This document shows, piece after piece, positions 1 to 64,000 of a stretch of 64,000 bases of DNA. Below the pieces are notes generated by a model, which had not been told where the DNA came from, did not search any database, and worked only from the letters and a program-made list of their open reading frames with translations. Both the position numbers and the translations under genes were made by a program. The stretch spans positions 27,148 through 91,147 of the forward strand of contig CAZEJB010000007.1 of NCBI GenBank assembly GCA_964512635.1, given 5' to 3'. How positions within the stretch are numbered: position 1 is the first letter of the stretch; each line of letters begins with the position of its first letter. The DNA is from an uncultured Planctomycetales bacterium (GTDB lineage Bacteria > 4484-113 > JAFGCY01).

Positions 1-1461
1 GCGGAAGATGCCCGCGCCGCCCATCTCCAGCCAGCGTCCCTCCCATTTGACCAGCACGCCCACGCTGGGCTCGGTATAGGGGAAGAAGTCCGGCTTGAGC
101 ATCACATCGTCAATGCCCATGCGCTCATAGAACTTGCGCAGGGTACCCATCAGGCTGCTCAGCGAGGCGTTCTGGTCGACGATGATGCCGTCCACCTGAG
201 TAAACTCCGGCAGGTGCTTGAAGTCAACCGTCTCGCGGCGAAAGACGCGGCCGATCGAGAAGACCTTGTAGGGGTTGCTCGGCCCGCTGTCGTTCTGGCA
301 GATCTTCGCCAGGGCGTGGATGCTCGACGCGGTCATGTGTGTGCGCAGCACGACCTGACTCGCGCGCTTCTCGCTCCACTTATAGCGCCAGCCGCGGCCG
401 CCGGTGTCGCCGCCGTCCTCATGCGCGCGTTTGATGTTATCCACCAGATCGAGATTCGCTCCATCTGGCATCTGGTACGGCGCGGGCAGCGGATAGCTGG
501 CCGGGTGGCCGACATAAAATGTGTCCTGCATCTCGCGGGCGGGGTGGTCCTGGGGCTGGAACAGCGCGTCGAAGTCCCAGAAGGCCGTCTCGGCCATCGG
601 GCAGGAGGCCTCGGAAAAGCCCAGCTCCAGGAAAGCCAGGCGCACCTCTTCAATCAGCCGCACCAGCGGATGGGCTTTGCCCGGCGCGGGGGTCTCGGCG
701 GCCAGGGTGACGTCGTAGGCCCGGAACTGCACATCGCGCCATGAGCCATCAGCGAGCATCTCGGGCGTCAGCTCATTGGCCTCGCGGGCCTCGATGATCT
801 CCCCGGCGTCCCACAGCGCCCGCAGCTCAGCTCCGCGCTCCGCGCTGAGGCCGACGCTGCGACGGGTGCGCTCGGCGGCTGACAGCAGCTCCTTGCGCCC
901 CCTGGCCAGGGCGGCGATCTCGCTGTCCCGCGGCTCGCCAAAGCTCTGGCGTCCGCCGGCCTTGACCAGCTCATCCAGCGCCGTCTCCAGCGCGCTTAAC
1001 GGCGGCTCAGCGGCGGCCGCCTCGCCCAGCAGGGTCAGCGCGCCGCCTTCAAAGCTGGCCCAGCCCAGCTCAGCCAGGTTGCGGGCAAACTTGCCGGCCT
1101 GGATCCCGGCCAGTGACAGCTCCTCGTTGCTGCCAAGGTCCTTGATGCTCGCGCTGCCGCCCAGGCCGCGGATCACCCGCGCCAGCCTGCGCTCAGGCAG
1201 CTCGGCCTCCTCAGCGCCGATCAGGGTGCCCAGCTCGCCGAGCTTAAGCTCGGTAAAGCTCTCGGAGCTCAGCTCAAGCCAGCCCTGCGCCGCCAGCTCA
1301 GTCGCCGCGGCGGAGACCAGCGACTGGTCGATCCCGGCGCGTGCGGCAAGCTGCTCAAAGGTGGCGGCTGAACTGTCGGCGGCACCTGAAGCAGCGCTGT
1401 CCGAGGCCGGCTGGTCGAGCAAGGCCCGAAGCAAAGCATAGTGGTGTGGAGGAAGCTGCAT
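1..1461 (-). CDS. pheS: Phenylalanine--tRNA ligase alpha subunit, archaeal/eukaryotic type. Partial: the C-terminus lies beyond the window start.
   Basis: The minus-strand frame is open from the ATG at 1461 to position 1 and is not in the ORF track because it runs off the edge. The reverse complement of 1-120 reads ...MGIDDVMLKPDFFPYTEPSV...GVLVKWEGRWLEMGGAGIFR. FFPYTEPS is PheS motif 2, and W-LE-GG-GIFRPE matches the eukaryotic/archaeal FARSA signature WIEVGNSGVFRPE. A long N-terminal extension (MQLPPHHYALLRALL...) fits the DNA-binding-fold domains of this type. The plus-strand ORFs 214..744 and 776..1441 are antisense shadows. Confidence 0.8.
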   Translation of the reverse strand, partial: MQLPPHHYALLRALLDQPASDSAASGAADSSAATFEQLAARAGIDQSLVSAAATELAAQGWLELSSESFTELKLGELGTLIGAEEAELPERRLARVIRGLGGSASIKDLGSNEELSLAGIQAGKFARNLAELGWASFEGGALTLLGEAAAAEPPLSALETALDELVKAGGRQSFGEPRDSEIAALARGRKELLSAAERTRRSVGLSAERGAELRALWDAGEIIEAREANELTPEMLADGSWRDVQFRAYDVTLAAETPAPGKAHPLVRLIEEVRLAFLELGFSEASCPMAETAFWDFDALFQPQDHPAREMQDTFYVGHPASYPLPAPYQMPDGANLDLVDNIKRAHEDGGDTGGRGWRYKWSEKRASQVVLRTHMTASSIHALAKICQNDSGPSNPYKVFSIGRVFRRETVDFKHLPEFTQVDGIIVDQNASLSSLMGTLRKFYERMGIDDVMLKPDFFPYTEPSVGVLVKWEGRWLEMGGAGIFR

Positions 1462-1529
1462 TGGCACGGGAAGATTTTAGCTCTTGGCCCGCTGCCAACG
1501 GTGTCACCTTGATGCGAGATGGCCTCCGG

Positions 1530-2573
1530 CTATGAATCAGTACTGCTGGAATTAAGCCCCTCCCACATCGTCATCAGCTGGCGGGTCTCGGCCACGTCAT
1601 GCACGCGGTGCAGCATCACGCCCTGGTCCAGCAGGTGCCAGGTCGCACCCAGGCTGGCCGGCAGGCGCTGCTCCGGCTGCGCTGCCGCCTCAGGCCGGCC
1701 GGACTGGCTCATCAGGGTCTTGATAAAGCTCTTGCGCGAGAGGCCGTAGAGCAGCGGCGGTGCGCAGACATGGGGGACCGAATTTTCTTGTAGGGCCGTG
1801 GGCTTGTCCCCGGCCGTGTCTTCGGTAGGGCCGCAAGGATGTGCGGCCGTCCCAGCTTTGCCTGGGTCCAATAGGGCCGCACATCCGTGCGGCGCTACAA
1901 GATACCTGAGCCGCTCCGCTCCCTTGATCAACGCCAGGTTGTCCTCCAGGCGCTTGCCAAAGCCGATCCCCGGGTCGAGCACGACGCGTGCGGGGTCGAC
2001 GCCAAGGGCGATCAGCGCGTCGAGCTTTTCGCGCAGGAACGCTCCCACCTCGGCCACGCAGTCGTTGTACTGCGGCGACTGCTGCATATCCGCCGGCGTG
2101 CCGAGCATGTGCATCAGCACATAGCCGCAGTTGCCGCCGGCAATCACATCCCACAGGCCGGAGTCCATCCGCCCGGAGGAGATATCGTTGACGCAGTCCA
2201 CGCCAATGGCCAGGGCCTCGCGGGCCACCTGCGCATGGAAGGTGTCCACGCTGACGGCCAGACTTGTCCCGCCATCGCGCTCACGGATAAGGCTCAGCTC
2301 CACCGCCGCCTCAAGCACCGGCAGCACCCGCTGCAGCTCTTCCTCCGCGCCAACCGCCACGCTGCCCGGGCGCGTGCTCTGGCCGCCGATGTCGAGGATG
2401 TCCGCCCCCTGCTCAGCCAGCAGCGCCAAGCGCTCACGGATCAGCGCCGGCTCAGCGCCAATGCGGCTGCCGGGGTAGAAGCTCTCCGGGTCCGCGTTGA
2501 CGATCGCCATGATCCGCGGCCTGTCGAGAACGAGTACCTTTTCGCCCAGTTGCCAAATCGGGGCCGAGCTCAT
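1530..2573 (-). CDS. folP: Dihydropteroate synthase with an in-frame insertion of about 47 aa
   Basis: The 347-aa ORF reads ...RIMAIVNADPESF...DILDIGGQSTRPG...VDTFHAQVAREAL...GLSRKSF...LHRVHDV, which are typical FolP motifs. An extra segment sits between RYLV and GLSRKSF and is encoded by a palindromic REP-like stretch. Confidence 0.85.
   Translation of the reverse strand: MSSAPIWQLGEKVLVLDRPRIMAIVNADPESFYPGSRIGAEPALIRERLALLAEQGADILDIGGQSTRPGSVAVGAEEELQRVLPVLEAAVELSLIRERDGGTSLAVSVDTFHAQVAREALAIGVDCVNDISSGRMDSGLWDVIAGGNCGYVLMHMLGTPADMQQSPQYNDCVAEVGAFLREKLDALIALGVDPARVVLDPGIGFGKRLEDNLALIKGAERLRYLVAPHGCAALLDPGKAGTAAHPCGPTEDTAGDKPTALQENSVPHVCAPPLLYGLSRKSFIKTLMSQSGRPEAAAQPEQRLPASLGATWHLLDQGVMLHRVHDVAETRQLMTMWEGLNSSSTDS
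1750..1895. repeat. REP-like palindromic element embedded in-frame in folP
   Basis: Three TAGGGCCG-headed units are present, two forming a perfect inverted pair (ggccgcacatcc / ggatgtgcggcc). This is the same style as the intergenic REPs at 14045-14270 and 19198-19267. Confidence 0.5.
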
Positions 2574-2587
2574 TTGTTACCTCTTGT

Positions 2588-2745
2588 CGATGCGTCGATA
2601 AGTCGATGTGTCGATCTTGACATGTTCCTGGTCTGAGGCAAGCGTCCGTCTATATCCACTCCTTCAAAACAGAAGTGCAACAGATCAATTCAGTCTTGGA
2701 CCTTGCCGGCATCGACTCATCGACTTATCGACTCATCGACACCTG
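2588..2745. repeat. Inverted repeats of about 30 bp built from ATCGAC hexamers, in the folE-folP intergenic region
   Basis: 2588-2617 reads gtcgatgcgtcgataagtcgatgtgtcgat. Its near-perfect reverse complement, atcgactcatcgacttatcgactcatcgac, lies at 2709-2742. The two copies flank a spacer of about 90 bp. Confidence 0.5.
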
Positions 2746-2791
2746 GGGGGGCGAAGGCTAAGTGCCGGACTCCATCGGGCTCGCTAAGGGT

Positions 2792-3394
2792 CTACAATGC
2801 CGGCCGCTCACCCTTGATCAGCGTGAAGAACTCCATCCGGGTATTCTCCCGCGTCTCGAAGGCGCCGCGCAGCGCGCTGGTGCTGATCAGGCTGCCGGGG
2901 GCGCGCACGCCGCGCATCTCCATGCACATGTGCCGCGCCTCGACCACCACCGCCACGCCCAGGGGCTTGAGCTTCTCCATCATCAGGTCGGCCATCCGCT
3001 TGGTCAAGCGCTCCTGCACCTGCGGCTGCGCCGACAGGGCCTTAAAGGCCCGCACCACCTTGCTCAGGCCGGTGATATGCCCGTCGGGGATGTAAGCGAT
3101 ATGCGCCACGCCGAAGAAGGGCAACAGATGGTGCTCGCAGAGGCTGTAAAAGCGCACGTCGCGGAACAGCACCATCTCGCGGTGCTGCTCATCGAACTGC
3201 ACCTCCAGGTGCGCCCCGGCGTCCTCATGCATCCCGCCGAAGAGCTCGCCGTACATCCGCGCCACGCGTTGCGGCGTCTCGCGCAGCCCCTCGCTGCCTG
3301 TATCCGCGCCCACCGCGGAGAGAATCTCGCTCACCGCGCCCTCGACACGCTTCAGGTCTACCCAGCCATTGCCTTGCTCACTCATGCGGCGCAA
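2792..3394 (-). CDS. folE: GTP cyclohydrolase I
   Basis: 200 aa with ...ETPQRVARMYGELFGG...HREMVLFRDVRFYSLCEHHLLPFFGVAHIAYIP... Canonical FolE motifs, including the CEHH and HH zinc-ligand regions. Confidence 0.9.
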   Translation of the reverse strand: MRRMSEQGNGWVDLKRVEGAVSEILSAVGADTGSEGLRETPQRVARMYGELFGGMHEDAGAHLEVQFDEQHREMVLFRDVRFYSLCEHHLLPFFGVAHIAYIPDGHITGLSKVVRAFKALSAQPQVQERLTKRMADLMMEKLKPLGVAVVVEARHMCMEMRGVRAPGSLISTSALRGAFETRENTRMEFFTLIKGERPAL

Positions 3395-3497
3395 ATTATA
3401 TGCGTGTCCGCGCTGTCGCCAGCTAAGGGCAAAGCAAAGGCCCCGGTTTCCCGGGGCCTCTGGTCAATCACTTCCAATGGCGGGCAGAGCCCGCGGA

Positions 3498-5912
3498 TTA
3501 GTCGACGTTGATCGTCACCGTGAAGGTCTGGTCGGGGCGCACCGCCTCGCTGACCGTCAGGGTGCAGGTGATCGTGTTGGTACCCGGCGTCGCGGTGGCG
3601 AAGTTGGTCGCCGGGCTCGGGCCCGTCGCGTCCTCATTCCCGTCGCCGTCGAAGTCCCAGCTGAAAGTCGTGGTGTTCGGGGTTCCGCCCACGTCGCCGG
3701 TGTAAACATTCGCCGCGTTGGCGCGGAAGCGATAGTTCGCCGTCGCGCTCGTCACGAGGTTGTACACACCTGCGGTCGGGTTGATCGCGCTGCCGCTGAC
3801 ATCCTCGATCGTGATGCTGGCGCTCAGCGGGTTGATCACGTGGATCTGGAAGCTGGCGTTCGCGATGCGGCCGTCGGCATCCGTCACTTCAACATTGACG
3901 ATCTTAAAGCCCAGGGTGTCAAAGCCGCCGGCCAGGCTGATCGGATCGCCGTTGTTCCAGGGGTCAACCGTGGTGATGTTCGGCGGGTCGCCGCCGTTAT
4001 CCCAGTCCACCACCGCCGTGAAGGGCGCCGTGCCGTTGCTGACGTTGACGGTCACATCAAAGTCAGTGCCGCGGGTTACCGCCGCGAAGGGCTGGCTGAC
4101 CTGCAGGCTGGTGATCGCCATCGCCGGCAGGATCGTGTTCAGGTTACCGCCGTTGATCGCGCTGGTGGCCGCGGCGCCGGCATTCAGCAGACCGCCGGTA
4201 CCGGGGCCGGATCCGGCAACGCCGACCATGCCCGCGAACTGCACGGTGTTGAGCAGCTCGGCCAGCACCTCATCATCAGTCGGAGGCGTGCCATTGACGT
4301 TGGACAGGATCTGGAATACCTGGCTGGCCGCGCCGGCCACATAAGCGGCAGCGGCGGTGGTGCCGAAGTTGCCGATGATTGTGCGGTATTCCTCAGCGGG
4401 AATGCCGACGACCGGATCGCCGACCGTGCCCGCGCCGGAGACCAGGAAGGGCGAGAAGCCAAAGCCGATGCCATAGCCCACGCCGGCAATCGTCGCGCCG
4501 GTGTTGTTATAGCCCGCAATTTCACGGATACCCTCGGCCACCGGGGCGCCGAAGAGCGGCAGATAACCGGTGCCAATGTTGGGCAGATCCTCGGGACCCG
4601 GGCCCGCAGGATCGATATCAACAGTGCCCAGCTCGTCGGTGGTAACGCGGTTAACGCCGGTGGCGGTCACCGAAACCACGTTGGGGTCGGAGGCCGGGCT
4701 GACATCGGTCACAGTAATGTCCACCGGAGTTCCGGTGAAGGTCGTGCCGTCAAATGTGTCGGTAACGTCGCCCGCCGGAGCGATCACCAGCACGTTGTTG
4801 TCACGTGCATTCTGGATCGCGGTGGACAGGTTGGCCGAGACTGTACCGTTGCCGAACATACCAAAGAGCACGATGTCGGCGCCGTTGGCCACCGCATAGT
4901 CCAGGCTCTCGGTCAACTCGTTGTCGCTGAATGACCAGTTCTGGCCGACCAGCGTGCCGGTCTTGATCAGCAGGAAGTTGGCGTTCGGGTTCACACCGGC
5001 CATGCCCTCATTCCATATCTCGTCTTCAGTCAGCGCGCTTGACTGGTCAAAGTCAAAGGCGTTGAGCGCGAAGTCGTTAAGGGTGGCGCCGAGCATACCA
5101 AGCAGGTATTCGCCCGTGCCGCGGAAGGGGAAGTCGCGGGTCGCCGGATCGCCATCGTCGTCCAGCTCCCACTCAAGCGCCGGGAGGCCGGTCGTGGCGT
5201 TGCCACTTCCATCCACGGCAGCCGACAGGGGGTCAATACTGGTCTCGTCAAAACCGCTGCGGTCCACGGTGCTGTAGTCCAGCCAGCCGGCGTCGATGAT
5301 CGCGATGGTGACGGGCTCGGCACTGACCGCGCCATTGACATGCGCGATATCCCAGGCGCCGTTGAAGCCCTGGACGGTCATTGGCAGTCCCTGGCCGAAG
5401 AACGCGTCAAAGCTGACGTTGGTCCCGTCGAAGTTGAATTCGACGAACTGCTCGGAGTAGTACGGATCGCCCGGCACAAAGCTCGCGCCGCGGACATCCG
5501 TCCCGCCGTACTTCACCGATGGAGTCACGATGCGGCGCACCGGCTCCACACTGGTGACGTTGTATTCCTTCTCCAGCACTGCCGCAGCCTGGGCCACGCT
5601 CACGCCGCTGGGAAGCTGCATAGTCGCAAAGCCGCCGCGGGAGCCAACCACAGTGTAGCCGTGGCGCCCGGCCAGCGCCTGGAGCGACTTGCCTTCAGCC
5701 GAGGTGCGGACGTTGATCAGGCCCGGCACTTCGCTTACTTCGTGCTGGCCCCGCACGGAACTCGGGCCAACCAGCGAGTAAACGCTGTCCTTATCGCCGC
5801 CATTGTTGCCCCCATTGTTGCCGTCGGGGAGCGTGCTTGAAGCCCCGCCGCCGCAGCTGGCGCACAGAAGTGCCAGCAGGGCAAGCAGGACCCATGTCAT
5901 GCTGCGCTTCAT
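3498..5912 (-). CDS. Subtilisin-like S8 serine peptidase, a lipoprotein with a C-terminal PKD-like domain
   Basis: Signal peptide plus lipobox (MKRSMTWVLLALLALLCASCGG). It carries the D/H/S subtilase motifs (AIIDAG..., ...GTSMAGP-like GTTAAAAYVAGAAS) and a C-terminal PKD-like beta-sandwich. The plus-strand ORF 3369..4934 is a shadow. Confidence 0.8.
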   Translation of the reverse strand: MKRSMTWVLLALLALLCASCGGGASSTLPDGNNGGNNGGDKDSVYSLVGPSSVRGQHEVSEVPGLINVRTSAEGKSLQALAGRHGYTVVGSRGGFATMQLPSGVSVAQAAAVLEKEYNVTSVEPVRRIVTPSVKYGGTDVRGASFVPGDPYYSEQFVEFNFDGTNVSFDAFFGQGLPMTVQGFNGAWDIAHVNGAVSAEPVTIAIIDAGWLDYSTVDRSGFDETSIDPLSAAVDGSGNATTGLPALEWELDDDGDPATRDFPFRGTGEYLLGMLGATLNDFALNAFDFDQSSALTEDEIWNEGMAGVNPNANFLLIKTGTLVGQNWSFSDNELTESLDYAVANGADIVLFGMFGNGTVSANLSTAIQNARDNNVLVIAPAGDVTDTFDGTTFTGTPVDITVTDVSPASDPNVVSVTATGVNRVTTDELGTVDIDPAGPGPEDLPNIGTGYLPLFGAPVAEGIREIAGYNNTGATIAGVGYGIGFGFSPFLVSGAGTVGDPVVGIPAEEYRTIIGNFGTTAAAAYVAGAASQVFQILSNVNGTPPTDDEVLAELLNTVQFAGMVGVAGSGPGTGGLLNAGAAATSAINGGNLNTILPAMAITSLQVSQPFAAVTRGTDFDVTVNVSNGTAPFTAVVDWDNGGDPPNITTVDPWNNGDPISLAGGFDTLGFKIVNVEVTDADGRIANASFQIHVINPLSASITIEDVSGSAINPTAGVYNLVTSATANYRFRANAANVYTGDVGGTPNTTTFSWDFDGDGNEDATGPSPATNFATATPGTNTITCTLTVSEAVRPDQTFTVTINVD

Positions 5913-6020
5913 GGGTCTCTCCGGTAGGTTGGTCTACTGCTGAAATTATAGTACCCGCGATGCGCCGGACGCGCATCAAAGTGCCTCCGGGAGGCTTATC
6001 ACGCGCTTTAGCCCGGGATA

Positions 6021-7001
6021 TTGAGACAAAGGGCCTCCAGCATCTATCATTCCGCGTCCATGACCGATAGCAGCAAGGCGGGTGGCAAACGCAGGCGGGG
6101 CACAATCTGGCTCTGGCTTGGCGCGTCGCTGCTGGTTCACGTGCTCTTCCTGCTTATGCTGCCCTCGCCTTCCCGGGATAAGTTGCAGTGCCCCATTATG
6201 CTGCTGATCCGCGGACCCAGGACCGCTACCGGCCTGCCAGAACCGCCGGCCGCCGCACCGCCGCCGGCGGGCACGCCCTCCGCAGAACCGGAAAAGCCGG
6301 CGATCCCGCTGCAGCAGGTTAAACCGCAGGAGCCGGCGACAACCAGCAAACCCGTCGACAGTGCCAAAACGGCCAGCCCCTCCGCTGGCAAAGACCCTAA
6401 ATCCGCGCCGGCGCATGACGCCTCAACCTCGGGCGGAAAGGCAGACGATTCAGGCGGAACCGACTCCGGCACCGGCAAGGGCGAAGCTGGCGGGGTTCCG
6501 GGTGGCGTCCCGGGTGGAGTACCAGGGGGAGTGCCCGGGGGCGTCCCGGGCGGCGACCCCAATGGAAAGGTTGGTGGCGACGGAGATGGCAAGCCCCCCG
6601 CTAAGCCGGAGCCGGAAAAGCCGAAGCTGCCCGAGAAGCCCGAGCCTGAAAAACCCAAGGTGCCGGAAAAACCGGCAACGCCACCTGCCACTCCGACGGT
6701 TGACGTCAAGGCGCTGATGAAGAAGTACGGAGCTGCCGTCAAGCGCGAGATTCTTGGCAACAAGCACTATCCGGCCGCTGCCGAGCGCCTGGGTCACAGC
6801 GGATCGGTTAAGGTGCGGCTTAGCGTGGGCAGCGGTGGAAGCCTGGACAGCGTTGAAGTGGTCAGCTCATCCGGCTTTGATGAACTGGACAGCGCGGCCG
6901 TGGAAGCCGTGCGTAATGCCGCTCCCTTTGGCGCTTTCCCGGAAGGTGTGGATAAGCCCAGCGCGACCTTCACAGTGACACTGAACTTCGGTCTGAAGTA
7001 G
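6021..7001 (+). CDS. TonB-family energy transducer
   Basis: N-terminal TM anchor (IWLWLGASLLVHVLFLLML), a proline-rich spacer with GGVPGGVP and KPEPEKPK repeats, and a C-terminal TonB domain (HYPAAAERLGHSGSVKVRLSVGSGGSL...). The start may be the later Met near 6060. Confidence 0.75.
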   Translation: MRQRASSIYHSASMTDSSKAGGKRRRGTIWLWLGASLLVHVLFLLMLPSPSRDKLQCPIMLLIRGPRTATGLPEPPAAAPPPAGTPSAEPEKPAIPLQQVKPQEPATTSKPVDSAKTASPSAGKDPKSAPAHDASTSGGKADDSGGTDSGTGKGEAGGVPGGVPGGVPGGVPGGVPGGDPNGKVGGDGDGKPPAKPEPEKPKLPEKPEPEKPKVPEKPATPPATPTVDVKALMKKYGAAVKREILGNKHYPAAAERLGHSGSVKVRLSVGSGGSLDSVEVVSSSGFDELDSAAVEAVRNAAPFGAFPEGVDKPSATFTVTLNFGLK

Positions 7002-7051
7002 CTGCAACCTCAGGCAGGCTGTACAGGTCGACAGGATACGAGGCCGTCGAT

Positions 7052-8002
7052 CTAGTTGCTCTCGTCAGCGGCCGCGGCGGCTTCGGTGTTGTCGTCCTCG
7101 CTGCCCGGCTCGGCGGCCATCGCGCTGCCAGCGGGGATCACCTTGTCCTGGGCCAGCAGCTCATTTTGGATCAGCTTGGCACGGGTGAAGGGGAAGAAGA
7201 CGAAGAGCGCGCGGCCCTCAAAGAGCTGCTGATCCACAAAGCCCCAGACGCGGCTGTCCGAGCTGTGGTTGCGGTTGTCGCCCATCATGAAATAGCGGCC
7301 TTCCGGCACAGTGACCGGGCCGAAGTCCTGGATCGGCTGCTCTTTGATGTACGGTTCGGTCAGCGCTACGTCGTTGACGTAGACAATGCCCTCGCGAACC
7401 TCAACAGTGTCGCCAGGCAGACCGATGGTGCGCTTGATGTAGTCCTGTTTGTGGTTCTGCGGATACTGGAAGATCATCACATCGCCGCGGCGCGGCCCCT
7501 GATGCAGCAACTTGTAAGTCAGCTTGTCGGCAATCAGCAGGTCGTGCTTCAGCAGCGTGCCTTCCATGCTGCCGCTCGGGATGTAGTAGCTGGCCACCAC
7601 AAAGCTGCGCAGGAAGATGGCAATAATCAGTGATATGGCCAGGGTCGGCACCCACTCATAGATCAAGCTCTGGGCAAAGCTGACCGGAGTGAACTCAAAG
7701 CGCTGGCGGAAGCCGTCGCTGCTGAGAATTCCGGCACCCGGACGGCGCGGCGCATGGATCTGCACCTCAGCCATCTGGTTGACGATCGGAACACTCACCG
7801 TGCGGACGGTGCTGTCGGCGCTGAATGAGCCATGCTTGCTGAGTTTCAGATCAAGCCTGGCGCCCTCGGGCTGGACGTCAACAAAGTTGAAGGTGACAGT
7901 CGCAAAGGACTGTCCGTCCGCCCTGAGCCGCGTGGTATCCACGCTGGCTTCAAATTGTCCCTGCCGCCCACGGCCGATAGCTTTCATCCCAAAACGCTCC
8001 AT
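7052..8002 (-). CDS. lepB: Signal peptidase I
   Basis: Carries SGSMEGTL (catalytic Ser box), ...RTIGLPGDTV..., ...YFMMGDNRNHSSDSRVWGFV.... There is an unusual N-terminal extension of about 75 aa. An alternative start is the ATG at 7774, giving 241 aa. Confidence 0.8.
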   Translation of the reverse strand: MERFGMKAIGRGRQGQFEASVDTTRLRADGQSFATVTFNFVDVQPEGARLDLKLSKHGSFSADSTVRTVSVPIVNQMAEVQIHAPRRPGAGILSSDGFRQRFEFTPVSFAQSLIYEWVPTLAISLIIAIFLRSFVVASYYIPSGSMEGTLLKHDLLIADKLTYKLLHQGPRRGDVMIFQYPQNHKQDYIKRTIGLPGDTVEVREGIVYVNDVALTEPYIKEQPIQDFGPVTVPEGRYFMMGDNRNHSSDSRVWGFVDQQLFEGRALFVFFPFTRAKLIQNELLAQDKVIPAGSAMAAEPGSEDDNTEAAAAADESN

Positions 8003-8069
8003 TCACAGTCTGAACCAGACCGGCACGTCAACTATACCCGTGGACTGCGGCGTTTGCAGTTAAAACGGG

Positions 8070-8525
8070 CTAGCCGGCTGCTTCAGTGGTCTTGACCACG
8101 TTCTCACGCTTCTCGCGCAGGCGGGTCGCCTTGCCCACGCGGTCACGCAGGTAATACAGCTTCGCGCGGCGCACGTGGCTGCGGCGCACCACTTCTATCG
8201 CGGCGATGCGGGTGGTGTGGACGAAGAAAGTCTTCTCCACGCCGACGCCACTGGCCAGCTTGCGCACGGTGAACTTCTGGCGCAGGCCGGTGCCCTGGAC
8301 ACTGATCACAGTGCCCTCAAAGGTCTGCTGGCGCTCGGCCTTCTCGGCGCGTCCGCTCTTACCCTTGGCTGCGATACGCTGGATCTTCTTCATTGCGATG
8401 ACCGGCAGGATGCGGCCTTCATAGAGGCTGATCTTGACGCGCACGGTGTCCCCCGGCTTGATCACGGGCACATCGGCCGCAGCCTTAAGCTGCGCGGACT
8501 CAAATTCACGAATAAGCTGCTGCAT
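8070..8525 (-). CDS. rplS: 50S ribosomal protein L19, with an internal insertion of about 25 aa
   Basis: ...PGDTVRVKI...FEGTVISVQG...FTVRKLASGVGVEKTF...RRAKLYYLR.... L19 signature. It is the last gene of the rpsP-rimM-trmD-rplS operon. Confidence 0.9.
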   Translation of the reverse strand: MQQLIREFESAQLKAAADVPVIKPGDTVRVKISLYEGRILPVIAMKKIQRIAAKGKSGRAEKAERQQTFEGTVISVQGTGLRQKFTVRKLASGVGVEKTFFVHTTRIAAIEVVRRSHVRRAKLYYLRDRVGKATRLREKRENVVKTTEAAG

Positions 8526-8607
8526 TACGCTGCCACCTTCAATGACGAAGACTCGCCGTCCTCTGTTCTGATCCAGTCTGTTAAGCGGCGCCCCGGCAGT
8601 TCAGGCC

Positions 8608-9618
8608 CTAGGCCTGCCCCGGCTGTCCGGTTTGCGCTTCCAGGAGTCGCTCCGCGCGCTGACGCAGTTCGGGCGTCAGCAGATCGGGCCTGCGCTGATA
8701 GGTCAGCAAAAGCGCCGCATCTTCGCGGAAGCCGAGTATTTTAGCATGATTTCCGGAAAGCAATACCTCCGGCACGCGCCGGCCGTGCCAGATTTCCGGC
8801 CGGGTAAAGTGCGGCCAGTCCAGCAGGCAGGCGCCGTCCGGCCGGCTGGTGAAACTTTCACTTCCGGCGCTGTCGTCGTTGCCCAGCACGCCGGGGATCA
8901 GCCGCGTCACTGCGTCAATAAACACCATGGCGGCCAGCTCGCCGCCGGAGATTACGTAGTCACCGATGCTGACCTCGCGCGCCCCGACTTCCTCCAGCAG
9001 GCGCTGATCGATCCCTTCATAGCGGCCGCAGAGCAGGATCAGAGAGGCACAAGGGACAAGGGCCGAGGGACAAGAGTCCCGAGCACTGCGGCCTGGCTCC
9101 AGATTCTCTGTGTTTGTTGCCCAGTTTTCTCCAGTCCCTGGATACTCATCATCAGTATCTGTTTCTTTGTCTTCCAAGCTCTTAAGTCTCTCCGCCTCTT
9201 GCTTTTGGCTCATGGCCCTTGGCCCTTGGCCCTCTTCTCTCGTCCCTAGTCCCTGGTCCCTAGTCCCGTCTTCCCTTGCCCCTTGGCCCTTGACCCTTGT
9301 CGCTTGTTCGGCCAGCTCCTCCGCCAGCGCCTGCGTCAGCAGCTCGCCGGACGGGCTAAGGTAGATCACCGGCGTATCCGCACCATACAGCTCGCGCAGC
9401 GAAGCTATCGCGCGGAACAGCGGCTCGGCCAGCATCACCATGCCCGGCCCGCCGCCATAGGGCGTGTCGTCGGTGGTGCGGTGCTTGTCGCCGGTGAAGT
9501 CTCGCGGGTCGGTCAGACTAAAGCCGATCAGACCTGCGTCCACCGCCCGGCGCAGCACGCCGTGCTCAAAGACGGCTCTGACAAAGTCGGGGAAGATGCT
9601 GATGACGTGGAAGTTCAT
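8608..9618 (-). CDS. trmD: tRNA (guanine37-N1)-methyltransferase TrmD carrying a low-complexity in-frame insertion of about 85 aa
   Basis: MNFHVISIFPDFV...LLCGRYEGIDQRL...IGDYVISGGELAAMVFIDAVTRLIPGVLGN.... TrmD motifs are present. The insert (QGAREDGTRDQGLGTREEGQGPRA...DTDDEYPGTGENW...) lies between the N-domain and the LLCGRYEGID motif. Confidence 0.85.
   Translation of the reverse strand: MNFHVISIFPDFVRAVFEHGVLRRAVDAGLIGFSLTDPRDFTGDKHRTTDDTPYGGGPGMVMLAEPLFRAIASLRELYGADTPVIYLSPSGELLTQALAEELAEQATRVKGQGAREDGTRDQGLGTREEGQGPRAMSQKQEAERLKSLEDKETDTDDEYPGTGENWATNTENLEPGRSARDSCPSALVPCASLILLCGRYEGIDQRLLEEVGAREVSIGDYVISGGELAAMVFIDAVTRLIPGVLGNDDSAGSESFTSRPDGACLLDWPHFTRPEIWHGRRVPEVLLSGNHAKILGFREDAALLLTYQRRPDLLTPELRQRAERLLEAQTGQPGQA
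9040..9310. repeat. Lower-GC tandem or low-complexity repeat inside trmD (ggcccttg / tccctagtccctgg units)
   Basis: Direct reiterations are visible: ggcccttggcccttggccct, gtccctagtccctggtccctagtccc and cccttggcccttgacccttg. The encoded insert is absent from canonical TrmD. Confidence 0.5.
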
Positions 9619-9636
9619 GCCTGGGCTTCCCCTGCG

Positions 9637-10278
9637 TTAAGGACGGCGCCGGCCGGCGGCCCGCTTGGCCTGCACGCTGGCCTTGGAGGGGCCTCGGGCC
9701 GTCCGCGGACGTCGCGGCGCATGCTTGCGCGGGGCGCCATCCGGGTTGCCGCCTTCGACCACCTCGCGCCCGGCGGGCTCCAGCGGATAGCTGGTCACCA
9801 GATAACCCGCGGCCAGGTTGACCTCAACAATATGCTGGTCAATGTAGGGGAAAAGCGGCTCGCCCGGGCAGTCGAGCTGCAGCAGGAAATGCGGCCCGGA
9901 GTCGAGTATCTCGTTAATGTGCCCCAGCACCCGGCCTTCGGGGTTGCGAACCTCAAGTCCGGATAGCTCAAAGAGGTAGACTTCGCCCGGCTCGTCCCGG
10001 GGCAGTTCGCCGCGCCGGGCGTGGTACACCAGTTCCCAGCCGGTGAAGGCCTTCAGCGGCTCGGGGGCGTCGTACTCCTCAAAGCGGATCAGGAAATCCT
10101 GGTCGCGCAGCTTGACCGCGGCCACACTGAGTCGCAGGCACTCGCTGCTGCGGGGGTCAAGCAAAAGGTAGTGGCTGCGTCCGGGGATCCACTCGGGGTG
10201 GTCAGTGGTATAGGCGCACTTGAGTTCACCCTGCACTCCGAAAGGCGCCACCACATATCCGATGCGAACTAAAGGCAT
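9637..10278 (-). CDS. rimM: Ribosome maturation factor RimM with a basic C-terminal tail
   Basis: MPLVRIGYVVAPFGVQGELK.... RimM N-terminal signature plus a PRC barrel. Sits between trmD and the KH-domain gene. Confidence 0.85.
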   Translation of the reverse strand: MPLVRIGYVVAPFGVQGELKCAYTTDHPEWIPGRSHYLLLDPRSSECLRLSVAAVKLRDQDFLIRFEEYDAPEPLKAFTGWELVYHARRGELPRDEPGEVYLFELSGLEVRNPEGRVLGHINEILDSGPHFLLQLDCPGEPLFPYIDQHIVEVNLAAGYLVTSYPLEPAGREVVEGGNPDGAPRKHAPRRPRTARGPSKASVQAKRAAGRRRP

Positions 10279-10295
10279 GCCGCTGGCCGCCGGCC

Positions 10296-10583
10296 TTAGA
10301 CCGTGGCCTCGGGCTGCTCTACGCGCTCAGCTCGGGGGGTGGGTTCACCAGCGCCGACCAGCTCGATTCCAACCTTCTGGAAGCGCTTGCCGGCTCCTGC
10401 GCGCACCAGCAGGCGCAGCGCATTGATGATGCGTCCCTCGCGGCCAATCACCTTGCCGACATCCTCAGGCGCGACCGAAACCTGGAGCGTGACCTTGTCA
10501 CGTCCTTCCTGGTTTGCGACGATCTTCACCTGGTCAGGAAACTCGACGATGTGCCGCAGAATCTGGGTCAGAAGCTCGATCAT
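10296..10583 (-). CDS. KH-domain RNA-binding protein (UPF0109/YlqC-like)
   Basis: 95 aa containing ...VGKVIGREGRIINALR.... Canonical position between rpsP and rimM. Confidence 0.8.
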   Translation of the reverse strand: MIELLTQILRHIVEFPDQVKIVANQEGRDKVTLQVSVAPEDVGKVIGREGRIINALRLLVRAGAGKRFQKVGIELVGAGEPTPRAERVEQPEATV

Positions 10584-10628
10584 GTTTCAACCCACCTCCG
10601 TGGGTAATATGCGCGGCCAGCCGCGCGA

Positions 10629-10877
10629 CTAAACCTTGATGTCTGAGTGTGACTTGAGCAGGCGGCGCACCACATCGGTCGGCTGCGCGCCAACGCTGAG
10701 CCAGTGCTCAACGCGCTCCTTGTTGAAACGCACGCGGTCCGACTCGGACAGCGGGTTGTAGAAGCCCAAAAGCTCGATGTAATCGCCCGAACGCGGCGTG
10801 CGCGCTTCCTTCGCGACAACGCGGTAACTCGGCTGCTTGTGCTTTCCTGTACGGACAAGACGGATTCGAACGGCCAT
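10629..10877 (-). CDS. rpsP: 30S ribosomal protein S16
   Basis: MAVRIRLVRTGKHKQPSYRVVAKEARTPRSGDYIELLGFYNP... starts at the ATG at 10877. The longer track ORF extending to 11039 has a non-homologous N-terminus. Confidence 0.9.
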   Translation of the reverse strand: MAVRIRLVRTGKHKQPSYRVVAKEARTPRSGDYIELLGFYNPLSESDRVRFNKERVEHWLSVGAQPTDVVRRLLKSHSDIKV

Positions 10878-11091
10878 ATGCCCCTGATACCTCGCAGAAA
10901 TGAGACAGGGGATTATAGCAGAAGCCCCCGTCCGGTCAAACGTCAACACATTTTCCGCCCGGCCTGCGACAAAAGCCGGCCCGCCGGAGTAATCTTCTAT
11001 GGCCTGCGCGCTGCCAGCGCGGGAGGGACGGCCCTCCACCCAGGTCTGGCATGGACGGCCTGCCGGATGTTAAGCACACTGGAGGAACGCC

Positions 11092-11406
11092 ATGCCCTGG
11101 CTTCTGCTTATCCTCGCCGGCCTGCTCGAAATCGCCTGGGCCTTCGGCCTGAAGCGCTACGGCCTGTTTCAAAGCTACTGGCCCAGCCTGGCCATCATCT
11201 GCGCCATGCTCGGCAGCTTTTGGCTGCTCGCGCTGGCCATGCGCCAAATCCCCCTCGGCACGGCCTACAGCGTCTGGACCGGCATCGGCGTGCTGGGAGC
11301 CGTGCTGCTCGGCGCGATCCTGCTGGACGAGAAGCTCTCGCTGCTGCGCCTGGCCTGTATAGCCCTGCTCCTGCTCAGCATCCTCGGCCTGCGACTGCTG
11401 CGCTAG
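11092..11406 (+). CDS. sugE: SMR-family small multidrug/guanidinium exporter (SugE/Gdx-like)
   Basis: 104 aa with 4 TM helices. ...LLEIAWAFGLKRYG...AYSVWTGIGVLGAVLLG... SMR signature including the conserved Glu in TM1. Confidence 0.85.
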   Translation: MPWLLLILAGLLEIAWAFGLKRYGLFQSYWPSLAIICAMLGSFWLLALAMRQIPLGTAYSVWTGIGVLGAVLLGAILLDEKLSLLRLACIALLLLSILGLRLLR

Positions 11407-11433
11407 TACTTTCAGCCCGCCTTCCCGGCCTGC

Positions 11434-12444
11434 CTACATATCCACCGCGGGAGTCCCGTCCGCATGGCTGCCGTGCAGGCTGCCCGGCTTTGCCTTGATC
11501 AGCAGCGAAAGCACCACGCCAAGGGCGATCAGGCCGGCGACAACAGCCAGCGATACGCCGATCGGGACCTTCCAGGCTGTATCCAGCAGCAGCATCTTGC
11601 CGCCGATGAAGACCAGCACGCCGGCCAGGGCATAGTGCAGCAGGTGAAACAGGTTCAGCACGCCGGCGAGGGCGAAGTACATGCTGCGCAGGCCGAGAAT
11701 GGCGAAGACGTTGCTGGTGAAGACGATGAAGGGGTCGGTGGTAATCGCCAGGATCGCCGGGATGCTGTCCACCGCGAAGATCAGGTCGGTGAACTCAACC
11801 AGTACCAGCACCACCAGCAGCGGCGTGGCTACGCGTTTGCCATCGATCTTTGTCACCAGCTTCTCGCCGTCATACTTGTCGCTGACCGGCATGATCCGCC
11901 GCAGCAGCAGCAGCGCCGGGTTGCGGCTCAGGTCGGCCTTCTTGCCCTTCGCCAGCACCATCTTCAGGCCGGTCAGGATCAGGAAGGCGCCGAAGACATA
12001 GATCGTCCAGTGAAAGCGCTCGATCAGCGCGGCGCCGGCGAAGATGAACACCGCGCGCATGGCCAGCGCACCCAGGATGCCCCAGAACAGCACCTTGTGC
12101 TGATAGCGCGGCGGTACGGCGAAGTAGCCGAACAGCATCGCAAAGACAAAGATATTGTCGACCGCCAGGGCTTTCTCAACCAGATAGCCGGTCAGGTATT
12201 CCTTGCCCGACTGCGGCCCGAACCAGTACCAGACCAGCAGGTTGAAGATCAGCGCCGTGCCGATCCAGACAGCGCTCCAGATCGCGGCTTCCTTGAACTT
12301 GACCTCATGGCTCTCGCGGTGGAACACTCCAAGGTCAAGGGCCAGAAACAGCGCGACCAGCGCCAGGAAGCCGATCCAGAAGATCGGCGGCACATTGCCC
12401 GCGTCAAGCACGGCAAGCGGCAAGCTTGTCAGTGTGGTGAGCAT
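11434..12444 (-). CDS. TerC-family integral membrane protein
   Basis: Polytopic, with ...AVDNIFVFAMLFGYF... and ...EFTDLIFAVDSIPAILAITTDPFIVFTSNVFAILGLRSMYFALAGVL.... These are TerC motifs. The start is taken at the internal ATG at 12444 (MLTTLTS...). Confidence 0.8.
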   Translation of the reverse strand: MLTTLTSLPLAVLDAGNVPPIFWIGFLALVALFLALDLGVFHRESHEVKFKEAAIWSAVWIGTALIFNLLVWYWFGPQSGKEYLTGYLVEKALAVDNIFVFAMLFGYFAVPPRYQHKVLFWGILGALAMRAVFIFAGAALIERFHWTIYVFGAFLILTGLKMVLAKGKKADLSRNPALLLLRRIMPVSDKYDGEKLVTKIDGKRVATPLLVVLVLVEFTDLIFAVDSIPAILAITTDPFIVFTSNVFAILGLRSMYFALAGVLNLFHLLHYALAGVLVFIGGKMLLLDTAWKVPIGVSLAVVAGLIALGVVLSLLIKAKPGSLHGSHADGTPAVDM

Positions 12445-12572
12445 ACCTTCCCCGCCGCGCGCGTACTGTTTTTGGTGTGGCTCTATGAGCGCGGCTTTAA
12501 TTTCTACCAGCCTCAGTCGCGCACTATTGCACGGGAGTGCATATTTCTTTTTGACTCGCCCTCGCGTCCAGC

Positions 12573-13319
12573 TCAGGCTTCCCAGCCGCGCAGAGAGGCC
12601 TCCTGGCCGTGGATGCAATCATGCAGCGCGTGGCGGAAGGCGCCCTGTTCGGTGCGCCGCAGGGCCAGAAAGGGCAGGCGCAGCAGCAGCAGATCACAGA
12701 CGACCAGCAGCAAAAGGCCCCAGACGCCCATCGGATAGCGGCTGAAGATCAGATAGAAAGGCAGATTGGCAAAGGCCAGCAGGGCGCAAAAGCCCAGCAC
12801 CCGCTGGCGCTGCTGCTCCAGTGCCGGGCTGCGCGCCGTCAGCCGCAGCTCATCGCAGAGCGACAGATACGCCCCCGGCAGGCCTTCCAGCCGCGCGCCG
12901 AGGCTGTCGCGCTGAATCAGCTGCTGTTCCCGGCTGCGCCCAAGCCCCAGAAAGCCGCCGTCAACCGGCGGCAGCTGGCGGTCGAGGGTCAGCATCAGGA
13001 TGCCGCCGCCCTCCAAGTTATGCCGTGCCGCGTTATATAGCTCGGCATAGTGCTTGCTGTAACGGTACAGCAGCCAGTAACACAGCACTCCGCCGCCCAG
13101 CCCGCAAAGCAGAGCCAGCAGATCCCGCAGCCCCGGCGGGCTGCCGGCACTCAGCGCCGGGACCAGCAGCAGCAGCAGCAGCATGCCAAAGACCAGCGAT
13201 GCATTCGCGCTGCGGTTATGCAGCTCGCGCAGTGACGGATACTCCAGCGCCGCCAGCATGCGCAGCCGCTGAGCCGAAGCCCGCGCTGTCGCCGTCGCGC
13301 CGCTGGAGATCACATCCAT
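12573..13319 (-). CDS. Hypothetical integral membrane protein
   Basis: ORF with several hydrophobic helices. The start is chosen at MDVISSG (13319) to avoid overlapping alkB. No recognisable family. Confidence 0.4.
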   Translation of the reverse strand: MDVISSGATATARASAQRLRMLAALEYPSLRELHNRSANASLVFGMLLLLLLVPALSAGSPPGLRDLLALLCGLGGGVLCYWLLYRYSKHYAELYNAARHNLEGGGILMLTLDRQLPPVDGGFLGLGRSREQQLIQRDSLGARLEGLPGAYLSLCDELRLTARSPALEQQRQRVLGFCALLAFANLPFYLIFSRYPMGVWGLLLLVVCDLLLLRLPFLALRRTEQGAFRHALHDCIHGQEASLRGWEA

Positions 13320-13389
13320 ACCTGTATATGATTCCACATTGCCCGCGCGGGCGTACGAATAGGCAGGCGCGGCTGCTATAACTACACGC

Positions 13390-14040
13390 ATGATGGGCAG
13401 TCTGTTTGACGCGCAGCCACGGACCGTTGAGGCCCTCAGCCTCGCCGAAGGAGCCGTTCTGCTGCGCGCCTTTGCCGATCCGCAGGCGGCTGAGCTGCTC
13501 GCCGAGGTGGATCGTATCACCGCTGTTTCGCCCTTCCGCCACCTCGAGACGCCCGGCGGTTTTACGATGTCGGTGGCGATGACCAACGCCGGCAAGGTCG
13601 GCTGGGTCTCGGACCGCTCTGGCTATCGCTACCAGCCTACCGATCCGCTGAGCGTCCAGCCCTGGCCGGCCATGCCGCCGCTGCTGCTGGACCTCGCCGC
13701 GCGGGCAGCGGCCGCGGGCGGCTTCCCCGGGTTCGAGCCGGATGTGGCGCTGATCAACCGCTATGTCCCCGGCGCAAGTTTGTCCGCGCATCGCGACGGC
13801 GACGAACGCCACCATGACCAGCCCATCGTCTCGATCTCGCTCGGCCTGCCGGCGACATTCTTCTTCGGCGGCCTGGAGCGCAGCGACCCGGTGAAGAGTT
13901 ATCGTCTGGACAGCGGCGACGTGGTGGTCTGGGGCGGACCGGCGCGGTTGGCCTATCACGGAGTGCGCAAACTGAAGGACGGGCAGCACCCGCTGACCGG
14001 AAACTGCCGCATCAACATAACGTTCAGAAAGGCTTTGTAA
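13390..14040 (+). CDS. alkB: Alpha-ketoglutarate-dependent dioxygenase AlkB (DNA/RNA alkylation repair)
   Basis: ...LINRYVPGASLSAHRDGDE...VSISLGLPATFFFGG...GDVVVWGGPARLAYHGV.... The HxD...H iron ligands and AlkB fold motifs are present. Confidence 0.85.
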   Translation: MMGSLFDAQPRTVEALSLAEGAVLLRAFADPQAAELLAEVDRITAVSPFRHLETPGGFTMSVAMTNAGKVGWVSDRSGYRYQPTDPLSVQPWPAMPPLLLDLAARAAAAGGFPGFEPDVALINRYVPGASLSAHRDGDERHHDQPIVSISLGLPATFFFGGLERSDPVKSYRLDSGDVVVWGGPARLAYHGVRKLKDGQHPLTGNCRINITFRKAL

Positions 14041-14044
14041 CCCC

Positions 14045-14270
14045 TGAACGTAGGGGCGCGTGGATCGCGCCCGCGGTCGGAGCGTCGAGTCGTCGGGATG
14101 CAGGTAGGAGCGCACAGAGTGCGCCCGGCATCTGAACGCAACGCAGCAAGCACTTTTGCGCCCGGTCACTAAACTGTCAGTAACTGCCGGGCGCACTCTG
14201 TGCGCCCCTACCCCAAGTTCGGTACTGCACGGATTTCCCAACGCGGGCGCGCTCCACGCGCCCCTACGAT
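14045..14270. repeat. Cluster of nested REP-like palindromes between the convergent alkB and gmd genes
   Basis: The outer pair is gtaggggcgcgtggatcgcgccc / gggcgcgctccacgcgcccctac. The inner pair is gtaggagcgcacagagtgcgcccgg / ccgggcgcactctgtgcgcccctac. The gcgcacagagtgcgc core recurs at 19198-19267. Confidence 0.6.
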
Positions 14271-14314
14271 TCCATTAGCCTTCTGCCTTCTGCCTTCCGC
14301 CTTTTGCCTTTCTT

Positions 14315-15328
14315 CTAGCTCTCCCACCCGATCCCGCGGTCTACTCTGTCGATGTCCGCCGCCACCATGCGCCGCGTCATCTCCTCAAAGCTCACTTCGG
14401 GCTGCCAGCCCAGCTCTTTGCGCGCCGCCGATGAATCCCCGCGCAGGATATGCAGCTCCGCCGGGCGCATGAAGGCCGGGTCGACCTCAACGTGCTCTTC
14501 CCAGTTCAGGCTGGCCTCGCCGAAGGCCGTTTCGCACAGCTCGCGCACCGTCTTGCTGACGCCGGTGGCGATCACGAAATCCCGCGGCTCGTCCTGCTCC
14601 AGCATCAGCTGCATCGCGCGAACGTAGTCCGGGGCATAGCCCCAGTCGCGCCGCGCATCCAGGTTGCCCAGCGCCACCTTCTGCTGCAGGCCGCGCTTGA
14701 TCCGCGCCGCCGCCATCGTCACCTTGCGGGTCACAAAGGCCAGGCCGCGGCGCTCGCTCTCATGGTTGAACAGGATGCCGCTGACGGCGAACAGGCCATA
14801 GCTCTCGCGGTAGTTCACCGTGATGTGGTGGCCGAAGACCTTCGCCACGCCATAGGGGCTGCGCGGGTGGAAGGGCGTGGCTTCGCTTTGCGGCTCGCTC
14901 GCGGCGTTGCCGAACATCTCGCTGGAGCTGGCCTGATAGAAGCGGATCGGCTGGCCGCTGCCGTCAACGCGCACCTGGCGCACCGCCTCCAGCATGTTCA
15001 GCACGCCAAGGCCGGTGGCCTCGGCGGTCGCCAGCGGGACATCCCAGGAGTAGTGCACAAAGCTTTGCGCCGCCAGGTTGAACACAAAGCGCGGGCGCAG
15101 CTCGGACATGATCCGCATAATCGCGCCGCCGTCGGTGACATCGCCGGGGATGACGCTCAGCGCGCCGCTGTCCAGCAGCGGCTGGATGCGCCAGTTGCTG
15201 GTGTCGGCCTTGCGCCGCACCAGGCCGTGGACCTTGATCCCCTGCCCGGCCAGCACCTCAGCCAGATAGCTGCCGTCCTGGCCCGAAACACCGGTGATCA
15301 GCGCAACCGCGCCCGCATGAGATGGCAT
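14315..15328 (-). CDS. gmd: GDP-mannose 4,6-dehydratase
   Basis: MPSHAGAVALITGVSGQDGSYLAEVL...YQASSSEMFG...SPYGVAKVFGHHITVNYRESYGLFAVSGILFNHESERRG.... Canonical Gmd. Confidence 0.9.
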   Translation of the reverse strand: MPSHAGAVALITGVSGQDGSYLAEVLAGQGIKVHGLVRRKADTSNWRIQPLLDSGALSVIPGDVTDGGAIMRIMSELRPRFVFNLAAQSFVHYSWDVPLATAEATGLGVLNMLEAVRQVRVDGSGQPIRFYQASSSEMFGNAASEPQSEATPFHPRSPYGVAKVFGHHITVNYRESYGLFAVSGILFNHESERRGLAFVTRKVTMAAARIKRGLQQKVALGNLDARRDWGYAPDYVRAMQLMLEQDEPRDFVIATGVSKTVRELCETAFGEASLNWEEHVEVDPAFMRPAELHILRGDSSAARKELGWQPEVSFEEMTRRMVAADIDRVDRGIGWES

Positions 15329-15433
15329 GTGAGCATTGTAAGCGCGGGCCGCAGGTGTTGCATCGAAGGCACGGAGCGCGCCACGGTGTGCCGCCCTCAT
15401 GGAGCGCAGGCAACTTGCCTGCATCTTTGTCTC

Positions 15434-16085
15434 GGAGGGGCTCAGCTTGCCTGAGCCCGCGGCAAGAGTGACAGCTCGATGAAGGATTAAAGATGACCGT
15501 CACGTCTGAGCTGATATGCCTGCGGATTTTCCAGGATGTACTTTCGATAGGCAAACAGCTCTTCTTCATCTTCAATCACTTCGTCTCCATAGCTGCGCTG
15601 AAGGAACTGTCTTGGCAGTCGTTGATATTGTTCGCGAAAGGTGATGTACTCGCGAGCACTCAAGGACTTGAAGACCTGCATAAACCTAACCAGGCTTGTT
15701 CCAGCCTTCCCGGTCTGCAAGCTCAGTGCCAGTATGAAGTGCAGGTGATCCGGCATGACGCAGTGGCAATCGATCTCGGTGTCTGGAAAGCGAGTTGCTG
15801 TATGCAGCAGGTGCTTCTCCAGCATGACTCCAATGCGGGTCAGTCTTGGCTGGCCTTCTTCGATCCGGCACAACAGTGGAATTCGATCCTGAACGCACTG
15901 TGTAACCATGTACATTCCCGGCGTAGAGTAATCGAAACCCTTCGCCCGGGGATTCTTACGGCGGGGCACTTCAACCCATTCAGGTAAAGCCATCATCGAG
16001 AAAATTGTATCGCCGCGGGCTCAGGCAAGCTGAGCCCCTCCGATCCACGGAGCATCGTGCTGAAAGCGATGCAGCGAGCGGTCAG
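15434..16085 (-). mobile_element. REP-RAYT-REP unit: a REP-associated tyrosine transposase gene flanked by inverted REP copies
   Basis: The left REP at 15434-15463 (ggaggggctcagcttgcctgagcccgcggc) is the reverse complement of the core of the right REP at 16011-16085 (cgccgcgggctcaggcaagctgagcccctccgatccacggagcatcgtgctgaaagcgatgcagcgagc). A third copy lies at 57060-57130. Confidence 0.65.
15487..15996 (-). CDS. REP-associated tyrosine transposase (RAYT, IS200/IS605 TnpA-like HuH)
   Basis: 169 aa with the HuH motif (CHCVMPDHLHFIL) and a downstream conserved Tyr region (...AREYITFRE...), both typical of the Y1 transposase/RAYT fold. Single copy, flanked by REPs. Confidence 0.75.
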   Translation of the reverse strand: MMALPEWVEVPRRKNPRAKGFDYSTPGMYMVTQCVQDRIPLLCRIEEGQPRLTRIGVMLEKHLLHTATRFPDTEIDCHCVMPDHLHFILALSLQTGKAGTSLVRFMQVFKSLSAREYITFREQYQRLPRQFLQRSYGDEVIEDEEELFAYRKYILENPQAYQLRRDGHL

Positions 16086-16087
16086 TC

Positions 16088-17050
16088 TTGTCACGGGGGC
16101 TTGCGAAGCACTTCTCTGCGAGCTACCGTGGCCCAGTCACATCCCTCTCCCGCGGCTACAATCTCAGCAACACAGGGAGACAGCCCTTGCTCAAGCGCCG
16201 TAAAGCCCGCGCCTTATCCAGCCTGCAGGACAGGCAGGCGACGTTGGCGCAGGAGCAGCTGCTCAAGGGCTTCGTGGTCGCCGAGCCTCAGCCGGCCCAC
16301 AGCCGTCTGGCCCAGGCTCTCGATTTCAAGGACGCCCGGGAGATTCGCGCCAATATCTATTCCTCCTGCAGCATCCTTAGCGCGGTCGCCGCCTGTGAGT
16401 ACCTCGGCTTCACTGTGGTCAACTCCTCAACCTATGGCCGCGAGTGGCTCTGCCTGCTGCCTGCGCTCGGCGTCTTTGTGGTCTGCGCCGGCAGCCTGCT
16501 GCTCTACCTAAGCCTGCTTGGCACGCTGCGCAGCCATGCCGTCGAGAATCTGCTGGATCGCGGCCTCTATGTCGCCGTCTTCGACCAGACCTTAAGCGAT
16601 CCCCCGCCGAGCGGCATCTGGGCCAAGTTCTTCCAGAAACCCATCGACCGTCTCCTGCGCTCGGACTCGCTGGTCAAGCGCATCAGCGCGCTGGTCGAGT
16701 ACTTCCCGCGCCTGGCCGGAAACAGCGGCCTGGAGCCACTGCCGATGATGGCCTATGTCATTCGCCTGGTGCTCAGCGGAGGCGTCGTCCTGGCGCTCAG
16801 CGTGCCGCTGCTGCTCAGCCTGTATTACTTCGTGACTGCGCTGGTCAGCGGCGACGCCTGGCGCTATGGCAGCAACACCTTCAATGTCGCCGCGGTGCTG
16901 GCCTACATAATCGAGTCCGGCGGCGGGCCGGTTTTCCTGCCTGTAATGATTCTGCTCCATATCTATCTGGCTCTCATCGGCCTGCGGCTCTTTGGCGTCA
17001 TTGAGCGTGCGGCGGTGCGCCAGGCGATGAACGCCATCGTCAACAGCTAG
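16088..17050 (+). CDS. Hypothetical integral membrane protein
   Basis: 320 aa with multiple TM helices in the C-terminal half. The annotated 5' end overlaps the REP, so the true start is uncertain. Confidence 0.45.
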   Translation: MSRGLAKHFSASYRGPVTSLSRGYNLSNTGRQPLLKRRKARALSSLQDRQATLAQEQLLKGFVVAEPQPAHSRLAQALDFKDAREIRANIYSSCSILSAVAACEYLGFTVVNSSTYGREWLCLLPALGVFVVCAGSLLLYLSLLGTLRSHAVENLLDRGLYVAVFDQTLSDPPPSGIWAKFFQKPIDRLLRSDSLVKRISALVEYFPRLAGNSGLEPLPMMAYVIRLVLSGGVVLALSVPLLLSLYYFVTALVSGDAWRYGSNTFNVAAVLAYIIESGGGPVFLPVMILLHIYLALIGLRLFGVIERAAVRQAMNAIVNS

Positions 17051-17446
17051 GCGGTCCAGCTTTGGCACTGTTGTGCTAAACACTCAGGATTCGCCCGCCG
17101 GGCGCGCTAAATCCGGCCCTGGCGTGGTATGACTCAGACGGCGCTGCTTTGGCGTGGCAAGCGTCGCAGCGGGTTCACCGAAAGACGGACTTGAAAAGTG
17201 ATGCAAGTTGTAAGCAAAGCATCGAACAAGGGCGATTTGGAAGCCCCAATTTGCAAAAGGGTGTTTTCTGGTGGAAATCGGCGGGTCAAAGTTAAATCCA
17301 GCCGGGGCGGTAATTTGAAAAGTGCTTTTGACGTGCGAATCGGGCTCCGTAAGTTAAATCCTGTCGGTCGCTGTTCCAGCTTGAAACCCTTGCGCCTGAT
17401 GCCTCTCTTGCAGAGCTTTGCAACAAACACGCCGCGACCGGATGGC

Positions 17447-17476
17447 TTGACCGTGCCGCAGACCCTGGCCTATAAT
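17447..17476 (+). promoter_or_regulatory. Candidate sigma70 promoter for rpsD
   Basis: TTGACC (17447-17452), an 18-bp spacer, then TATAAT (17471-17476), about 210 nt upstream of the rpsD start. Confidence 0.45.
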
Positions 17477-17686
17477 CTTCCCTCGCCGTCGGCGCCTGGT
17501 ATGCCTATAGCGCGTTTCGCGCGACCGCCTCATTGGCGGGTGGCCCCGGGAGCGGCGGGACACCGCTTCAGCCGGTGCAGGGGCATGCACCCGGCGGACA
17601 GACCTTAGCGGTCTGCGCTGCCACCTTGCCTTCCTGCCCTGCTGTGTATGGTTGCGCCGGCGAGCAATACAGGTTTCAGGTGAAGC
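17477..17686 (+). promoter_or_regulatory. Long GC-rich 5' leader of rpsD, a candidate S4 autoregulatory leader
   Basis: About 210 nt lie between the candidate -10 and the rpsD ATG. Self-complementary segments include cgcgtttcgcgcg, ggcgggtggcc and gcggacagaccttagcggtctgcgc. Confidence 0.3.
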
Positions 17687-18292
17687 ATGGATCTCTTTAA
17701 GGGTTCACGCGGCAAATATTCGCGCACTTTCGGCCGCAAGGTCGACAACAAGCCGGATGACAAGTCGCCGCTTAATCGTCGCCAACCGCGCCGCCGGATG
17801 AAGAAGCTGTCGGACTACGGCCAGCACTTGATCGAAGTGCAGGTCTGCCGTCTGACCTATGGCATCTACGAGCGTCAGTTCCGTAACTATTTCAAGAAGG
17901 CCAAGGGCCGTCCCGGCAACACTGCTGAGGAGCTGCTGGTTCTGCTCGAGCGCCGTCTGGATAACGCGCTGTTCCGCGGCGGTCTGGCCGCCAGCCGTAA
18001 GCAGGCCCGCCAGATCGTGACCCACCGTCACATCATGATCAACGGCCGCTGCGTCGACCGTCCTTCCTTCAGCCTGCGCCCCGGCGATGTGATCACCGTC
18101 AAGACCAGCAAGGCTGAGAAGCCCTTCTATAAGCAGGCGGCCGGCGAGATCGTCGACCCCCGCGCCGGCTTCTGGCTGCAGCGCACCCCCGGTGAGTTCA
18201 AGTACACCGTCGAGCGCTACCCGAAGGCGGACGAGGCGGATCACGGCTTTAACGCCGCCTACGTGGTCGAGTACTACTCGAAGTTCGTTTAA
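17687..18292 (+). CDS. rpsD: 30S ribosomal protein S4
   Basis: 201 aa with ...QHLIEVQVCRLTYGIYERQFRNYFKKA...LERRLDNALFRGGLAASRKQARQIVTHRHIMINGRCVDRPSFSL.... The S4 domain is unmistakable. Confidence 0.95.
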   Translation: MDLFKGSRGKYSRTFGRKVDNKPDDKSPLNRRQPRRRMKKLSDYGQHLIEVQVCRLTYGIYERQFRNYFKKAKGRPGNTAEELLVLLERRLDNALFRGGLAASRKQARQIVTHRHIMINGRCVDRPSFSLRPGDVITVKTSKAEKPFYKQAAGEIVDPRAGFWLQRTPGEFKYTVERYPKADEADHGFNAAYVVEYYSKFV

Positions 18293-18475
18293 CGGAGCGC
18301 GGACTTTAGTCCGCATCCGGATGGAGCGCGGGACTGTGTCCCGTATTCCTGGAGCGCGGGACTGTGTCCCGTTCTTCTAAGAAGCAGAACCAAACAGGGC
18401 GCGGTGAAAGCCGCGCCCTTTGCGCACTAAGTCCTTGCCAGTCTGGATCAATGAATACGGGACACAGTCCCGGGC
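18293..18475. repeat. Second REP-like family (GGAGCGCGGGACTGTGTCCCG units) between rpsD and mazG
   Basis: Three direct copies of ggagcgcgggact(t/g)t(a/g)gtcc(g/c)g lie at 18293-18372, and one inverted copy (cgggacacagtcccgg) at 18455-18472. They flank a terminator-like hairpin. Confidence 0.55.
18397..18422 (+). terminator. Intrinsic terminator-like hairpin downstream of rpsD
   Basis: gggcgcgg-tgaaag-ccgcgccc followed by ttt. Confidence 0.5.
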
Positions 18476-18479
18476 TCCA

Positions 18480-19181
18480 TCAGCCTTTCTCCGCCTGCTT
18501 GATCCTCTCCCAGTTGGCCAGCACCTCGGCGCTGTCGGCGGCCGAGGCGTCGCCGTAAACGTGGGGATGCCGGCGGATCAGCTTGCGGACTATGGCCTCC
18601 AGGCTGGCATCCACCCCGCCCCGGCCCATGGCCTGCAGGATGTCGCCCATGAAGGCGCTCTGCAGGGTCAGGTCGCCCAGCTCCTCGGTCAGCTCGCCGT
18701 AGAGCCGGTCAAGCTCGGCCTGCTGATCTGCACTCAGGCTGGCTGCGGCAGGCAGCGGCGCGCCGGATGCCGACTGCTCCGAGCCGAAGTCGGGATGATG
18801 CGGATGGTGGACGATGCTGTGGCCCTTCTTCTTCGTCCGCGCCTTCTCCTCTTCCCCGGCCGGTGGCTCGGGGTTGGCTGGCGGCTGGCCGGCCTGCTCC
18901 CGCAGCCCGGCCTCAAAGGCCAATATGTTGTCGATCGCCTCGCAGACCTCGTCGGCCTCCTCCCGGACATACTGCCGCAGGCTGGCCAGGCTCTGCTCGC
19001 GGTCCCAGGGGCAGCCGCCCGGCGCGCGCAGATCAGCCATCAGCCGCGTCAGCTCCATAAACCACTGTCCAGCCTGGGCGATTTGTCCTTCGCGCCCAGC
19101 AGTGGCGCGGTCCCAGCGGGCGCGGACGGCGGGATCTATCGGGTCGGCAAAAGGGGGCTGAGTCATCGGACAAGTATCCAC
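18480..19181 (-). CDS. mazG: MazG-family nucleoside triphosphate pyrophosphohydrolase with a low-complexity insert
   Basis: ...GGCPWDREQSLASLRQYVREEADEVCEAID... (MazG EExxE motif), then a second half with ...ELGDLTLQSAFMG.... A His/Pro-rich insert lies between them. The start may be the internal ATG at 19058. Confidence 0.7.
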   Translation of the reverse strand: MDTCPMTQPPFADPIDPAVRARWDRATAGREGQIAQAGQWFMELTRLMADLRAPGGCPWDREQSLASLRQYVREEADEVCEAIDNILAFEAGLREQAGQPPANPEPPAGEEEKARTKKKGHSIVHHPHHPDFGSEQSASGAPLPAAASLSADQQAELDRLYGELTEELGDLTLQSAFMGDILQAMGRGGVDASLEAIVRKLIRRHPHVYGDASAADSAEVLANWERIKQAEKG

Positions 19182-19197
19182 GATGCTGCCGCGATCT

Positions 19198-19267
19198 GCA
19201 GGGGCGCACAGAGTGCGCCTGGCACAGCTGCTCTATTCGGGCCGGGCGCACTCTGTGCGCCCCTGCT
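19198..19267. repeat. REP inverted pair with the gcgcacagagtgcgc core
   Basis: gcaggggcgcacagagtgcgcc ... ggcgcactctgtgcgcccctgc. Same family as the 14045-14270 cluster. Confidence 0.6.
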
Positions 19268-19274
19268 GTAAACC

Positions 19275-20225
19275 CTACTTCTCACCCTTGTTGATCATTC
19301 GGATCATCTCTTCCTCGGCGAACTGGCCCTCGCCAATGGCCTCGGCAATAGCATCCGCTGGTGCCAGGATCTGGATGCCGGTCAGCTCGCTGAGCTTGCT
19401 GATCTGCTCCGGCAGCAGGCAGCCGATCAGCGCACTCTGACCATCAACGGGGAGTCCAAAAAAGCGCCGTGGACTGCCGCTTTCTCGCAGCAGCTCGTCC
19501 AGCTTGGTCATTACCCGAGGGTCAAACCAGTCACTCTTTTGCTCAAACTTCAGCTCCTGAGGCTGACCGTTGAAGACGAAGGTGATCGTCACCAGCATCT
19601 TGTCGAAATCGAAGCTGTTGCCATAGTCCCTAAGCCCCTCGTAATCAAACTTCTCCTTGACATCTTCCAGCTTCAGGTCGCCCTGAGCCAGTGCCGCAAG
19701 CTCACTGACCTTGTCGGCATACTCACCTTCGTTGCCTTCGATGCATTCTGTGTCAAAGTTCAACAGATTGCGGCAGAGTCTGGTCCAGTGCTCGTCGTCG
19801 TTGTTGTCGTCGTTGTCTTCGTCGTCGAGATCCATCTCTGCGTAGCCGGAGATGTAATGCAGGAAGCTCTGCATATCTTCGCTGTCCAGCGCATCCATGC
19901 CCCAGCTCTCGGCGACCGTCTCAAGTGTGATCCCATCGTTCAGGCTGATACCGACCTGCTCCAGGGCCGCCAGCTTCTCTGCCGCGGTGCCCTTGAAACC
20001 CGGCCCGGCAGGGCCGGCATTGGAAGGCGTCAGCTTCGCCGCGGTGGGAGCTGAGGTTGTTACGGGCCGCGGGGCAGCAGACACGGCGCCGTCAGAGCCA
20101 GCCTTGCTGCGCAGCAGGAAAACAGCGACCAGTCCGCCAAGCACGAGTGCTGCAATGAGGCCGACAAGTACGGGAGTGCTGATCAGGGCCAGGGGCATCT
20201 TTCGCTCCGGTGGTAGAGGCTTCAT
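19275..20225 (-). CDS. Hypothetical membrane-anchored protein with an acidic central region
   Basis: N-terminal TM (LALISTPVLVGLIAALVLGGLVAVFLL) and an acidic DDEDNDDNNDDE stretch. No family assignable. Confidence 0.45.
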   Translation of the reverse strand: MKPLPPERKMPLALISTPVLVGLIAALVLGGLVAVFLLRSKAGSDGAVSAAPRPVTTSAPTAAKLTPSNAGPAGPGFKGTAAEKLAALEQVGISLNDGITLETVAESWGMDALDSEDMQSFLHYISGYAEMDLDDEDNDDNNDDEHWTRLCRNLLNFDTECIEGNEGEYADKVSELAALAQGDLKLEDVKEKFDYEGLRDYGNSFDFDKMLVTITFVFNGQPQELKFEQKSDWFDPRVMTKLDELLRESGSPRRFFGLPVDGQSALIGCLLPEQISKLSELTGIQILAPADAIAEAIGEGQFAEEEMIRMINKGEK

Positions 20226-20257
20226 ACTGCCAAGGATTATAGGGGTACGCCCCAGCC

Positions 20258-21091
20258 TCAGCCCTCGCTGATCAGGCGTTCGAGGCGGTCGATGTAGGCC
20301 CGGGCGGTGACGATGCCCTGGTTGTCCTGCGCCTCCTCGGCCAGCGCCAGGTTGCCGCGCGCGGTGGACAGCGCCTCGACGTACTTCATCTCATAGATCA
20401 GGTCTTCAAGCACGGGGTCTTCCCGCGGCAGGGCCTTGAGCTGTTCCATCAGCGCCAGCTTCTGGGCCACCTGCTTCTGCTTGCGTTCGCTCAGCCGAAG
20501 CACGCTGCCATGGGCTCCGACCTTCTTTTGATCCTCACGCCGCTGCAGCGCCTTTTGCTTGCGTGCCTCCACGCGTCCCTTGTTCGCCTCTATCCGGGCC
20601 TGCCGCGCGGCCAGAGCCTTCTCCTGGCGCAGCTTGCGGATGTCCTTCTTCTCCTCGGCGGTCAGCGGGCGGCCCAGCTCCTTCTCCCGGGAGCGCTGGA
20701 CCCAGGGGCTGTAGCCTCCGCCTTCGCGCTTCCTGAAGATGTTCAGCTCCCTGAACATCTCAGAGCTCTGGTTGGCCTTGTACTGGTCGAAGTCGGTCCA
20801 CTCGTGCTCGCTCTCGTCGAAGAGCTCGGCGTCTTCGCGGTCAAGCTCAACCAGCGGGCTGCGGCGATAGAACAGGTAGAACATCCAGCCTGCCAGTGGC
20901 AGCAGCGCCACCGCAAAGGCCCATGGCGCCCCGCGGTTATAGCGCCACAGCGCGTCGCGGTAGACCCAGTAGACAACATAGAGGTGGGCGAGCAGCAGGA
21001 TCAGGTCAATGACCAGCAGCCAGGGCACGAAGGGGTTGTCCGCTTCGAAGAACCAGTGCAGGCGGTGGCTGAGCTCGCGCAGGAAGTCCAC
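20258..21091 (-). CDS. Hypothetical membrane protein with a coiled-coil, basic C-terminal half
   Basis: Two N-terminal TM helices, then a K/R/E-rich helical region. Confidence 0.45.
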   Translation of the reverse strand: MDFLRELSHRLHWFFEADNPFVPWLLVIDLILLLAHLYVVYWVYRDALWRYNRGAPWAFAVALLPLAGWMFYLFYRRSPLVELDREDAELFDESEHEWTDFDQYKANQSSEMFRELNIFRKREGGGYSPWVQRSREKELGRPLTAEEKKDIRKLRQEKALAARQARIEANKGRVEARKQKALQRREDQKKVGAHGSVLRLSERKQKQVAQKLALMEQLKALPREDPVLEDLIYEMKYVEALSTARGNLALAEEAQDNQGIVTARAYIDRLERLISEG

Positions 21092-21118
21092 GCCAATACT
21101 ATAGCGTTACTGTGAGTG

Positions 21119-21634
21119 TCAGTCCGGCGGACCAGTAAGAACTCTGAATAACTGACCTAGCGGTGGTCTTGTAGCAACAAATACGAAGAGCTCATCCCTT
21201 TCCAAAGCTGCTGCTTCGCTTGCTGTCAAAGGTGCTAGAAAGAGATCGAAGCGGTGCTCCGGGAGGCGCTTGTTCTCGACTCCAGACGGCTGCCATACAC
21301 TGACATGGGCAAAGTCGTCGTACTTGCTTAAGACAACATACTCATACCCATCAATTCTGACCTTGTCGGCCATGACCTTTGCCCTGGAGTAACCATCGGG
21401 CATCTGTTGCGGTGAAGTTGCGCCTGAAATGACATACACACCACCAATCTCCAGTCCGCCTTTACCATCCTGCGCCTCGATAACAATGCGATCTCCCTCT
21501 ACTTTGGCCCCAAGTATCTCAGGAGCGTAGTCAACACACGCCGTCTGCAAGCAGGCGAAGGTCAATACTGCCGCGAGCTTTCCTGGCAGTATCCGCCGTC
21601 TTAGCTTTCGAACTGGTTGGTCAAAGCGCACCAA
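21119..21634 (-). CDS. Hypothetical lipoprotein in a low-GC patch
   Basis: Signal plus lipobox (LAAVLTFACLQTAC). Local GC is clearly below that of its surroundings. Confidence 0.4.
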   Translation of the reverse strand: MVRFDQPVRKLRRRILPGKLAAVLTFACLQTACVDYAPEILGAKVEGDRIVIEAQDGKGGLEIGGVYVISGATSPQQMPDGYSRAKVMADKVRIDGYEYVVLSKYDDFAHVSVWQPSGVENKRLPEHRFDLFLAPLTASEAAALERDELFVFVATRPPLGQLFRVLTGPPD

Positions 21635-21848
21635 GTGATGATACCTTGGCCTCAGCTAAACATTCATTAAGCCTGTGCATAACTTGTGGACTTCCGCCAA
21701 ATGGGAGTACAATTGCAGTTTGTCCCCGCCCGCAGCTTAACGCAGCGCCTGCCGCGCGCGATTGTTAGGCGGCGGCGGACTATATGAGGGTTGAGTGCGG
21801 GTGTGCGGTGCACGGTGTCCCGCCTCACAGAAGGGCGGTTTCAACGCA

Positions 21849-22892
21849 ATGGGAATGATGGACTGGATCAGCGGGGCCTTTGGCAGCCTGAGCGCCGATA
21901 TCGGCATTGACCTCGGCACCGCCAACACGCTGGTCTACGTCAAGGGCCGCGGCATCGTGCTGCGCGAACCCTCAGTGGTGGCCATCGATATCACCACGGA
22001 CCAGGTCCTCGCCGTCGGCGAGGAAGCCAAGAACATGATCGGCAAGACCCCCAGCCGCGTGGTCGCCATGCGCCCGCTGAAGGACGGCGTCATCGCTGAC
22101 TGGGAGAAGACCGAGGCCATGCTGCGGGAGTTCATCCGCAAAGCCAAGCAGGACCGCGGCCTGTTCCAGTTCCCGCACCGCGTGGTCATCGGCATCCCGT
22201 CAGGCATCACCGCCGTGGAGCGCAAGGCCGTTCGCGACGCGGCGATCCGCACCGGCGCCCGTGAGGAAGGGCTGATCGAAGAGCCGATGGCGGCGGCAAT
22301 CGGCTGTAACCTGCCGATTGAAGAAGCCGGCGGCAATATGATTGTCGACATCGGCGGCGGTACAACTGAGGTTGCGGTTATCTCGCTCGGCGGCGTGGTG
22401 GTCAGCCAGTCGATCCGCACCGCCGGCGACGAGCTGGACCGCTCGATCATCGAGTACGCCCGCCGCCGCTTCAACCTGATCATCGGCGAGCGCACGGCCG
22501 AGCGGATCAAGATTTCCATCGGCGCGGCCTACGCCCAAAGCGAGGTCCTGACCACCGAGATGCGCGGTATGGACCAGGTAACGGGCCTGCCGAAAGTGGT
22601 TGAGGTCAGCACTGAAGACATCCGCGAGGCGATGAGCGAGAAGATCGATGGCATCCTGCGCTGCGTGCGCTACACACTTGAGGAATGCCCGCCGGAGCTG
22701 GCCGCCGACATCATCGACCAGGGCATCGTCCTGGCCGGCGGCGGCGCGCTTCTGCGCGACCTCGACATCCTGATCAGCAAGGACACCGGCATCGTCACGC
22801 GCGTGGCGGAAGACCCGCTGAGCGCCGTGGTGCTGGGTACCATGAAGGTGCTGGAGAATCTCGACCAGTACAAGCACATGCTGAGCATGTAG
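21849..22892 (+). CDS. mreB: Rod shape-determining protein MreB
   Basis: MGMMDW...IGIDLGTANTLVYVKGRGIVLREPSVVAI...VDIGGGTTEVAVISLGG...VLAGGGALLRDLD... Actin-fold MreB motifs. Confidence 0.9.
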   Translation: MGMMDWISGAFGSLSADIGIDLGTANTLVYVKGRGIVLREPSVVAIDITTDQVLAVGEEAKNMIGKTPSRVVAMRPLKDGVIADWEKTEAMLREFIRKAKQDRGLFQFPHRVVIGIPSGITAVERKAVRDAAIRTGAREEGLIEEPMAAAIGCNLPIEEAGGNMIVDIGGGTTEVAVISLGGVVVSQSIRTAGDELDRSIIEYARRRFNLIIGERTAERIKISIGAAYAQSEVLTTEMRGMDQVTGLPKVVEVSTEDIREAMSEKIDGILRCVRYTLEECPPELAADIIDQGIVLAGGGALLRDLDILISKDTGIVTRVAEDPLSAVVLGTMKVLENLDQYKHMLSM

Positions 22893-22918
22893 GATCTTCC
22901 TGCGTCTAGACTCATGTC

Positions 22919-24577
22919 ATGAGTCCTGTCCGCAAACTATTCCTCAGTCCTGAAGAACGACAGCAGGTAGTGCAGAGCATTACTGATATCGCGCTGCCTG
23001 GACCGTCGTTCTACATTCTGCTGCTCCTGGCCGGCCTGATTGCCGCCTTTGGCCTGTTGGCAAACAGCACAGCAACGGTTATCGGAGCGATGGTAGTCGC
23101 CCCCCTGATGGGGCCGATTTTCGGGATCACGCTTGGCCTTGTCACCGGTGAAAAGAGCATCCTCAGCAGTGCCCTGATTGCTGAGATTAGCGGTGTGATC
23201 ATCGTGATTTTGCTCGGCTGGCTGGTGGGTCAGTTGCCGCTGCTGCCGGATTATGGTTCAGAAATCCTGGGCCGGACCCAGCCAACTGTGCTAGATCTGA
23301 TTGCTGCGCTGGTATCCGGAGCGGCCGGCGCATACTGCTGGGTCAATCCTCGAGTTAACAACGCGATAGCCGGTGTGGCAATCGCTGTGGCGCTCGTACC
23401 TCCGCTGGCAACATGTGGACTTCTGCTGGCGGCCGGCAAGGTTCAACTGGCGCTGGGGGCACTGCTTCTTTTCGCAGCGAACTTCGTGGCTATTCAGTTC
23501 GCCGCCGCGGTGATCTTCCTGCTGGCCGGACTGCGACACCTTGACCCCCAGGCCAGTGAGCGCACTGCAATGCCTCGCCTGCTCAACGCACTGGGGCCGG
23601 GTCTGCTGGGACTGCTCGTGCTTGGCGCCTTGATGACCAAAACCCTGGTGCAGGTGATTGAAGAGCGGCGACTGGATTCTTCGATTCGTTCTCAGCTGCA
23701 GGCCGAGTTGGCCGGATACGACGGAGCTGCTCTTGAAGAGTTCGACTACAAGCGCGAAGCCGGCGGCGAACTCGCGCTTACGGCAAGTGTTCTGACACCT
23801 CGCCCGCTGACCGCTCCGGATGTGGCCAAGCTGGAGGGCCGCTTGATTCAACGCTGCGGCTGCGACATTCATCTGGTTGTGAGAAGCCTGATCAGCAGCG
23901 ATACCGATCGCAACGGCAGGGTCTATGTCAGTGCCGAGGAGCTTAAAGACTCTCAGGAGCAGGCTGAGCGCAGACAGGCGCAGGAGCATGCCTCCGAGAT
24001 TATCTCCGCCGAGCTGGCAGAAGTGCGCGGCGCAGTACTGGCTGGGCTCAACCTTGAAGGTTCGCTCGATGCACCTCTGCTGAGTGCCAACGTTGAAGCA
24101 CCAGAAGTTATCGCGCCATACCATGTAGCCTTCATCCAGGAGCGGCTGCGCCAGCAGATGGGCCGGCCGGTGCGACTGCGCATAAACTCGATCCTGACGC
24201 ATGTGGCCGAAGCGGACGGCTTTGTCTATAAGGACAAAGTTGTGCCGGAAAATGCGGAACAGCTTATGCTGAATGCACAGGCAGAGACGGCCTTTCGTCA
24301 GTCCCTGCTGGCCCTCCTACCAGGTTCCAGTATTCTCAGCTTCAAGGTGCAACCTTCGCCTGCGGAACTGAAACGGGACTCCAATCGCGAGGAAACACCG
24401 GCAGGCGAGACACCGCTGGAAGTTTCGGTTAGCGTGAGGTCCACCCGGATATTGCTGGGGGAAGATGTCGATACCCTCCAGAAGCAACTCGGGGCAAAGC
24501 TGGACCGACCGGTAAGTCTGCTCGTTGATTCAAGCGTTGGAGCATCGGCCAGCGCCAGTGGCCTCTATACACCCTGA
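22919..24577 (+). CDS. DUF389-family integral membrane protein with a C-terminal soluble domain
   Basis: The N-terminal half is polytopic (...GAMVVAPLMGPIFGITLGLVTGE...), typical of the DUF389/TIGR00341 family. Confidence 0.6.
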   Translation: MSPVRKLFLSPEERQQVVQSITDIALPGPSFYILLLLAGLIAAFGLLANSTATVIGAMVVAPLMGPIFGITLGLVTGEKSILSSALIAEISGVIIVILLGWLVGQLPLLPDYGSEILGRTQPTVLDLIAALVSGAAGAYCWVNPRVNNAIAGVAIAVALVPPLATCGLLLAAGKVQLALGALLLFAANFVAIQFAAAVIFLLAGLRHLDPQASERTAMPRLLNALGPGLLGLLVLGALMTKTLVQVIEERRLDSSIRSQLQAELAGYDGAALEEFDYKREAGGELALTASVLTPRPLTAPDVAKLEGRLIQRCGCDIHLVVRSLISSDTDRNGRVYVSAEELKDSQEQAERRQAQEHASEIISAELAEVRGAVLAGLNLEGSLDAPLLSANVEAPEVIAPYHVAFIQERLRQQMGRPVRLRINSILTHVAEADGFVYKDKVVPENAEQLMLNAQAETAFRQSLLALLPGSSILSFKVQPSPAELKRDSNREETPAGETPLEVSVSVRSTRILLGEDVDTLQKQLGAKLDRPVSLLVDSSVGASASASGLYTP

Positions 24578-24677
24578 TTTGGCTCAAGCGGCCCCCTTAG
24601 ATCGCGGCTGAACCGGTAACCATTCCCTCACGTCTGACGGGTATAATCCACTTGACACTAGGAGGGGAAGCCCGCCC

Positions 24678-26336
24678 ATGCGCAAAATCGTCTTCGCCGC
24701 CGCCCTGGCCGCCGCCCTTGGCGCGTCCACCGGCCTGCACATCGACTCAGCCTCGGCGCAGGCCACGCGCTACACCGCGCGTCTGAAGGACAGCCAGGTG
24801 CATCAGCGCCAGCTTCTGGTGCAGCTTGACACCTCCCGCGGGACGAAGAGCGTCTCGGCCCTGGCCAAGAGCACCGGCCTGCGGCACGTCAGCAGCATGA
24901 AGCTCTCCTACGCCACCTATGAAATCATGCAGGTGCCGGCGGGCCAGGACTACATGTCCGCCCTGCGTGCCCTTGAAAACAACCCGGCCGTGCTGTCAGT
25001 CGGCCCGAACGTGATCAAGACTGTCTCCGAATTTGTGCCCAACGATCCGCTGTTCCTTAACGGTGCCGCCGACACGGCAGCTGGCCTTGAAGAGCCCGCG
25101 GTGAAGAATGACCAGTGGGGACTGCTGCACACCGGTGCACAGGACGCCTGGGATCTGAACAAGGGCGAAAGCGATGTGGTGGTGGCGGTGCTCGACACAG
25201 GTATCAATTTCAGCGCCGAGGATCTGGTAAACCGACTTTGGACCAACCCGGGGGAAATCGCCGGCAACGACATCGATGATGACAGCAACGGCTTCGTCGA
25301 TGACGTCCATGGCTATGACTTCCAGACCTATGACCTGTCGACCAGCTCGGGCGGGGATGAAGACCCAACCGACACCCAGGGCGGCATCGTCAGTCACGGC
25401 ACGGCCACATCAAGCATTGTCGCCGCCCAGGGCAACAACGGCGTCGGCATCATGGGCGTTGCCGGTGGCAGCACCCAGGCTACCGGAGCGCGGATCATGG
25501 TCTGCCGCCTGGGAACAGACGACAACATTCCGGTCGCCGCCGAGATCGCCGCTTTGGACTACGCGCGCCAGAATGGTGCGCAAATCGTTTCGATGAGCTT
25601 TGGCGGGGCCAGTGGCGGCGCCCCCGAAGAGGATGCCATCAACCGCTGCTGGAACAACGGCAACGGCGTTCTGGTTATTGCCGCGGCTGGCAACATCGGC
25701 GCAGGCAATGAAGACGGCCAGGGCAACCCGCTGATCGACCTGCCCGCCGGTTTCGCCAACTGCCTGGCAGTCGGCGCGACGACCATCTTCAGTACGCAGA
25801 CAGTCAGCGGCAGCACGAATATCGTCAGCGAGACCGTTGCCGGTTACTCCAAGACCGGCCCGGAGCTGGACATCATGGCTCCGGGGACGCATATCATGGC
25901 GGCTTCTAACAGCGCCAACGAGTACACCAACAGCCTGGGCCGCCAGTTCACCGGCACCAGTGCGGCCACACCGATGGTCGCCGGTCTTGCGGCCCTGATG
26001 ATCAGCGCCGCGCCTGACAGCGGCCCCAACCCCACGGCGGCAGAGCTGCGTGCTTCTTTGATTGCCAACGCGGTTGATCTGGGCCCGGCCGGACGCGACG
26101 ACACTTATGGCAATGGCCGGATCAATATGCTTGGCTCCGTACTCGACTTCGCAGGTGGCAAGGAAGGCGACACCAACGGCGATAACGTGGTGAACGAGGC
26201 CGACCTCGACCAGATCCGCGCGCGCTTTGGCGCCCGCACCGGCGACAGCAACTATGACAAGAAGGCCGACGCCAACAATGACGGCGTGATCGACGAGCTG
26301 GATGTCTTCGTGGTCGGCCGCAAGTTCGGCAGCTAG
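24678..26336 (+). CDS. Secreted S8 subtilisin-like peptidase with a C-terminal dockerin module
   Basis: Signal peptide (MRKIVFAAALAAALGASTG...AQA), the subtilase Asp/His/Ser boxes (VAVLDTGIN..., HGTATSSIV, GTSAATPMVAGLAAL), and a C-terminal duplicated dockerin (DTNGDNVVNEADLDQIRARFG ... DANNDGVIDELDVFVVGRKFG). Confidence 0.85.
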   Translation: MRKIVFAAALAAALGASTGLHIDSASAQATRYTARLKDSQVHQRQLLVQLDTSRGTKSVSALAKSTGLRHVSSMKLSYATYEIMQVPAGQDYMSALRALENNPAVLSVGPNVIKTVSEFVPNDPLFLNGAADTAAGLEEPAVKNDQWGLLHTGAQDAWDLNKGESDVVVAVLDTGINFSAEDLVNRLWTNPGEIAGNDIDDDSNGFVDDVHGYDFQTYDLSTSSGGDEDPTDTQGGIVSHGTATSSIVAAQGNNGVGIMGVAGGSTQATGARIMVCRLGTDDNIPVAAEIAALDYARQNGAQIVSMSFGGASGGAPEEDAINRCWNNGNGVLVIAAAGNIGAGNEDGQGNPLIDLPAGFANCLAVGATTIFSTQTVSGSTNIVSETVAGYSKTGPELDIMAPGTHIMAASNSANEYTNSLGRQFTGTSAATPMVAGLAALMISAAPDSGPNPTAAELRASLIANAVDLGPAGRDDTYGNGRINMLGSVLDFAGGKEGDTNGDNVVNEADLDQIRARFGARTGDSNYDKKADANNDGVIDELDVFVVGRKFGS

Positions 26337-26387
26337 TGTAAGGTGTCCAAGGCAACAGCAAAAGGTCAGGCAAACAATGAGTAGGAA

Positions 26388-26414
26388 AAAGGGGCGCAGA
26401 CTGCGCCCCTTTTG
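26388..26414. terminator. Bidirectional intrinsic terminator between convergent genes
   Basis: aaaaaggggcgcag-ac-tgcgcccctttt. A perfect GC hairpin with T/A runs on both strands. Confidence 0.7.
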
Positions 26415-26447
26415 TTTCCGAAGTGATGTTGCCGCGCGGGCGAGCTT

Positions 26448-26783
26448 CTAGTCTTCGCGGGTTGCCAGCTGCAGCTTGTGTTCACGGCCCAGCGGCTCAG
26501 GGCCGGGCTTGCGCGGGTTGCCCTTGACGAAGTCAGCCGCGCGCTTGACCGCACTGCAGACCTCTTCGTGCATCTGCTGCAGCTCAGCGACTGTGAGATA
26601 GAAGCTGGTATCGACAGCAAAGCGCATATAGCGTGGCGGCAGCTGGTTAAGGGCCAGGCAGGCGATGTCCTCCAGGGCGCCGGGCTGGGTGGCCAGGGCG
26701 CTCTCAGAGTACTCCAGCATGATCTGCTCGCGCACCAGGCGCTCGTAGTAGTTGCTGACCGAATCGAAATCCACGTATCGCAT
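26448..26783 (-). CDS. ComFB-like protein (late competence development protein family)
   Basis: 111 aa with ...NYYERLVREQIM...DIACLALNQLPPRYM.... This matches the ComFB signature (CLALN.LPP.Y). Confidence 0.5.
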   Translation of the reverse strand: MRYVDFDSVSNYYERLVREQIMLEYSESALATQPGALEDIACLALNQLPPRYMRFAVDTSFYLTVAELQQMHEEVCSAVKRAADFVKGNPRKPGPEPLGREHKLQLATRED

Positions 26784-26913
26784 AGCTGCCTCGGCGGCGA
26801 TGGCCGCAAGGGATATATCGGCCGCTTCTGCCAGGGCGCACAGCGCTCGCCCTGCTATTTCTCGTCAAGCGGCCCGGCGCAATCTGCGCCAGCTACCCTG
26901 CTAAACTTCCAGC

Positions 26914-27348
26914 ATGCAGCATGCCCGCAGTGGAAACCTCGTTGCCGTGCGCCTCAAGGCGCCGGAGCCCGTTCACGAAAGCCTGTGCGAGATTGCCCGG
27001 CATTACGGCTTCAGCAGCGCCTACGTTATCTCCGGGATCGGGATGCTGGCTGACCCGTCGATCGGGTACTACGACCTGCCGACCCAGAAGTATCACGAGG
27101 AGACGATTCCGGGCAATCATGAGCTGCTGAACCTGGCCGGCAACATCAGCCTGCGAGACGGCGAACTCATGGGGCACCTGCATGTGACGCTCAGCCGTGA
27201 GGACCACAGCGCCTTCGGCGGGCATCTCTTTGGCGCCAGGGTTGGCCTGACCTGCGAGGTTATGCTGGCCGTCCTGGACCCGGTGAAGATGTGGCGTCAG
27301 CTTGAGCCGGAATTCGGCCTGCCGGGCCTGATGATCGACCCGGAGTAG
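26914..27348 (+). CDS. PPC/DUF296-domain protein
   Basis: 144 aa. ...GNLVAVRL...HESLCEIARHYGFSSAYVISGIG...GHLHVTLS...GHLFGARVGLTCEV... is typical of the PPC (DUF296) fold. Confidence 0.55.
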   Translation: MQHARSGNLVAVRLKAPEPVHESLCEIARHYGFSSAYVISGIGMLADPSIGYYDLPTQKYHEETIPGNHELLNLAGNISLRDGELMGHLHVTLSREDHSAFGGHLFGARVGLTCEVMLAVLDPVKMWRQLEPEFGLPGLMIDPE

Positions 27349-27392
27349 ACCAGCTGGCGCTGGCCGGCGGACACTGCGGCGCGGCAGAGGTC

Positions 27393-27749
27393 CTAGAGGT
27401 TGACCTCGGCCACGGCCAGAGCCGGCACAGGGGCGCCGGAGTTATAGGCCCGCAGCATCGCACCGGTCTCATGGGTCTTGCGGATCTCGTTGCGCAGCAC
27501 GCTAAGGCGGCGGCGGATGAGCCCCGAGAGGGCTTCATCGGCCTGCAGGATCAGTCCCAGACGCGCAAAGACCGTATTGTCCAGCTGCGGCTCGCGGACG
27601 ACGCGGTTGAGCACCGCGCTCATGCGGGCGCCCTTTTCCGCCAGCAGCTCCTCAAGCCCTTCCAGGCTGTCGTCTTCCACGACCTGGCGAATCCGGCTCT
27701 GGGCCGCTTCAACTCCGCGAAGCTGCAATTCAAGCTGAACGATGTTCAT
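27393..27749 (-). CDS. FliT/FlgN-like flagellar chaperone candidate
   Basis: 118-aa all-helical protein immediately downstream of fliS, which is the fliT position in fliD-S-T operons. Sequence similarity is weak. Confidence 0.35.
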   Translation of the reverse strand: MNIVQLELQLRGVEAAQSRIRQVVEDDSLEGLEELLAEKGARMSAVLNRVVREPQLDNTVFARLGLILQADEALSGLIRRRLSVLRNEIRKTHETGAMLRAYNSGAPVPALAVAEVNL

Positions 27750-27803
27750 GTCCGTCTCCGTGCACCCATGGTGCCAAATGATCTGATACTCCCCAAACAC
27801 GGC

Positions 27804-28457
27804 TTAGCCGGTCAGATCCAGGGCGCCCGCGAGCGCCTCTTCTTCTTCCGCGCCGGCATTAACTCCAGGGCTGTCGATATGACCAGGCTCATCGCCGATG
27901 GCGGCAGCGCCGCCTGGGCTGAGGCTCTCGCGGCGCTTATGGCCGACGCGCCCGCGCAGCTCCTCCGGTACCGAGGCCAGCCCGGCCGGGAAGGCCTCGT
28001 TCCAGGTGCGGGACAGCCCTTCCAGCAGGCCCTGCGCCTCACGCAGCGGCCGCTCGCTCTTGCTCATGTCGGCCTCGCGCAGCAGGTGCAGGATGTAGTC
28101 GTACAGGCGCTCCAGCTGCAGGGCAATTTCGCCGCCGTTCTCGTTGTCGAGAGTCGCCGCAAGCTCGGCGACGATGGCGTAGGCCTTGAGGATGGCGTTA
28201 TGCGCCTCCTCATAGGCCGGGCGGCCCGGCTCGCGCGCTGCACTCAGACGCGCGGCGGCTGCCGCAGCGGCGTTGCCCGAACTGCTGGCGGACTGGCTGC
28301 CGCCAGCGCCGGCCTGCGGGGCCGGCTCGCCGCGCAGCGCCGCCTGCGCCAGCAGGCAGTTGCGCAAGGCGCCGTCATACAAGAGCCCCACCAGCCGCAC
28401 AGGATCGGCCTGATTGACTGCGGTGGAGCGATAGTTCTGATAAGCCTGCATCGACAT
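27804..28457 (-). CDS. fliS: Flagellar export chaperone FliS with a low-complexity insert
   Basis: MSMQAYQNYRSTAVNQADPVRLVGLLYDGALRNC...GGEIALQLERLYDYILHLL.... Canonical FliS N-terminus and helix 3. Confidence 0.8.
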   Translation of the reverse strand: MSMQAYQNYRSTAVNQADPVRLVGLLYDGALRNCLLAQAALRGEPAPQAGAGGSQSASSSGNAAAAAAARLSAAREPGRPAYEEAHNAILKAYAIVAELAATLDNENGGEIALQLERLYDYILHLLREADMSKSERPLREAQGLLEGLSRTWNEAFPAGLASVPEELRGRVGHKRRESLSPGGAAAIGDEPGHIDSPGVNAGAEEEEALAGALDLTG

Positions 28458-28617
28458 GCGTAGAAGCTATATCGGCGGGGGGGCAGTGGGGTTGAGGGAG
28501 AAAGAAGGCGGGCCTGCTGATTCGGCCTGCAAAGCGAAGTAATAGAGTGAGATTAGTGGGGCAACATACGCCGCAGCTACGGAGCATCCTGTCCGCCTGG
28601 TAGAAAACCCTGACCAT

Positions 28618-28649
28618 GGAAAAAGAAAGGGCCGCCCTTGCGGGCGGCC
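28618..28649 (-). terminator. Intrinsic terminator after the scaffold lipoprotein gene
   Basis: On the minus strand: gggccgccc-gcaa-gggcggccc followed by TTTCTTTTTCC. Confidence 0.65.
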
Positions 28650-28703
28650 CTGAGAATCCAAATTCAACGTTGCAGTAAATCACTGCGACGCTGCTGCAGC
28701 GGT

Positions 28704-31151
28704 TTAGAGGTCCGCCAGTCCGGTCAGCTGAGCAATGATCGGGTGAGTACCCTCAGCGTTACCACCGACCCAGCGGCAGTTGCCGTCGCGGTCGAGCAGG
28801 ACGTTGAAGGGGATGTAGCCGTCATAGCCCATCATGCTGTAAGCCGGGTTATGGATGTCCGTACCACCCTTGCTGTGGAACTGGTACACATAGTCCAGGT
28901 TGTTGGTCTGGAAGTAGGGCTTGATGTCCACGATCTCGTAAGGAGCCGGATCGGAGGAATAGGCGAACATCACGTAGTCGGCATCGCCAAAGTGCTCAGC
29001 GATATCATCCAGGCCAGGCAGCTCCGCCTTGCACGGACCGCACCACAGCTCCCAGCGGTTAACGAGGGCCACACGGCCGTTGACCCAGTCCTTAAACTGG
29101 CCAAAGCCGCTGGTGGTGTCAGTAACAGCGCCACCCTGGCTGAGCGGCTGCAGATACTCAAGTCCATCCAGGCTGAAGTCAGGCATGATACCGCTTCCAG
29201 CAGGATCACCAACCGGACGATTGCCCGCGCCGCCGCGATCGGCAAACTCGGTCTTGATGCTCTCGTTGGTCAGGTAGATCTTGGTGGTAGCGCTGTCGTT
29301 CTGCGCGCCGAAGGTCGCGGAAGCGGTGATCGTCACAACCTGGGGCTGCGGGCTGCCGCTGGGCTTCCAGGTCACGCTGGGGCCGCTGCCGGTAAAGGAA
29401 CCGATATTCGGGTTGGCGGACCAGTTAACCGAATCCGGAGTGGTGTTGCAGCTCACCGTCAGGGTCGTGGCAGGCTCGCTGCCGTCAACGTTATGGGTGG
29501 TCTTGGTGTTGGTGATGCCAGTAACGTCAAAGACGATGGCGGCGCTGGGAATGCTGGAAGCGTGAGTCGACTCCAGGCTCTCCAGGCTGCCGGCATTGTT
29601 AAAGGCGGTGACGTAATACTCGTAGGTCTCACCCTCAGTCAAGCCGTCGTTGTCATCGAAGAAATCGATGAAGGCGTTCACTGTCTGGCCAATCTTGGTG
29701 AAGGACGATTCGGCCGGGCCCTTACGATAAACGTAATAGCGGTTGGCCAGACCATCGCTGGTGGTCGTCCAGGTCAGGTGAATGCTCAAGGCTCCGGCGC
29801 CAGGGGCGGCAGCCAGACCGGTGGGAGCGACCGGGAGGATGACCGGCGCGATGTACGGCGTGGCAGTAGCAACATTGCTGTAGACGCTGCTGTTCGCCGG
29901 GTTCTCACGGTCAATCGCCTGCAGACGGAAGTCGTAGTCGGCCTCAACGAAAGCAGGGTTGGTAATGCTGATACTGGTGGTCGGGCCGTCAGCGGTGGTA
30001 CCAAAGACCACGTAGGCGGAATCCGCTTCTGAGCTCAGCTTCCACTCGATGTTGTAGAAGTCAACGTCATTGCTGGTGCTGCCGGTCCAGTTCAGAAGGA
30101 TCGTGCGGTCGCCGATCGCTTCGCTGCCTTCAGCAGTAAGGTTGGTCGGCGGCAGCGGGGCGCCCGGATCAAAGACGATGGCCTCAGCCTCGTTGGACTT
30201 CGGGCCCGGATTGTCCATATCGTCATTGGACACAGGGGCAACCCAGAAGGAGGTCGCGCTGAAGTCCGCCAGATCGATCGGGACGTGGTAGATCATGGGC
30301 TTGTCAGACTCGCGGGTCTGCTCGCTGCGCGGGGCCCAGATGTCGCCACCCTCAGGAGAGCCGGTCTCGCTGGTGAACAGCATGTAACCGGTGATCTTGT
30401 GGCCAAAGTTCACGCCGATGGTGGTCAGGTCCTGTACGTTGATGGTGCCGTCGCCGGAACCGTCAACAATCCGCAGGATCGCCGGGTTGGCACCGGTGGC
30501 GACCTGCTGGCCGAAGCTGACACCGATCGGGGTCAGGTCCTGGGCGGAAACCACGCCGTCGATGTTGTAGTCGCCGGCGTTCTTCTCGGTCCAGGTCAAC
30601 TCATCACTGCCGCCGTTCTGCACCAGTTCCAGGTCGTCCACCGTGTTGGAGGCGCCGGAAGGAGTGGATGAGGCATTGCGCACGCCGCTGAAGGGCGTGT
30701 TGCGGAAGGTGATGGTCGCCAGCTGTCCACGACCGTCGGCAGGCTCAGCGCCCAGGCCATTAGCCTGGACAATGGAGACCGGGACGATGTCGGCCTGGTT
30801 GGTCAGGCTGAAGCTGAGGACCTCGTCCTCGGAGCCCAGGAAGGATCCCATCTCGACCTTCTCAGGGCTGAAGCGGCTGGAGTCATACTTCAGGTTGAAC
30901 GCAACCGCGGACAGATCCAGCGCCTCCGTGGCTTCAATGGTCACCACGGTGGAGCTGCCCGTGTCCTTCACGGTCAGCGCAGGGCTGTAGGAGCCCAGAC
31001 CGGTATCCTCGGTCTGAACCACGAATGCGGCGCCACGATCCTCAAACTCCGGCGCGAGATTGTCGCCGACGTTGGACGTGGAACACGCAAAGGCAAACAG
31101 AGCCAGTACTACGATCAGTACCAGCCCAAGCAGCTTGCGCATAGCCATCAC
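28704..31151 (-). CDS. Multidomain surface lipoprotein: cohesin-like domain, dockerin, two FN3 domains, Ig/PKD-like region and a C-terminal TlpA-like thioredoxin domain
   Basis: Lipoprotein signal (LALFAFACSTSN). The N-terminal beta-sandwich resembles cohesin. The dockerin is a duplicated Ca-binding repeat (DYNIDGVVSAQDLTPIGVSFG ... GDGTINVQDLTTIGVNFG). FN3-like segments are present (...LLNWTGS...YNIEWK...). The C-terminus carries a WCGPC thioredoxin motif (TlpA/ResA-like). Confidence 0.75.
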   Translation of the reverse strand: MMAMRKLLGLVLIVVLALFAFACSTSNVGDNLAPEFEDRGAAFVVQTEDTGLGSYSPALTVKDTGSSTVVTIEATEALDLSAVAFNLKYDSSRFSPEKVEMGSFLGSEDEVLSFSLTNQADIVPVSIVQANGLGAEPADGRGQLATITFRNTPFSGVRNASSTPSGASNTVDDLELVQNGGSDELTWTEKNAGDYNIDGVVSAQDLTPIGVSFGQQVATGANPAILRIVDGSGDGTINVQDLTTIGVNFGHKITGYMLFTSETGSPEGGDIWAPRSEQTRESDKPMIYHVPIDLADFSATSFWVAPVSNDDMDNPGPKSNEAEAIVFDPGAPLPPTNLTAEGSEAIGDRTILLNWTGSTSNDVDFYNIEWKLSSEADSAYVVFGTTADGPTTSISITNPAFVEADYDFRLQAIDRENPANSSVYSNVATATPYIAPVILPVAPTGLAAAPGAGALSIHLTWTTTSDGLANRYYVYRKGPAESSFTKIGQTVNAFIDFFDDNDGLTEGETYEYYVTAFNNAGSLESLESTHASSIPSAAIVFDVTGITNTKTTHNVDGSEPATTLTVSCNTTPDSVNWSANPNIGSFTGSGPSVTWKPSGSPQPQVVTITASATFGAQNDSATTKIYLTNESIKTEFADRGGAGNRPVGDPAGSGIMPDFSLDGLEYLQPLSQGGAVTDTTSGFGQFKDWVNGRVALVNRWELWCGPCKAELPGLDDIAEHFGDADYVMFAYSSDPAPYEIVDIKPYFQTNNLDYVYQFHSKGGTDIHNPAYSMMGYDGYIPFNVLLDRDGNCRWVGGNAEGTHPIIAQLTGLADL

Positions 31152-31322
31152 CTTTTCCTTTGGATTAGAAACGAGACCAAGCTTTAGGCTTGGTCCTAGC
31201 CAATACTAAGGTACCACAAGGCAGTCATACTGACAAGGAATATTGCTTTAATGCAGTACGATTTTTTAGGCGGGTCTTAACTTTCCGTGACTGTTCAGCC
31301 CTTGATTCCGGCAAAAACAGGA

Positions 31323-32981
31323 TCAGAAACGCCGCGTGAAGTCTACCCGCAGGCCCTCGAACTCTGGCTCGAGCCGGCAAACACCTCCAGAGCACACGAA
31401 ACCTGCCCGGCGGCTGCCGGTGATGATATCGATCTCAGTCAGCTCATCGGGATGCAGCTTTAGCTCCCAGAGCTTCCAGGTGGACTTGTCGTCTGGTCCG
31501 CCAGTTCCGGTTTTTTCCCAGCGGTAGATCAGGTTGGCAAGGCTCATGTAGGCGAGCTCAGGCTCAATGATGTAATCTGTGTAACCAATGGAGTAGTTGT
31601 TATCCAGCCGCTCGTTTTCCAGGAACATAGTCCCTGTCCAGTCTTCGTTGAGTATCTGGTTCAGCGTCATGCGGGTGATCTCATGATGCTGATCGAAATC
31701 AAGAACCTGCCAGTATTCGGCGATGTAAGAGAAGTCCTGGCCCCCGGGACTGTTATAGGTGGCAAAAAACTCGGAATAGGGCCGGCCACCAGCGTTGCTG
31801 TTGTCCTGACCGTAGCCAAAGTTGAAGAAGGATCCGTCGCCGATTGGGTTCCAGTTCATCGAGAATCCATAACCAAAATCATCGTTTGGGTCTGCCTGAG
31901 ACTTCTCCTGCCAGCGGCGAACCGGAGGCAGTACTGCGAAGGGCTGAGTCAAACCGCGATATTCCTTGTACTCACCGGTAAGCGCAAGACCCTTAATGCT
32001 GTAGTTGGCAGTCAGGTAGGTCCCATGCCCATCCTGGCCGCTCAAGTCAAACTGGTTGTTAGAGGCAAAATCGATGGCTGAACGCTGAAGGCGAACAGTT
32101 TCGCCATACACCTTGAACTTGCCAAATTTGACCTGGGCATCAAGGCCGGTCAGTTTGTAGTCCAGCATCTGAGGCATTGCAGGACTGTGTGCGCCGAATG
32201 GAATATCGAGGTTCACCAGGTAGGCTTCGACATCGACGTTATCTCCCACCGGACTTTTCATCCTGACTGCATTTACCTTTGATGCAGCCGCTGCAGCGAG
32301 CTCCTTGCGAGAGCCGTAAAGGGCTTCAATCTCCGCATCACCGAGTTTCTGCTCGACCAGAACTCCTTCGACCTCGTTGTCGAACTCCAGGAAGCGCTCC
32401 TCAAACATGTTCAAGGCAAGTCCCCGGCCAAAGACCGTGCCATAACTTCCCACAGTGGCCTTGCCGTCGTCCCAGCGGTAGCGGGCGCGGGCTTTACTGA
32501 TGCGAAAAGGCTCGGTCTTATAGTTGAAAGCGTTGACGTCGGAAAGCCGAATGAAGGCATCATAATTCTCATAGGAGAGGTTCAGCTCGAATTCCTTCTC
32601 CCACTTCTCAGTGTCGCTGATCTCGTCTTTGCTGTATTTTCCGAAGACGCGGCCGCTGTAGCGCACTTCCTCGGGCTTCTCACGGCGCAGGTCGAAATCA
32701 TGTTCCAGGGCTTCAGAAGCGGGGTAAGTGCCCTCATGAACGACCGTCTCGGGGAAGAACTTCTTGATGACGTCTTCTACGGTCTGGGCGGAGGTACCGG
32801 GCTCTGTAACTTCGCGCATGGCGTCGAAGGCCTCGTCAGAGCCGCTGATCACCAGCACCCCGTCTTCGGTATCTTCGGCGGCGAAGGCAGGGCTGAAGTT
32901 TAGTGCGCCAAAGGCCGCGCAGGCCACCAGGGCCGCGCAGGCGCCAAGCCAAATTTTGCTGCAGCCCAGGGGCCGGGCCAT
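31323..32981 (-). CDS. Outer-membrane beta-barrel protein, uncharacterised family
   Basis: Signal peptide (MARPLGCSKIWLGACAALVACAAFGA...AFAAE), alternating amphipathic beta-strand pattern, and a C-terminal aromatic residue (...VDFTRRF). Confidence 0.55.
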   Translation of the reverse strand: MARPLGCSKIWLGACAALVACAAFGALNFSPAFAAEDTEDGVLVISGSDEAFDAMREVTEPGTSAQTVEDVIKKFFPETVVHEGTYPASEALEHDFDLRREKPEEVRYSGRVFGKYSKDEISDTEKWEKEFELNLSYENYDAFIRLSDVNAFNYKTEPFRISKARARYRWDDGKATVGSYGTVFGRGLALNMFEERFLEFDNEVEGVLVEQKLGDAEIEALYGSRKELAAAAASKVNAVRMKSPVGDNVDVEAYLVNLDIPFGAHSPAMPQMLDYKLTGLDAQVKFGKFKVYGETVRLQRSAIDFASNNQFDLSGQDGHGTYLTANYSIKGLALTGEYKEYRGLTQPFAVLPPVRRWQEKSQADPNDDFGYGFSMNWNPIGDGSFFNFGYGQDNSNAGGRPYSEFFATYNSPGGQDFSYIAEYWQVLDFDQHHEITRMTLNQILNEDWTGTMFLENERLDNNYSIGYTDYIIEPELAYMSLANLIYRWEKTGTGGPDDKSTWKLWELKLHPDELTEIDIITGSRRAGFVCSGGVCRLEPEFEGLRVDFTRRF

Positions 32982-33139
32982 CGCAGTCCAGTCCACAGTT
33001 GCTCCATCCCCACCGGGGCCGGGCCCCGCTTGCTTCCATCCTCGTCGCCGCCGGAGCGGCTCTCCGCTTGCCCCTCGGACCTGGCGCCGCGGATCTTGCA
33101 CCAGCCGGGCGGCATCCCGCCGCCGCTTACATCTCTATT

Positions 33140-33682
33140 TTAGCTCTCGCCTTCGATCTCCACGGCCTCAACTTCCTCGCCCGCGAGAAACTTCTCGATG
33201 ACGTCCTTCAGCTCCTCTTCCTGACCAGGCTTGTAGCCATAGTGCTGAAAGAGCAGGTTACGATCCTGGTCGATAACAAAGCTGGCCGGGCTGGCCTTGA
33301 CGCCAAAGTCGCCGCTGACTTCGAGGTCAGTGTCGAGCAGCACGTCGAAGCTGTAGTCGTTGCTCTTGAAGAAGGGCTCGACCTGAGGCAGGGTCAGGCT
33401 GGTGTCACGGCTGATGATCACGAAAACCACGCCGTCATCCTTGTAATCGTCGTAATACTCCTGCAGGTGCGGAAGCAGCTCGTTGCAGGGCTTGCAGCCG
33501 ACCTGCCAGAAATCGATGACCACCAGCTTGTGGTCCTCAAGCAGGCCCTTGAGGCTGACCTCGTCGCCGCTGAGGTTCTCCAGTTCAAAGTTTGACACGC
33601 CGGCTGCATGGGCTGCCAGGGGCAGTGTGAACAGCAGGGGGGCGGCCAGAATGATGGCGGCCAGAGCGATCAGGTGGCGCAT
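33140..33682 (-). CDS. Periplasmic TlpA-like thiol:disulfide oxidoreductase
   Basis: Signal peptide, ...VVIDFWQVGCKPCNELLP... (CxxC), and a thioredoxin-fold C-terminal region. Confidence 0.8.
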   Translation of the reverse strand: MRHLIALAAIILAAPLLFTLPLAAHAAGVSNFELENLSGDEVSLKGLLEDHKLVVIDFWQVGCKPCNELLPHLQEYYDDYKDDGVVFVIISRDTSLTLPQVEPFFKSNDYSFDVLLDTDLEVSGDFGVKASPASFVIDQDRNLLFQHYGYKPGQEEELKDVIEKFLAGEEVEAVEIEGES

Positions 33683-33794
33683 GTGCTTCCTCCGAAGCCA
33701 GGATTTTAGCATTCGCTTTACATGAAACGAGCGCAGGCGAAGGCCACAGACAGGACAGCCTGCAAGCTACGGATGTTCATAGTAGAGTCGAAGC

Positions 33795-33975
33795 CGATGG
33801 CAAATGGCGAATGGCTAATGGCTAATGGCTAATGGAAAGGCAGAAGCGAGTGCTTGTTCAACATCGTGTATGCAGCGTCATGCTATAGTTTAGGCAACAT
33901 GATATAGCACTGTATAAGGTAGGTGCTTTCTTTCTTTTCCTTTATTCTCGCCATTCGCCATTAACCATTAGCCAT
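33795..33975. repeat. AT-rich mini-element flanked by inverted repeats rich in CTAATGG heptamers
   Basis: The left arm is gatggcaaatggcgaatggctaatggctaatggctaatgg (33795-33834). The right arm is ccattcgccattaaccattagccatc (33950-33975). The core of about 115 bp is much lower in GC than its flanks. Confidence 0.5.
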
Positions 33976-34618
33976 CTTTTGCCTGGAGCCTGCCACCTAT
34001 GATCTCCGGCGCGAGGCTGCCGAGGCTGAGCACAATCTTGGTCATCTCCTCGACGCTGAGGTTGATGTCTTCCAGGTCTGCCTCCGGGATTAGCAGGTTC
34101 TGGCCGGTAGCCGGGACAGGCGTCGCTGGAAGGAACACCATGTAGTAGGGGCCGTCGGCCAGCTGCACCGGATCCGGCGAACTGAGGATACCGAGGCAGC
34201 GGGCGTTGGCCACCCGCACCAACACGACATTGCCCAGCGCGGCCGCCTGCTGGCCTTCCTTACGCGACAGCAGTCCGATGACCTGCTCGGCGGAAGTGTA
34301 GACCTTATTGATCAGCGGCACGCGCGCGACCATGCTGGTGATGAACGCGCCCACACGTTTGCCGGTGATGCGCCGCGCAAGGTAACCGACGGCGCAGATC
34401 AGGATTATCGCGGCGGCGACAGTGATTGCGTAGTTAAGCGTCGGCGGGATGCCCCAGGCCTCGGAGAGCGCGTGCAACCCGCGGCCGAGCAGGGATTCCT
34501 CGCCAAACCAGTCGTTGAGCTTGCCCACCACAAAGCCGACCACGGCGATGGTGATCAGGAGCGGCAGTATCGCCAGCACGCCGGCGATGAAGGTGGCGCT
34601 GAAACGGCGCAGGAGCAT
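33968..34618 (-). CDS. DUF502-family membrane protein
   Basis: MLLRRFSATFIAGVLAILPLLITIAVVGFVV.... Two N-terminal TM helices followed by a conserved domain typical of DUF502. Confidence 0.55.
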   Translation of the reverse strand: MLLRRFSATFIAGVLAILPLLITIAVVGFVVGKLNDWFGEESLLGRGLHALSEAWGIPPTLNYAITVAAAIILICAVGYLARRITGKRVGAFITSMVARVPLINKVYTSAEQVIGLLSRKEGQQAAALGNVVLVRVANARCLGILSSPDPVQLADGPYYMVFLPATPVPATGQNLLIPEADLEDINLSVEEMTKIVLSLGSLAPEIIGGRLQAKDG

Positions 34619-34669
34619 GAGGTGGCCTCCGGTGCGGGCTGAAACCCGCGCTATATTCAAGCAGCAGGT

Positions 34670-35614
34670 ATGGAGAGCTTCACCCTACAGCACGATGGCC
34701 GAGCACAACTCAGGTTCCCCGCGGGGTTTCCGGAGGAGCTGAAGGCGCTCGCCGAAGATCCATCAGTTGCATTTGCGAAATATCCTTATCATTTACGGCT
34801 TTTTGGACGAATACCTGTCTACACCATAGAGCATGCTCGTGAAGTTCTTCGCACGCTGCTGGAAAAGTGCCCCCTAGTCGGGCAAACACTTTACTGTGTC
34901 AACTGCCTGACGCTACCTTCACGCGGCCTGTACCTTGAGTTCGAGCCGCTGGCCGAACTGCCCAACGCATCGCAGGATTTTCATTTGCAAGAAGATGACG
35001 AGTTTGCGCGAAGCACAGTGCAGGACGGCATCAACGTGCTCGCAACTCAGGATGGCAAGGCGCGCGATCTTGACGAGCCGTGGGAGCACGCGGTGGTTGG
35101 AAGCGCACTGTTCCATTTATGTCTTCTGCCTACATTTTTGACCGGCCCGTCTGAGTTTGAAGGCGTGAGATTACTGACAAATGAACAAGCCATTGAGGAG
35201 CTGTTGCGGATTCAACTTGCCAAGGAGGAGGACTGGTTGTGTTCATACCAGCGGTTCTGGGTCTCAAAGAAATCAAAGAAGGTCGTGCGCTGGGAATGGA
35301 GCGCGATTGGTGACTATCATGCGATGGCACTTCCATTTGCGGAGGCTGCCCACTACTCTATCCAGCAGGGAATCGACGCACTGAGAATACATGCCGCGGG
35401 GCAACCCGAAGATCAGATCAGCTACTATTTGCTAGACGTTCAACATGAGTCCTGGCGTAGCGTAGAGTCCGAGTTGGTGCTCAGGTGCATCGAGTCTGAG
35501 ACTCGCTCGGAGCGACGTTCGCAACAAGCATCGCATTTCTTTGCTTGGGCAATTCTTGGACTCTTGCTGCTTGGTCTTTACAAATTGGTTACTTGGATCT
35601 GGTCACTGTTCTAG
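34670..35614 (+). CDS. Hypothetical protein with a C-terminal TM helix, in a low-GC region
   Basis: 314 aa, no recognisable family. Codon usage and GC are visibly different from neighbouring genes. Confidence 0.4.
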   Translation: MESFTLQHDGRAQLRFPAGFPEELKALAEDPSVAFAKYPYHLRLFGRIPVYTIEHAREVLRTLLEKCPLVGQTLYCVNCLTLPSRGLYLEFEPLAELPNASQDFHLQEDDEFARSTVQDGINVLATQDGKARDLDEPWEHAVVGSALFHLCLLPTFLTGPSEFEGVRLLTNEQAIEELLRIQLAKEEDWLCSYQRFWVSKKSKKVVRWEWSAIGDYHAMALPFAEAAHYSIQQGIDALRIHAAGQPEDQISYYLLDVQHESWRSVESELVLRCIESETRSERRSQQASHFFAWAILGLLLLGLYKLVTWIWSLF

Positions 35615-35635
35615 TCATGGTCATACAATTGAGTC

Positions 35636-37876
35636 ATCTCTCGCAAGCCACTCAACCTCCGCGTCGGCGTCGACTCCGGCGGCACCTTCACCGACTTCGT
35701 CTGGACACAACCCGACGACGCGGGCGTCTGGTCGCGCCACAGCTTCAAGCTGCACAGCACACCGGATGACCCGGCGCGCGCGGTGCTGGAGGGCGTGGAG
35801 CGGATCGTTTCCGGTCTTGTAGGTGCGGACCTCGGTGGCGCGGGCATGCCTGCCCGCAGAGCGCGGTCGGCGGGCGCGAACACCCGCCGCACCATGACCA
35901 TCGATGTCATCCACGGCACGACCGTCGCCACCAATGCGCTGCTGACGCGCAGCGGCGCGCGGGTTGTGCTGCTGACGACTGCGGGGATGGAGGACGTGCT
36001 GGAGATCGGCCGCCAGGACCGCCCCGCGCTGTATGACCTGCACCCTGCACTGCCCCCGCCGTTGGTGCCACGCGAGCTGCGCCTTGGCGTGCAGGAGCGC
36101 GTCGGCGTCAGCGAGACGCAGCCGGGGGCGCCGGAGGTGTTGATCGAGCTGAGCGCTGCCGAGGCGCAGCGGGCCGCGCGCAAGGTTAAGGCGCTTAAAC
36201 CCGAAGCGGTGGCGGTCTGTCTGCTGCACAGCTATATGTATCCGCAGCATGAGCAACTGCTGGCCGCAGCGCTGCGCGCAGTTCTGCCAGCGGATGTGCC
36301 GGTGTTTCTAAGCAGCGAGCTTGACCCGCAACCGCGCGAGTATGAGCGCACATCGACGACGGTGATCCACGCCTATCTTTCGCGCGAAGTGGATGCATAC
36401 TTGCGACGGCTCGAAGCCGGGCTGGCCGAGCTTGGCGCTCGCAGCGGCATCGCTTGCCGACTGAGCGTGCTGTCCAGCAGCGGCGGAACTTTGACGGCAG
36501 CGCAGGCCATCGCCCGTCCGGCCGAGCTGGTGCTGAGCGGCCCGGCCGGCGGAGTACGCGGCGCGGCAGCGGTGATGACGCGTGCATGGCTAAATGTGGA
36601 GGGCATCTCTGCCAGCGGAATTTTGAACGCAGGCTCGGTTTCTGAGACTTTGCAAACTTGGCCAATCAGCTCTTCGGCCAATGCTTCACGGGCGGGAACG
36701 CCCGCGCCACTGGGAGGCGGCCACGGACGACCGCCCCACCAGACAAGCAGCTTCCTCGGACTCGACATGGGCGGCACATCCACCGATGTCTGCCTGGGCT
36801 GGGAAGGCCGCGTGGCTCTGGACAGCGGGCGGCTGATTGAGGGCATGCCGCTGCGCACCGCGCGGCTGGCGGTGCACACTATCGGCGCCGGCGGCGGCAG
36901 TCTGGCCCGCGTCGGAAGTGGCGGAGCGCTGCTGGTTGGCCCGCAAAGCGCCGGGGCTGACCCCGGCCCGGCGGCCTATGGCCGCGGTGAAGGAGTGACC
37001 GTCACTGACGCCGCGTTGCTGACCGGCCGGCTGCCAGACGGCTTGTTGCTGGGCACGGGATCCATTATCAGGCTGGATGCCAGTCGCGCCGCTAAGTACC
37101 TTAGCGCGCTGGCCAGGGAGCTGAAGCTCAATGCCGCGGCCTGCGCCGACGGCATCCTGCGGATCGCCGAGCAGCACATGGCCCAGGCCGTGCGCCAGGT
37201 CAGCCAGGCGCGCGGCTATGACCCGCGGGCCTGCGTGCTGCTGCCCTTCGGCGGGGCCGGCGGGCTGTGCGCCTGTGGCGTGGCCGAGCAGCTTGGCATC
37301 ACGCGCATTCTGGTGCCCGCCGACGCCGGCTGTCTAAGCGCGCTGGGCGCGCTGCTGACCAGCCCAGAGCAAACGCGGATCATCAACGTCTTGCGCGTTG
37401 TTGACTCCTGGCCGGCGAAGGAGCTGCGCGAGTTGCTGGCCGGCCCAAAGGCTGAGCTGCAGGAAGAGTTCCGCACCTTCAGCTCGCGGCGCGTGCAGTG
37501 GAGCTGCCGCGCGCTGTGCCGCTACAGTGGTCAGGGCCATGAGCTGTCGATCCCCTGCTCGCCGGAGTACGAGAACCGTGTGCGGGTCGCCGAGTACTTC
37601 CACAGCGAGCATCAGCGTCAGTACGGCTACAGCCGTAAAGACGCGCCGGTTGAGGTAGTCAGCCTGGTCCTGAGCGGACGCGCTGAGGAACCTGCGCCGC
37701 CGGGAGCCTGGGACTTTGAAGCGCGGTGGATCAACGCGGCGAACGGCAAGCCTCTCGCGGTCGGAAGAGCTGTGCGCGGCCCGCTGCTGGTCACCGAACC
37801 GAGCTGCACTGTGTTCGTCGCGGCGGGCTGGAAGGCGCAGGTGGATGGGCTGGGGAACTTGCTGCTGTTCTTGTAA
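35636..37876 (+). CDS. Hydantoinase/oxoprolinase family protein (HyuA-like)
   Basis: The N-terminal LRVGVDSGGTFTDFV motif begins at about 35660, and there is strong similarity throughout. The in-frame region starts right after two stops (35612 TAG, 35630 TGA), with no canonical ATG/GTG/TTG before the conserved motif. The start is assigned tentatively at ATC 35636. Confidence 0.7.
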   Translation: MSRKPLNLRVGVDSGGTFTDFVWTQPDDAGVWSRHSFKLHSTPDDPARAVLEGVERIVSGLVGADLGGAGMPARRARSAGANTRRTMTIDVIHGTTVATNALLTRSGARVVLLTTAGMEDVLEIGRQDRPALYDLHPALPPPLVPRELRLGVQERVGVSETQPGAPEVLIELSAAEAQRAARKVKALKPEAVAVCLLHSYMYPQHEQLLAAALRAVLPADVPVFLSSELDPQPREYERTSTTVIHAYLSREVDAYLRRLEAGLAELGARSGIACRLSVLSSSGGTLTAAQAIARPAELVLSGPAGGVRGAAAVMTRAWLNVEGISASGILNAGSVSETLQTWPISSSANASRAGTPAPLGGGHGRPPHQTSSFLGLDMGGTSTDVCLGWEGRVALDSGRLIEGMPLRTARLAVHTIGAGGGSLARVGSGGALLVGPQSAGADPGPAAYGRGEGVTVTDAALLTGRLPDGLLLGTGSIIRLDASRAAKYLSALARELKLNAAACADGILRIAEQHMAQAVRQVSQARGYDPRACVLLPFGGAGGLCACGVAEQLGITRILVPADAGCLSALGALLTSPEQTRIINVLRVVDSWPAKELRELLAGPKAELQEEFRTFSSRRVQWSCRALCRYSGQGHELSIPCSPEYENRVRVAEYFHSEHQRQYGYSRKDAPVEVVSLVLSGRAEEPAPPGAWDFEARWINAANGKPLAVGRAVRGPLLVTEPSCTVFVAAGWKAQVDGLGNLLLFL

Positions 37877-37981
37877 GGCCTTGGGTTTATCTCCAGCCGG
37901 TCTTTAAGTGGAAAATACGGAGCCGACCAAGCAATGTTTCTACTTGAGAATTGTCACTCATTCACCTCACGCAGTCTCCAT

Positions 37982-38434
37982 TTAGACATCTGCTGAAAAT
38001 ACTGCTCGTAGAAAGAATGCGGTTACGATTGCTGCTCCTGCTAGTAATCCATATCCCCAAAGCAGCGTGAAACGCGCACCATTCCGAAGAAAACCTCGAC
38101 TACCTAGCTCCCAGGCCGCCAAATGGTCTCTCCGAATCAGTGTTTCCCTATCTCCAATTTCGTCGGCATAGCCTGGCTGGGAAACTATTAGCTCTTTGCC
38201 TTCATCATTGCCGTTTAGAATTTTGGCGAGATAGAAGTCATTTCCCGAATACTCGCCTGGGGGTCGTCCAACAGGCTCAATTATGCTCGCATCGCATTCC
38301 TCAGTTTGCTCCGCTCTGCGGAGTCCGCTGTGTCCGCGAATAACCAACCAAATGGCCAGCAGCCACCAAATCAACAACATTACATCCCTAGAATCAATGT
38401 TGCTCATAGTCGCCCGTCCAATAAGATAGATCAC
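37982..38434 (-). CDS. Hypothetical small membrane protein (low GC)
   Basis: 150 aa with one or two TM helices. Lies immediately downstream of xerC/D in the same orientation. Its GC is far below that of the flanks. Confidence 0.35.
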   Translation of the reverse strand: MIYLIGRATMSNIDSRDVMLLIWWLLAIWLVIRGHSGLRRAEQTEECDASIIEPVGRPPGEYSGNDFYLAKILNGNDEGKELIVSQPGYADEIGDRETLIRRDHLAAWELGSRGFLRNGARFTLLWGYGLLAGAAIVTAFFLRAVFSADV

Positions 38435-38436
38435 CC

Positions 38437-39477
38437 CTACCGCTTCGCCCGCGGGTGCGTCTTCTCGTAGCTCTCCAGCAGCTGCTTACGCGTGATCTGC
38501 GTATAGACCTGCGTGGTGTTGATGCTGCTGTGGCCCAGCAGCTCCTGCAGCAGGCGCACATCCGCCCCGCCCTCCAGCATATGCGTGGCGCAGGCATGCC
38601 GCAGCTTATGCGGTGAGACCGGCTTGAGGCAGCCGGCAAGCAGCGCCGCCTCATCAACGATGCGCTGGATCGCTCGCGGTCCGAGCGGCTGGCCGCGAGT
38701 GCTGAGCCACAGCGGCGCATCCTGGCCGGTTCCAGAAAGTCCAGCTGCGGCCAGTAAATCTCCCGCACCAGAGCTGCTCGCCCTGGCCGCCAGCAGCGGG
38801 CGCGACTGGCAGATGTAGCGTTCCAACAGCTCGGACGCGCGCTCGCCATAAGGCACTGTCCGCAGCTTGCTGCCCTTGCCGAGCACACTTAGCAGGCACT
38901 CGGAGCTGCGCAGGCTGCCCAGCCTCAGCCCGGCGCATTCGCTGACACGCAGACCGGCGGAGTAAAGGATGTGCAGGACTGCACTGTTGCGGAGGGCTAC
39001 CGGGCCCTTGATCTCGTCAAAGGCTCGCACCAGCGCCAGGATTTCGTCGACATTGAAATAGGCCGGCAGCTGGCGGCTGTACTTCGGTGCGCTGGGAGAG
39101 GTCTGCGCCAGCCCTGAGTCGCCAGAAGCGACATCTCCGGCACCTGGCAACTGTCCGCTGAACTCAAGATAGCGCCGGTAAGCCTTAAGCGCGCTGACTG
39201 CCCGGGCCGCACTGCGGCTGCTCAGCACTCGCTTCGGCCCGGCATCGCGGCGGCCCGGCAGGCTGCGCTGCATGATGTAGAGCCCGACCTGGCTGCGTCC
39301 CAGCGCCCGCGCAGTTTCAAGCCCGTTGCCTTCACACCATTTATGAAAGGCAGACACATCCCGGATGTAGGCTTCAGCCGTCCGTGCGGCGCGTCCAAGT
39401 ACCTGCTGCAGGTACGCGCCGAAGCTCAGCGCGGCCGCGCTGTCAGCCGACTCCTTATGGCCGGGAAAGTCTGACAT
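38437..39477 (-). CDS. Tyrosine recombinase XerC/XerD family
   Basis: ...LRHACATHMLEGGADVRLLQELLGHSSINTTQVYTQI.... The R..HxxR...Y catalytic signature is present. The start is taken at the ATG at 39477 (MSDFPGH...). Confidence 0.8.
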   Translation of the reverse strand: MSDFPGHKESADSAAALSFGAYLQQVLGRAARTAEAYIRDVSAFHKWCEGNGLETARALGRSQVGLYIMQRSLPGRRDAGPKRVLSSRSAARAVSALKAYRRYLEFSGQLPGAGDVASGDSGLAQTSPSAPKYSRQLPAYFNVDEILALVRAFDEIKGPVALRNSAVLHILYSAGLRVSECAGLRLGSLRSSECLLSVLGKGSKLRTVPYGERASELLERYICQSRPLLAARASSSGAGDLLAAAGLSGTGQDAPLWLSTRGQPLGPRAIQRIVDEAALLAGCLKPVSPHKLRHACATHMLEGGADVRLLQELLGHSSINTTQVYTQITRKQLLESYEKTHPRAKR

Positions 39478-39563
39478 GAACAAGTCCGGCGCGGCAGCGT
39501 TCAATGCATGTGGGCCAGGCCCAGCCGCGCGCAGGAATACTATACAATATATGAGTTAAACAA

Positions 39564-41432
39564 ATGACAATGCACAAACTCAAACGGATCCTGGGCGGGC
39601 TGCTCTGCGGGGGCACCCTGCTGCTGGCCTGCACCTGTGCGCGGGATGTGACGGGCGATATCGACGCCGAGCCCGAACCGGTGCTGGTGCGGCTGGGCAT
39701 GCGAACACAGGGGAACTTCGAAGCGGATACCTGGTATTACTTCGTGGTCAACTTCAGCAAGTATCCAACATCGAACGCCGACACAGCCCCGCTTGACTCG
39801 ATCTCCAGCGAAGACCGCGGAAAGAACTGGGAGCTGTATGTCATGTACCACCGTGACGAGACCCTTGGTGAGCAGCTGCTGACCCTGCAGCGCCCACGGG
39901 TTCCGACCCAGATCGGCACCGGCCTGGAGCCGGTGGATGCCGTGGCCGGTAACTTCACCCCCGGCGATGACACCCCGGCGGAAGTGGATGTGTTTGTCGC
40001 CTGCCGCGGCGCCAACCGAGTGCAACTGGTCAAGGGCCGCGAGCTGCTCCTGATCAACAACCGCTTTTTTGATGAGGCGGTTTCGATTGACGTCATGAAT
40101 GGCCCGGCGCCGCTGCGGGTCCACAGCCTTGATCTGGACGGCGACACTGACCTCGACCTGGCGGTGATTTATCAGGGCCGCGACGGCGAGGGCGGGCCTT
40201 TTGTGCGTTTCTTCCTGAGCGACGGCAAAGGCACTTTTGCTCTGCAGAGCGAACTGGCCCTGCCGGAGCAGCCTGTCGACAGCATGCTGGTGGATGTAAA
40301 CCCGGACACCGATACCGCGCCAGAGTTGCTGGTACTGACCCGCGATGCCGCGGGAAATGGCACGCTGCGGGTCTTCAACAATGACGGCGCAGCGGTAAAC
40401 AACTTCACCGCGGGTGATACCGCTGAAGTCGGCCTGAACCCGGTGCAGATCAGTTCCGGCAACCTTGATGCGGATGATCTGGACCTCGCGATCGCGAACC
40501 GCGGCGCCGACGGCGGCAACGGATCGGTCTCCGTGCTGCTTGGTGGTGGCGATGGTACTTTTGCCCCGGGCCCGGTACTGACAGCCACCGGTAACGTAAC
40601 CGGCGTCAGCATTGCCAAGTTCTTTGGTACCGGCAATGATGTCGCCTACACCACGCTGGAAGGTGGAACCGTCGGCAAGGTGAATGTCTATCTGAAGGAA
40701 ACTTCGGAGGACTTCGCACCGACCCCGATCAGCAAGGTCTTAGTCAACAACGACCGTCCGCAGTCCATGATTGCCTTTGACAGTGACGCCGACAGCCGGG
40801 CCGAGGCCTATGTGGTCAACGGTATCCCTGGCAGCGGCAACAGCGCGATGCTGATTGAACGTGGCGAAGCTGTCACCGAAACCGGGTCGACCAACACGAA
40901 CTTCGGTTGGAATGAGATTCAGCTGGCCTATCCCGTCGGCCTTGAGCCGAGCAGAATCATTCCCTCAACTCTGGATGCCAATGGTGTTCAGGACCTGATC
41001 ATCACCAACTCCGGTTCTGGCACCAATGGCAACAGCATCTCGCTGTTCTACGGCCTTGGCAAACACAACTACACCAATGCAGATGTCTTCTGGACCGACG
41101 AAGCGCCACAACTTCTGACCGCCCAGCCCTGGTACATCAGCCATACGATCGGGCCGAACTCCATCGAACTGGAGATCGACCCGCGACTGTTTTTCGACTT
41201 GACCAATGAAGTCCCGGAAGGCTTCCTGTTCGACTGGATGACCGGCACCACAGATGTCGAGCTGACCGACAACCTGCTGCAGGACGGCGAAATCCGTGAG
41301 CATTTCTCGAGCCCCGGTGCCGTGCCCTTCCGCGTGGACGTAATTGATAACGAGCAAACCAACCCCCGCGTACCGATCAGCGATGACGCGCCGCAGCAGG
41401 ACATCATCGACTGGTACGTTGAAACGAGCTAA
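39564..41432 (+). CDS. Lipoprotein with FG-GAP/VCBS (integrin-alpha-like beta-propeller) repeats
   Basis: Lipobox (LLLACTCA) and repeated ...DLDGDTDLDLAV..., ...VNPDTDTAPELLV..., ...GNLDADDLDLAIANRGADG... FG-GAP-type motifs. Confidence 0.6.
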   Translation: MTMHKLKRILGGLLCGGTLLLACTCARDVTGDIDAEPEPVLVRLGMRTQGNFEADTWYYFVVNFSKYPTSNADTAPLDSISSEDRGKNWELYVMYHRDETLGEQLLTLQRPRVPTQIGTGLEPVDAVAGNFTPGDDTPAEVDVFVACRGANRVQLVKGRELLLINNRFFDEAVSIDVMNGPAPLRVHSLDLDGDTDLDLAVIYQGRDGEGGPFVRFFLSDGKGTFALQSELALPEQPVDSMLVDVNPDTDTAPELLVLTRDAAGNGTLRVFNNDGAAVNNFTAGDTAEVGLNPVQISSGNLDADDLDLAIANRGADGGNGSVSVLLGGGDGTFAPGPVLTATGNVTGVSIAKFFGTGNDVAYTTLEGGTVGKVNVYLKETSEDFAPTPISKVLVNNDRPQSMIAFDSDADSRAEAYVVNGIPGSGNSAMLIERGEAVTETGSTNTNFGWNEIQLAYPVGLEPSRIIPSTLDANGVQDLIITNSGSGTNGNSISLFYGLGKHNYTNADVFWTDEAPQLLTAQPWYISHTIGPNSIELEIDPRLFFDLTNEVPEGFLFDWMTGTTDVELTDNLLQDGEIREHFSSPGAVPFRVDVIDNEQTNPRVPISDDAPQQDIIDWYVETS

Positions 41433-42319
41433 TGCGCTGTCTGAGCAAGTTATTCGGCTGCTTCTTTGGCCTGCTGGTCCTGGTCGGGCTGGCGATTGCG
41501 GCGATGTATCTGTGGGTCTTTCCGCGGCTCGACACCATCTTTGCCGATGCTGTGCGCCGCGAGTTCATGCTCGCCCCGAGCAGTACGGTCAAGATGACAC
41601 GCGGCAGCCTTATTGACACCCTGCAGGGCCAGGTCCCGGAAATGCTGGTTGAGGCCGACGAGGCCAAGATTGAAGGGCTGCTGGTCGAGGATGTAAAGCT
41701 GCTGGCAGAGGATGTGTCCTTTGACCTGCCGCGGACGCTGGCCACCGGCAACGCCGAGTGGAAGCACATGAGCTCCGGCCGGCTCGAGTTCAAAGTTTCC
41801 GAGAAGTCGCTGAAGGAACGCTGGGCCGGTGAGCTGGAGAAACGCGGCCTGAAGAAGGTTGAGGTCAAGCTGGCCGGCGGCGAAGTCAGCATCAGCGGGC
41901 TGCTGGATGCGGCAATCTTCAAGCTGCGGGTCGGCGCAAAGGGCAAGGTTGAGGTAGACGGTACCGACCGCATTGTTTTCAAACCCAGCGGTCTTGAGCT
42001 TGGCGGCGCGGACTTTGGCGTCGAGCAGGTCAATGCGATCTTTGCGGCATTGACACCGGTGCTTGACCTGGGTAGCCTCAAGCTTGGCGTTGGCGTCGAG
42101 AGCATGGAACCCCGGGACGGCTACCTCTATGTTGTGGCCCGCAGTATGGAGCTTGATGATCTGTCACAGCGCATGAGCGAAAGCAGCGCGGGCGATGCAG
42201 AGGAGAATGATGCCGAAGAGAAGGCCGCGGGTGAGGCCGAAAACAGGGACGCAGCAGAAAGCAGCGCGGATGAAAAGGACAAGAAGAAAGACGCGGCTGC
42301 CTCAGGCAGTGGTGAGTAG
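41432..42319 (+). CDS. DUF2993 (LmeA-like) membrane-anchored protein
   Basis: N-terminal TM, with repeated ...VEVKLAGGEVSISGLL... and ...KLRVGAKGKVEVDG... beta-rich segments typical of DUF2993. The start overlaps the previous stop (TAATG). Confidence 0.5.
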   Translation: MRCLSKLFGCFFGLLVLVGLAIAAMYLWVFPRLDTIFADAVRREFMLAPSSTVKMTRGSLIDTLQGQVPEMLVEADEAKIEGLLVEDVKLLAEDVSFDLPRTLATGNAEWKHMSSGRLEFKVSEKSLKERWAGELEKRGLKKVEVKLAGGEVSISGLLDAAIFKLRVGAKGKVEVDGTDRIVFKPSGLELGGADFGVEQVNAIFAALTPVLDLGSLKLGVGVESMEPRDGYLYVVARSMELDDLSQRMSESSAGDAEENDAEEKAAGEAENRDAAESSADEKDKKKDAAASGSGE

Positions 42320-42402
42320 CTGGTACAGACTCCCGGCGCCGGATGGCCGCGGGGATTAAGATAGGACGTGGCCGTCAGCGATGGCCCGCGCGGGAGGCAG
42401 GG

Positions 42403-42801
42403 ATGCTCAGGTTGGTGGGAATTGCATTTGCACTGTCCGTGCTGCTGATTGGCGGCGCGGTGCTGTTCGCCCTGGCGGCTGACCCCGGCAGCAAGGATGA
42501 CCCGCTGGTTACCCAGAGCTATGTGCGTAACCTGGCCAACTTCAAGCGTACCGAGGTGCCGGCCAAGCGCAGCCTGCGTCTGTCGCCGGGGGCGGAGTTC
42601 GTGTTGCTTGACCCTGTCGAGCCCACTGCATGCCCCGGCCTGGACCCGCGCAAAAGCGTCGCGGTTGACCTCAGCGACGGCGAGCGGCTTGGCGCGGCCA
42701 CTCTGGAGCCCTTCCACCACTATGTGAACGGGGGCAATGGTGATCTCTTCCTGAAGTTCAACGCAAGCGTGACCCTATTGCTGAAGGGTGAATGGAAGTG
42801 A
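42403..42801 (+). CDS. Hypothetical membrane-anchored protein
   Basis: MLRLVGIAFALSVLLIGGAVLFAL.... Overlaps the next gene's start (ATGGAAGTGA). Confidence 0.4.
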   Translation: MLRLVGIAFALSVLLIGGAVLFALAADPGSKDDPLVTQSYVRNLANFKRTEVPAKRSLRLSPGAEFVLLDPVEPTACPGLDPRKSVAVDLSDGERLGAATLEPFHHYVNGGNGDLFLKFNASVTLLLKGEWK

Positions 42802-44897
42802 ACAGCGCTACCGGCGGCAGCACCGGTTTCAGCGCGGTGTCCAGTGGTTCAACCGGGGAGACAGCCCGCGGCCTTTCCCGCGCCCAGCGCGCACTTTGTT
42901 ATCTGCTGCTGGTCGTCGGTCTGGTCTTCGCCTCCATCTCGGCGGCCCAGCGTATCGGCGCAGATAACGACTACCGCGAGGTTATGGTGCTGGTGGACTG
43001 GCAGGGCCTCACCGGCCTGCCGGAGGTGGAGTCAAGCCCGGGCCTGTTCCTGAAGCCTGAAGAGCGCGAAGTACGCTGGAAGCTGCTGGAGAGAATCCCG
43101 AAAGCCATGCTGTGCTACGGGGAAGAGACCGTGGCCCAGCTTGTTAACGAGAACATCCTCAAGGCCGCGGCCTTCCGTGGAGAAGCGCCGACCTATGTAG
43201 TCACCGACAAGCGCCTGATCGACGACCTGGCCGCGGGCTGCTCGCGGCATGGGTACGCCTTTGACTTCGCCAGCGATGGCAGCATGCTGATCCAGTTTCC
43301 CGAACTTGGCCAGGAGGCACTGAACAACCTGCCGGTCTGCTGGCGCAGCGACTTCATCGACCAGGCGCGGGAGCGTGACATCCCTATCGTGCTGCGGCCG
43401 GACGGCAGCGAGTATCTGGGTCCTGGAGGGCTGGAAGCGACGCTGGGCTTTTGCCAGCAGCAGCCACTCATCCTGTTCCAAGGCAATACAGTGCTCGGCT
43501 ATCCCGGCCGGCTCGACGACACCATCAAGATGCTGCGCTCACAAAAGCAGGTCTATGGCTGGGTCGAGTTTGACGAGCAGGACGGCGGCGAGGTACTTGC
43601 CAGCAAACTGGCGCCCTGGATCATCCGCGTGCACTCCATCACCGCCGAGGAGATGGAAAAATACAGCGTCGCGGATGCGGTTCAGCGCTTTTACCGCGCA
43701 CTGTCCGAGCGCAACATTCGCTGCATTTATCTGCGTCCTTATGTTTCCGGCCCACTGCTGAATGCTGCCGACGAAACTGGCAGCTCAAGCTCAACCGCGG
43801 GCTACCGCACACGCCTGTTTGAACTGAACAGCCGCTACTTCAGTTCAGTGCAAGACATGCTGGTCGGGGCCGGCTATCGCATCACCGACAAAGTCAGGCC
43901 GCCACACGATGCGCCGCGCTGGCTCAAGAGTATTCGCCCCCTGCCCTTTGCGCTGGCCAAGGGTGGAGTCTTCGTGCTGCTGCTGGCGCTTCTGTTCCCC
44001 CTGCTTCGGCGCTGGGTCTTCAGCGCCCTGCTGGGTCTGGTTGCGCTGAAAGCCGTCGCTGCTTTGTTTGTTCCACAGCTGCTGACTATCTTTCTGCTAG
44101 AGACCGCCGTCATCTTCCCGCTGTGGGCCTTCTTCGGCTCGCTGAAGCTCTATCAGTCGCTGGTCCGAGAGCGGCCAGCCTGGTGCCCGCGGCGCTGGCT
44201 GACGGCCATGGGCTGCCTGATACTGGCGAGCCTGATCTCAGCTTCCGGCGGCCTGCTGATTCACAGCGTGCTGTGGGACGAGCGGATGATGCTGCATGTC
44301 GGCCAGTTCCGCGGAGTCACAATCGGGCTGGCCCTGCCGATGCTGGTCCTGGCAGCCTATGCCTGGCAGGCTGAAAGCCTGCAGGACGCCTGGGACAGCG
44401 CACGGCGCGGTCTGACCGACTACTGGCTGCGCTTCAGTCAGCTTTGGCAGGCGCCGATCCGCTATGGCGACGTGGCCTTCATCCTGATCGCGCTGGGTGT
44501 GCTGGGCATTGTGCTGCTGCGCAGCGGCAATGAGGGCGGCCTGCCGGTGCTGGACTTCGAGACAATGCTGCGTGGCAGCCTGGAGCAGGCCCTGACCGTC
44601 CGCCCGCGGACCAAGGAGCTGCTGGGCCATCCGGCCTTCGTGCTCTTCCTGCTGTCCCTGCCCTGGCGCAACCGCCTCAGCCTGCTGCTGGGCCTCGCAG
44701 GCATGCTGGGACAGGTCAGCATCCTCAACACCTTCTGCCACATCCACACGCCGCTGCTGGTGACACTTCAGCGCGTGGGCCTCGGCCTGCTGATCGGCCT
44801 GATCAGTGCGGCGCTCTGGGGCGTGATTGTGCAGGCAATCGCGTGGGGATCTGGAAAGCTCAGGTCCCGCTACTCAAAGCCACAAGCGGCGGCGTAG
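42792..44897 (+). CDS. Large membrane protein with an N-terminal extracytoplasmic domain and a C-terminal polytopic domain (possibly DUF5693-like)
   Basis: 701 aa. TM1 is followed by a soluble domain of about 330 aa, then 8 or more TM helices. Confidence 0.5.
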   Translation: MEVNSATGGSTGFSAVSSGSTGETARGLSRAQRALCYLLLVVGLVFASISAAQRIGADNDYREVMVLVDWQGLTGLPEVESSPGLFLKPEEREVRWKLLERIPKAMLCYGEETVAQLVNENILKAAAFRGEAPTYVVTDKRLIDDLAAGCSRHGYAFDFASDGSMLIQFPELGQEALNNLPVCWRSDFIDQARERDIPIVLRPDGSEYLGPGGLEATLGFCQQQPLILFQGNTVLGYPGRLDDTIKMLRSQKQVYGWVEFDEQDGGEVLASKLAPWIIRVHSITAEEMEKYSVADAVQRFYRALSERNIRCIYLRPYVSGPLLNAADETGSSSSTAGYRTRLFELNSRYFSSVQDMLVGAGYRITDKVRPPHDAPRWLKSIRPLPFALAKGGVFVLLLALLFPLLRRWVFSALLGLVALKAVAALFVPQLLTIFLLETAVIFPLWAFFGSLKLYQSLVRERPAWCPRRWLTAMGCLILASLISASGGLLIHSVLWDERMMLHVGQFRGVTIGLALPMLVLAAYAWQAESLQDAWDSARRGLTDYWLRFSQLWQAPIRYGDVAFILIALGVLGIVLLRSGNEGGLPVLDFETMLRGSLEQALTVRPRTKELLGHPAFVLFLLSLPWRNRLSLLLGLAGMLGQVSILNTFCHIHTPLLVTLQRVGLGLLIGLISAALWGVIVQAIAWGSGKLRSRYSKPQAAA

Positions 44898-44904
44898 CAG
44901 GTCG

Positions 44905-45351
44905 ATGCGTCGCATTGGCATACTGCAGCTGATGTGTGCACTGGCCTGCCTTGTTCTGGGCTGGCTGATGTGGCGCGCCGACGACGCCCTCCTGTATGCC
45001 GGTGCCTACCTCCCGCAGGTGCTGATAGCCCTGCTGCTCCTGCTGGCAGCAGCCGGCAACTTCTATGCTGACAACACCGTGGGCAACGGTGGTGAAACGG
45101 CACGCCCGAAGTACCAGGGTCCCCTGCTGGTGGCGATATGTGGTGCCATGCTGCTTGTATTCAGATACAGCCCGCTTATCGGTCGCGGCAGAAGGCATCA
45201 GCTCTACACCGTGCGATTTCTTGAAGGCTTCCACGACTACATCGAGCCCTTCAGCCTCTGGCTGCTGTTGCTGGGCTGTGTGATCATCGCCACTGCGGTG
45301 CTGAGCTATGTGCTGGAATACAGCGCCTGGAAGCAGAACAGCAGGTACTAG
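44905..45351 (+). CDS. Hypothetical small polytopic membrane protein
   Basis: MRRIGILQLMCALACLVLGWLMW.... Four predicted TM helices. Confidence 0.4.
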   Translation: MRRIGILQLMCALACLVLGWLMWRADDALLYAGAYLPQVLIALLLLLAAAGNFYADNTVGNGGETARPKYQGPLLVAICGAMLLVFRYSPLIGRGRRHQLYTVRFLEGFHDYIEPFSLWLLLLGCVIIATAVLSYVLEYSAWKQNSRY

Positions 45352-45360
45352 ACTCTATCC

Positions 45361-46323
45361 ATGCCCTGCCGCTGCTGCGGCAACGAGGCAGGCAGCCGAG
45401 TCTTCGTTGCCCCTGAAATTTCTTATGGCACGCGCGAGCCCTTCGACTACCTCGAATGCGCCGCCTGCGGCAGCCTGCAGATCCGGGAGATCCCAGCTGA
45501 CCTCTCGCGCTTCTATCCCGCCGACTACTATGCCTATACGCAAAAGCGCGAAGCGCAGGAGCGCGGCCTGAAGCACTGGCTCAAGCGCTGCCGTACACGC
45601 GCGGCGCTGGGCGCACCTGACCCGGCAGGCTGGCTGGCATTGAAGCTGCTGGGCCGGCCGGCGATGCTCCGCTACTTCAGGCTGATGGGCCTGCGTTTCG
45701 ACAGCTGCATCCTGGACGTCGGCTGCGGCGCCGGCGAGCTGCTGGCGACGCTGCGCAACTGGGGCTTCACACGGCTTGAGGGCATAGACGCCTTCGCCTC
45801 AGAGGCGGTGAACGAACCCGGTCTGCGAATCCGCCTGCTCGATCTGGCGCAGCTTGACCCGGCTGAGCGCTTTGACGCCCTGCTCTTTAACCACAGCTTT
45901 GAGCACCTGCCCGATCCGGCCGCGGCGCTTCGCGACGCCCGCCAGCGACTCACGCCCGGCGGCGGCGTACTGATCCGCATTCCGGTGGCGGGCTGCAGGG
46001 CCTGGCGCGAATACGGAGTGCTCTGGGCCGGGCTTGATGCGCCGCGGCACCTGTGCATCCCCAGCGAGAAGGGCATGCGGATGCTGGCTGAGCGCTGCGG
46101 CTTTGAGGTGTCGGCGGTCATCTACGACTCCAGCGCGCGGCAGTTCTGGGTCAGTGAGCAGAACCGCAAGGGCATCCCGGTGACCAGCCCGGAAAGCTTC
46201 TTCATCAGGCGCCGCTCCCCGCACTTTGATGCCGAGCAGTTTGCCAAGTGGGAACGCGAGGCCAGGCGCCTCAACGCCGCCAGCGACGGGGACTGCGCTG
46301 CTTTTGTGCTGAAGCTGCTTTAG
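45361..46323 (+). CDS. Class I SAM-dependent methyltransferase with an N-terminal Cys4 zinc ribbon
   Basis: CRCCGN...CAACGS zinc ribbon. ILDVGCGAGELL (motif I) ...LLFNHSFEHLPD... ...GGVLIRIP.... Confidence 0.7.
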   Translation: MPCRCCGNEAGSRVFVAPEISYGTREPFDYLECAACGSLQIREIPADLSRFYPADYYAYTQKREAQERGLKHWLKRCRTRAALGAPDPAGWLALKLLGRPAMLRYFRLMGLRFDSCILDVGCGAGELLATLRNWGFTRLEGIDAFASEAVNEPGLRIRLLDLAQLDPAERFDALLFNHSFEHLPDPAAALRDARQRLTPGGGVLIRIPVAGCRAWREYGVLWAGLDAPRHLCIPSEKGMRMLAERCGFEVSAVIYDSSARQFWVSEQNRKGIPVTSPESFFIRRRSPHFDAEQFAKWEREARRLNAASDGDCAAFVLKLL

Positions 46324-46324
46324 C

Positions 46325-46413
46325 TGTAGGGGCGGTCTTGACCCGCCCATCCTCCTGCCACTGTGGTCGTCTGGCGGAAAGCAGCGTGGGTCGGTCAAGA
46401 CCGACCCCTACAC
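46325..46413. repeat. REP inverted pair (GTAGGGGCGGTCTTGACCCGCCC) between the convergent methyltransferase and acs genes
   Basis: gtaggggcggtcttgacccgccc ... gggtcggtcaagaccgacccctac. It shares the GTAGGGG head with the 14045-14270 REPs. Confidence 0.55.
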
Positions 46414-46417
46414 TTGC

Positions 46418-48451
<2,034 letters not shown>

Positions 48452-48522
48452 ACTCTGATTATAGGCAGGGCGCGCTCTGCTCTCGAGTCGCAAAAAATGC
48501 ATGAAGACGTGTTGGAACTGGT

Positions 48523-49449
48523 CTAGTCCGGGTTGCCTGCATCGAGGAATGGGTTTGGCTCGTCTGCGCGGTGCAACTTTCCATGCCAGGGAACAAGCTG
48601 GCCCGGCTCGAAGTAGAGGACCTGAAAGTCGTCCTGCAGAATCTTGTCATTATTCTCACCGCAGACCACTACACGCCAGACGCTGGGTTGGCGATTGCCA
48701 ATCTTGGCCGGGTCTGTTTCAAGCTTGTGGCTGGCGGAGTAACTCGTGGGCTCAATGCGCTGAATACAGATCGCGCCGGGTTCCCATACTTCCGGTTCAA
48801 AAGTCTGATACACACTACCGCTGATGGGGTTTACCGCCGCCGCCATGTTCATGTATTGCATTGAGCGGCTCAGTGTCATCCAGTCCTTGATCTGCCCCGG
48901 CTCCTTCAACTGGGGACAGAGTTCCAAACCATCCTGGGGCAGTTCCCCGTGTGCTACGGCGTAATCAATCACCTTGGCGACAATGGTCTTTGGAGCAAAC
49001 GTGACGCCTTCTCCCAGATCCAGTACGCCAGTCATGCGTTTTTCTGCGGGTGTCAGGTCTGCAAGTTTGTCGGTATAGATGAAGCCGGCGGGCAGGCTGA
49101 TGATTTCTCCCGCCTGTGCGGGCGGCTCTTGTTGGGGTGTGCTTCCAGGTACAACAGGCAGTTCTGAAAGCAACTCACCGAAGGACTGACCGAGCAAAAT
49201 CCTGCGGCTTGCCTCTGGGCTTTCGGTTGTTTCCCGGGCTGGTGGCCCTCCAGTCCGGCCTACCTGAGTTTTAGTATTCGTGGAAGGCGCTGGCTTGGGA
49301 TTGCAGGAAAGCAGGCCGAATACAAGAATCAGCACTGCTAGAAGCAAGGCCCGCGTCTCCAACCACCTGGGTGGAACGAGCGCTCGATAGTTCATCCTTT
49401 GCATATGGTCGCCTCTATCGCATCGGTATGCCTTCCTCGTTCCACCCAT
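48523..49449 (-). CDS. Hypothetical exported protein (paralog pair, member 1) in a low-GC insertion
   Basis: N-terminal TM/signal. The C-terminal half is similar to 49460..50209 ([24 protein letters not shown] vs GRFYESFQSREWTPGGIFIERMPDD). Confidence 0.45.
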
Positions 49450-49459
49450 AGACCCAAGA

Positions 49460-50209
49460 TCACTTAGGCATCATAGGCATATCTGGGTTCGCCTCCGCAG
49501 CGTCGATGATTGCCTGTTCATAGGCCGGATCAGGCTTGCCATTGGCAATCTCGTAGTCGTCCAGCAGCACCGAACCCTGCTGCGCACCGTAGATTATGTA
49601 GTGGAACATCACCGGCGCGTTGGTGCCATCTTCGCTTATGTAGTTGGGAAAGCGCGAGAGCAGAAAGTCATCAGGCATCCGCTCAATGAATATTCCGCCA
49701 GGAGTCCATTCGCGAGATTGAAAACTCTCGTAGAATCGCCCGGTAACAGGGTTGATTCCCTGACAACAGGCCAGGTAGCGCTCATCATCGCTTAGATTCT
49801 CGATGTACTGCACGCCTTGAATCTGCTCTGCATCCTGATAGAGGGCAAGCCCATTCGCCGGCAGACTGCCGGTGGTCAAGAGCTGGTTGGATGCCCGCCG
49901 CAAAGTACTAGCTACGGTATGAAAGTTGCCATTGCTCAGCAGCATGACCCCCAGTATCTTCTGTTCAGCAAGGGATGGCTCGTGGCCCAGCGCACCGGCA
50001 GGATCATGAATCCCAAACTGGAAGCCAATGGAGGCTTTGGAACGCAGATCGCTTGAGTTGGCCGGTATCAGGCCGGCTGCTGCTGTATAGGTGCTGAAGT
50101 CTGTGGTCATCATGGTCTTGCAGTCTTCCTCATTCTGACCAAAAACCCGATGGACACCCGCACAGGCAAGCACGGTCGCGATTACAAGCGGAAGCAAGTG
50201 AAGCTTCAT
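49460..50209 (-). CDS. Hypothetical exported protein (paralog pair, member 2)
   Basis: Signal peptide (MKLHLLPLVIATVLACAGVHRVFGQNEED). Paralogous to 48523..49449. Confidence 0.45.
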   Translation of the reverse strand: MKLHLLPLVIATVLACAGVHRVFGQNEEDCKTMMTTDFSTYTAAAGLIPANSSDLRSKASIGFQFGIHDPAGALGHEPSLAEQKILGVMLLSNGNFHTVASTLRRASNQLLTTGSLPANGLALYQDAEQIQGVQYIENLSDDERYLACCQGINPVTGRFYESFQSREWTPGGIFIERMPDDFLLSRFPNYISEDGTNAPVMFHYIIYGAQQGSVLLDDYEIANGKPDPAYEQAIIDAAEANPDMPMMPK

Positions 50210-50531
50210 AAATACCTCCCTTTAAAACGACATCCTAACTCGGCCAGTATAACCACGCTCAATGCCTTGTCAATGAATGTTCCCAAAGTTTCCCACTCCA
50301 AGCAGGAATGTCATCACCTATAAGTGTTGTTGCATGTAGTGCGAGGCCCAGTTTAATGCTGTTCATAGTCTATATGCGCAACTTTGACACTGTTTACCCA
50401 CAAGGCAAATCTGTTTCGAGCGAACCGCTCGGTCTATTCATGCTCATCTTGATTCTAAGCTGACTGAGAAAGTACAGATCTTGATTCAACATTCTGACCA
50501 CTCTAGAGTCAAACGCGGACATCCACAATTG

Positions 50532-50620
50532 GCGCGAACTCGCGCTCCTCGACCAGAAGGTCGCTGATATGGGTGTCCTGCTCGCTCATGGGCTGATTAT
50601 AGGCAGCGCGGTCGTCGGCT
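50532..50620. repeat. Direct repeat copy B (degenerate duplicate of the acs 5' end and promoter)
   Basis: See 48393-48480. It encodes only a truncated remnant, [20 protein letters not shown].... Confidence 0.6.
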
Positions 50621-52055
50621 AGGACCCGCCCGCCTTACCGTAGTCCAGGGCCTGATAGCGCGCAAAACGCGGCAGTGCCCAGTCCCTGTACCAGTCGCGG
50701 GAGCTTGCCGTCGCCTGCAGCGCATTGGCGGCCCAGGCGCTGTAGGTCTGGCGGGCTGTCCCCTCGAAGCTGCGCTGCGCCAGCTCGGGGATAAGTTGGA
50801 TTGCCTCGGCCTGCTGTGCCTCGCTGAGCGGCTGGCCAATGCGCTGCTGCCAGTAGACATAGCTTTGCGCACCGGGCAGCGCCCAGAAATAGGCCAGCCG
50901 TCCGGCGGGCAGATTCCACAGGTCCGGCTGAGTGCCGCCGTAGAACACCAAGGGCGAAGTCGTCGCATAGTCCAGCGACGCCATGGCCTCCGCCTGCCGC
51001 GTTGCCGGCGGGGCCCAGCAGATATTCAGACGAGCCAGCCAGGTCATCGGCTGCTGGATCAACTGCGGGTCTGCTGTCCGCGCCTGGGCCAGCCGCAAAA
51101 AACAGCCCCGCAGTTCCGCCGCGAGTTCGAGGTCCCGGTCCTGCAGCGCCTGGTCAGTGATTCCGGTAAAAAGGTCATAGTCGCGCAGCAGCAGCGGCGG
51201 GTCATCCGTCAGTTCCGCGTCGAGCACCAGACCAGCCACGGCAAGGTTGCCGGGATCTTTGAAGTCCTCAAAGTGCTCGTGCACATAGCTCAGCGGAAAG
51301 ATTCGGGGCAGTTCAGCATGTGCTGCGCTGTTGCCGGCCCTGATCGACTCCCGGGCGCGCTGATAGTCATTTTGCTGCAGGTAGAACTCAGCCAGAGAGT
51401 AGTGCGCCCAGGCCTCGTCAGGCATCTCGCGGACGAGCGTCCGCAACAGTTTGCCTTCTTCACCGATGAAATGAAACAGACCCCCGCGGAATTCCGCGCG
51501 ATCCTCCGGCGTCATCCAGCCACCCTCTTCGCCGGCGCTGCCGCTGAGCTCCGGCCACAGGCGGTAGGCATGGTCCATCTGCAGCTCCAGAAAGCGCAGG
51601 CGCATGGTGATGCTGGCTTCCTTGCGCTCTTTAAGCACCTCGGCGAAGTCAGTCGCATCCCGGATCAGCCGCCACAGGGCTTCGCCTTCCGGCAGTTCGT
51701 TCTGGCCGTCCAGCAGATACCAGTTCGCCGCGCCAATGCTGCAGAACTCCCGCAGTTCAAAGAAGCGTGGATCGGGCACCATGTCATGCCAGTCAATGAG
51801 CACACTCTCTGGAACAAAGGCCGGATGCCAGCCCTGCTGGCGCTGGGCCGCGGTGCTGGCACGCTCAAAGACCGCGGCGCTGTAGCGGTCCCACAGGGCA
51901 TCGCCGGTTGGCACAGGCGGAGCAGAAAACACATCCAGCAGAGCGATTGCGGCTTCGGGAGGACTGGAACTGCCGGCTGCCAGCGCCGGGTCATCCCGGA
52001 AAGCTGTGCAAAGGAGCAGCAGGACGGTCACAAAGACGCAGCGCACAACACTCAT
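50619..52055 (-). CDS. Exported protein, paralog family A member 1
   Basis: Signal peptide. Shares VPTGD.LWDRYSA, DPGNLAVAGLVLD and L.AGN.A...ELP motifs with 53248..54981, and the GN/ELP helical motif with 60568..61950 and 63211..64000. Confidence 0.55.
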   Translation of the reverse strand: MSVVRCVFVTVLLLLCTAFRDDPALAAGSSSPPEAAIALLDVFSAPPVPTGDALWDRYSAAVFERASTAAQRQQGWHPAFVPESVLIDWHDMVPDPRFFELREFCSIGAANWYLLDGQNELPEGEALWRLIRDATDFAEVLKERKEASITMRLRFLELQMDHAYRLWPELSGSAGEEGGWMTPEDRAEFRGGLFHFIGEEGKLLRTLVREMPDEAWAHYSLAEFYLQQNDYQRARESIRAGNSAAHAELPRIFPLSYVHEHFEDFKDPGNLAVAGLVLDAELTDDPPLLLRDYDLFTGITDQALQDRDLELAAELRGCFLRLAQARTADPQLIQQPMTWLARLNICWAPPATRQAEAMASLDYATTSPLVFYGGTQPDLWNLPAGRLAYFWALPGAQSYVYWQQRIGQPLSEAQQAEAIQLIPELAQRSFEGTARQTYSAWAANALQATASSRDWYRDWALPRFARYQALDYGKAGGS

Positions 52056-52201
52056 TTAGTGATCATAGCGTCCGGCTGGACAAGCGCTGCTACCGAAACA
52101 CCCGCCTTGCTTTCTGTATAGCTTTGATGAAGCCGGCTGCAACCTTACCGCTGAAATGCTATATTCGCCCCACGCATCACCCTGCCAGAGAGGAGACGAC
52201 A

Positions 52202-53236
52202 GTGTCAACAAAGCCTGCTATTGATTCCAGTGAGCTTCAGGTGCATATGACCCTCTGCGCCCTGGCTTATACCGACGAAGTCGCTAACCCCGGTGAAACC
52301 GTGCCGCAGCAGATCCTGCGCATGCGCACCGACATCAACGCCGCGCTACGCAACCCGGCCTATGCCACTACCAACGACTGGCTGATCGCCTGGGGGCCCG
52401 GCCTGAGCTCCGACCGCAGCAACATGTTCTATGTCGCCAAGCAGCGCGGCGCGCCGGTCTTCGCCATCGTCATCCGCGGCACTGACTGGTCCTTTATCAA
52501 TGACTGGTACGAGGACGGTGATGTCTGGACCATGACCAACCCCTGGCAGGTTGGCCAGGTCGACGCTTATAACGAGATCTCCACGGGCTCGCATTTCGGC
52601 GTCCACCGGCTCAGTTCCCTAAAGAGCACCTACTACCTCGTCGGCGAGGATCCGGCCAGCGACCAGGCGGAGGTGGGCCTTAGCCCGCTGACTGCCTGGG
52701 AGTTCCTCTGCGGCCAGGCGCGCTGGCGCGGCGACATCGCCGTCTATGTCACCGGGCACAGTCTTGGCGGCTGTCTGGCCAACCTGCTGAGCTGCAAGCT
52801 GGACTATGAGCTGTCGATCGACCCGCTGCCGATCAGCCTCTTCAGCACGACCTTTGCCGCGCCGACCGCCGGCAACTCTAACTATGCACAGTATTACGAG
52901 CAGCGCTATGGCTATAGCGCTCTGCGCGTGTTCAACGAGCTTGACCTGGTACCCCGCGGCTGGAGCGACGTCGGCAGCATCCCGGACATGTATGAGCCCT
53001 ATATCTCCTGCCCCCTCAGCCTGCGCGCACTGTTTGACACCGTCTATGAAGGGCTGCAGCTCAGTGGCGTGGACTACACCCAGCCGGGCCCCAGCGAGAG
53101 CCTGCCAAACAGCATCAACATGCAGTGGCCGGACTTCTGCCAGCAGGTGGCCTGGAACCACAGCAGCCAGACCTACCTGCAGTTGCTCGGCGCGCCGCTG
53201 ACCGGCCCGAATACCGGCTTCCCAACCTGTCCCTGA
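52202..53236 (+). CDS. Lipase class 3 (alpha/beta-hydrolase, GHSLGG nucleophile elbow)
   Basis: ...VFAIVIRGTDWSFINDWYEDGD... ...AVYVTGHSLGGCLANLLSC.... Lipase_3 family signature. No signal peptide. GTG start at 52202 with an AGGAG RBS (alternative ATG at 52247). Confidence 0.7.
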   Translation: MSTKPAIDSSELQVHMTLCALAYTDEVANPGETVPQQILRMRTDINAALRNPAYATTNDWLIAWGPGLSSDRSNMFYVAKQRGAPVFAIVIRGTDWSFINDWYEDGDVWTMTNPWQVGQVDAYNEISTGSHFGVHRLSSLKSTYYLVGEDPASDQAEVGLSPLTAWEFLCGQARWRGDIAVYVTGHSLGGCLANLLSCKLDYELSIDPLPISLFSTTFAAPTAGNSNYAQYYEQRYGYSALRVFNELDLVPRGWSDVGSIPDMYEPYISCPLSLRALFDTVYEGLQLSGVDYTQPGPSESLPNSINMQWPDFCQQVAWNHSSQTYLQLLGAPLTGPNTGFPTCP

Positions 53237-53247
53237 CCTGAGTGGGG

Positions 53248-54981
53248 CTACTCGGTGCCTTCGCCCTTCAGCGGCCAGGTAGGCCGCGGCGGAAGCTGGC
53301 GGTAATCCAGTCGCGCCAGCTCGGCCAGCATGCTGGCTGTGTAGGCCGAGCTCAGCTGCTGCGCATAGTCCTGGGCCAGCCCGTTGAGCGCCCACGTAGT
53401 CAGTACCGCCTGGTTGTTCGGTATCTCCACAATCTCTGGTGGTACCTCGCCTGCTTCCGGCGGAGCGGGGAAGTCCTGTTTCACGCGCTGGTACTGCAGG
53501 CTGGCCCAGCGCGGCAGATAGTTGTAATGCTGATCCGCAGCGAAGACCGCGTTGAACCAGGCAGCGTCGCTCGGCCCCTCCCACTGGCCAAGCCGCAGTG
53601 GCCAGACTGAAGCGAGCCCGCCCGTCGGGAGTCCAAGAAAATAGGCGGTGTAACCTGCGGGATGGTTGTTGCGCTGTGCGTCCCGCACTGCTTCACCGGG
53701 CGTGTAGTCATACAGAAACTGCGGGATGCTGGCGAAGAGCGCAGCCTCCTGATCCAGCAGGTCCTGCTGGGCAGCTTCAACCGCCGGCGCGTTGTTCTGC
53801 CAGGCCTGCGCCAGGTCCGAGAGCAGGTTGCTTGCCGTGAACAGGAAGCGCGGATCGCTGCGCCGCGTGGCCGCCAGACGCAGGCCATAGACATGCAGAT
53901 CCTGCATCGCCGAGGCATCGCCAGAGAGCACGATGGACTGGACAAATGCGGCCAGGCCCCAGTCCTCAAAGAGCACGCCCGGTGGTGTTTCAGTGCAGCC
54001 GCTGTCCAGCACAAGCCCTGCCACCGCCAGATTTCCGGGATCGCTGAAGGTGCTGGACCTGCCCGCCACGGCACTGAGCGGAAAGAGATACGGCAGCTCG
54101 TAGACCGGTGCCTGGTTACCGGCCCGCAGCATGTCCAGGGCACCGGCCTCGTCGCCTTGTAGTGCCAGGTACTGGGCCCTCACATAGAAGGGCCAGGCCG
54201 ACTGCGGGTGCGCCGCGCTGAAGTCATCAAGAAATGCTGGCGGGCCGCTGGCAACCCTGCGGCCATGCAGCTGCACGCCGCTGCGCCGATCCGGCTGCGG
54301 CCAGCGGCCGATCGCATCCTGCAGCAGCCACTCTGCGTGCGTGATGTCGGACAAGGTTCCTTCTATTTCCAGGCTGCGCAGCTCGGCCGCGAGACTTGCC
54401 TGTCCACGTTCTCGCAGGATCTTCAGCGGAGCTAGACTCGCGCCGGCCATGACAGCGATGTCCGGCACCGCGCTGGCCTCGACCGCCGCCTCGTAAGGTA
54501 CGAGCCAGGGCGGCGCGGCCGGCGGCTGCTCGCGATTCAGGTAGGCCCGCTCGCGCCTGCCATCCAGCCAGTCATGGACTGACTGAACATAGGCGTTTTG
54601 CATGTCCAGTTCAAAGAAGCTGTACTCAGTCTGGCCATAGAGGCAATAGTGGTACAGCTCCCAGTAGCGCGGGTCAGCGCCAAGATCCGCCCAGCTGATC
54701 AGCGTGTCTTCGTCCAACAGCGCCGGGTGCCAGTCCTGCAGGTCGTCCGGCGGATTTAGCGCCCGCCGATACACCTCCGCGCTGTAGCGGTCCCATAGCT
54801 CATCGCCCGTTGGCACTGGTGCTGCGCCAAAGACTTCGCTGTACGACGGCAATTCCTGCGGAAGAACACTTGAACTCTCTGTTTCAGGACTGGCAGGTTC
54901 TTCAGCGGCCCGGGCGGCGGCCGCCAGCAGCAGCAGAGCGAGCAGGCAGCAGGAGATTGCAAGGCGCAGTGTGATGGACAT
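53248..54981 (-). CDS. Exported protein, paralog family A member 2
   Basis: Sec signal (…LLLLAAAARA-AEEP). Homologous to 50619..52055 throughout. Confidence 0.55.
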   Translation of the reverse strand: MSITLRLAISCCLLALLLLAAAARAAEEPASPETESSSVLPQELPSYSEVFGAAPVPTGDELWDRYSAEVYRRALNPPDDLQDWHPALLDEDTLISWADLGADPRYWELYHYCLYGQTEYSFFELDMQNAYVQSVHDWLDGRRERAYLNREQPPAAPPWLVPYEAAVEASAVPDIAVMAGASLAPLKILRERGQASLAAELRSLEIEGTLSDITHAEWLLQDAIGRWPQPDRRSGVQLHGRRVASGPPAFLDDFSAAHPQSAWPFYVRAQYLALQGDEAGALDMLRAGNQAPVYELPYLFPLSAVAGRSSTFSDPGNLAVAGLVLDSGCTETPPGVLFEDWGLAAFVQSIVLSGDASAMQDLHVYGLRLAATRRSDPRFLFTASNLLSDLAQAWQNNAPAVEAAQQDLLDQEAALFASIPQFLYDYTPGEAVRDAQRNNHPAGYTAYFLGLPTGGLASVWPLRLGQWEGPSDAAWFNAVFAADQHYNYLPRWASLQYQRVKQDFPAPPEAGEVPPEIVEIPNNQAVLTTWALNGLAQDYAQQLSSAYTASMLAELARLDYRQLPPRPTWPLKGEGTE

Positions 54982-55041
54982 CTGCAGATTCTAGAACAAA
55001 GTTGCAGTGGAGCAGTGCTGCCAGGTGGCCAAGGACCGTGC

Positions 55042-55881
55042 TCACTTGTCCGGCTGCGTGGAATTGTCGACCTTTCCGCCTTCCATCCGGCAAAGCTGCT
55101 TCTCGATTCGTTGCAGCTGGCGTTTGACCCGCCGCAGTTCAACCTGTACTTCGACCTCGCCCGGGGCCGGCTCGCGGATGATGTAGCCGGTGATCACGGC
55201 GGTGATGCTGCCGACGATTACGATGCCAAGGAAGGCGATGGAGATACTGACTACACGGCCCAGCGAGGTCACCGGCGCGACGTCGCCATAGCTGTCGGTG
55301 GTGGCCGAGGTGACCGCCAGCCACAGCGCGTCCCACCAGGTGTGGATGGTCCCGCCGTGCCCGCGCTCGGCAAAATAGAGCAGTGATGAGCCGCCAAGCA
55401 GCAGCAGCGCGGTGGCGATCAGCAGCAGGTCAACGGGATGGTGCAGCAGCGCGCGGACCCAGTAGCGCCAGGCCTCGCGGGCCTGGGGGCTGAGTCGGAA
55501 GACCAGCAGGAAGCGGAGCACCCTGAAGATGCGCAGCCAGCGCAGCGGCCAGAGCAACGGGATCGCGCCGAGCAGCCAGAGGCTGCGGGTCAGGACATAA
55601 GCCCGCTGGTCCGGGTGGGTCCGCAGATTGTGGAAGTACTCCCACCAGAAGTAGAGGCAGCACAGCGTATCAAGACCGACCAGGCTTAAGCGCAGGGGCA
55701 GCAGGCCCAGGTTCTCCGGGCAGATATCAAACATCAGCACAGTCGCGAGGCCAACCGACAGTACAGTCAGCAGTGCTGTCAGCAGCTCGAGGCGCAAACG
55801 CTGCCGCGGCCGCACTGGCGCGCTGACAACCGCTGTGCCTGCGGCTGCATCCTGTCCGCCTGGCGGGACTGCCTTGTCCAT
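55042..55881 (-). CDS. Voltage-sensor-containing ion channel (ion transport protein family) with a non-canonical pore motif
   Basis: S4-like LRIFRVLRFLLVFRL with Arg at every third position, and a pore-loop WWDALWLAVTSATTDSYGDV (TTDSYGD rather than TVGYGD). Confidence 0.55.
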   Translation of the reverse strand: MDKAVPPGGQDAAAGTAVVSAPVRPRQRLRLELLTALLTVLSVGLATVLMFDICPENLGLLPLRLSLVGLDTLCCLYFWWEYFHNLRTHPDQRAYVLTRSLWLLGAIPLLWPLRWLRIFRVLRFLLVFRLSPQAREAWRYWVRALLHHPVDLLLIATALLLLGGSSLLYFAERGHGGTIHTWWDALWLAVTSATTDSYGDVAPVTSLGRVVSISIAFLGIVIVGSITAVITGYIIREPAPGEVEVQVELRRVKRQLQRIEKQLCRMEGGKVDNSTQPDK

Positions 55882-55928
55882 AAGGCTAAGTGTAGCGCGG
55901 CCCGATCCGAGAGAAGCGAACTGACCAA

Positions 55929-57038
55929 GTGGAGCTCAGATACAATGCCTGCGTGACCCTCATCACTCCCCTGCTGGCTCGCGTTATTGTCGGTTTTGAA
56001 GACACTCTAGAGGAGTGCTTCGGCGATCCCAACTACGTTGAGCCGACCGCGGAAGAACGCGCCGCGGCGGAAGCCGCCGATCTGGCCGAGCGCGAACAGG
56101 ACCGGCAGGAGCGCATGGCCGCGCTCGAAGCACGATTGGCTGAACTGCCGGAAGACACCGATCCTCGTTACAAACAAATGGGAGAGTTCCTGTACTCGGT
56201 GGGGCTCCCAAACAAGCCGACGCACCATGGTCTGCTGGATCCAACAGAGCCGTTGAACGAAGGGCTGACCGTGCTGTGGGCTGATTCGTCTGAAGAACTC
56301 GCCAACAAGCACGCTCTTAAGTACGACCTGCCACGCCTCGACTTACACCTCCACAATCTGCCCCAACTGGTGCATGAACTTGAGAAACGCCCCATCCTGA
56401 ATCTGTACAAGAGCATGATCATTAGCACCGAAGGTCCAACTGAGGTCTATGCTGCTCTCAGGCGCCTGCTGGCAAGTCCAGCCAATTCTGACCGGACCAA
56501 GCTCTATGTTGGACTGCAGCGCGACTGGTGGGGCGAGAACAATGGAGACTTCTATTTGTCACTCGTCCTTGACCCTAGCTACAACGCCCTGTATGACGAA
56601 ATCGCTGCCGAGTATTCAATTCTACGAGCCTATCTCAAGAGCTTCAAACTGATTGACACCCCCCGGAGTGAGCATGGCGCGGGCCGGCGCGTCGAGCTGC
56701 TGATCGGTTCAACGGCTTCGCCGGAGCATGAGGTCTCGATGAGTTGCAGCGTCTTCGCCACGGAAGAACTGGCCTCAGAGCTGCGACGCGGCATCTTCGT
56801 AGGCCGTCGAGGGTGGCTGTTGGCCGACCATGTTACACCGCAACAACTGGCAGACCACCTTGCTACAGAGGTACGGGGGCTGGTTGACGTTAACTGGGAA
56901 CGTCTGTGCGTACATCTTTCAGAGTTCTTTGATTGGGATGGCTACGAATCCCTCTTTCAACTGTCAAACGCAGAGTTCGAGCGCCTGATCATGAAGCCAA
57001 GTCTGGACCTTTTTCAAAGAAGTAGCCTCAGGCGCTAG
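55929..57038 (+). CDS. Hypothetical cytoplasmic protein in a low-GC patch
   Basis: 369 aa, no recognisable family. Followed by a REP copy. Confidence 0.4.
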   Translation: MELRYNACVTLITPLLARVIVGFEDTLEECFGDPNYVEPTAEERAAAEAADLAEREQDRQERMAALEARLAELPEDTDPRYKQMGEFLYSVGLPNKPTHHGLLDPTEPLNEGLTVLWADSSEELANKHALKYDLPRLDLHLHNLPQLVHELEKRPILNLYKSMIISTEGPTEVYAALRRLLASPANSDRTKLYVGLQRDWWGENNGDFYLSLVLDPSYNALYDEIAAEYSILRAYLKSFKLIDTPRSEHGAGRRVELLIGSTASPEHEVSMSCSVFATEELASELRRGIFVGRRGWLLADHVTPQQLADHLATEVRGLVDVNWERLCVHLSEFFDWDGYESLFQLSNAEFERLIMKPSLDLFQRSSLRR

Positions 57039-57059
57039 TACGCGACGAGCAGATTGTTT

Positions 57060-57130
57060 CGCCGCGGGCCTAGGCAAGCTAGGCCCCTCCGATCTTCGGA
57101 GCAACGTGCTCAAAGCTAGGCAGCGAGCAT
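57060..57130. repeat. REP copy of the RAYT-associated family
   Basis: cgccgcgggcctaggcaagctaggcccctccgatcttcggagcaacgtgctcaaagctaggcagcgagc is about 85% identical to 16011-16085. Confidence 0.65.
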
Positions 57131-57230
57131 TAACTCCTGACGCGGGCCGGGTCAAGACGGGCGCTCCGGAGGCTTCGTCCTGCTCTGTGGCAGTGAGCAG
57201 GCTGTCAGTTCGCCAACTACAATCCCCCGC

Positions 57231-58040
57231 GTGCATCCCAACCAGGAGCAGCCCTGTGGCCCCAGCATGGCGCAGCGCATTGCGGTACGGCAGCGGCCGG
57301 CCGGGCGCGCTTTCATGTTCAACCGCTGGGAGCGCCTGCTGTTCGCGCACTGGGAGTACCCCGTCGCCGACCTGGCCTATAGGATTCCACAGGGTCTACA
57401 CCTCGATACATACGACGGCAAAGCATATATAGGCGTGGTGCCCTTCCTGATGCGCCGGGTCACCCTGGCCGGCTGGCCAGTACTGCCGGGAATCTCCAGC
57501 TTCCTCGAGCTCAACGTGCGCACCTATGTCTACGACGACTACGGCCGTCCCGGCGTCTGGTTCTTCAGCCTCGACTGCAACCAGCCGCTGGCGGTCATCG
57601 GCGCGCGGCGGCTGTATAACCTGCCTTATGAGCACGCCGCAATGCGCGCTGGCCTGGTCAGTGGAACCCAGTTGCATACTTACCAGTGCCGTCGGCGCGG
57701 GCACAGCTCCGCGCGCAGCTTTGGCATACCGACGCACGAACCTTATGGGCGGGCACAGTTCACTTGGCAACTATTGGAGACGCTGAAGGAGGCCGAGCCC
57801 GGCAGCCTGGAGTTCTTCCTCGCCGAGCGCTACCTGCTCTTCGCTTTTGACTATCGCCGCGAGAAGCTCTATAGCGGCGCCGTGCACCATGCCCCTTATC
57901 GCGTTGCCGCGCTGAAGGCAACTGTATGGGACGAGCAGCCGCTGCTTTGGAACGGCTTTGAGGCGCCCAACAGACCGCCCGACCACTGCATGCTGGCCGC
58001 CAGCGTCGATGTTGAGATCTTCAAGCTGCAGGCGATGTAG
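57231..58040 (+). CDS. Hypothetical protein, possibly DUF2071-like
   Basis: ...WERLLFAHWEYPVADL... ...YIGVVPF.... The family assignment is tentative. Confidence 0.35.
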   Translation: MHPNQEQPCGPSMAQRIAVRQRPAGRAFMFNRWERLLFAHWEYPVADLAYRIPQGLHLDTYDGKAYIGVVPFLMRRVTLAGWPVLPGISSFLELNVRTYVYDDYGRPGVWFFSLDCNQPLAVIGARRLYNLPYEHAAMRAGLVSGTQLHTYQCRRRGHSSARSFGIPTHEPYGRAQFTWQLLETLKEAEPGSLEFFLAERYLLFAFDYRREKLYSGAVHHAPYRVAALKATVWDEQPLLWNGFEAPNRPPDHCMLAASVDVEIFKLQAM

Positions 58041-58058
58041 CCCCAGCGCGCGAGTCGG

Positions 58059-59279
58059 CTAGGTCAGCTCGAGCTTCACCGGCGCTTCCACTTCGGCCTG
58101 GCTCCAGCGCTGCGTTTCCTCAATGATCGCGAAGCTCTCGATGCCGATTTGCGGATGCTCGACCAGGTGGATCGTCCGCGCCGCTCCGACCACGCTGTGT
58201 CCTTCCGGCCCATGTGTGATGGTCACCGTCGGCCGCGTTGGCAGGTGCAGCGGGAAGGATACCGGCTCGGCGATCTCGCCTGTCGAGAGGCGCAGCATGC
58301 TGCCGCGTGGATAGAGCAGCACATGCTTCAGGAAGGCGACGAAGATCCGCGGGCTGACACTGCTCTTGGTCTGGGCCAGCAGCATCTCGTAAGCCTGGTA
58401 GGGCTGGAAGCGCTCGCGCCAGTCGCGGGCGGTCACCAGCGCGGCGAACTTGTCGGCCAGGCTGACGATCTGGCTGAACTCGTGGATCGCCGAGCCGCGC
58501 TTGTTCTTTGGGTAGCCGCCACCGTAGTAGTTCTCATGATGCTCAAAGGCCACTATGGCGGCCGTACTGCTGAAAGAGTTGACTTCCTCAAGGATGCGGC
58601 GGCCGAAGTAGCTGTGCTTGCGCACCTCGCCCCACTCGCTCTCCGTCAGGCGGCCGGGCTTGGCCAGCACCCGCGGGTTGACCCGCAGCATGCCCACGTC
58701 ATAGAACAACGCAGCGATGCCGAGGTCCAGCAGGTGCGGCACGTTATAGCCCAACCCGGCGCCGATGCAGAGGCTGTAGACCCAGGCCGTCGGGCAGTGG
58801 CGCACGCAGCGCGCCTGGAAGAATCGTGTTTGTCGCAGCAGCTCAAAACAGCGCCGTGAGCTGAACAGCAGGTCGATCGTGTGGTGGATCGTCTCCTCGA
58901 CGACACGGGCCACCGCGGGCTCGCGGGTGCAGTGCTCGGGCCGGGCGAAGCTGGGGACCAGCTCCCAGAAGGCCTCGCGCAGCATACGCCCCATTCCGTC
59001 GTAGGTCGGCGGGCTGTCGTGGTTCAGCACCAGGCGCTTGTAGAACTCCACGTCCTGGTCGGAGAAGTGGATATAGATATGATCGACCTGCTGCTCACGC
59101 AGGCGCTCGATCAGCGCGCTGTCCAGCGCTGTGTTGTGGCGCAGCAGCATCTGGCCTCGGTGCTCCAGGTTGCGTGAAAGCACCATGCCAGGAACGGCCC
59201 GCTCGATCGGCACGCGGAATTCGGGCAGCGCCATCGCCGGCGCGTTATCCGTCCTGCTCAGTTCCTTGGCCACATCCAT
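58059..59279 (-). CDS. HD-GYP domain protein (putative c-di-GMP phosphodiesterase)
   Basis: HD motif region (...HLLDLGIAALFYDVGM...) and HHENYYGGGYPKN (GYP signature). Confidence 0.75.
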   Translation of the reverse strand: MDVAKELSRTDNAPAMALPEFRVPIERAVPGMVLSRNLEHRGQMLLRHNTALDSALIERLREQQVDHIYIHFSDQDVEFYKRLVLNHDSPPTYDGMGRMLREAFWELVPSFARPEHCTREPAVARVVEETIHHTIDLLFSSRRCFELLRQTRFFQARCVRHCPTAWVYSLCIGAGLGYNVPHLLDLGIAALFYDVGMLRVNPRVLAKPGRLTESEWGEVRKHSYFGRRILEEVNSFSSTAAIVAFEHHENYYGGGYPKNKRGSAIHEFSQIVSLADKFAALVTARDWRERFQPYQAYEMLLAQTKSSVSPRIFVAFLKHVLLYPRGSMLRLSTGEIAEPVSFPLHLPTRPTVTITHGPEGHSVVGAARTIHLVEHPQIGIESFAIIEETQRWSQAEVEAPVKLELT

Positions 59280-59324
59280 CTTCTTGCGGCCCCGTCTGGG
59301 CCAGAGGGTATATCGGCAGGAAGA

Positions 59325-59380
59325 CGCGCACTCAGCAATTGGCCGCGGTATGACGCGTGCGCACAGCTACAATCGCTGCA
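59325..59380 (+). promoter_or_regulatory. Conserved 5' sequence of cassette copy 1
   Basis: tgcgcacagctacaatcgctgcagtgcgtgcggtctacagcaaaccggg is nearly identical to 61958-62010. It contains a TACAAT -10-like hexamer 7 nt before the GTG. Confidence 0.35.
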
Positions 59381-60571
59381 GTGCGTGCGGTCTACAGCAA
59401 ACCGGGTGAAGTACTGAAGGGGTGGAACGAGGCTCTGCTTGGCCTGCGTGAGAGTCCTCTGCCTCGCTACTGGTGGGCTCAGGATCAAGCCGTCTCGGCA
59501 GCACGCCCCTGGTATGCCCGCGGGATCGGACTGTACCTGTTTGCGGCTGTGCTCAGCGCTGCGGTTTGCATAGTGATCTGGCTCCTCAATCAGCGGCTGG
59601 CGTCTTTCCCGGCCCGCAGCCTCACTGCGCATGAACTCGCCGCAGTCGAGCTTGGACTAGTCAGTGCCGCCGCCAGTGCTTCCGTCTGCCTCTATCTCAT
59701 TACGCTGTTTCTTTCCCGTTTACATCGCGCCATCTTCATCTGCCTCGGCTTTCTGGAAGCCCAGCCCAGGCGTGTGCAGCGGCGCAGCCTGGACGACCTG
59801 CTGGCAGTAGCCCGGCTTTCCGAAATGGAGTTGCTAGTTGGTCTCCTGGCTTATTGCCTTCGCAGCCTGCTGCCACCTCTGTGCGCAGTGTACTTTTCAG
59901 CGACGCTGTTCATCGTCTGCCTGCAAGCCACTGCCGGCGAGACTCGCGTGAATCCAATGCTTTTACTCTCCTACCTGCCGGTCGTACTGGCTGCCTGTCT
60001 GGGAGGAGCACTTGGGACGGCCAACAGCCTGCTGCTCAGCGTCGTACTGAGCCGCAGCTACCGTGCCAGCCTGCTGCCTCAGCTGGGCTCGGCGATGCAG
60101 ATTATGCTGCAGGCGGTCAGTATCCCGCTGCTGCTGGCCACATTCTCAGAGAGTGCTTTTCTCGGGTTGGTCTTCGATCGCTTTGGCCTTGCAGGCAGTC
60201 AGCTTGTGGTCATTGGGGAATTGTTCTTTCTGTTCCTCCTCGTCTACACGGCACGGAGAGTCACCGGACTGCGCTTCCTGCTGGGAAGCGGGCCATTGAT
60301 AGCGCTTGGACTGTTTCTTGTCTTGCCGCTGGCCTCATCCATCCTCGACGGCGATCATTCCGGTTTAGCGTCATTACTGCTGCTTGGTCTCCTTGCAGTT
60401 CAGTGTTGCTTTTGCGGCGTCAATCCGGTTTTGCCGAAGCTGTTGTCTGAAGGCAGTCATGAGGTCTTCCTCTTTACTATCAGCCTGATCCCGCAGCAGC
60501 TGGCACTGCTGCTGGTCCTGGCCGAACTGGCGCGGGATGCGGTGCTGCGTCGAAAGTGGGAGGGGACATGA
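59381..60571 (+). CDS. Polytopic membrane protein, family B copy 1
   Basis: About 10 TM helices. 45-50% identical to 61988..63214, with the same N-terminus (MRAVYSKPG.....GW..AL.GLRE.P) and C-terminus (ARDA..RRKWE). Alternative GTG start at 59357. Confidence 0.6.
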   Translation: MRAVYSKPGEVLKGWNEALLGLRESPLPRYWWAQDQAVSAARPWYARGIGLYLFAAVLSAAVCIVIWLLNQRLASFPARSLTAHELAAVELGLVSAAASASVCLYLITLFLSRLHRAIFICLGFLEAQPRRVQRRSLDDLLAVARLSEMELLVGLLAYCLRSLLPPLCAVYFSATLFIVCLQATAGETRVNPMLLLSYLPVVLAACLGGALGTANSLLLSVVLSRSYRASLLPQLGSAMQIMLQAVSIPLLLATFSESAFLGLVFDRFGLAGSQLVVIGELFFLFLLVYTARRVTGLRFLLGSGPLIALGLFLVLPLASSILDGDHSGLASLLLLGLLAVQCCFCGVNPVLPKLLSEGSHEVFLFTISLIPQQLALLLVLAELARDAVLRRKWEGT

Positions 60572-61950
60572 GAGGCGTTCAGGAGAGACAGCGGTCCGAG
60601 TATCAGCGCGATCCCCGCTGGCAAAATGCTCAGAGACGTATAGCCCTCCTTTTCTGGGCGCTGCTCTTGCTGTCGCCGCTGGTTCTGTGCATGCCGATCC
60701 TGGCGGCGCGTCTTCTGCCCGTGCGGCATCCGGCATCGACCGGCGACAAGCTGGCCGATGCACTGGTAGACGCATCAAGTCATGCGCGTAAGCACGCGCA
60801 GGGCAGGGAACTGCCAGGCAATGGAGTCCTGACTAGCGGTCTGCTGGAAGAGCTGGAGCCGGCACTTGAGGGCGAGCCTGGCTGGAACGAACTGCTGGTG
60901 CTGGTTTCGAGCTATGACCCGGGGCCAATGGCTGCGGGCGGTCAGGGGCGCACGGAAGAGATTATCGAGAAGGCCAGGCAAAGCGGGGATCTAAGCCCTG
61001 AGCTCATGCTTATTGACCTGCAGCTTGCTCGGAAGGCACGAAGAGCCGAGGCCATCAAGGCTCATCTTCTCTCGATAAAGGAAGAAGAGTTTGATCGTCA
61101 ACAGGAACTGGCAGGCCAGATTGAGCGCCTCGAAGCCCGGCACGAGGAGATGTACATTCAGAGCTTGAAGCAGCTTCAATCCGTGGACCAGGACAACGCT
61201 TATCCACTCTACCTGGAGGCCCAGGCTGAGCTTGAACGTGGGCATTACGACGCTGCACTGATCCTGCTCCGCAAGGGGAACGAGCTCCCAGCGGCCGATA
61301 TGCTTCCACTCAGCCCGCGAAAACAGTTTCTTGCGCTTTGCGCAACCGGGCGGCAGCCCAGGGATCAGCTCAGCGCGCTGTATCTGAGCTACGACTACAC
61401 CGGCCTGCTGAGCGAGCCATTCCTTGATATCTACGAGAGTCTGGTGGTCAACGCGCAGCGCGATTCTGACCTGCAGCTTATGGACGATCTGCATACTTAC
61501 CTGTGTCGCTTGGGCCGCGCCCACGGTGTCTCTCGCGACCTCAGTCGCAAGTGCTGGTTTGCGCTGGATGATCTGGCGAATGCGCGCCTTGGCAGCGTGG
61601 CTGGCGGCCGCAAGCTCAGCTCCGATCAGAATGCAGCAATCATCGGCCTGCGCCGGAAGCTGAACTCGCTCAGTCAGCAGTACAGTGTGCCGGCGTACCT
61701 TGGCAGCTCGCATTGGGCGACATACTCCAGTGGAGCTGGTCCCCAGGCCTGGCTCAGTTACGTCTCAGGCGTCCTGGATGAACAAGTCAGGTCTGTCAGT
61801 GAGGTTTATGACCAGGCCGGAGAATACGATTGGGAGGTCGACTGGTGTCGCAGCTCGATGCCTGGTGGCACTGTCTATGAGAGGCTGCGCGAACTTGAGC
61901 ATTTCGACTACCGCAGCCTGAACTGGACTGCCGACGGCTCAGGCCCCTAG
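60568..61950 (+). CDS. N-anchored protein, paralog family A member 3
   Basis: The start overlaps the upstream stop (ATGA). Signal-anchor (IALLFWALLLLSPLVLCMPILAA). Shares the ...LLRKGNELPAAD... motif with the other family A members. Confidence 0.55.
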   Translation: MRGVQERQRSEYQRDPRWQNAQRRIALLFWALLLLSPLVLCMPILAARLLPVRHPASTGDKLADALVDASSHARKHAQGRELPGNGVLTSGLLEELEPALEGEPGWNELLVLVSSYDPGPMAAGGQGRTEEIIEKARQSGDLSPELMLIDLQLARKARRAEAIKAHLLSIKEEEFDRQQELAGQIERLEARHEEMYIQSLKQLQSVDQDNAYPLYLEAQAELERGHYDAALILLRKGNELPAADMLPLSPRKQFLALCATGRQPRDQLSALYLSYDYTGLLSEPFLDIYESLVVNAQRDSDLQLMDDLHTYLCRLGRAHGVSRDLSRKCWFALDDLANARLGSVAGGRKLSSDQNAAIIGLRRKLNSLSQQYSVPAYLGSSHWATYSSGAGPQAWLSYVSGVLDEQVRSVSEVYDQAGEYDWEVDWCRSSMPGGTVYERLRELEHFDYRSLNWTADGSGP

Positions 61951-61957
61951 CCTGCCG

Positions 61958-61987
61958 CGAAGCCTGCGCACAGCTACAATCGTTGCA
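61958..61987 (+). promoter_or_regulatory. Conserved 5' sequence of cassette copy 2
   Basis: See 59325-59380. Confidence 0.35.
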
Positions 61988-63214
61988 GTGCGTGCGGTCT
62001 ACAGCAAACCGGGACCTCTGATTCAAGGCTGGCTGGCTGCTCTCCGCGGCTTGCGCGAGAACCCAATGGCGCATTACTGGGGAGCGCAGGACAGCGCTGC
62101 TGCCGCAGCTCGGCCGTGGCTTGCTCGCGGCAACTCCCGCCTGATCGTCGCTGCTGCCTTATGTGCTGCGATCGTGTTTTTCCTGCTGCGTCTGCAGACC
62201 AGCATGCAGCTTGAGGCCTCCGGCACCCTCGCCAGGCAGCAGATCGCCCAGGCCTACAGCAGCCTTGGCGGAATGCTGATTCTGCTGGGGGCTCTGCTCA
62301 TCTGCTGGCTGTGGATGCTGCAGCGCTTCTATCTCTGTGCCCAGCTCGCGCTGGCCTTTCTGGAGCCGCAGCCTAAAAACCGCCAGCGACGGAGCCTGGA
62401 CGACCTGCTGGCCGTCTCAAGTCTTAGTGAGCAGGAACTGCTCTGCGGCCTGCTGCTGCACTGCCTGCGACGGCTGCTGCTTCCCATGCTCATCTTTACA
62501 GCCAGCTGCGCCATCTGCGTCGCCTTTGCCCGCGGGCAGGCATTTCTGCCGGACCTGATAAGGTACGACAGCGCAAGCCTGACCGATTGGTTCCTGCTTA
62601 CAGCTGTCATCCTGGGCGCACTCATCAGTGGGATTCTTGGGGCACTGAACAGCATCCTGCTGCTGCTCAGCCTTGGTCTCAGCCGCAGACCCAGCCTGCT
62701 GCCTCTCAGCGGCGCCTGCGCCCAGGCGCTGACCCAGTTCGCCGTCGGTGCGCTGATGAGCGCGGCAATACTCAGCTCCGGTCCGCTGGCCTCTGACGCC
62801 GAGCCCCTGCCGGCATTCGAGGTCTACAGCGGCGTACTGGCCGCCTTGTTCTTCACCTGGCTGCTGGGCATCCTGGCGCTCTACCTTGCACGGCGCTGGT
62901 CATGGCTGCGCTTCGTGCTTGGGCACGGCATTCTGTTCCCGCTGTTCTTCGTGATCGGCCCACTCCTGGCCTTTGAGCTTTTCGCCGGCGACGACCCTGA
63001 GGGCAGCGCGACGCTTGTCCTGGGGCAGATCGTCATGCTGATCGCCTACTCTTTGCCCTCGCCCCTGCTTTTCGCGGCCTGGCTGCAGGGTTCAGGAGTC
63101 TTCTTTCTTTCGCTGCTGCTCGTGCTGGTGCCGGTGCAGGTGCTGGGTATCCTCGTGTTGGCCGGCTTTGCCCGGGACGCGATCCAGCGCCGCAAGTGGG
63201 AGACCCAGGCATGA
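61988..63214 (+). CDS. Polytopic membrane protein, family B copy 2
   Basis: GTG start. Homologous to 59381..60571. Confidence 0.6.
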   Translation: MRAVYSKPGPLIQGWLAALRGLRENPMAHYWGAQDSAAAAARPWLARGNSRLIVAAALCAAIVFFLLRLQTSMQLEASGTLARQQIAQAYSSLGGMLILLGALLICWLWMLQRFYLCAQLALAFLEPQPKNRQRRSLDDLLAVSSLSEQELLCGLLLHCLRRLLLPMLIFTASCAICVAFARGQAFLPDLIRYDSASLTDWFLLTAVILGALISGILGALNSILLLLSLGLSRRPSLLPLSGACAQALTQFAVGALMSAAILSSGPLASDAEPLPAFEVYSGVLAALFFTWLLGILALYLARRWSWLRFVLGHGILFPLFFVIGPLLAFELFAGDDPEGSATLVLGQIVMLIAYSLPSPLLFAAWLQGSGVFFLSLLLVLVPVQVLGILVLAGFARDAIQRRKWETQA

Positions 63215-64000
63215 AAGCTCTGCCCACCAGCAGCTCTGCGCCCCAAACTAGGCGATCAGACTTGTCAAAGCGCAGTCCGGTATGGCAACGCCGCCAGCGC
63301 CTCCTCCATTCTGCTGCTTGGGTGCTGCTGGCATTTGCCTGTATCGGAGCATGGCTGCCGCTGGCCCTTGATGCGCGGCGTCAGACACAGCCGCTTGAAG
63401 CAACCGGAGACGCCCTGCTGGATGAGTACATGCGTGTCATGGTCCAGAAGTGGCGCCGCGGCAGTCCGGACAACGATGACTGGCAGCTGGACCGCCGGGA
63501 AGTTGAAGCCCTGCGCGAACGCTTCCCTGACGATCCGCGAGTAAACGACCTGTACCTGCCGGCCATCCGCATGGAGATGGATTACGAGAAGGTTGATGTT
63601 GAGCGAACCACCTTTATTCGTAAATGTCAGAGCGAAGGGACTTCCACCCCGGCCATGGACTATCAACTGCTCGTCTCAACCCTGCGGCAGTGGCGCTCGG
63701 ATGCGGAGAAAGCGACCGGACTGAAACGGCCCCAGCGCTCCAGGTCCACGCCACAGCAGCTTGTCGACTATTACAAGGGCATCGAGAAGTGGATTAGCGA
63801 GCATCACGGGTCCGAGCGCGAGGCAGCCCTCGCCGCGGTACAGTCGGGGCCGGTGAGCTACGCCGCGGCCTACTACTTTGAAGCTGCTCGGCTCGCCGAC
63901 CTGGGCGAGTATGAAGGAGCGATGGACAAGCTGCGTGAAGGCAACCGCCAGCCTGACGCCCGGCCGAAGGCCTTCCCCTACTCCGCCTTCGTCGAGCTCT
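63211..64000 (+). CDS. N-anchored protein, paralog family A member 4 (partial; runs off the window end)
   Basis: ATGA overlap with the upstream gene. Signal-anchor (AAWVLLAFACIGAWLPLAL). Carries ...AMDKLREGNRQPDARPKAFPY.... Confidence 0.5.
   Translation, partial: MKALPTSSSAPQTRRSDLSKRSPVWQRRQRLLHSAAWVLLAFACIGAWLPLALDARRQTQPLEATGDALLDEYMRVMVQKWRRGSPDNDDWQLDRREVEALRERFPDDPRVNDLYLPAIRMEMDYEKVDVERTTFIRKCQSEGTSTPAMDYQLLVSTLRQWRSDAEKATGLKRPQRSRSTPQQLVDYYKGIEKWISEHHGSEREAALAAVQSGPVSYAAAYYFEAARLADLGEYEGAMDKLREGNRQPDARPKAFPYSAFVEL

Follow-up and report, generated by a model that had tools for sequence, protein, structure and literature searches.

The question raised by this locus is what kind of cellular component is encoded by two consecutive gene pairs, each consisting of a gene for a polytopic membrane protein (B) followed by one for a membrane-anchored partner (A). 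We address it within the whole 64-kb stretch of DNA analysed, referred to here as the window, whose end truncates the second A gene; the complete A2 sequence and the genes downstream of it were taken from the orthologous contig of the sister MAG SJ870, the full-length A2 orthologue being L005:11224-12624 (466 aa). The initial annotation placed both pairs, the ATGA overlaps within them and a divergently transcribed upstream HD-GYP gene at coordinates that our analysis bears out (Table 1), the last through its Pfam matches. For B1, the conserved start (MRAVYSKPG...) lies downstream of the longest-ORF start at 59357.

Table 1. Coordinates of the B-A pairs and associated features within the window
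Feature	Position	Strand	Description
A3	50619-52055	-	A-family HMM E = 8e-20; Sec signal peptide; no B partner; absent from SJ870
Class-3 lipase	52202-53236	+	Between A3 and A4; Pfam Lipase_3 E = 8e-14; start and Shine-Dalgarno sequence located; no signal peptide
A4	53248-54981	-	A-family HMM E = 6e-24; Sec signal peptide; no B partner; convergent with lipase
HD-GYP gene	58059-59279		Divergent upstream; Pfam HD_5/HD; sequence HHENYYGGGYP
5' repeat copy 1	59352-59406	+	-10 box, predicted leaderless start, B1 codons 1-9
TACAAT -10 hexamer (predicted)	59368-59373	+	7 nt before B1 GTG (59381)
B1	59381-60571	+	396-aa polytopic membrane protein; B-family HMM E = 7e-117; GC3 0.66
Shine-Dalgarno-like GGGAGGGG for A1	60558-60565	+	Inside conserved C-terminal KWEG codons of B1
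ATGA overlap, B1 stop/A1 start	60568-60571	+	
A1	60568-61950	+	460 aa; A-family HMM E = 1.6e-148 (A1 is among the seeds of that HMM)
5' repeat copy 2	61959-62013	+	-10 box, predicted leaderless start, B2 codons 1-9
TACAAT -10 hexamer (predicted)	61975-61980	+	7 nt before B2 GTG (61988)
B2	61988-63214	+	408 aa; B family
ATGA overlap, B2 stop/A2 start	63211-63214	+	
A2	63211-64000	+	N-terminal 263 codons, cut by window end; A-family HMM E = 5.7e-84

Neither protein had been recognised when the locus was annotated, and we found no family match for B or A in Pfam, NCBIfam, PADLOC or the PDB sequences. B is a rare protein (112 of 1.84 billion cluster representatives), and its family becomes visible only through exhaustive profile search; a word-indexed homology search returned just seven B relatives and, for A, only A1 itself. 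Where B does occur, it is accompanied. An A-family gene follows each of the 18 B genes for which downstream DNA is available (approximately 15 independent contigs), and in P0091 the two are naturally fused into a single protein of 794 aa. The identity matrices of B and A are correlated (r = 0.51, Mantel p = 0.0014), with A evolving faster than B. More distant B-like proteins (L021 and L026) have no A partner. Copy number is variable: a single genome carries several divergent B-A paralogues, SJ870 possesses two pairs at another locus, and one contig (L004) has an A-B-A arrangement. Thus, the expectation that pairs recur across related genomes and metagenomes in differing numbers is supported. 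Taken together, we estimate a probability of roughly 40% that B and A, as obligate subunits, together make up a cell-envelope module not described before, in which an ABC-2-like B is combined with a variable periplasmic A.

The arrangement of the genes is consistent with coordinated production of the two subunits. The overlapping stop and start codons in both pairs support the description of the cassette as a translationally coupled two-gene unit, and such overlaps (ATGA or TGATG) are present at 12 of the 18 B-A junctions; at the other six, the A start was set by alignment and not by an overlap that could be seen. Because the A start overlaps the B stop, A would be made by translational coupling, with its Shine-Dalgarno sequence lying within the KWE/KWG codons conserved at the C-terminus of B; in all 18 genes, a GGGAGG/GGGG element precedes the B stop by approximately 8-20 nt.

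Each pair would form its own transcription unit. The near-identical stretch of about 50 nt that had been reported ahead of both B genes, with TACAAT 7 nt before the GTG, is confirmed (52/55 positions identical; 49/50 in the core; spacing 2607 nt), and the conserved stretch contains a promoter-like -10 box positioned for a predicted leaderless start. In 8/8 aligned B loci, a TAtAAT-like hexamer precedes the conserved start by approximately 7-9 nt, and the element has the sequence form of a leaderless unit, namely TANNNT 5-9 nt ahead of the start and no Shine-Dalgarno sequence. The TACAAT box is a predicted leaderless-type -10 element, from which an mRNA beginning at the B start codon would be expected. 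This arrangement is a genome-wide habit and is not peculiar to the cassette: in the window, 8/48 genes have a strict -10 hexamer at a distance of 5-9 nt ahead of the start, versus 0/48 in the control. A scan for the sigma-70 consensus did not find a -35/-10 pair, and an RNA element within the stretch was rejected (no Rfam match; folding z-scores of -1.0 and -0.1). The same design, a TANNNT motif a few nucleotides before ATG or GTG without a Shine-Dalgarno sequence, characterizes leaderless units of Deinococcus-Thermus and Actinobacteria (PMC12340547, PMC4007540, PMC3160421), and in Deinococcus a -10 box beside the ORF has been experimentally shown to drive leaderless transcription (PMC12340547; PMC4007540). 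The host here, however, belongs to a lineage encoding TonB and FliS homologues.

The identity of the two 5' regions does not extend to the pairs as a whole. Immediately around the repeats, DNA identity declines to about 50-70%; B1 and B2 are clear paralogues at 38% identity (E = 3e-42), while A1 and A2 share approximately 24% (pairwise E = 0.002), their kinship being confirmed by the family HMM. Furthermore, B1-A1 is absent from the syntenic contig of SJ870, where one pair is found, and has a GC3 of 0.66-0.68 versus 0.75-0.86 in shared genes. A recent tandem duplication is rejected on the strength of these identities, of the lack of B1-A1 in SJ870 and of the difference in GC3. Hence, the term 'tandemly duplicated' overstates recency: the pairs are old paralogues that have come to lie next to each other. 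Where the 5' tract of B2 differs from its SJ870 orthologue, it matches B1, and the shared stretch has the look of a local tract of gene conversion. The old paralogue pair B1-A1 may have been placed beside the resident B2-A2, after which gene conversion would have homogenised the 5' 50 nt, providing both pairs with the same promoter and N-terminus. The surrounding region (48-62 kb) is a hot spot of gene gain and loss with low-GC3 insertions.

What, then, might B be? Its size agrees with the approximately 400 aa first proposed; against the roughly ten transmembrane helices of the annotation, nine clear hydrophobic helices are seen, an odd count that does not fit the even number required by the topology we infer. 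An AlphaFold model (pLDDT 77, pTM 0.79; input alignment of seven sequences only) suggests that B is polytopic in the inner membrane, that its first six helices would be folded like an ABC-2 (type V) exporter permease, and that a C-terminal membrane extension of approximately 100 residues lies beyond them. The resemblance lies in the predicted fold only and not in sequence. None of the models of the Pfam clan ABC-2 (e.g. PF01061, PF12679 and PF12698) gave a relevant match to B1, B2 or 93 family members, nor did NCBIfam and PDB-sequence profile searches return an ABC-2 match. Foldseek comparison of the model with the PDB yielded no significant match (best E = 0.34, TM-scores 0.1-0.2), and ABC-2 entries were missing from its hits. 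Comparison by hhalign with NosY of S. meliloti was not significant (P = 0.46-0.69), and the only local match of B was to YbhR/S-type ABC-2 permeases (P = 0.019, probability 2%). It falls at B residues 130-156, the most conserved motif of the protein (RRSLDDLLAVSxLSEQELL, after TM2), whose YbhR/S-type counterpart is an RE-E-GT..L..P....EIL loop, likewise after TM2; the likeness can be seen by eye but is statistically insecure, and neither hhalign comparison establishes ABC-2 homology at the sequence level.

Conservation within B is polarized. The top residue reaches frequencies of 0.67-0.81 on the predicted cytoplasmic face versus 0.19-0.29 in the periplasmic loops, and the N- and C-terminal cytoplasmic peptides are strongly conserved. 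The cytoplasmic face may thus dock a protein whose gene lies at another site, most probably a single ABC ATPase common to the B-A paralogue pairs of a genome. A B dimer would act as the membrane conduit or extractor and A as the periplasmic acceptor or specificity subunit, with the periplasmic loops of B and A diverging together to give each pair a different specificity. No ORF of the window contains a Walker A motif, and no ABC ATPase was found within about 10 kb of B at 17 of the 18 loci. The exception, L011, has a bona fide ABC ATPase 1.3 kb upstream of B on the same strand, together with a diverged remnant of that ATPase's C-terminus ending 77 nt before B; similar remnants were sought upstream of the other B genes and none were found.

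A missing cis ATPase at 17 loci invites the interpretation that B has a vestigial ABC-2-like fold and forms, with A, an ATP-independent scaffold, sensor or anchor, for example one that tethers or regulates a periplasmic process while the cytoplasmic face of B binds something other than an ATPase, for instance a signalling protein. The C-terminal extension and conserved terminal peptides of B, which ABC-2 permeases lack, would suit such a role, as would the HD-GYP gene, which occupies the same divergent upstream position in SJ870 and in L008 lies at a distance of 7.6 kb, and the position of the P0091 fusion, divergent from an ECF sigma operon. The HD-GYP linkage can, however, be explained as synteny left over among related genomes; neighbours otherwise vary from locus to locus (RtcB, MerR/ArsC, a HAD phosphatase, a methyltransferase) with no consistently linked signalling partner, and the ATPase and remnant directly upstream of B in L011 speak for a link to an ATPase. 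We consider this interpretation somewhat unlikely.

Turning to the partner, the N-terminal anchor claimed for A is borne out in A1, where a basic cytoplasmic tail of 26 aa precedes a single uncleaved transmembrane segment (residues 27-45) and an all-helical domain, modelled as such at low confidence (pLDDT 56). From sequence features alone, A would comprise one anchor helix and a TPR-like helical domain of approximately 400 residues in the periplasm. TPR matches are weak and scattered among the 17 A members examined (TPR_19 in two, TPR_2 in two and four other models once each), and A3 alone passes a threshold (TPR_19, E = 1e-5, 26.2 bits versus a cut-off of 25). A matched no substrate-binding-protein family, and this, with the uncleaved anchor behind its basic tail, rejects A as the substrate-binding protein of an ABC importer. 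The initial annotation named, as an outcome that would refute it, the assignment of the pair to a characterised system such as an ABC-2 permease and its periplasmic binding protein. The results go only half that way: B resembles ABC-2 permeases in predicted fold, but A is not a substrate-binding protein and a cis ATPase is missing.

TPR proteins act as scaffolds in the Pga, Pel and alginate systems, and in two contigs (L005 and L007) a polysaccharide deacetylase with a signal peptide (Polysacc_deac_1) directly follows A. These features would accord with B moving a glycopolymer in the manner of Wzm, TarG or KpsM as an accessory of polysaccharide or cell-wall polymer export, while A scaffolds periplasmic modification by the downstream deacetylase. 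We nevertheless hold this to be improbable, since the deacetylase occurs at two of approximately 15 loci, both in the same orthologous group, and the neighbourhood lacks genes for glycosyltransferases or synthases; the window itself stops before the position corresponding to the deacetylase.

The A paralogues around a lipase, to which the annotation had drawn attention, were recovered by the A-family HMM as A3 and A4 flanking a Lipase_3 gene. A4 shares 67% identity with its SJ870 orthologue (dN/dS 0.26). A lipase-specific foldase (Lif) role for the two is rejected: Lipase_chap matches none of the 17 A members at E <= 0.1, and A3 is divergent and A4 convergent to the lipase gene. The presence of two secreted A proteins beside a lipase that lacks a signal peptide could, alternatively, be read as self-protection, whereby B-A pairs together with A3 and A4 guard the envelope from a membrane- or lipid-targeting toxin and multiple divergent copies answer to different toxins; LanFEG/LanI, which confer immunity to lantibiotics, and the periplasmic Tli proteins that counter lipase effectors would be analogues. 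Copy number that differs between close relatives, several divergent paralogues per genome, the faster evolution of A than of B and the location within a gain/loss hot spot are all in keeping with this. Yet no toxin domain or secretion-system gene adjoins any B-A pair, PADLOC returned no match, A is unmatched to Lipase_chap or known Tli families, and the orientations of A3 and A4 are unlike those of typical co-directional effector-immunity pairs. Orthologue dN/dS values are 0.14 for B2 and 0.18 for A2 and, therefore, indicate purifying selection, as does the full range of 0.14-0.26; diversifying selection on B-A is rejected. Viral contigs contained no relatives, and carriage by phage or mobile elements is likewise rejected. 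The suggestion of a 'polymorphic or immunity-type' module finds no positive support, and self-protection appears decidedly unlikely.

It is tempting to extend the two-subunit reading and to view B-A pairs as plug-in specificity modules of a new ABC-2-fold machine. Several pairs would share one remote ATPase, or need none, with the cytoplasmic face of B as the common dock and co-diverging B loops and A setting the substrate, while the secreted A paralogues by the signal-less lipase would represent that binding domain standing on its own. This fuller proposal is speculative, and we regard it as possible but doubtful.

Known systems provide partial parallels. GldF/GldG (with GldA) and LanFEG/LanI combine, much as is proposed for B-A, an ABC-2 permease and a membrane-anchored extracytoplasmic accessory in one operon. 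Those operons, however, encode an ATPase (GldA, LanF) where the B-A pairs do not, and GldG and LanI are unrelated to A in sequence, for which Pfam and NCBIfam hold no match. NosY, of the NosDFY ABC-2 transporter (PDB 7o0y; periplasmic partners NosD and NosL), has no significant sequence similarity to B; it is approximately 275 aa long with six transmembrane helices and an adjacent nosF ATPase gene, whereas B is approximately 400 aa with extra C-terminal helices, conserved terminal peptides and no cis ATPase, and A is unrelated to NosD, a beta-helix protein. The type V (ABC-2) exporter permeases Wzm, TarG, KpsM, PmtD and CcmB and the ABCG and ABCA transmembrane domains have their cognate nucleotide-binding domain fused or encoded adjacently and, unlike B, are not known to have an obligately coupled, N-anchored TPR-like partner; none was recovered by Foldseek with the B model.

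The lineage, a poorly sampled one, is uncultured, and the immediate impact of these findings is therefore modest. The locus nonetheless illustrates cleanly how operons can be designed where a genome has many predicted leaderless transcripts, the first gene being predicted to be leaderless and the second coupled through a Shine-Dalgarno sequence in the conserved C-terminal codons of the first. If the model is true, B and A would each define a new protein family, and ABC-2-fold membrane proteins would gain a new architecture: a permease with an obligate, anchored helical partner in the periplasm, without a cis ATPase and in several divergent copies per genome. Such an architecture would bear on the reuse of type V ABC scaffolds and on how one ATPase may serve several permeases.

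The ORF listing and its translation confirm what the initial annotation had described: two pairs, each a polytopic membrane protein (B1, B2) followed by an N-anchored partner (A1, A2), encoded by four genes in one direction with an ATGA stop/start overlap at both the B1/A1 and the B2/A2 junction. For B1 (MRAVYSKPG...), conservation places the start at GTG 59381 rather than at 59357, where the longest ORF begins. B1 and B2 share 38% identity (E = 3e-42), and A1 and A2 share ~24%, their kinship being secured by the family HMM. Divergent from the cassette and upstream of it lies a gene for an HD-GYP protein; the host of the window also encodes TonB and FliS homologues.

Coordinates of the genes and segments discussed, in the window and in the compared loci
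Feature	Sequence	Coordinates	Strand	Details
B1	window	59357/59381-60571	+	ORF listing and translation
A1	window	60568-61950	+	460 aa; ORF listing and translation
B2	window	61988-63214	+	408 aa; ORF listing and translation
A2	window	from 63211	+	cut by window end at 263 codons; ORF listing and translation
A3	window	50619-52055	-	recovered by A-family HMM
A4	window	53248-54981	-	recovered by A-family HMM
Class-3 lipase	window	52202-53236	+	Shine-Dalgarno sequence and GTG start; no signal peptide
Direct repeat	window	59352-59406; 61959-62013		repeat finder
Segment missing from L005	window	48433-52157		includes A3 and a 249-aa secreted ORF (49460-50209, -)
Segment missing from L005	window	55929-57038		369-aa ORF without family match
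Low-GC stretch	window	30000-34000		GC 0.57-0.58
Seven-gene run	L001	2819-8290		
ORF 3' of A gene	L009	6883-7170		cut by contig end
B-A fusion gene	L019 (GCA_024645305.1)	7468-9852		genes for an ECF sigma factor and a 587-aa protein run divergently from it
ABC ATPase, complete	L011	7370-8344	same as B	upstream of B; 41-46% identical to plasmid ABC ATPases
Unrelated gene	L011	8403-9119	-	
Diverged copy of ATPase C-terminal half	L011	9239-9619		ends 77 nt 5' of B
Polysaccharide deacetylase	L005	12836-14137		signal peptide; directly 3' of A
Polysaccharide deacetylase	L007	2925-4256		signal peptide; directly 3' of A

A1 opens with a 26-residue basic tail carrying a conserved P.WQ..QR motif, continues with a single transmembrane helix (residues 27-45) and ends in an acidic domain of 415 residues for which an all-helical fold is predicted. 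Among the conserved motifs are TGDALLD, which follows the anchor immediately, a single TPR-like unit (AWPxYxxA...GDYxxAxxxLRxGN), DPRxW and a C-terminal FDYxxLxW. Neither B nor A matches anything in Pfam, NCBIfam or PADLOC, and none of the 93 B-family members tested matches any relevant Pfam or NCBIfam model. A word-indexed search of 5.8 billion proteins returned only seven relatives of B; when 1.84 billion cluster representatives were searched exhaustively with a profile, 112 passed E < 1e-3, nearly all of ~400 aa and aligned over their full length.

Six-frame ORFs from loci in MAGs and metagenomes were searched with purpose-built B and A HMMs. An A-family gene comes next after B in every case with downstream DNA (18/18 B genes, ~15 independent contigs), and the stop/start overlap takes the form ATGA or TGATG at 12 of these loci; in the remaining six the A start was placed by alignment and not from a visible overlap. 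Some 8-20 nt 5' of the B stop stands a Shine-Dalgarno-like element (GGGAGG/GGGG), which lies inside the KWE/KWG codons conserved at the C-terminus of B. In the 794-aa representative P0091, B and A are naturally fused; this protein dispenses with the C-terminal membrane extension of B and retains only its first six helices and C-terminal motif. Pairwise identities of B proteins correlate with those of their A partners (r = 0.51, Mantel p = 0.0014), A diverging faster within a clade (19-28% identity, against 30-43% for B), and comparison with the sister MAG indicates purifying selection (dN/dS 0.14 for B2 and 0.18 for A2). Taken together, the invariable adjacency, the fusion, the correlated divergence and the purifying selection establish B-A as an obligate, co-evolving two-subunit unit. 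The more distant B-like proteins of loci L021 and L026 stand alone, with no A partner. In L009, a second ORF directly 3' of the A gene matches the N-terminal portion of the A-family HMM (E = 8e-14), so that an A gene can precede another A gene.

The question whether such pairs recur in relatives in varying number is answered in the affirmative: copy number and arrangement are variable, since the closest relative of the window, the MAG 'bacterium isolate SJ870', carries two further tandem pairs on a separate contig, its contig 6 (L001), and the gene order in locus L004 is A-B-A. Upstream of RtcB and the two pairs on L001 sits a run of seven consecutive same-direction genes of ~200-230 aa each, none with a Pfam match, which may be another paralogous array. 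A second SJ870 contig, L005, is syntenic with 46.6-64 kb of the window at 77-90% DNA identity and carries B2-A2 (90% and 87% protein identity, respectively). B1-A1 is missing from this contig, its position being taken by genes for an aquaporin, an ArsC-type phosphatase and a MerR regulator. GC3 is 0.62-0.68 in window-specific genes (0.76 in A3), against 0.75-0.86 in genes common to both; the ORFs other than A3 in the two missing segments have values of 0.62-0.64. Given its absence from L005, this lower GC3 and the lack of any B1 relative more than 36% identical, B1-A1 looks like an old paralogue recently placed here. Hence, of the 'tandem duplication' originally proposed, the two adjacent paralogous pairs stand and a recent duplication does not. 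The interval 48-62 kb looks like a hot spot of gene gain and loss. Elsewhere, the low-GC stretch (against ~0.62-0.65 in the rest of the window) has few GC3-rich ORFs and may be an integrated element; a phage-integrase family match lies somewhere within 1-45 kb.

The sole strong direct repeat given by the repeat finder joins the starts of the two B genes (52/55 identical, 2607 nt apart), with a core of 49/50 identical nucleotides from -24 to +26 around the GTG, beyond which the cassettes are scarcely alignable as DNA. Within the 50-nt tract, every site at which B2 departs from its SJ870 orthologue agrees with B1, the pattern left by a short tract of gene conversion or recombination. TACAAT stands 7 nt 5' of the GTG in both copies, and a TAtAAT-like hexamer lies ~7-9 nt 5' of the conserved start (ATG, GTG or TTG) in 8/8 aligned B loci, its upstream flank showing no conservation; in L004 its position shows the annotated start to have been set too far downstream. 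B is not preceded by a Shine-Dalgarno sequence. In 8/48 window genes, and at 0/48 control positions, a strict -10 hexamer stands 5-9 nt 5' of an in-frame start; several looser cases are seen besides. The same arrangement drives leaderless mRNAs in Deinococcus, as shown experimentally (PMC12340547) and reported earlier through computation and RNA-seq (PMC3160421, PMC4007540). From its frequency among window genes and this precedent, the TACAAT box is probably a generic leaderless promoter of the organism, one per B-A pair; the promoter-like character of the 5' stretch is thereby upheld and its specificity to the cassette is lost. The organism appears to use leaderless transcription throughout its genome, and several longest-ORF starts in the window are probably wrong, the true start being the hexamer-adjacent codon. 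Examples of genes with such a -10-like hexamer, found in at least 8 of the 48, are the one starting at 57231 and those at 20258-21091 (-), 2792-3394 (-) and 46418-48502 (-). An RNA element in the 5' stretch was considered and rejected (no Rfam match; folding z-scores -1.0 and -0.1).

An AlphaFold2 model of B2 (pLDDT 77, pTM 0.79, from a 7-sequence alignment) scored 10.7 against NosY (17% identity, 207 residues aligned), 10.5 against Wzm, 10.3 against TarG and PmtD, and 7.7-9.2 against ABCG2, ABCA3, ABCA4, CcmB, KpsM, Cdr1 and ABCG5. The six helices retained in the fusion agree with a 6-helix ABC-2 core. The stretch LGFLE.QPR...R.sLDDLLAVS.LSEQELL.G, the best conserved in B, follows TM2 in a loop predicted to be cytoplasmic, at the place where NosY and YbhR/S-type permeases have their E..GT.E/D.LL..P.S..EIL.GK loop (sequences from L023-L025); the pairing of the two is the sole local match found by hhalign, at P = 0.019 only. 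An ABC-2-like fold is thus likely. Membership in the ABC-2 family is held unproven, because Foldseek with the B model gave no significant match, hhalign against NosY was not significant and sequence profiles did not match B. We count nine clear transmembrane helices, against the even number required by the inferred topology.

No Walker A ORF occurs within the 64-kb window, and ORFs with ABC signatures are found near B in none of the other loci except L011. There, a bona fide ABC ATPase gene is followed, beyond an unrelated gene, by a remnant matching it at 95% DNA identity over the last 304 nt (81% protein identity over 129 aa), which looks like what is left of an operon in the order ATPase-B-A. 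Conservation of B, as top-residue frequency, is highest on the side predicted to face the cytoplasm (0.67 in loop 1, 0.71 in loop 3 and 0.81 at the C-terminus, part of the latter because of the embedded Shine-Dalgarno sequence), against 0.19-0.29 in the periplasmic loops, yet its sole known partner, A, is periplasmic and fast-evolving. We therefore propose that a conserved cytoplasmic partner docks on B, the best candidate being a single ABC ATPase that is encoded elsewhere and serves all the paralogous pairs, with the periplasmic side setting specificity; this tentative but simplest account we put at a probability of roughly 0.4.

Other roles were weighed. That B-A works as a scaffold or sensor independent of ATP is unlikely. 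The lipase gene, of the Lipase_3 family, lies between A3 (divergent) and A4 (convergent), both with signal peptides, a layout that recalls effector/periplasmic-immunity arrangements; that B-A is an immunity-type module, as once suggested, is improbable. A role as an accessory of glycopolymer export, suggested by the polysaccharide deacetylase gene that comes right after A in L005 and L007, two related loci, is less probable still; the corresponding position on the contig of the window lies beyond the window end.

The nearest known systems to the B-A module are ABC-2 permeases with dedicated extracytoplasmic partners, namely NosY-NosD/NosL, GldF-GldG and LanFEG-LanI. In contrast to these, B falls in no ABC-2 family by detectable sequence and has conserved peptides at its termini as well as a membrane extension at the C-terminus, no ATPase is encoded in cis, and A belongs to a new family. 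Our findings contradict no established principle; the B and A families are new, and their pairing and operon design are clean.
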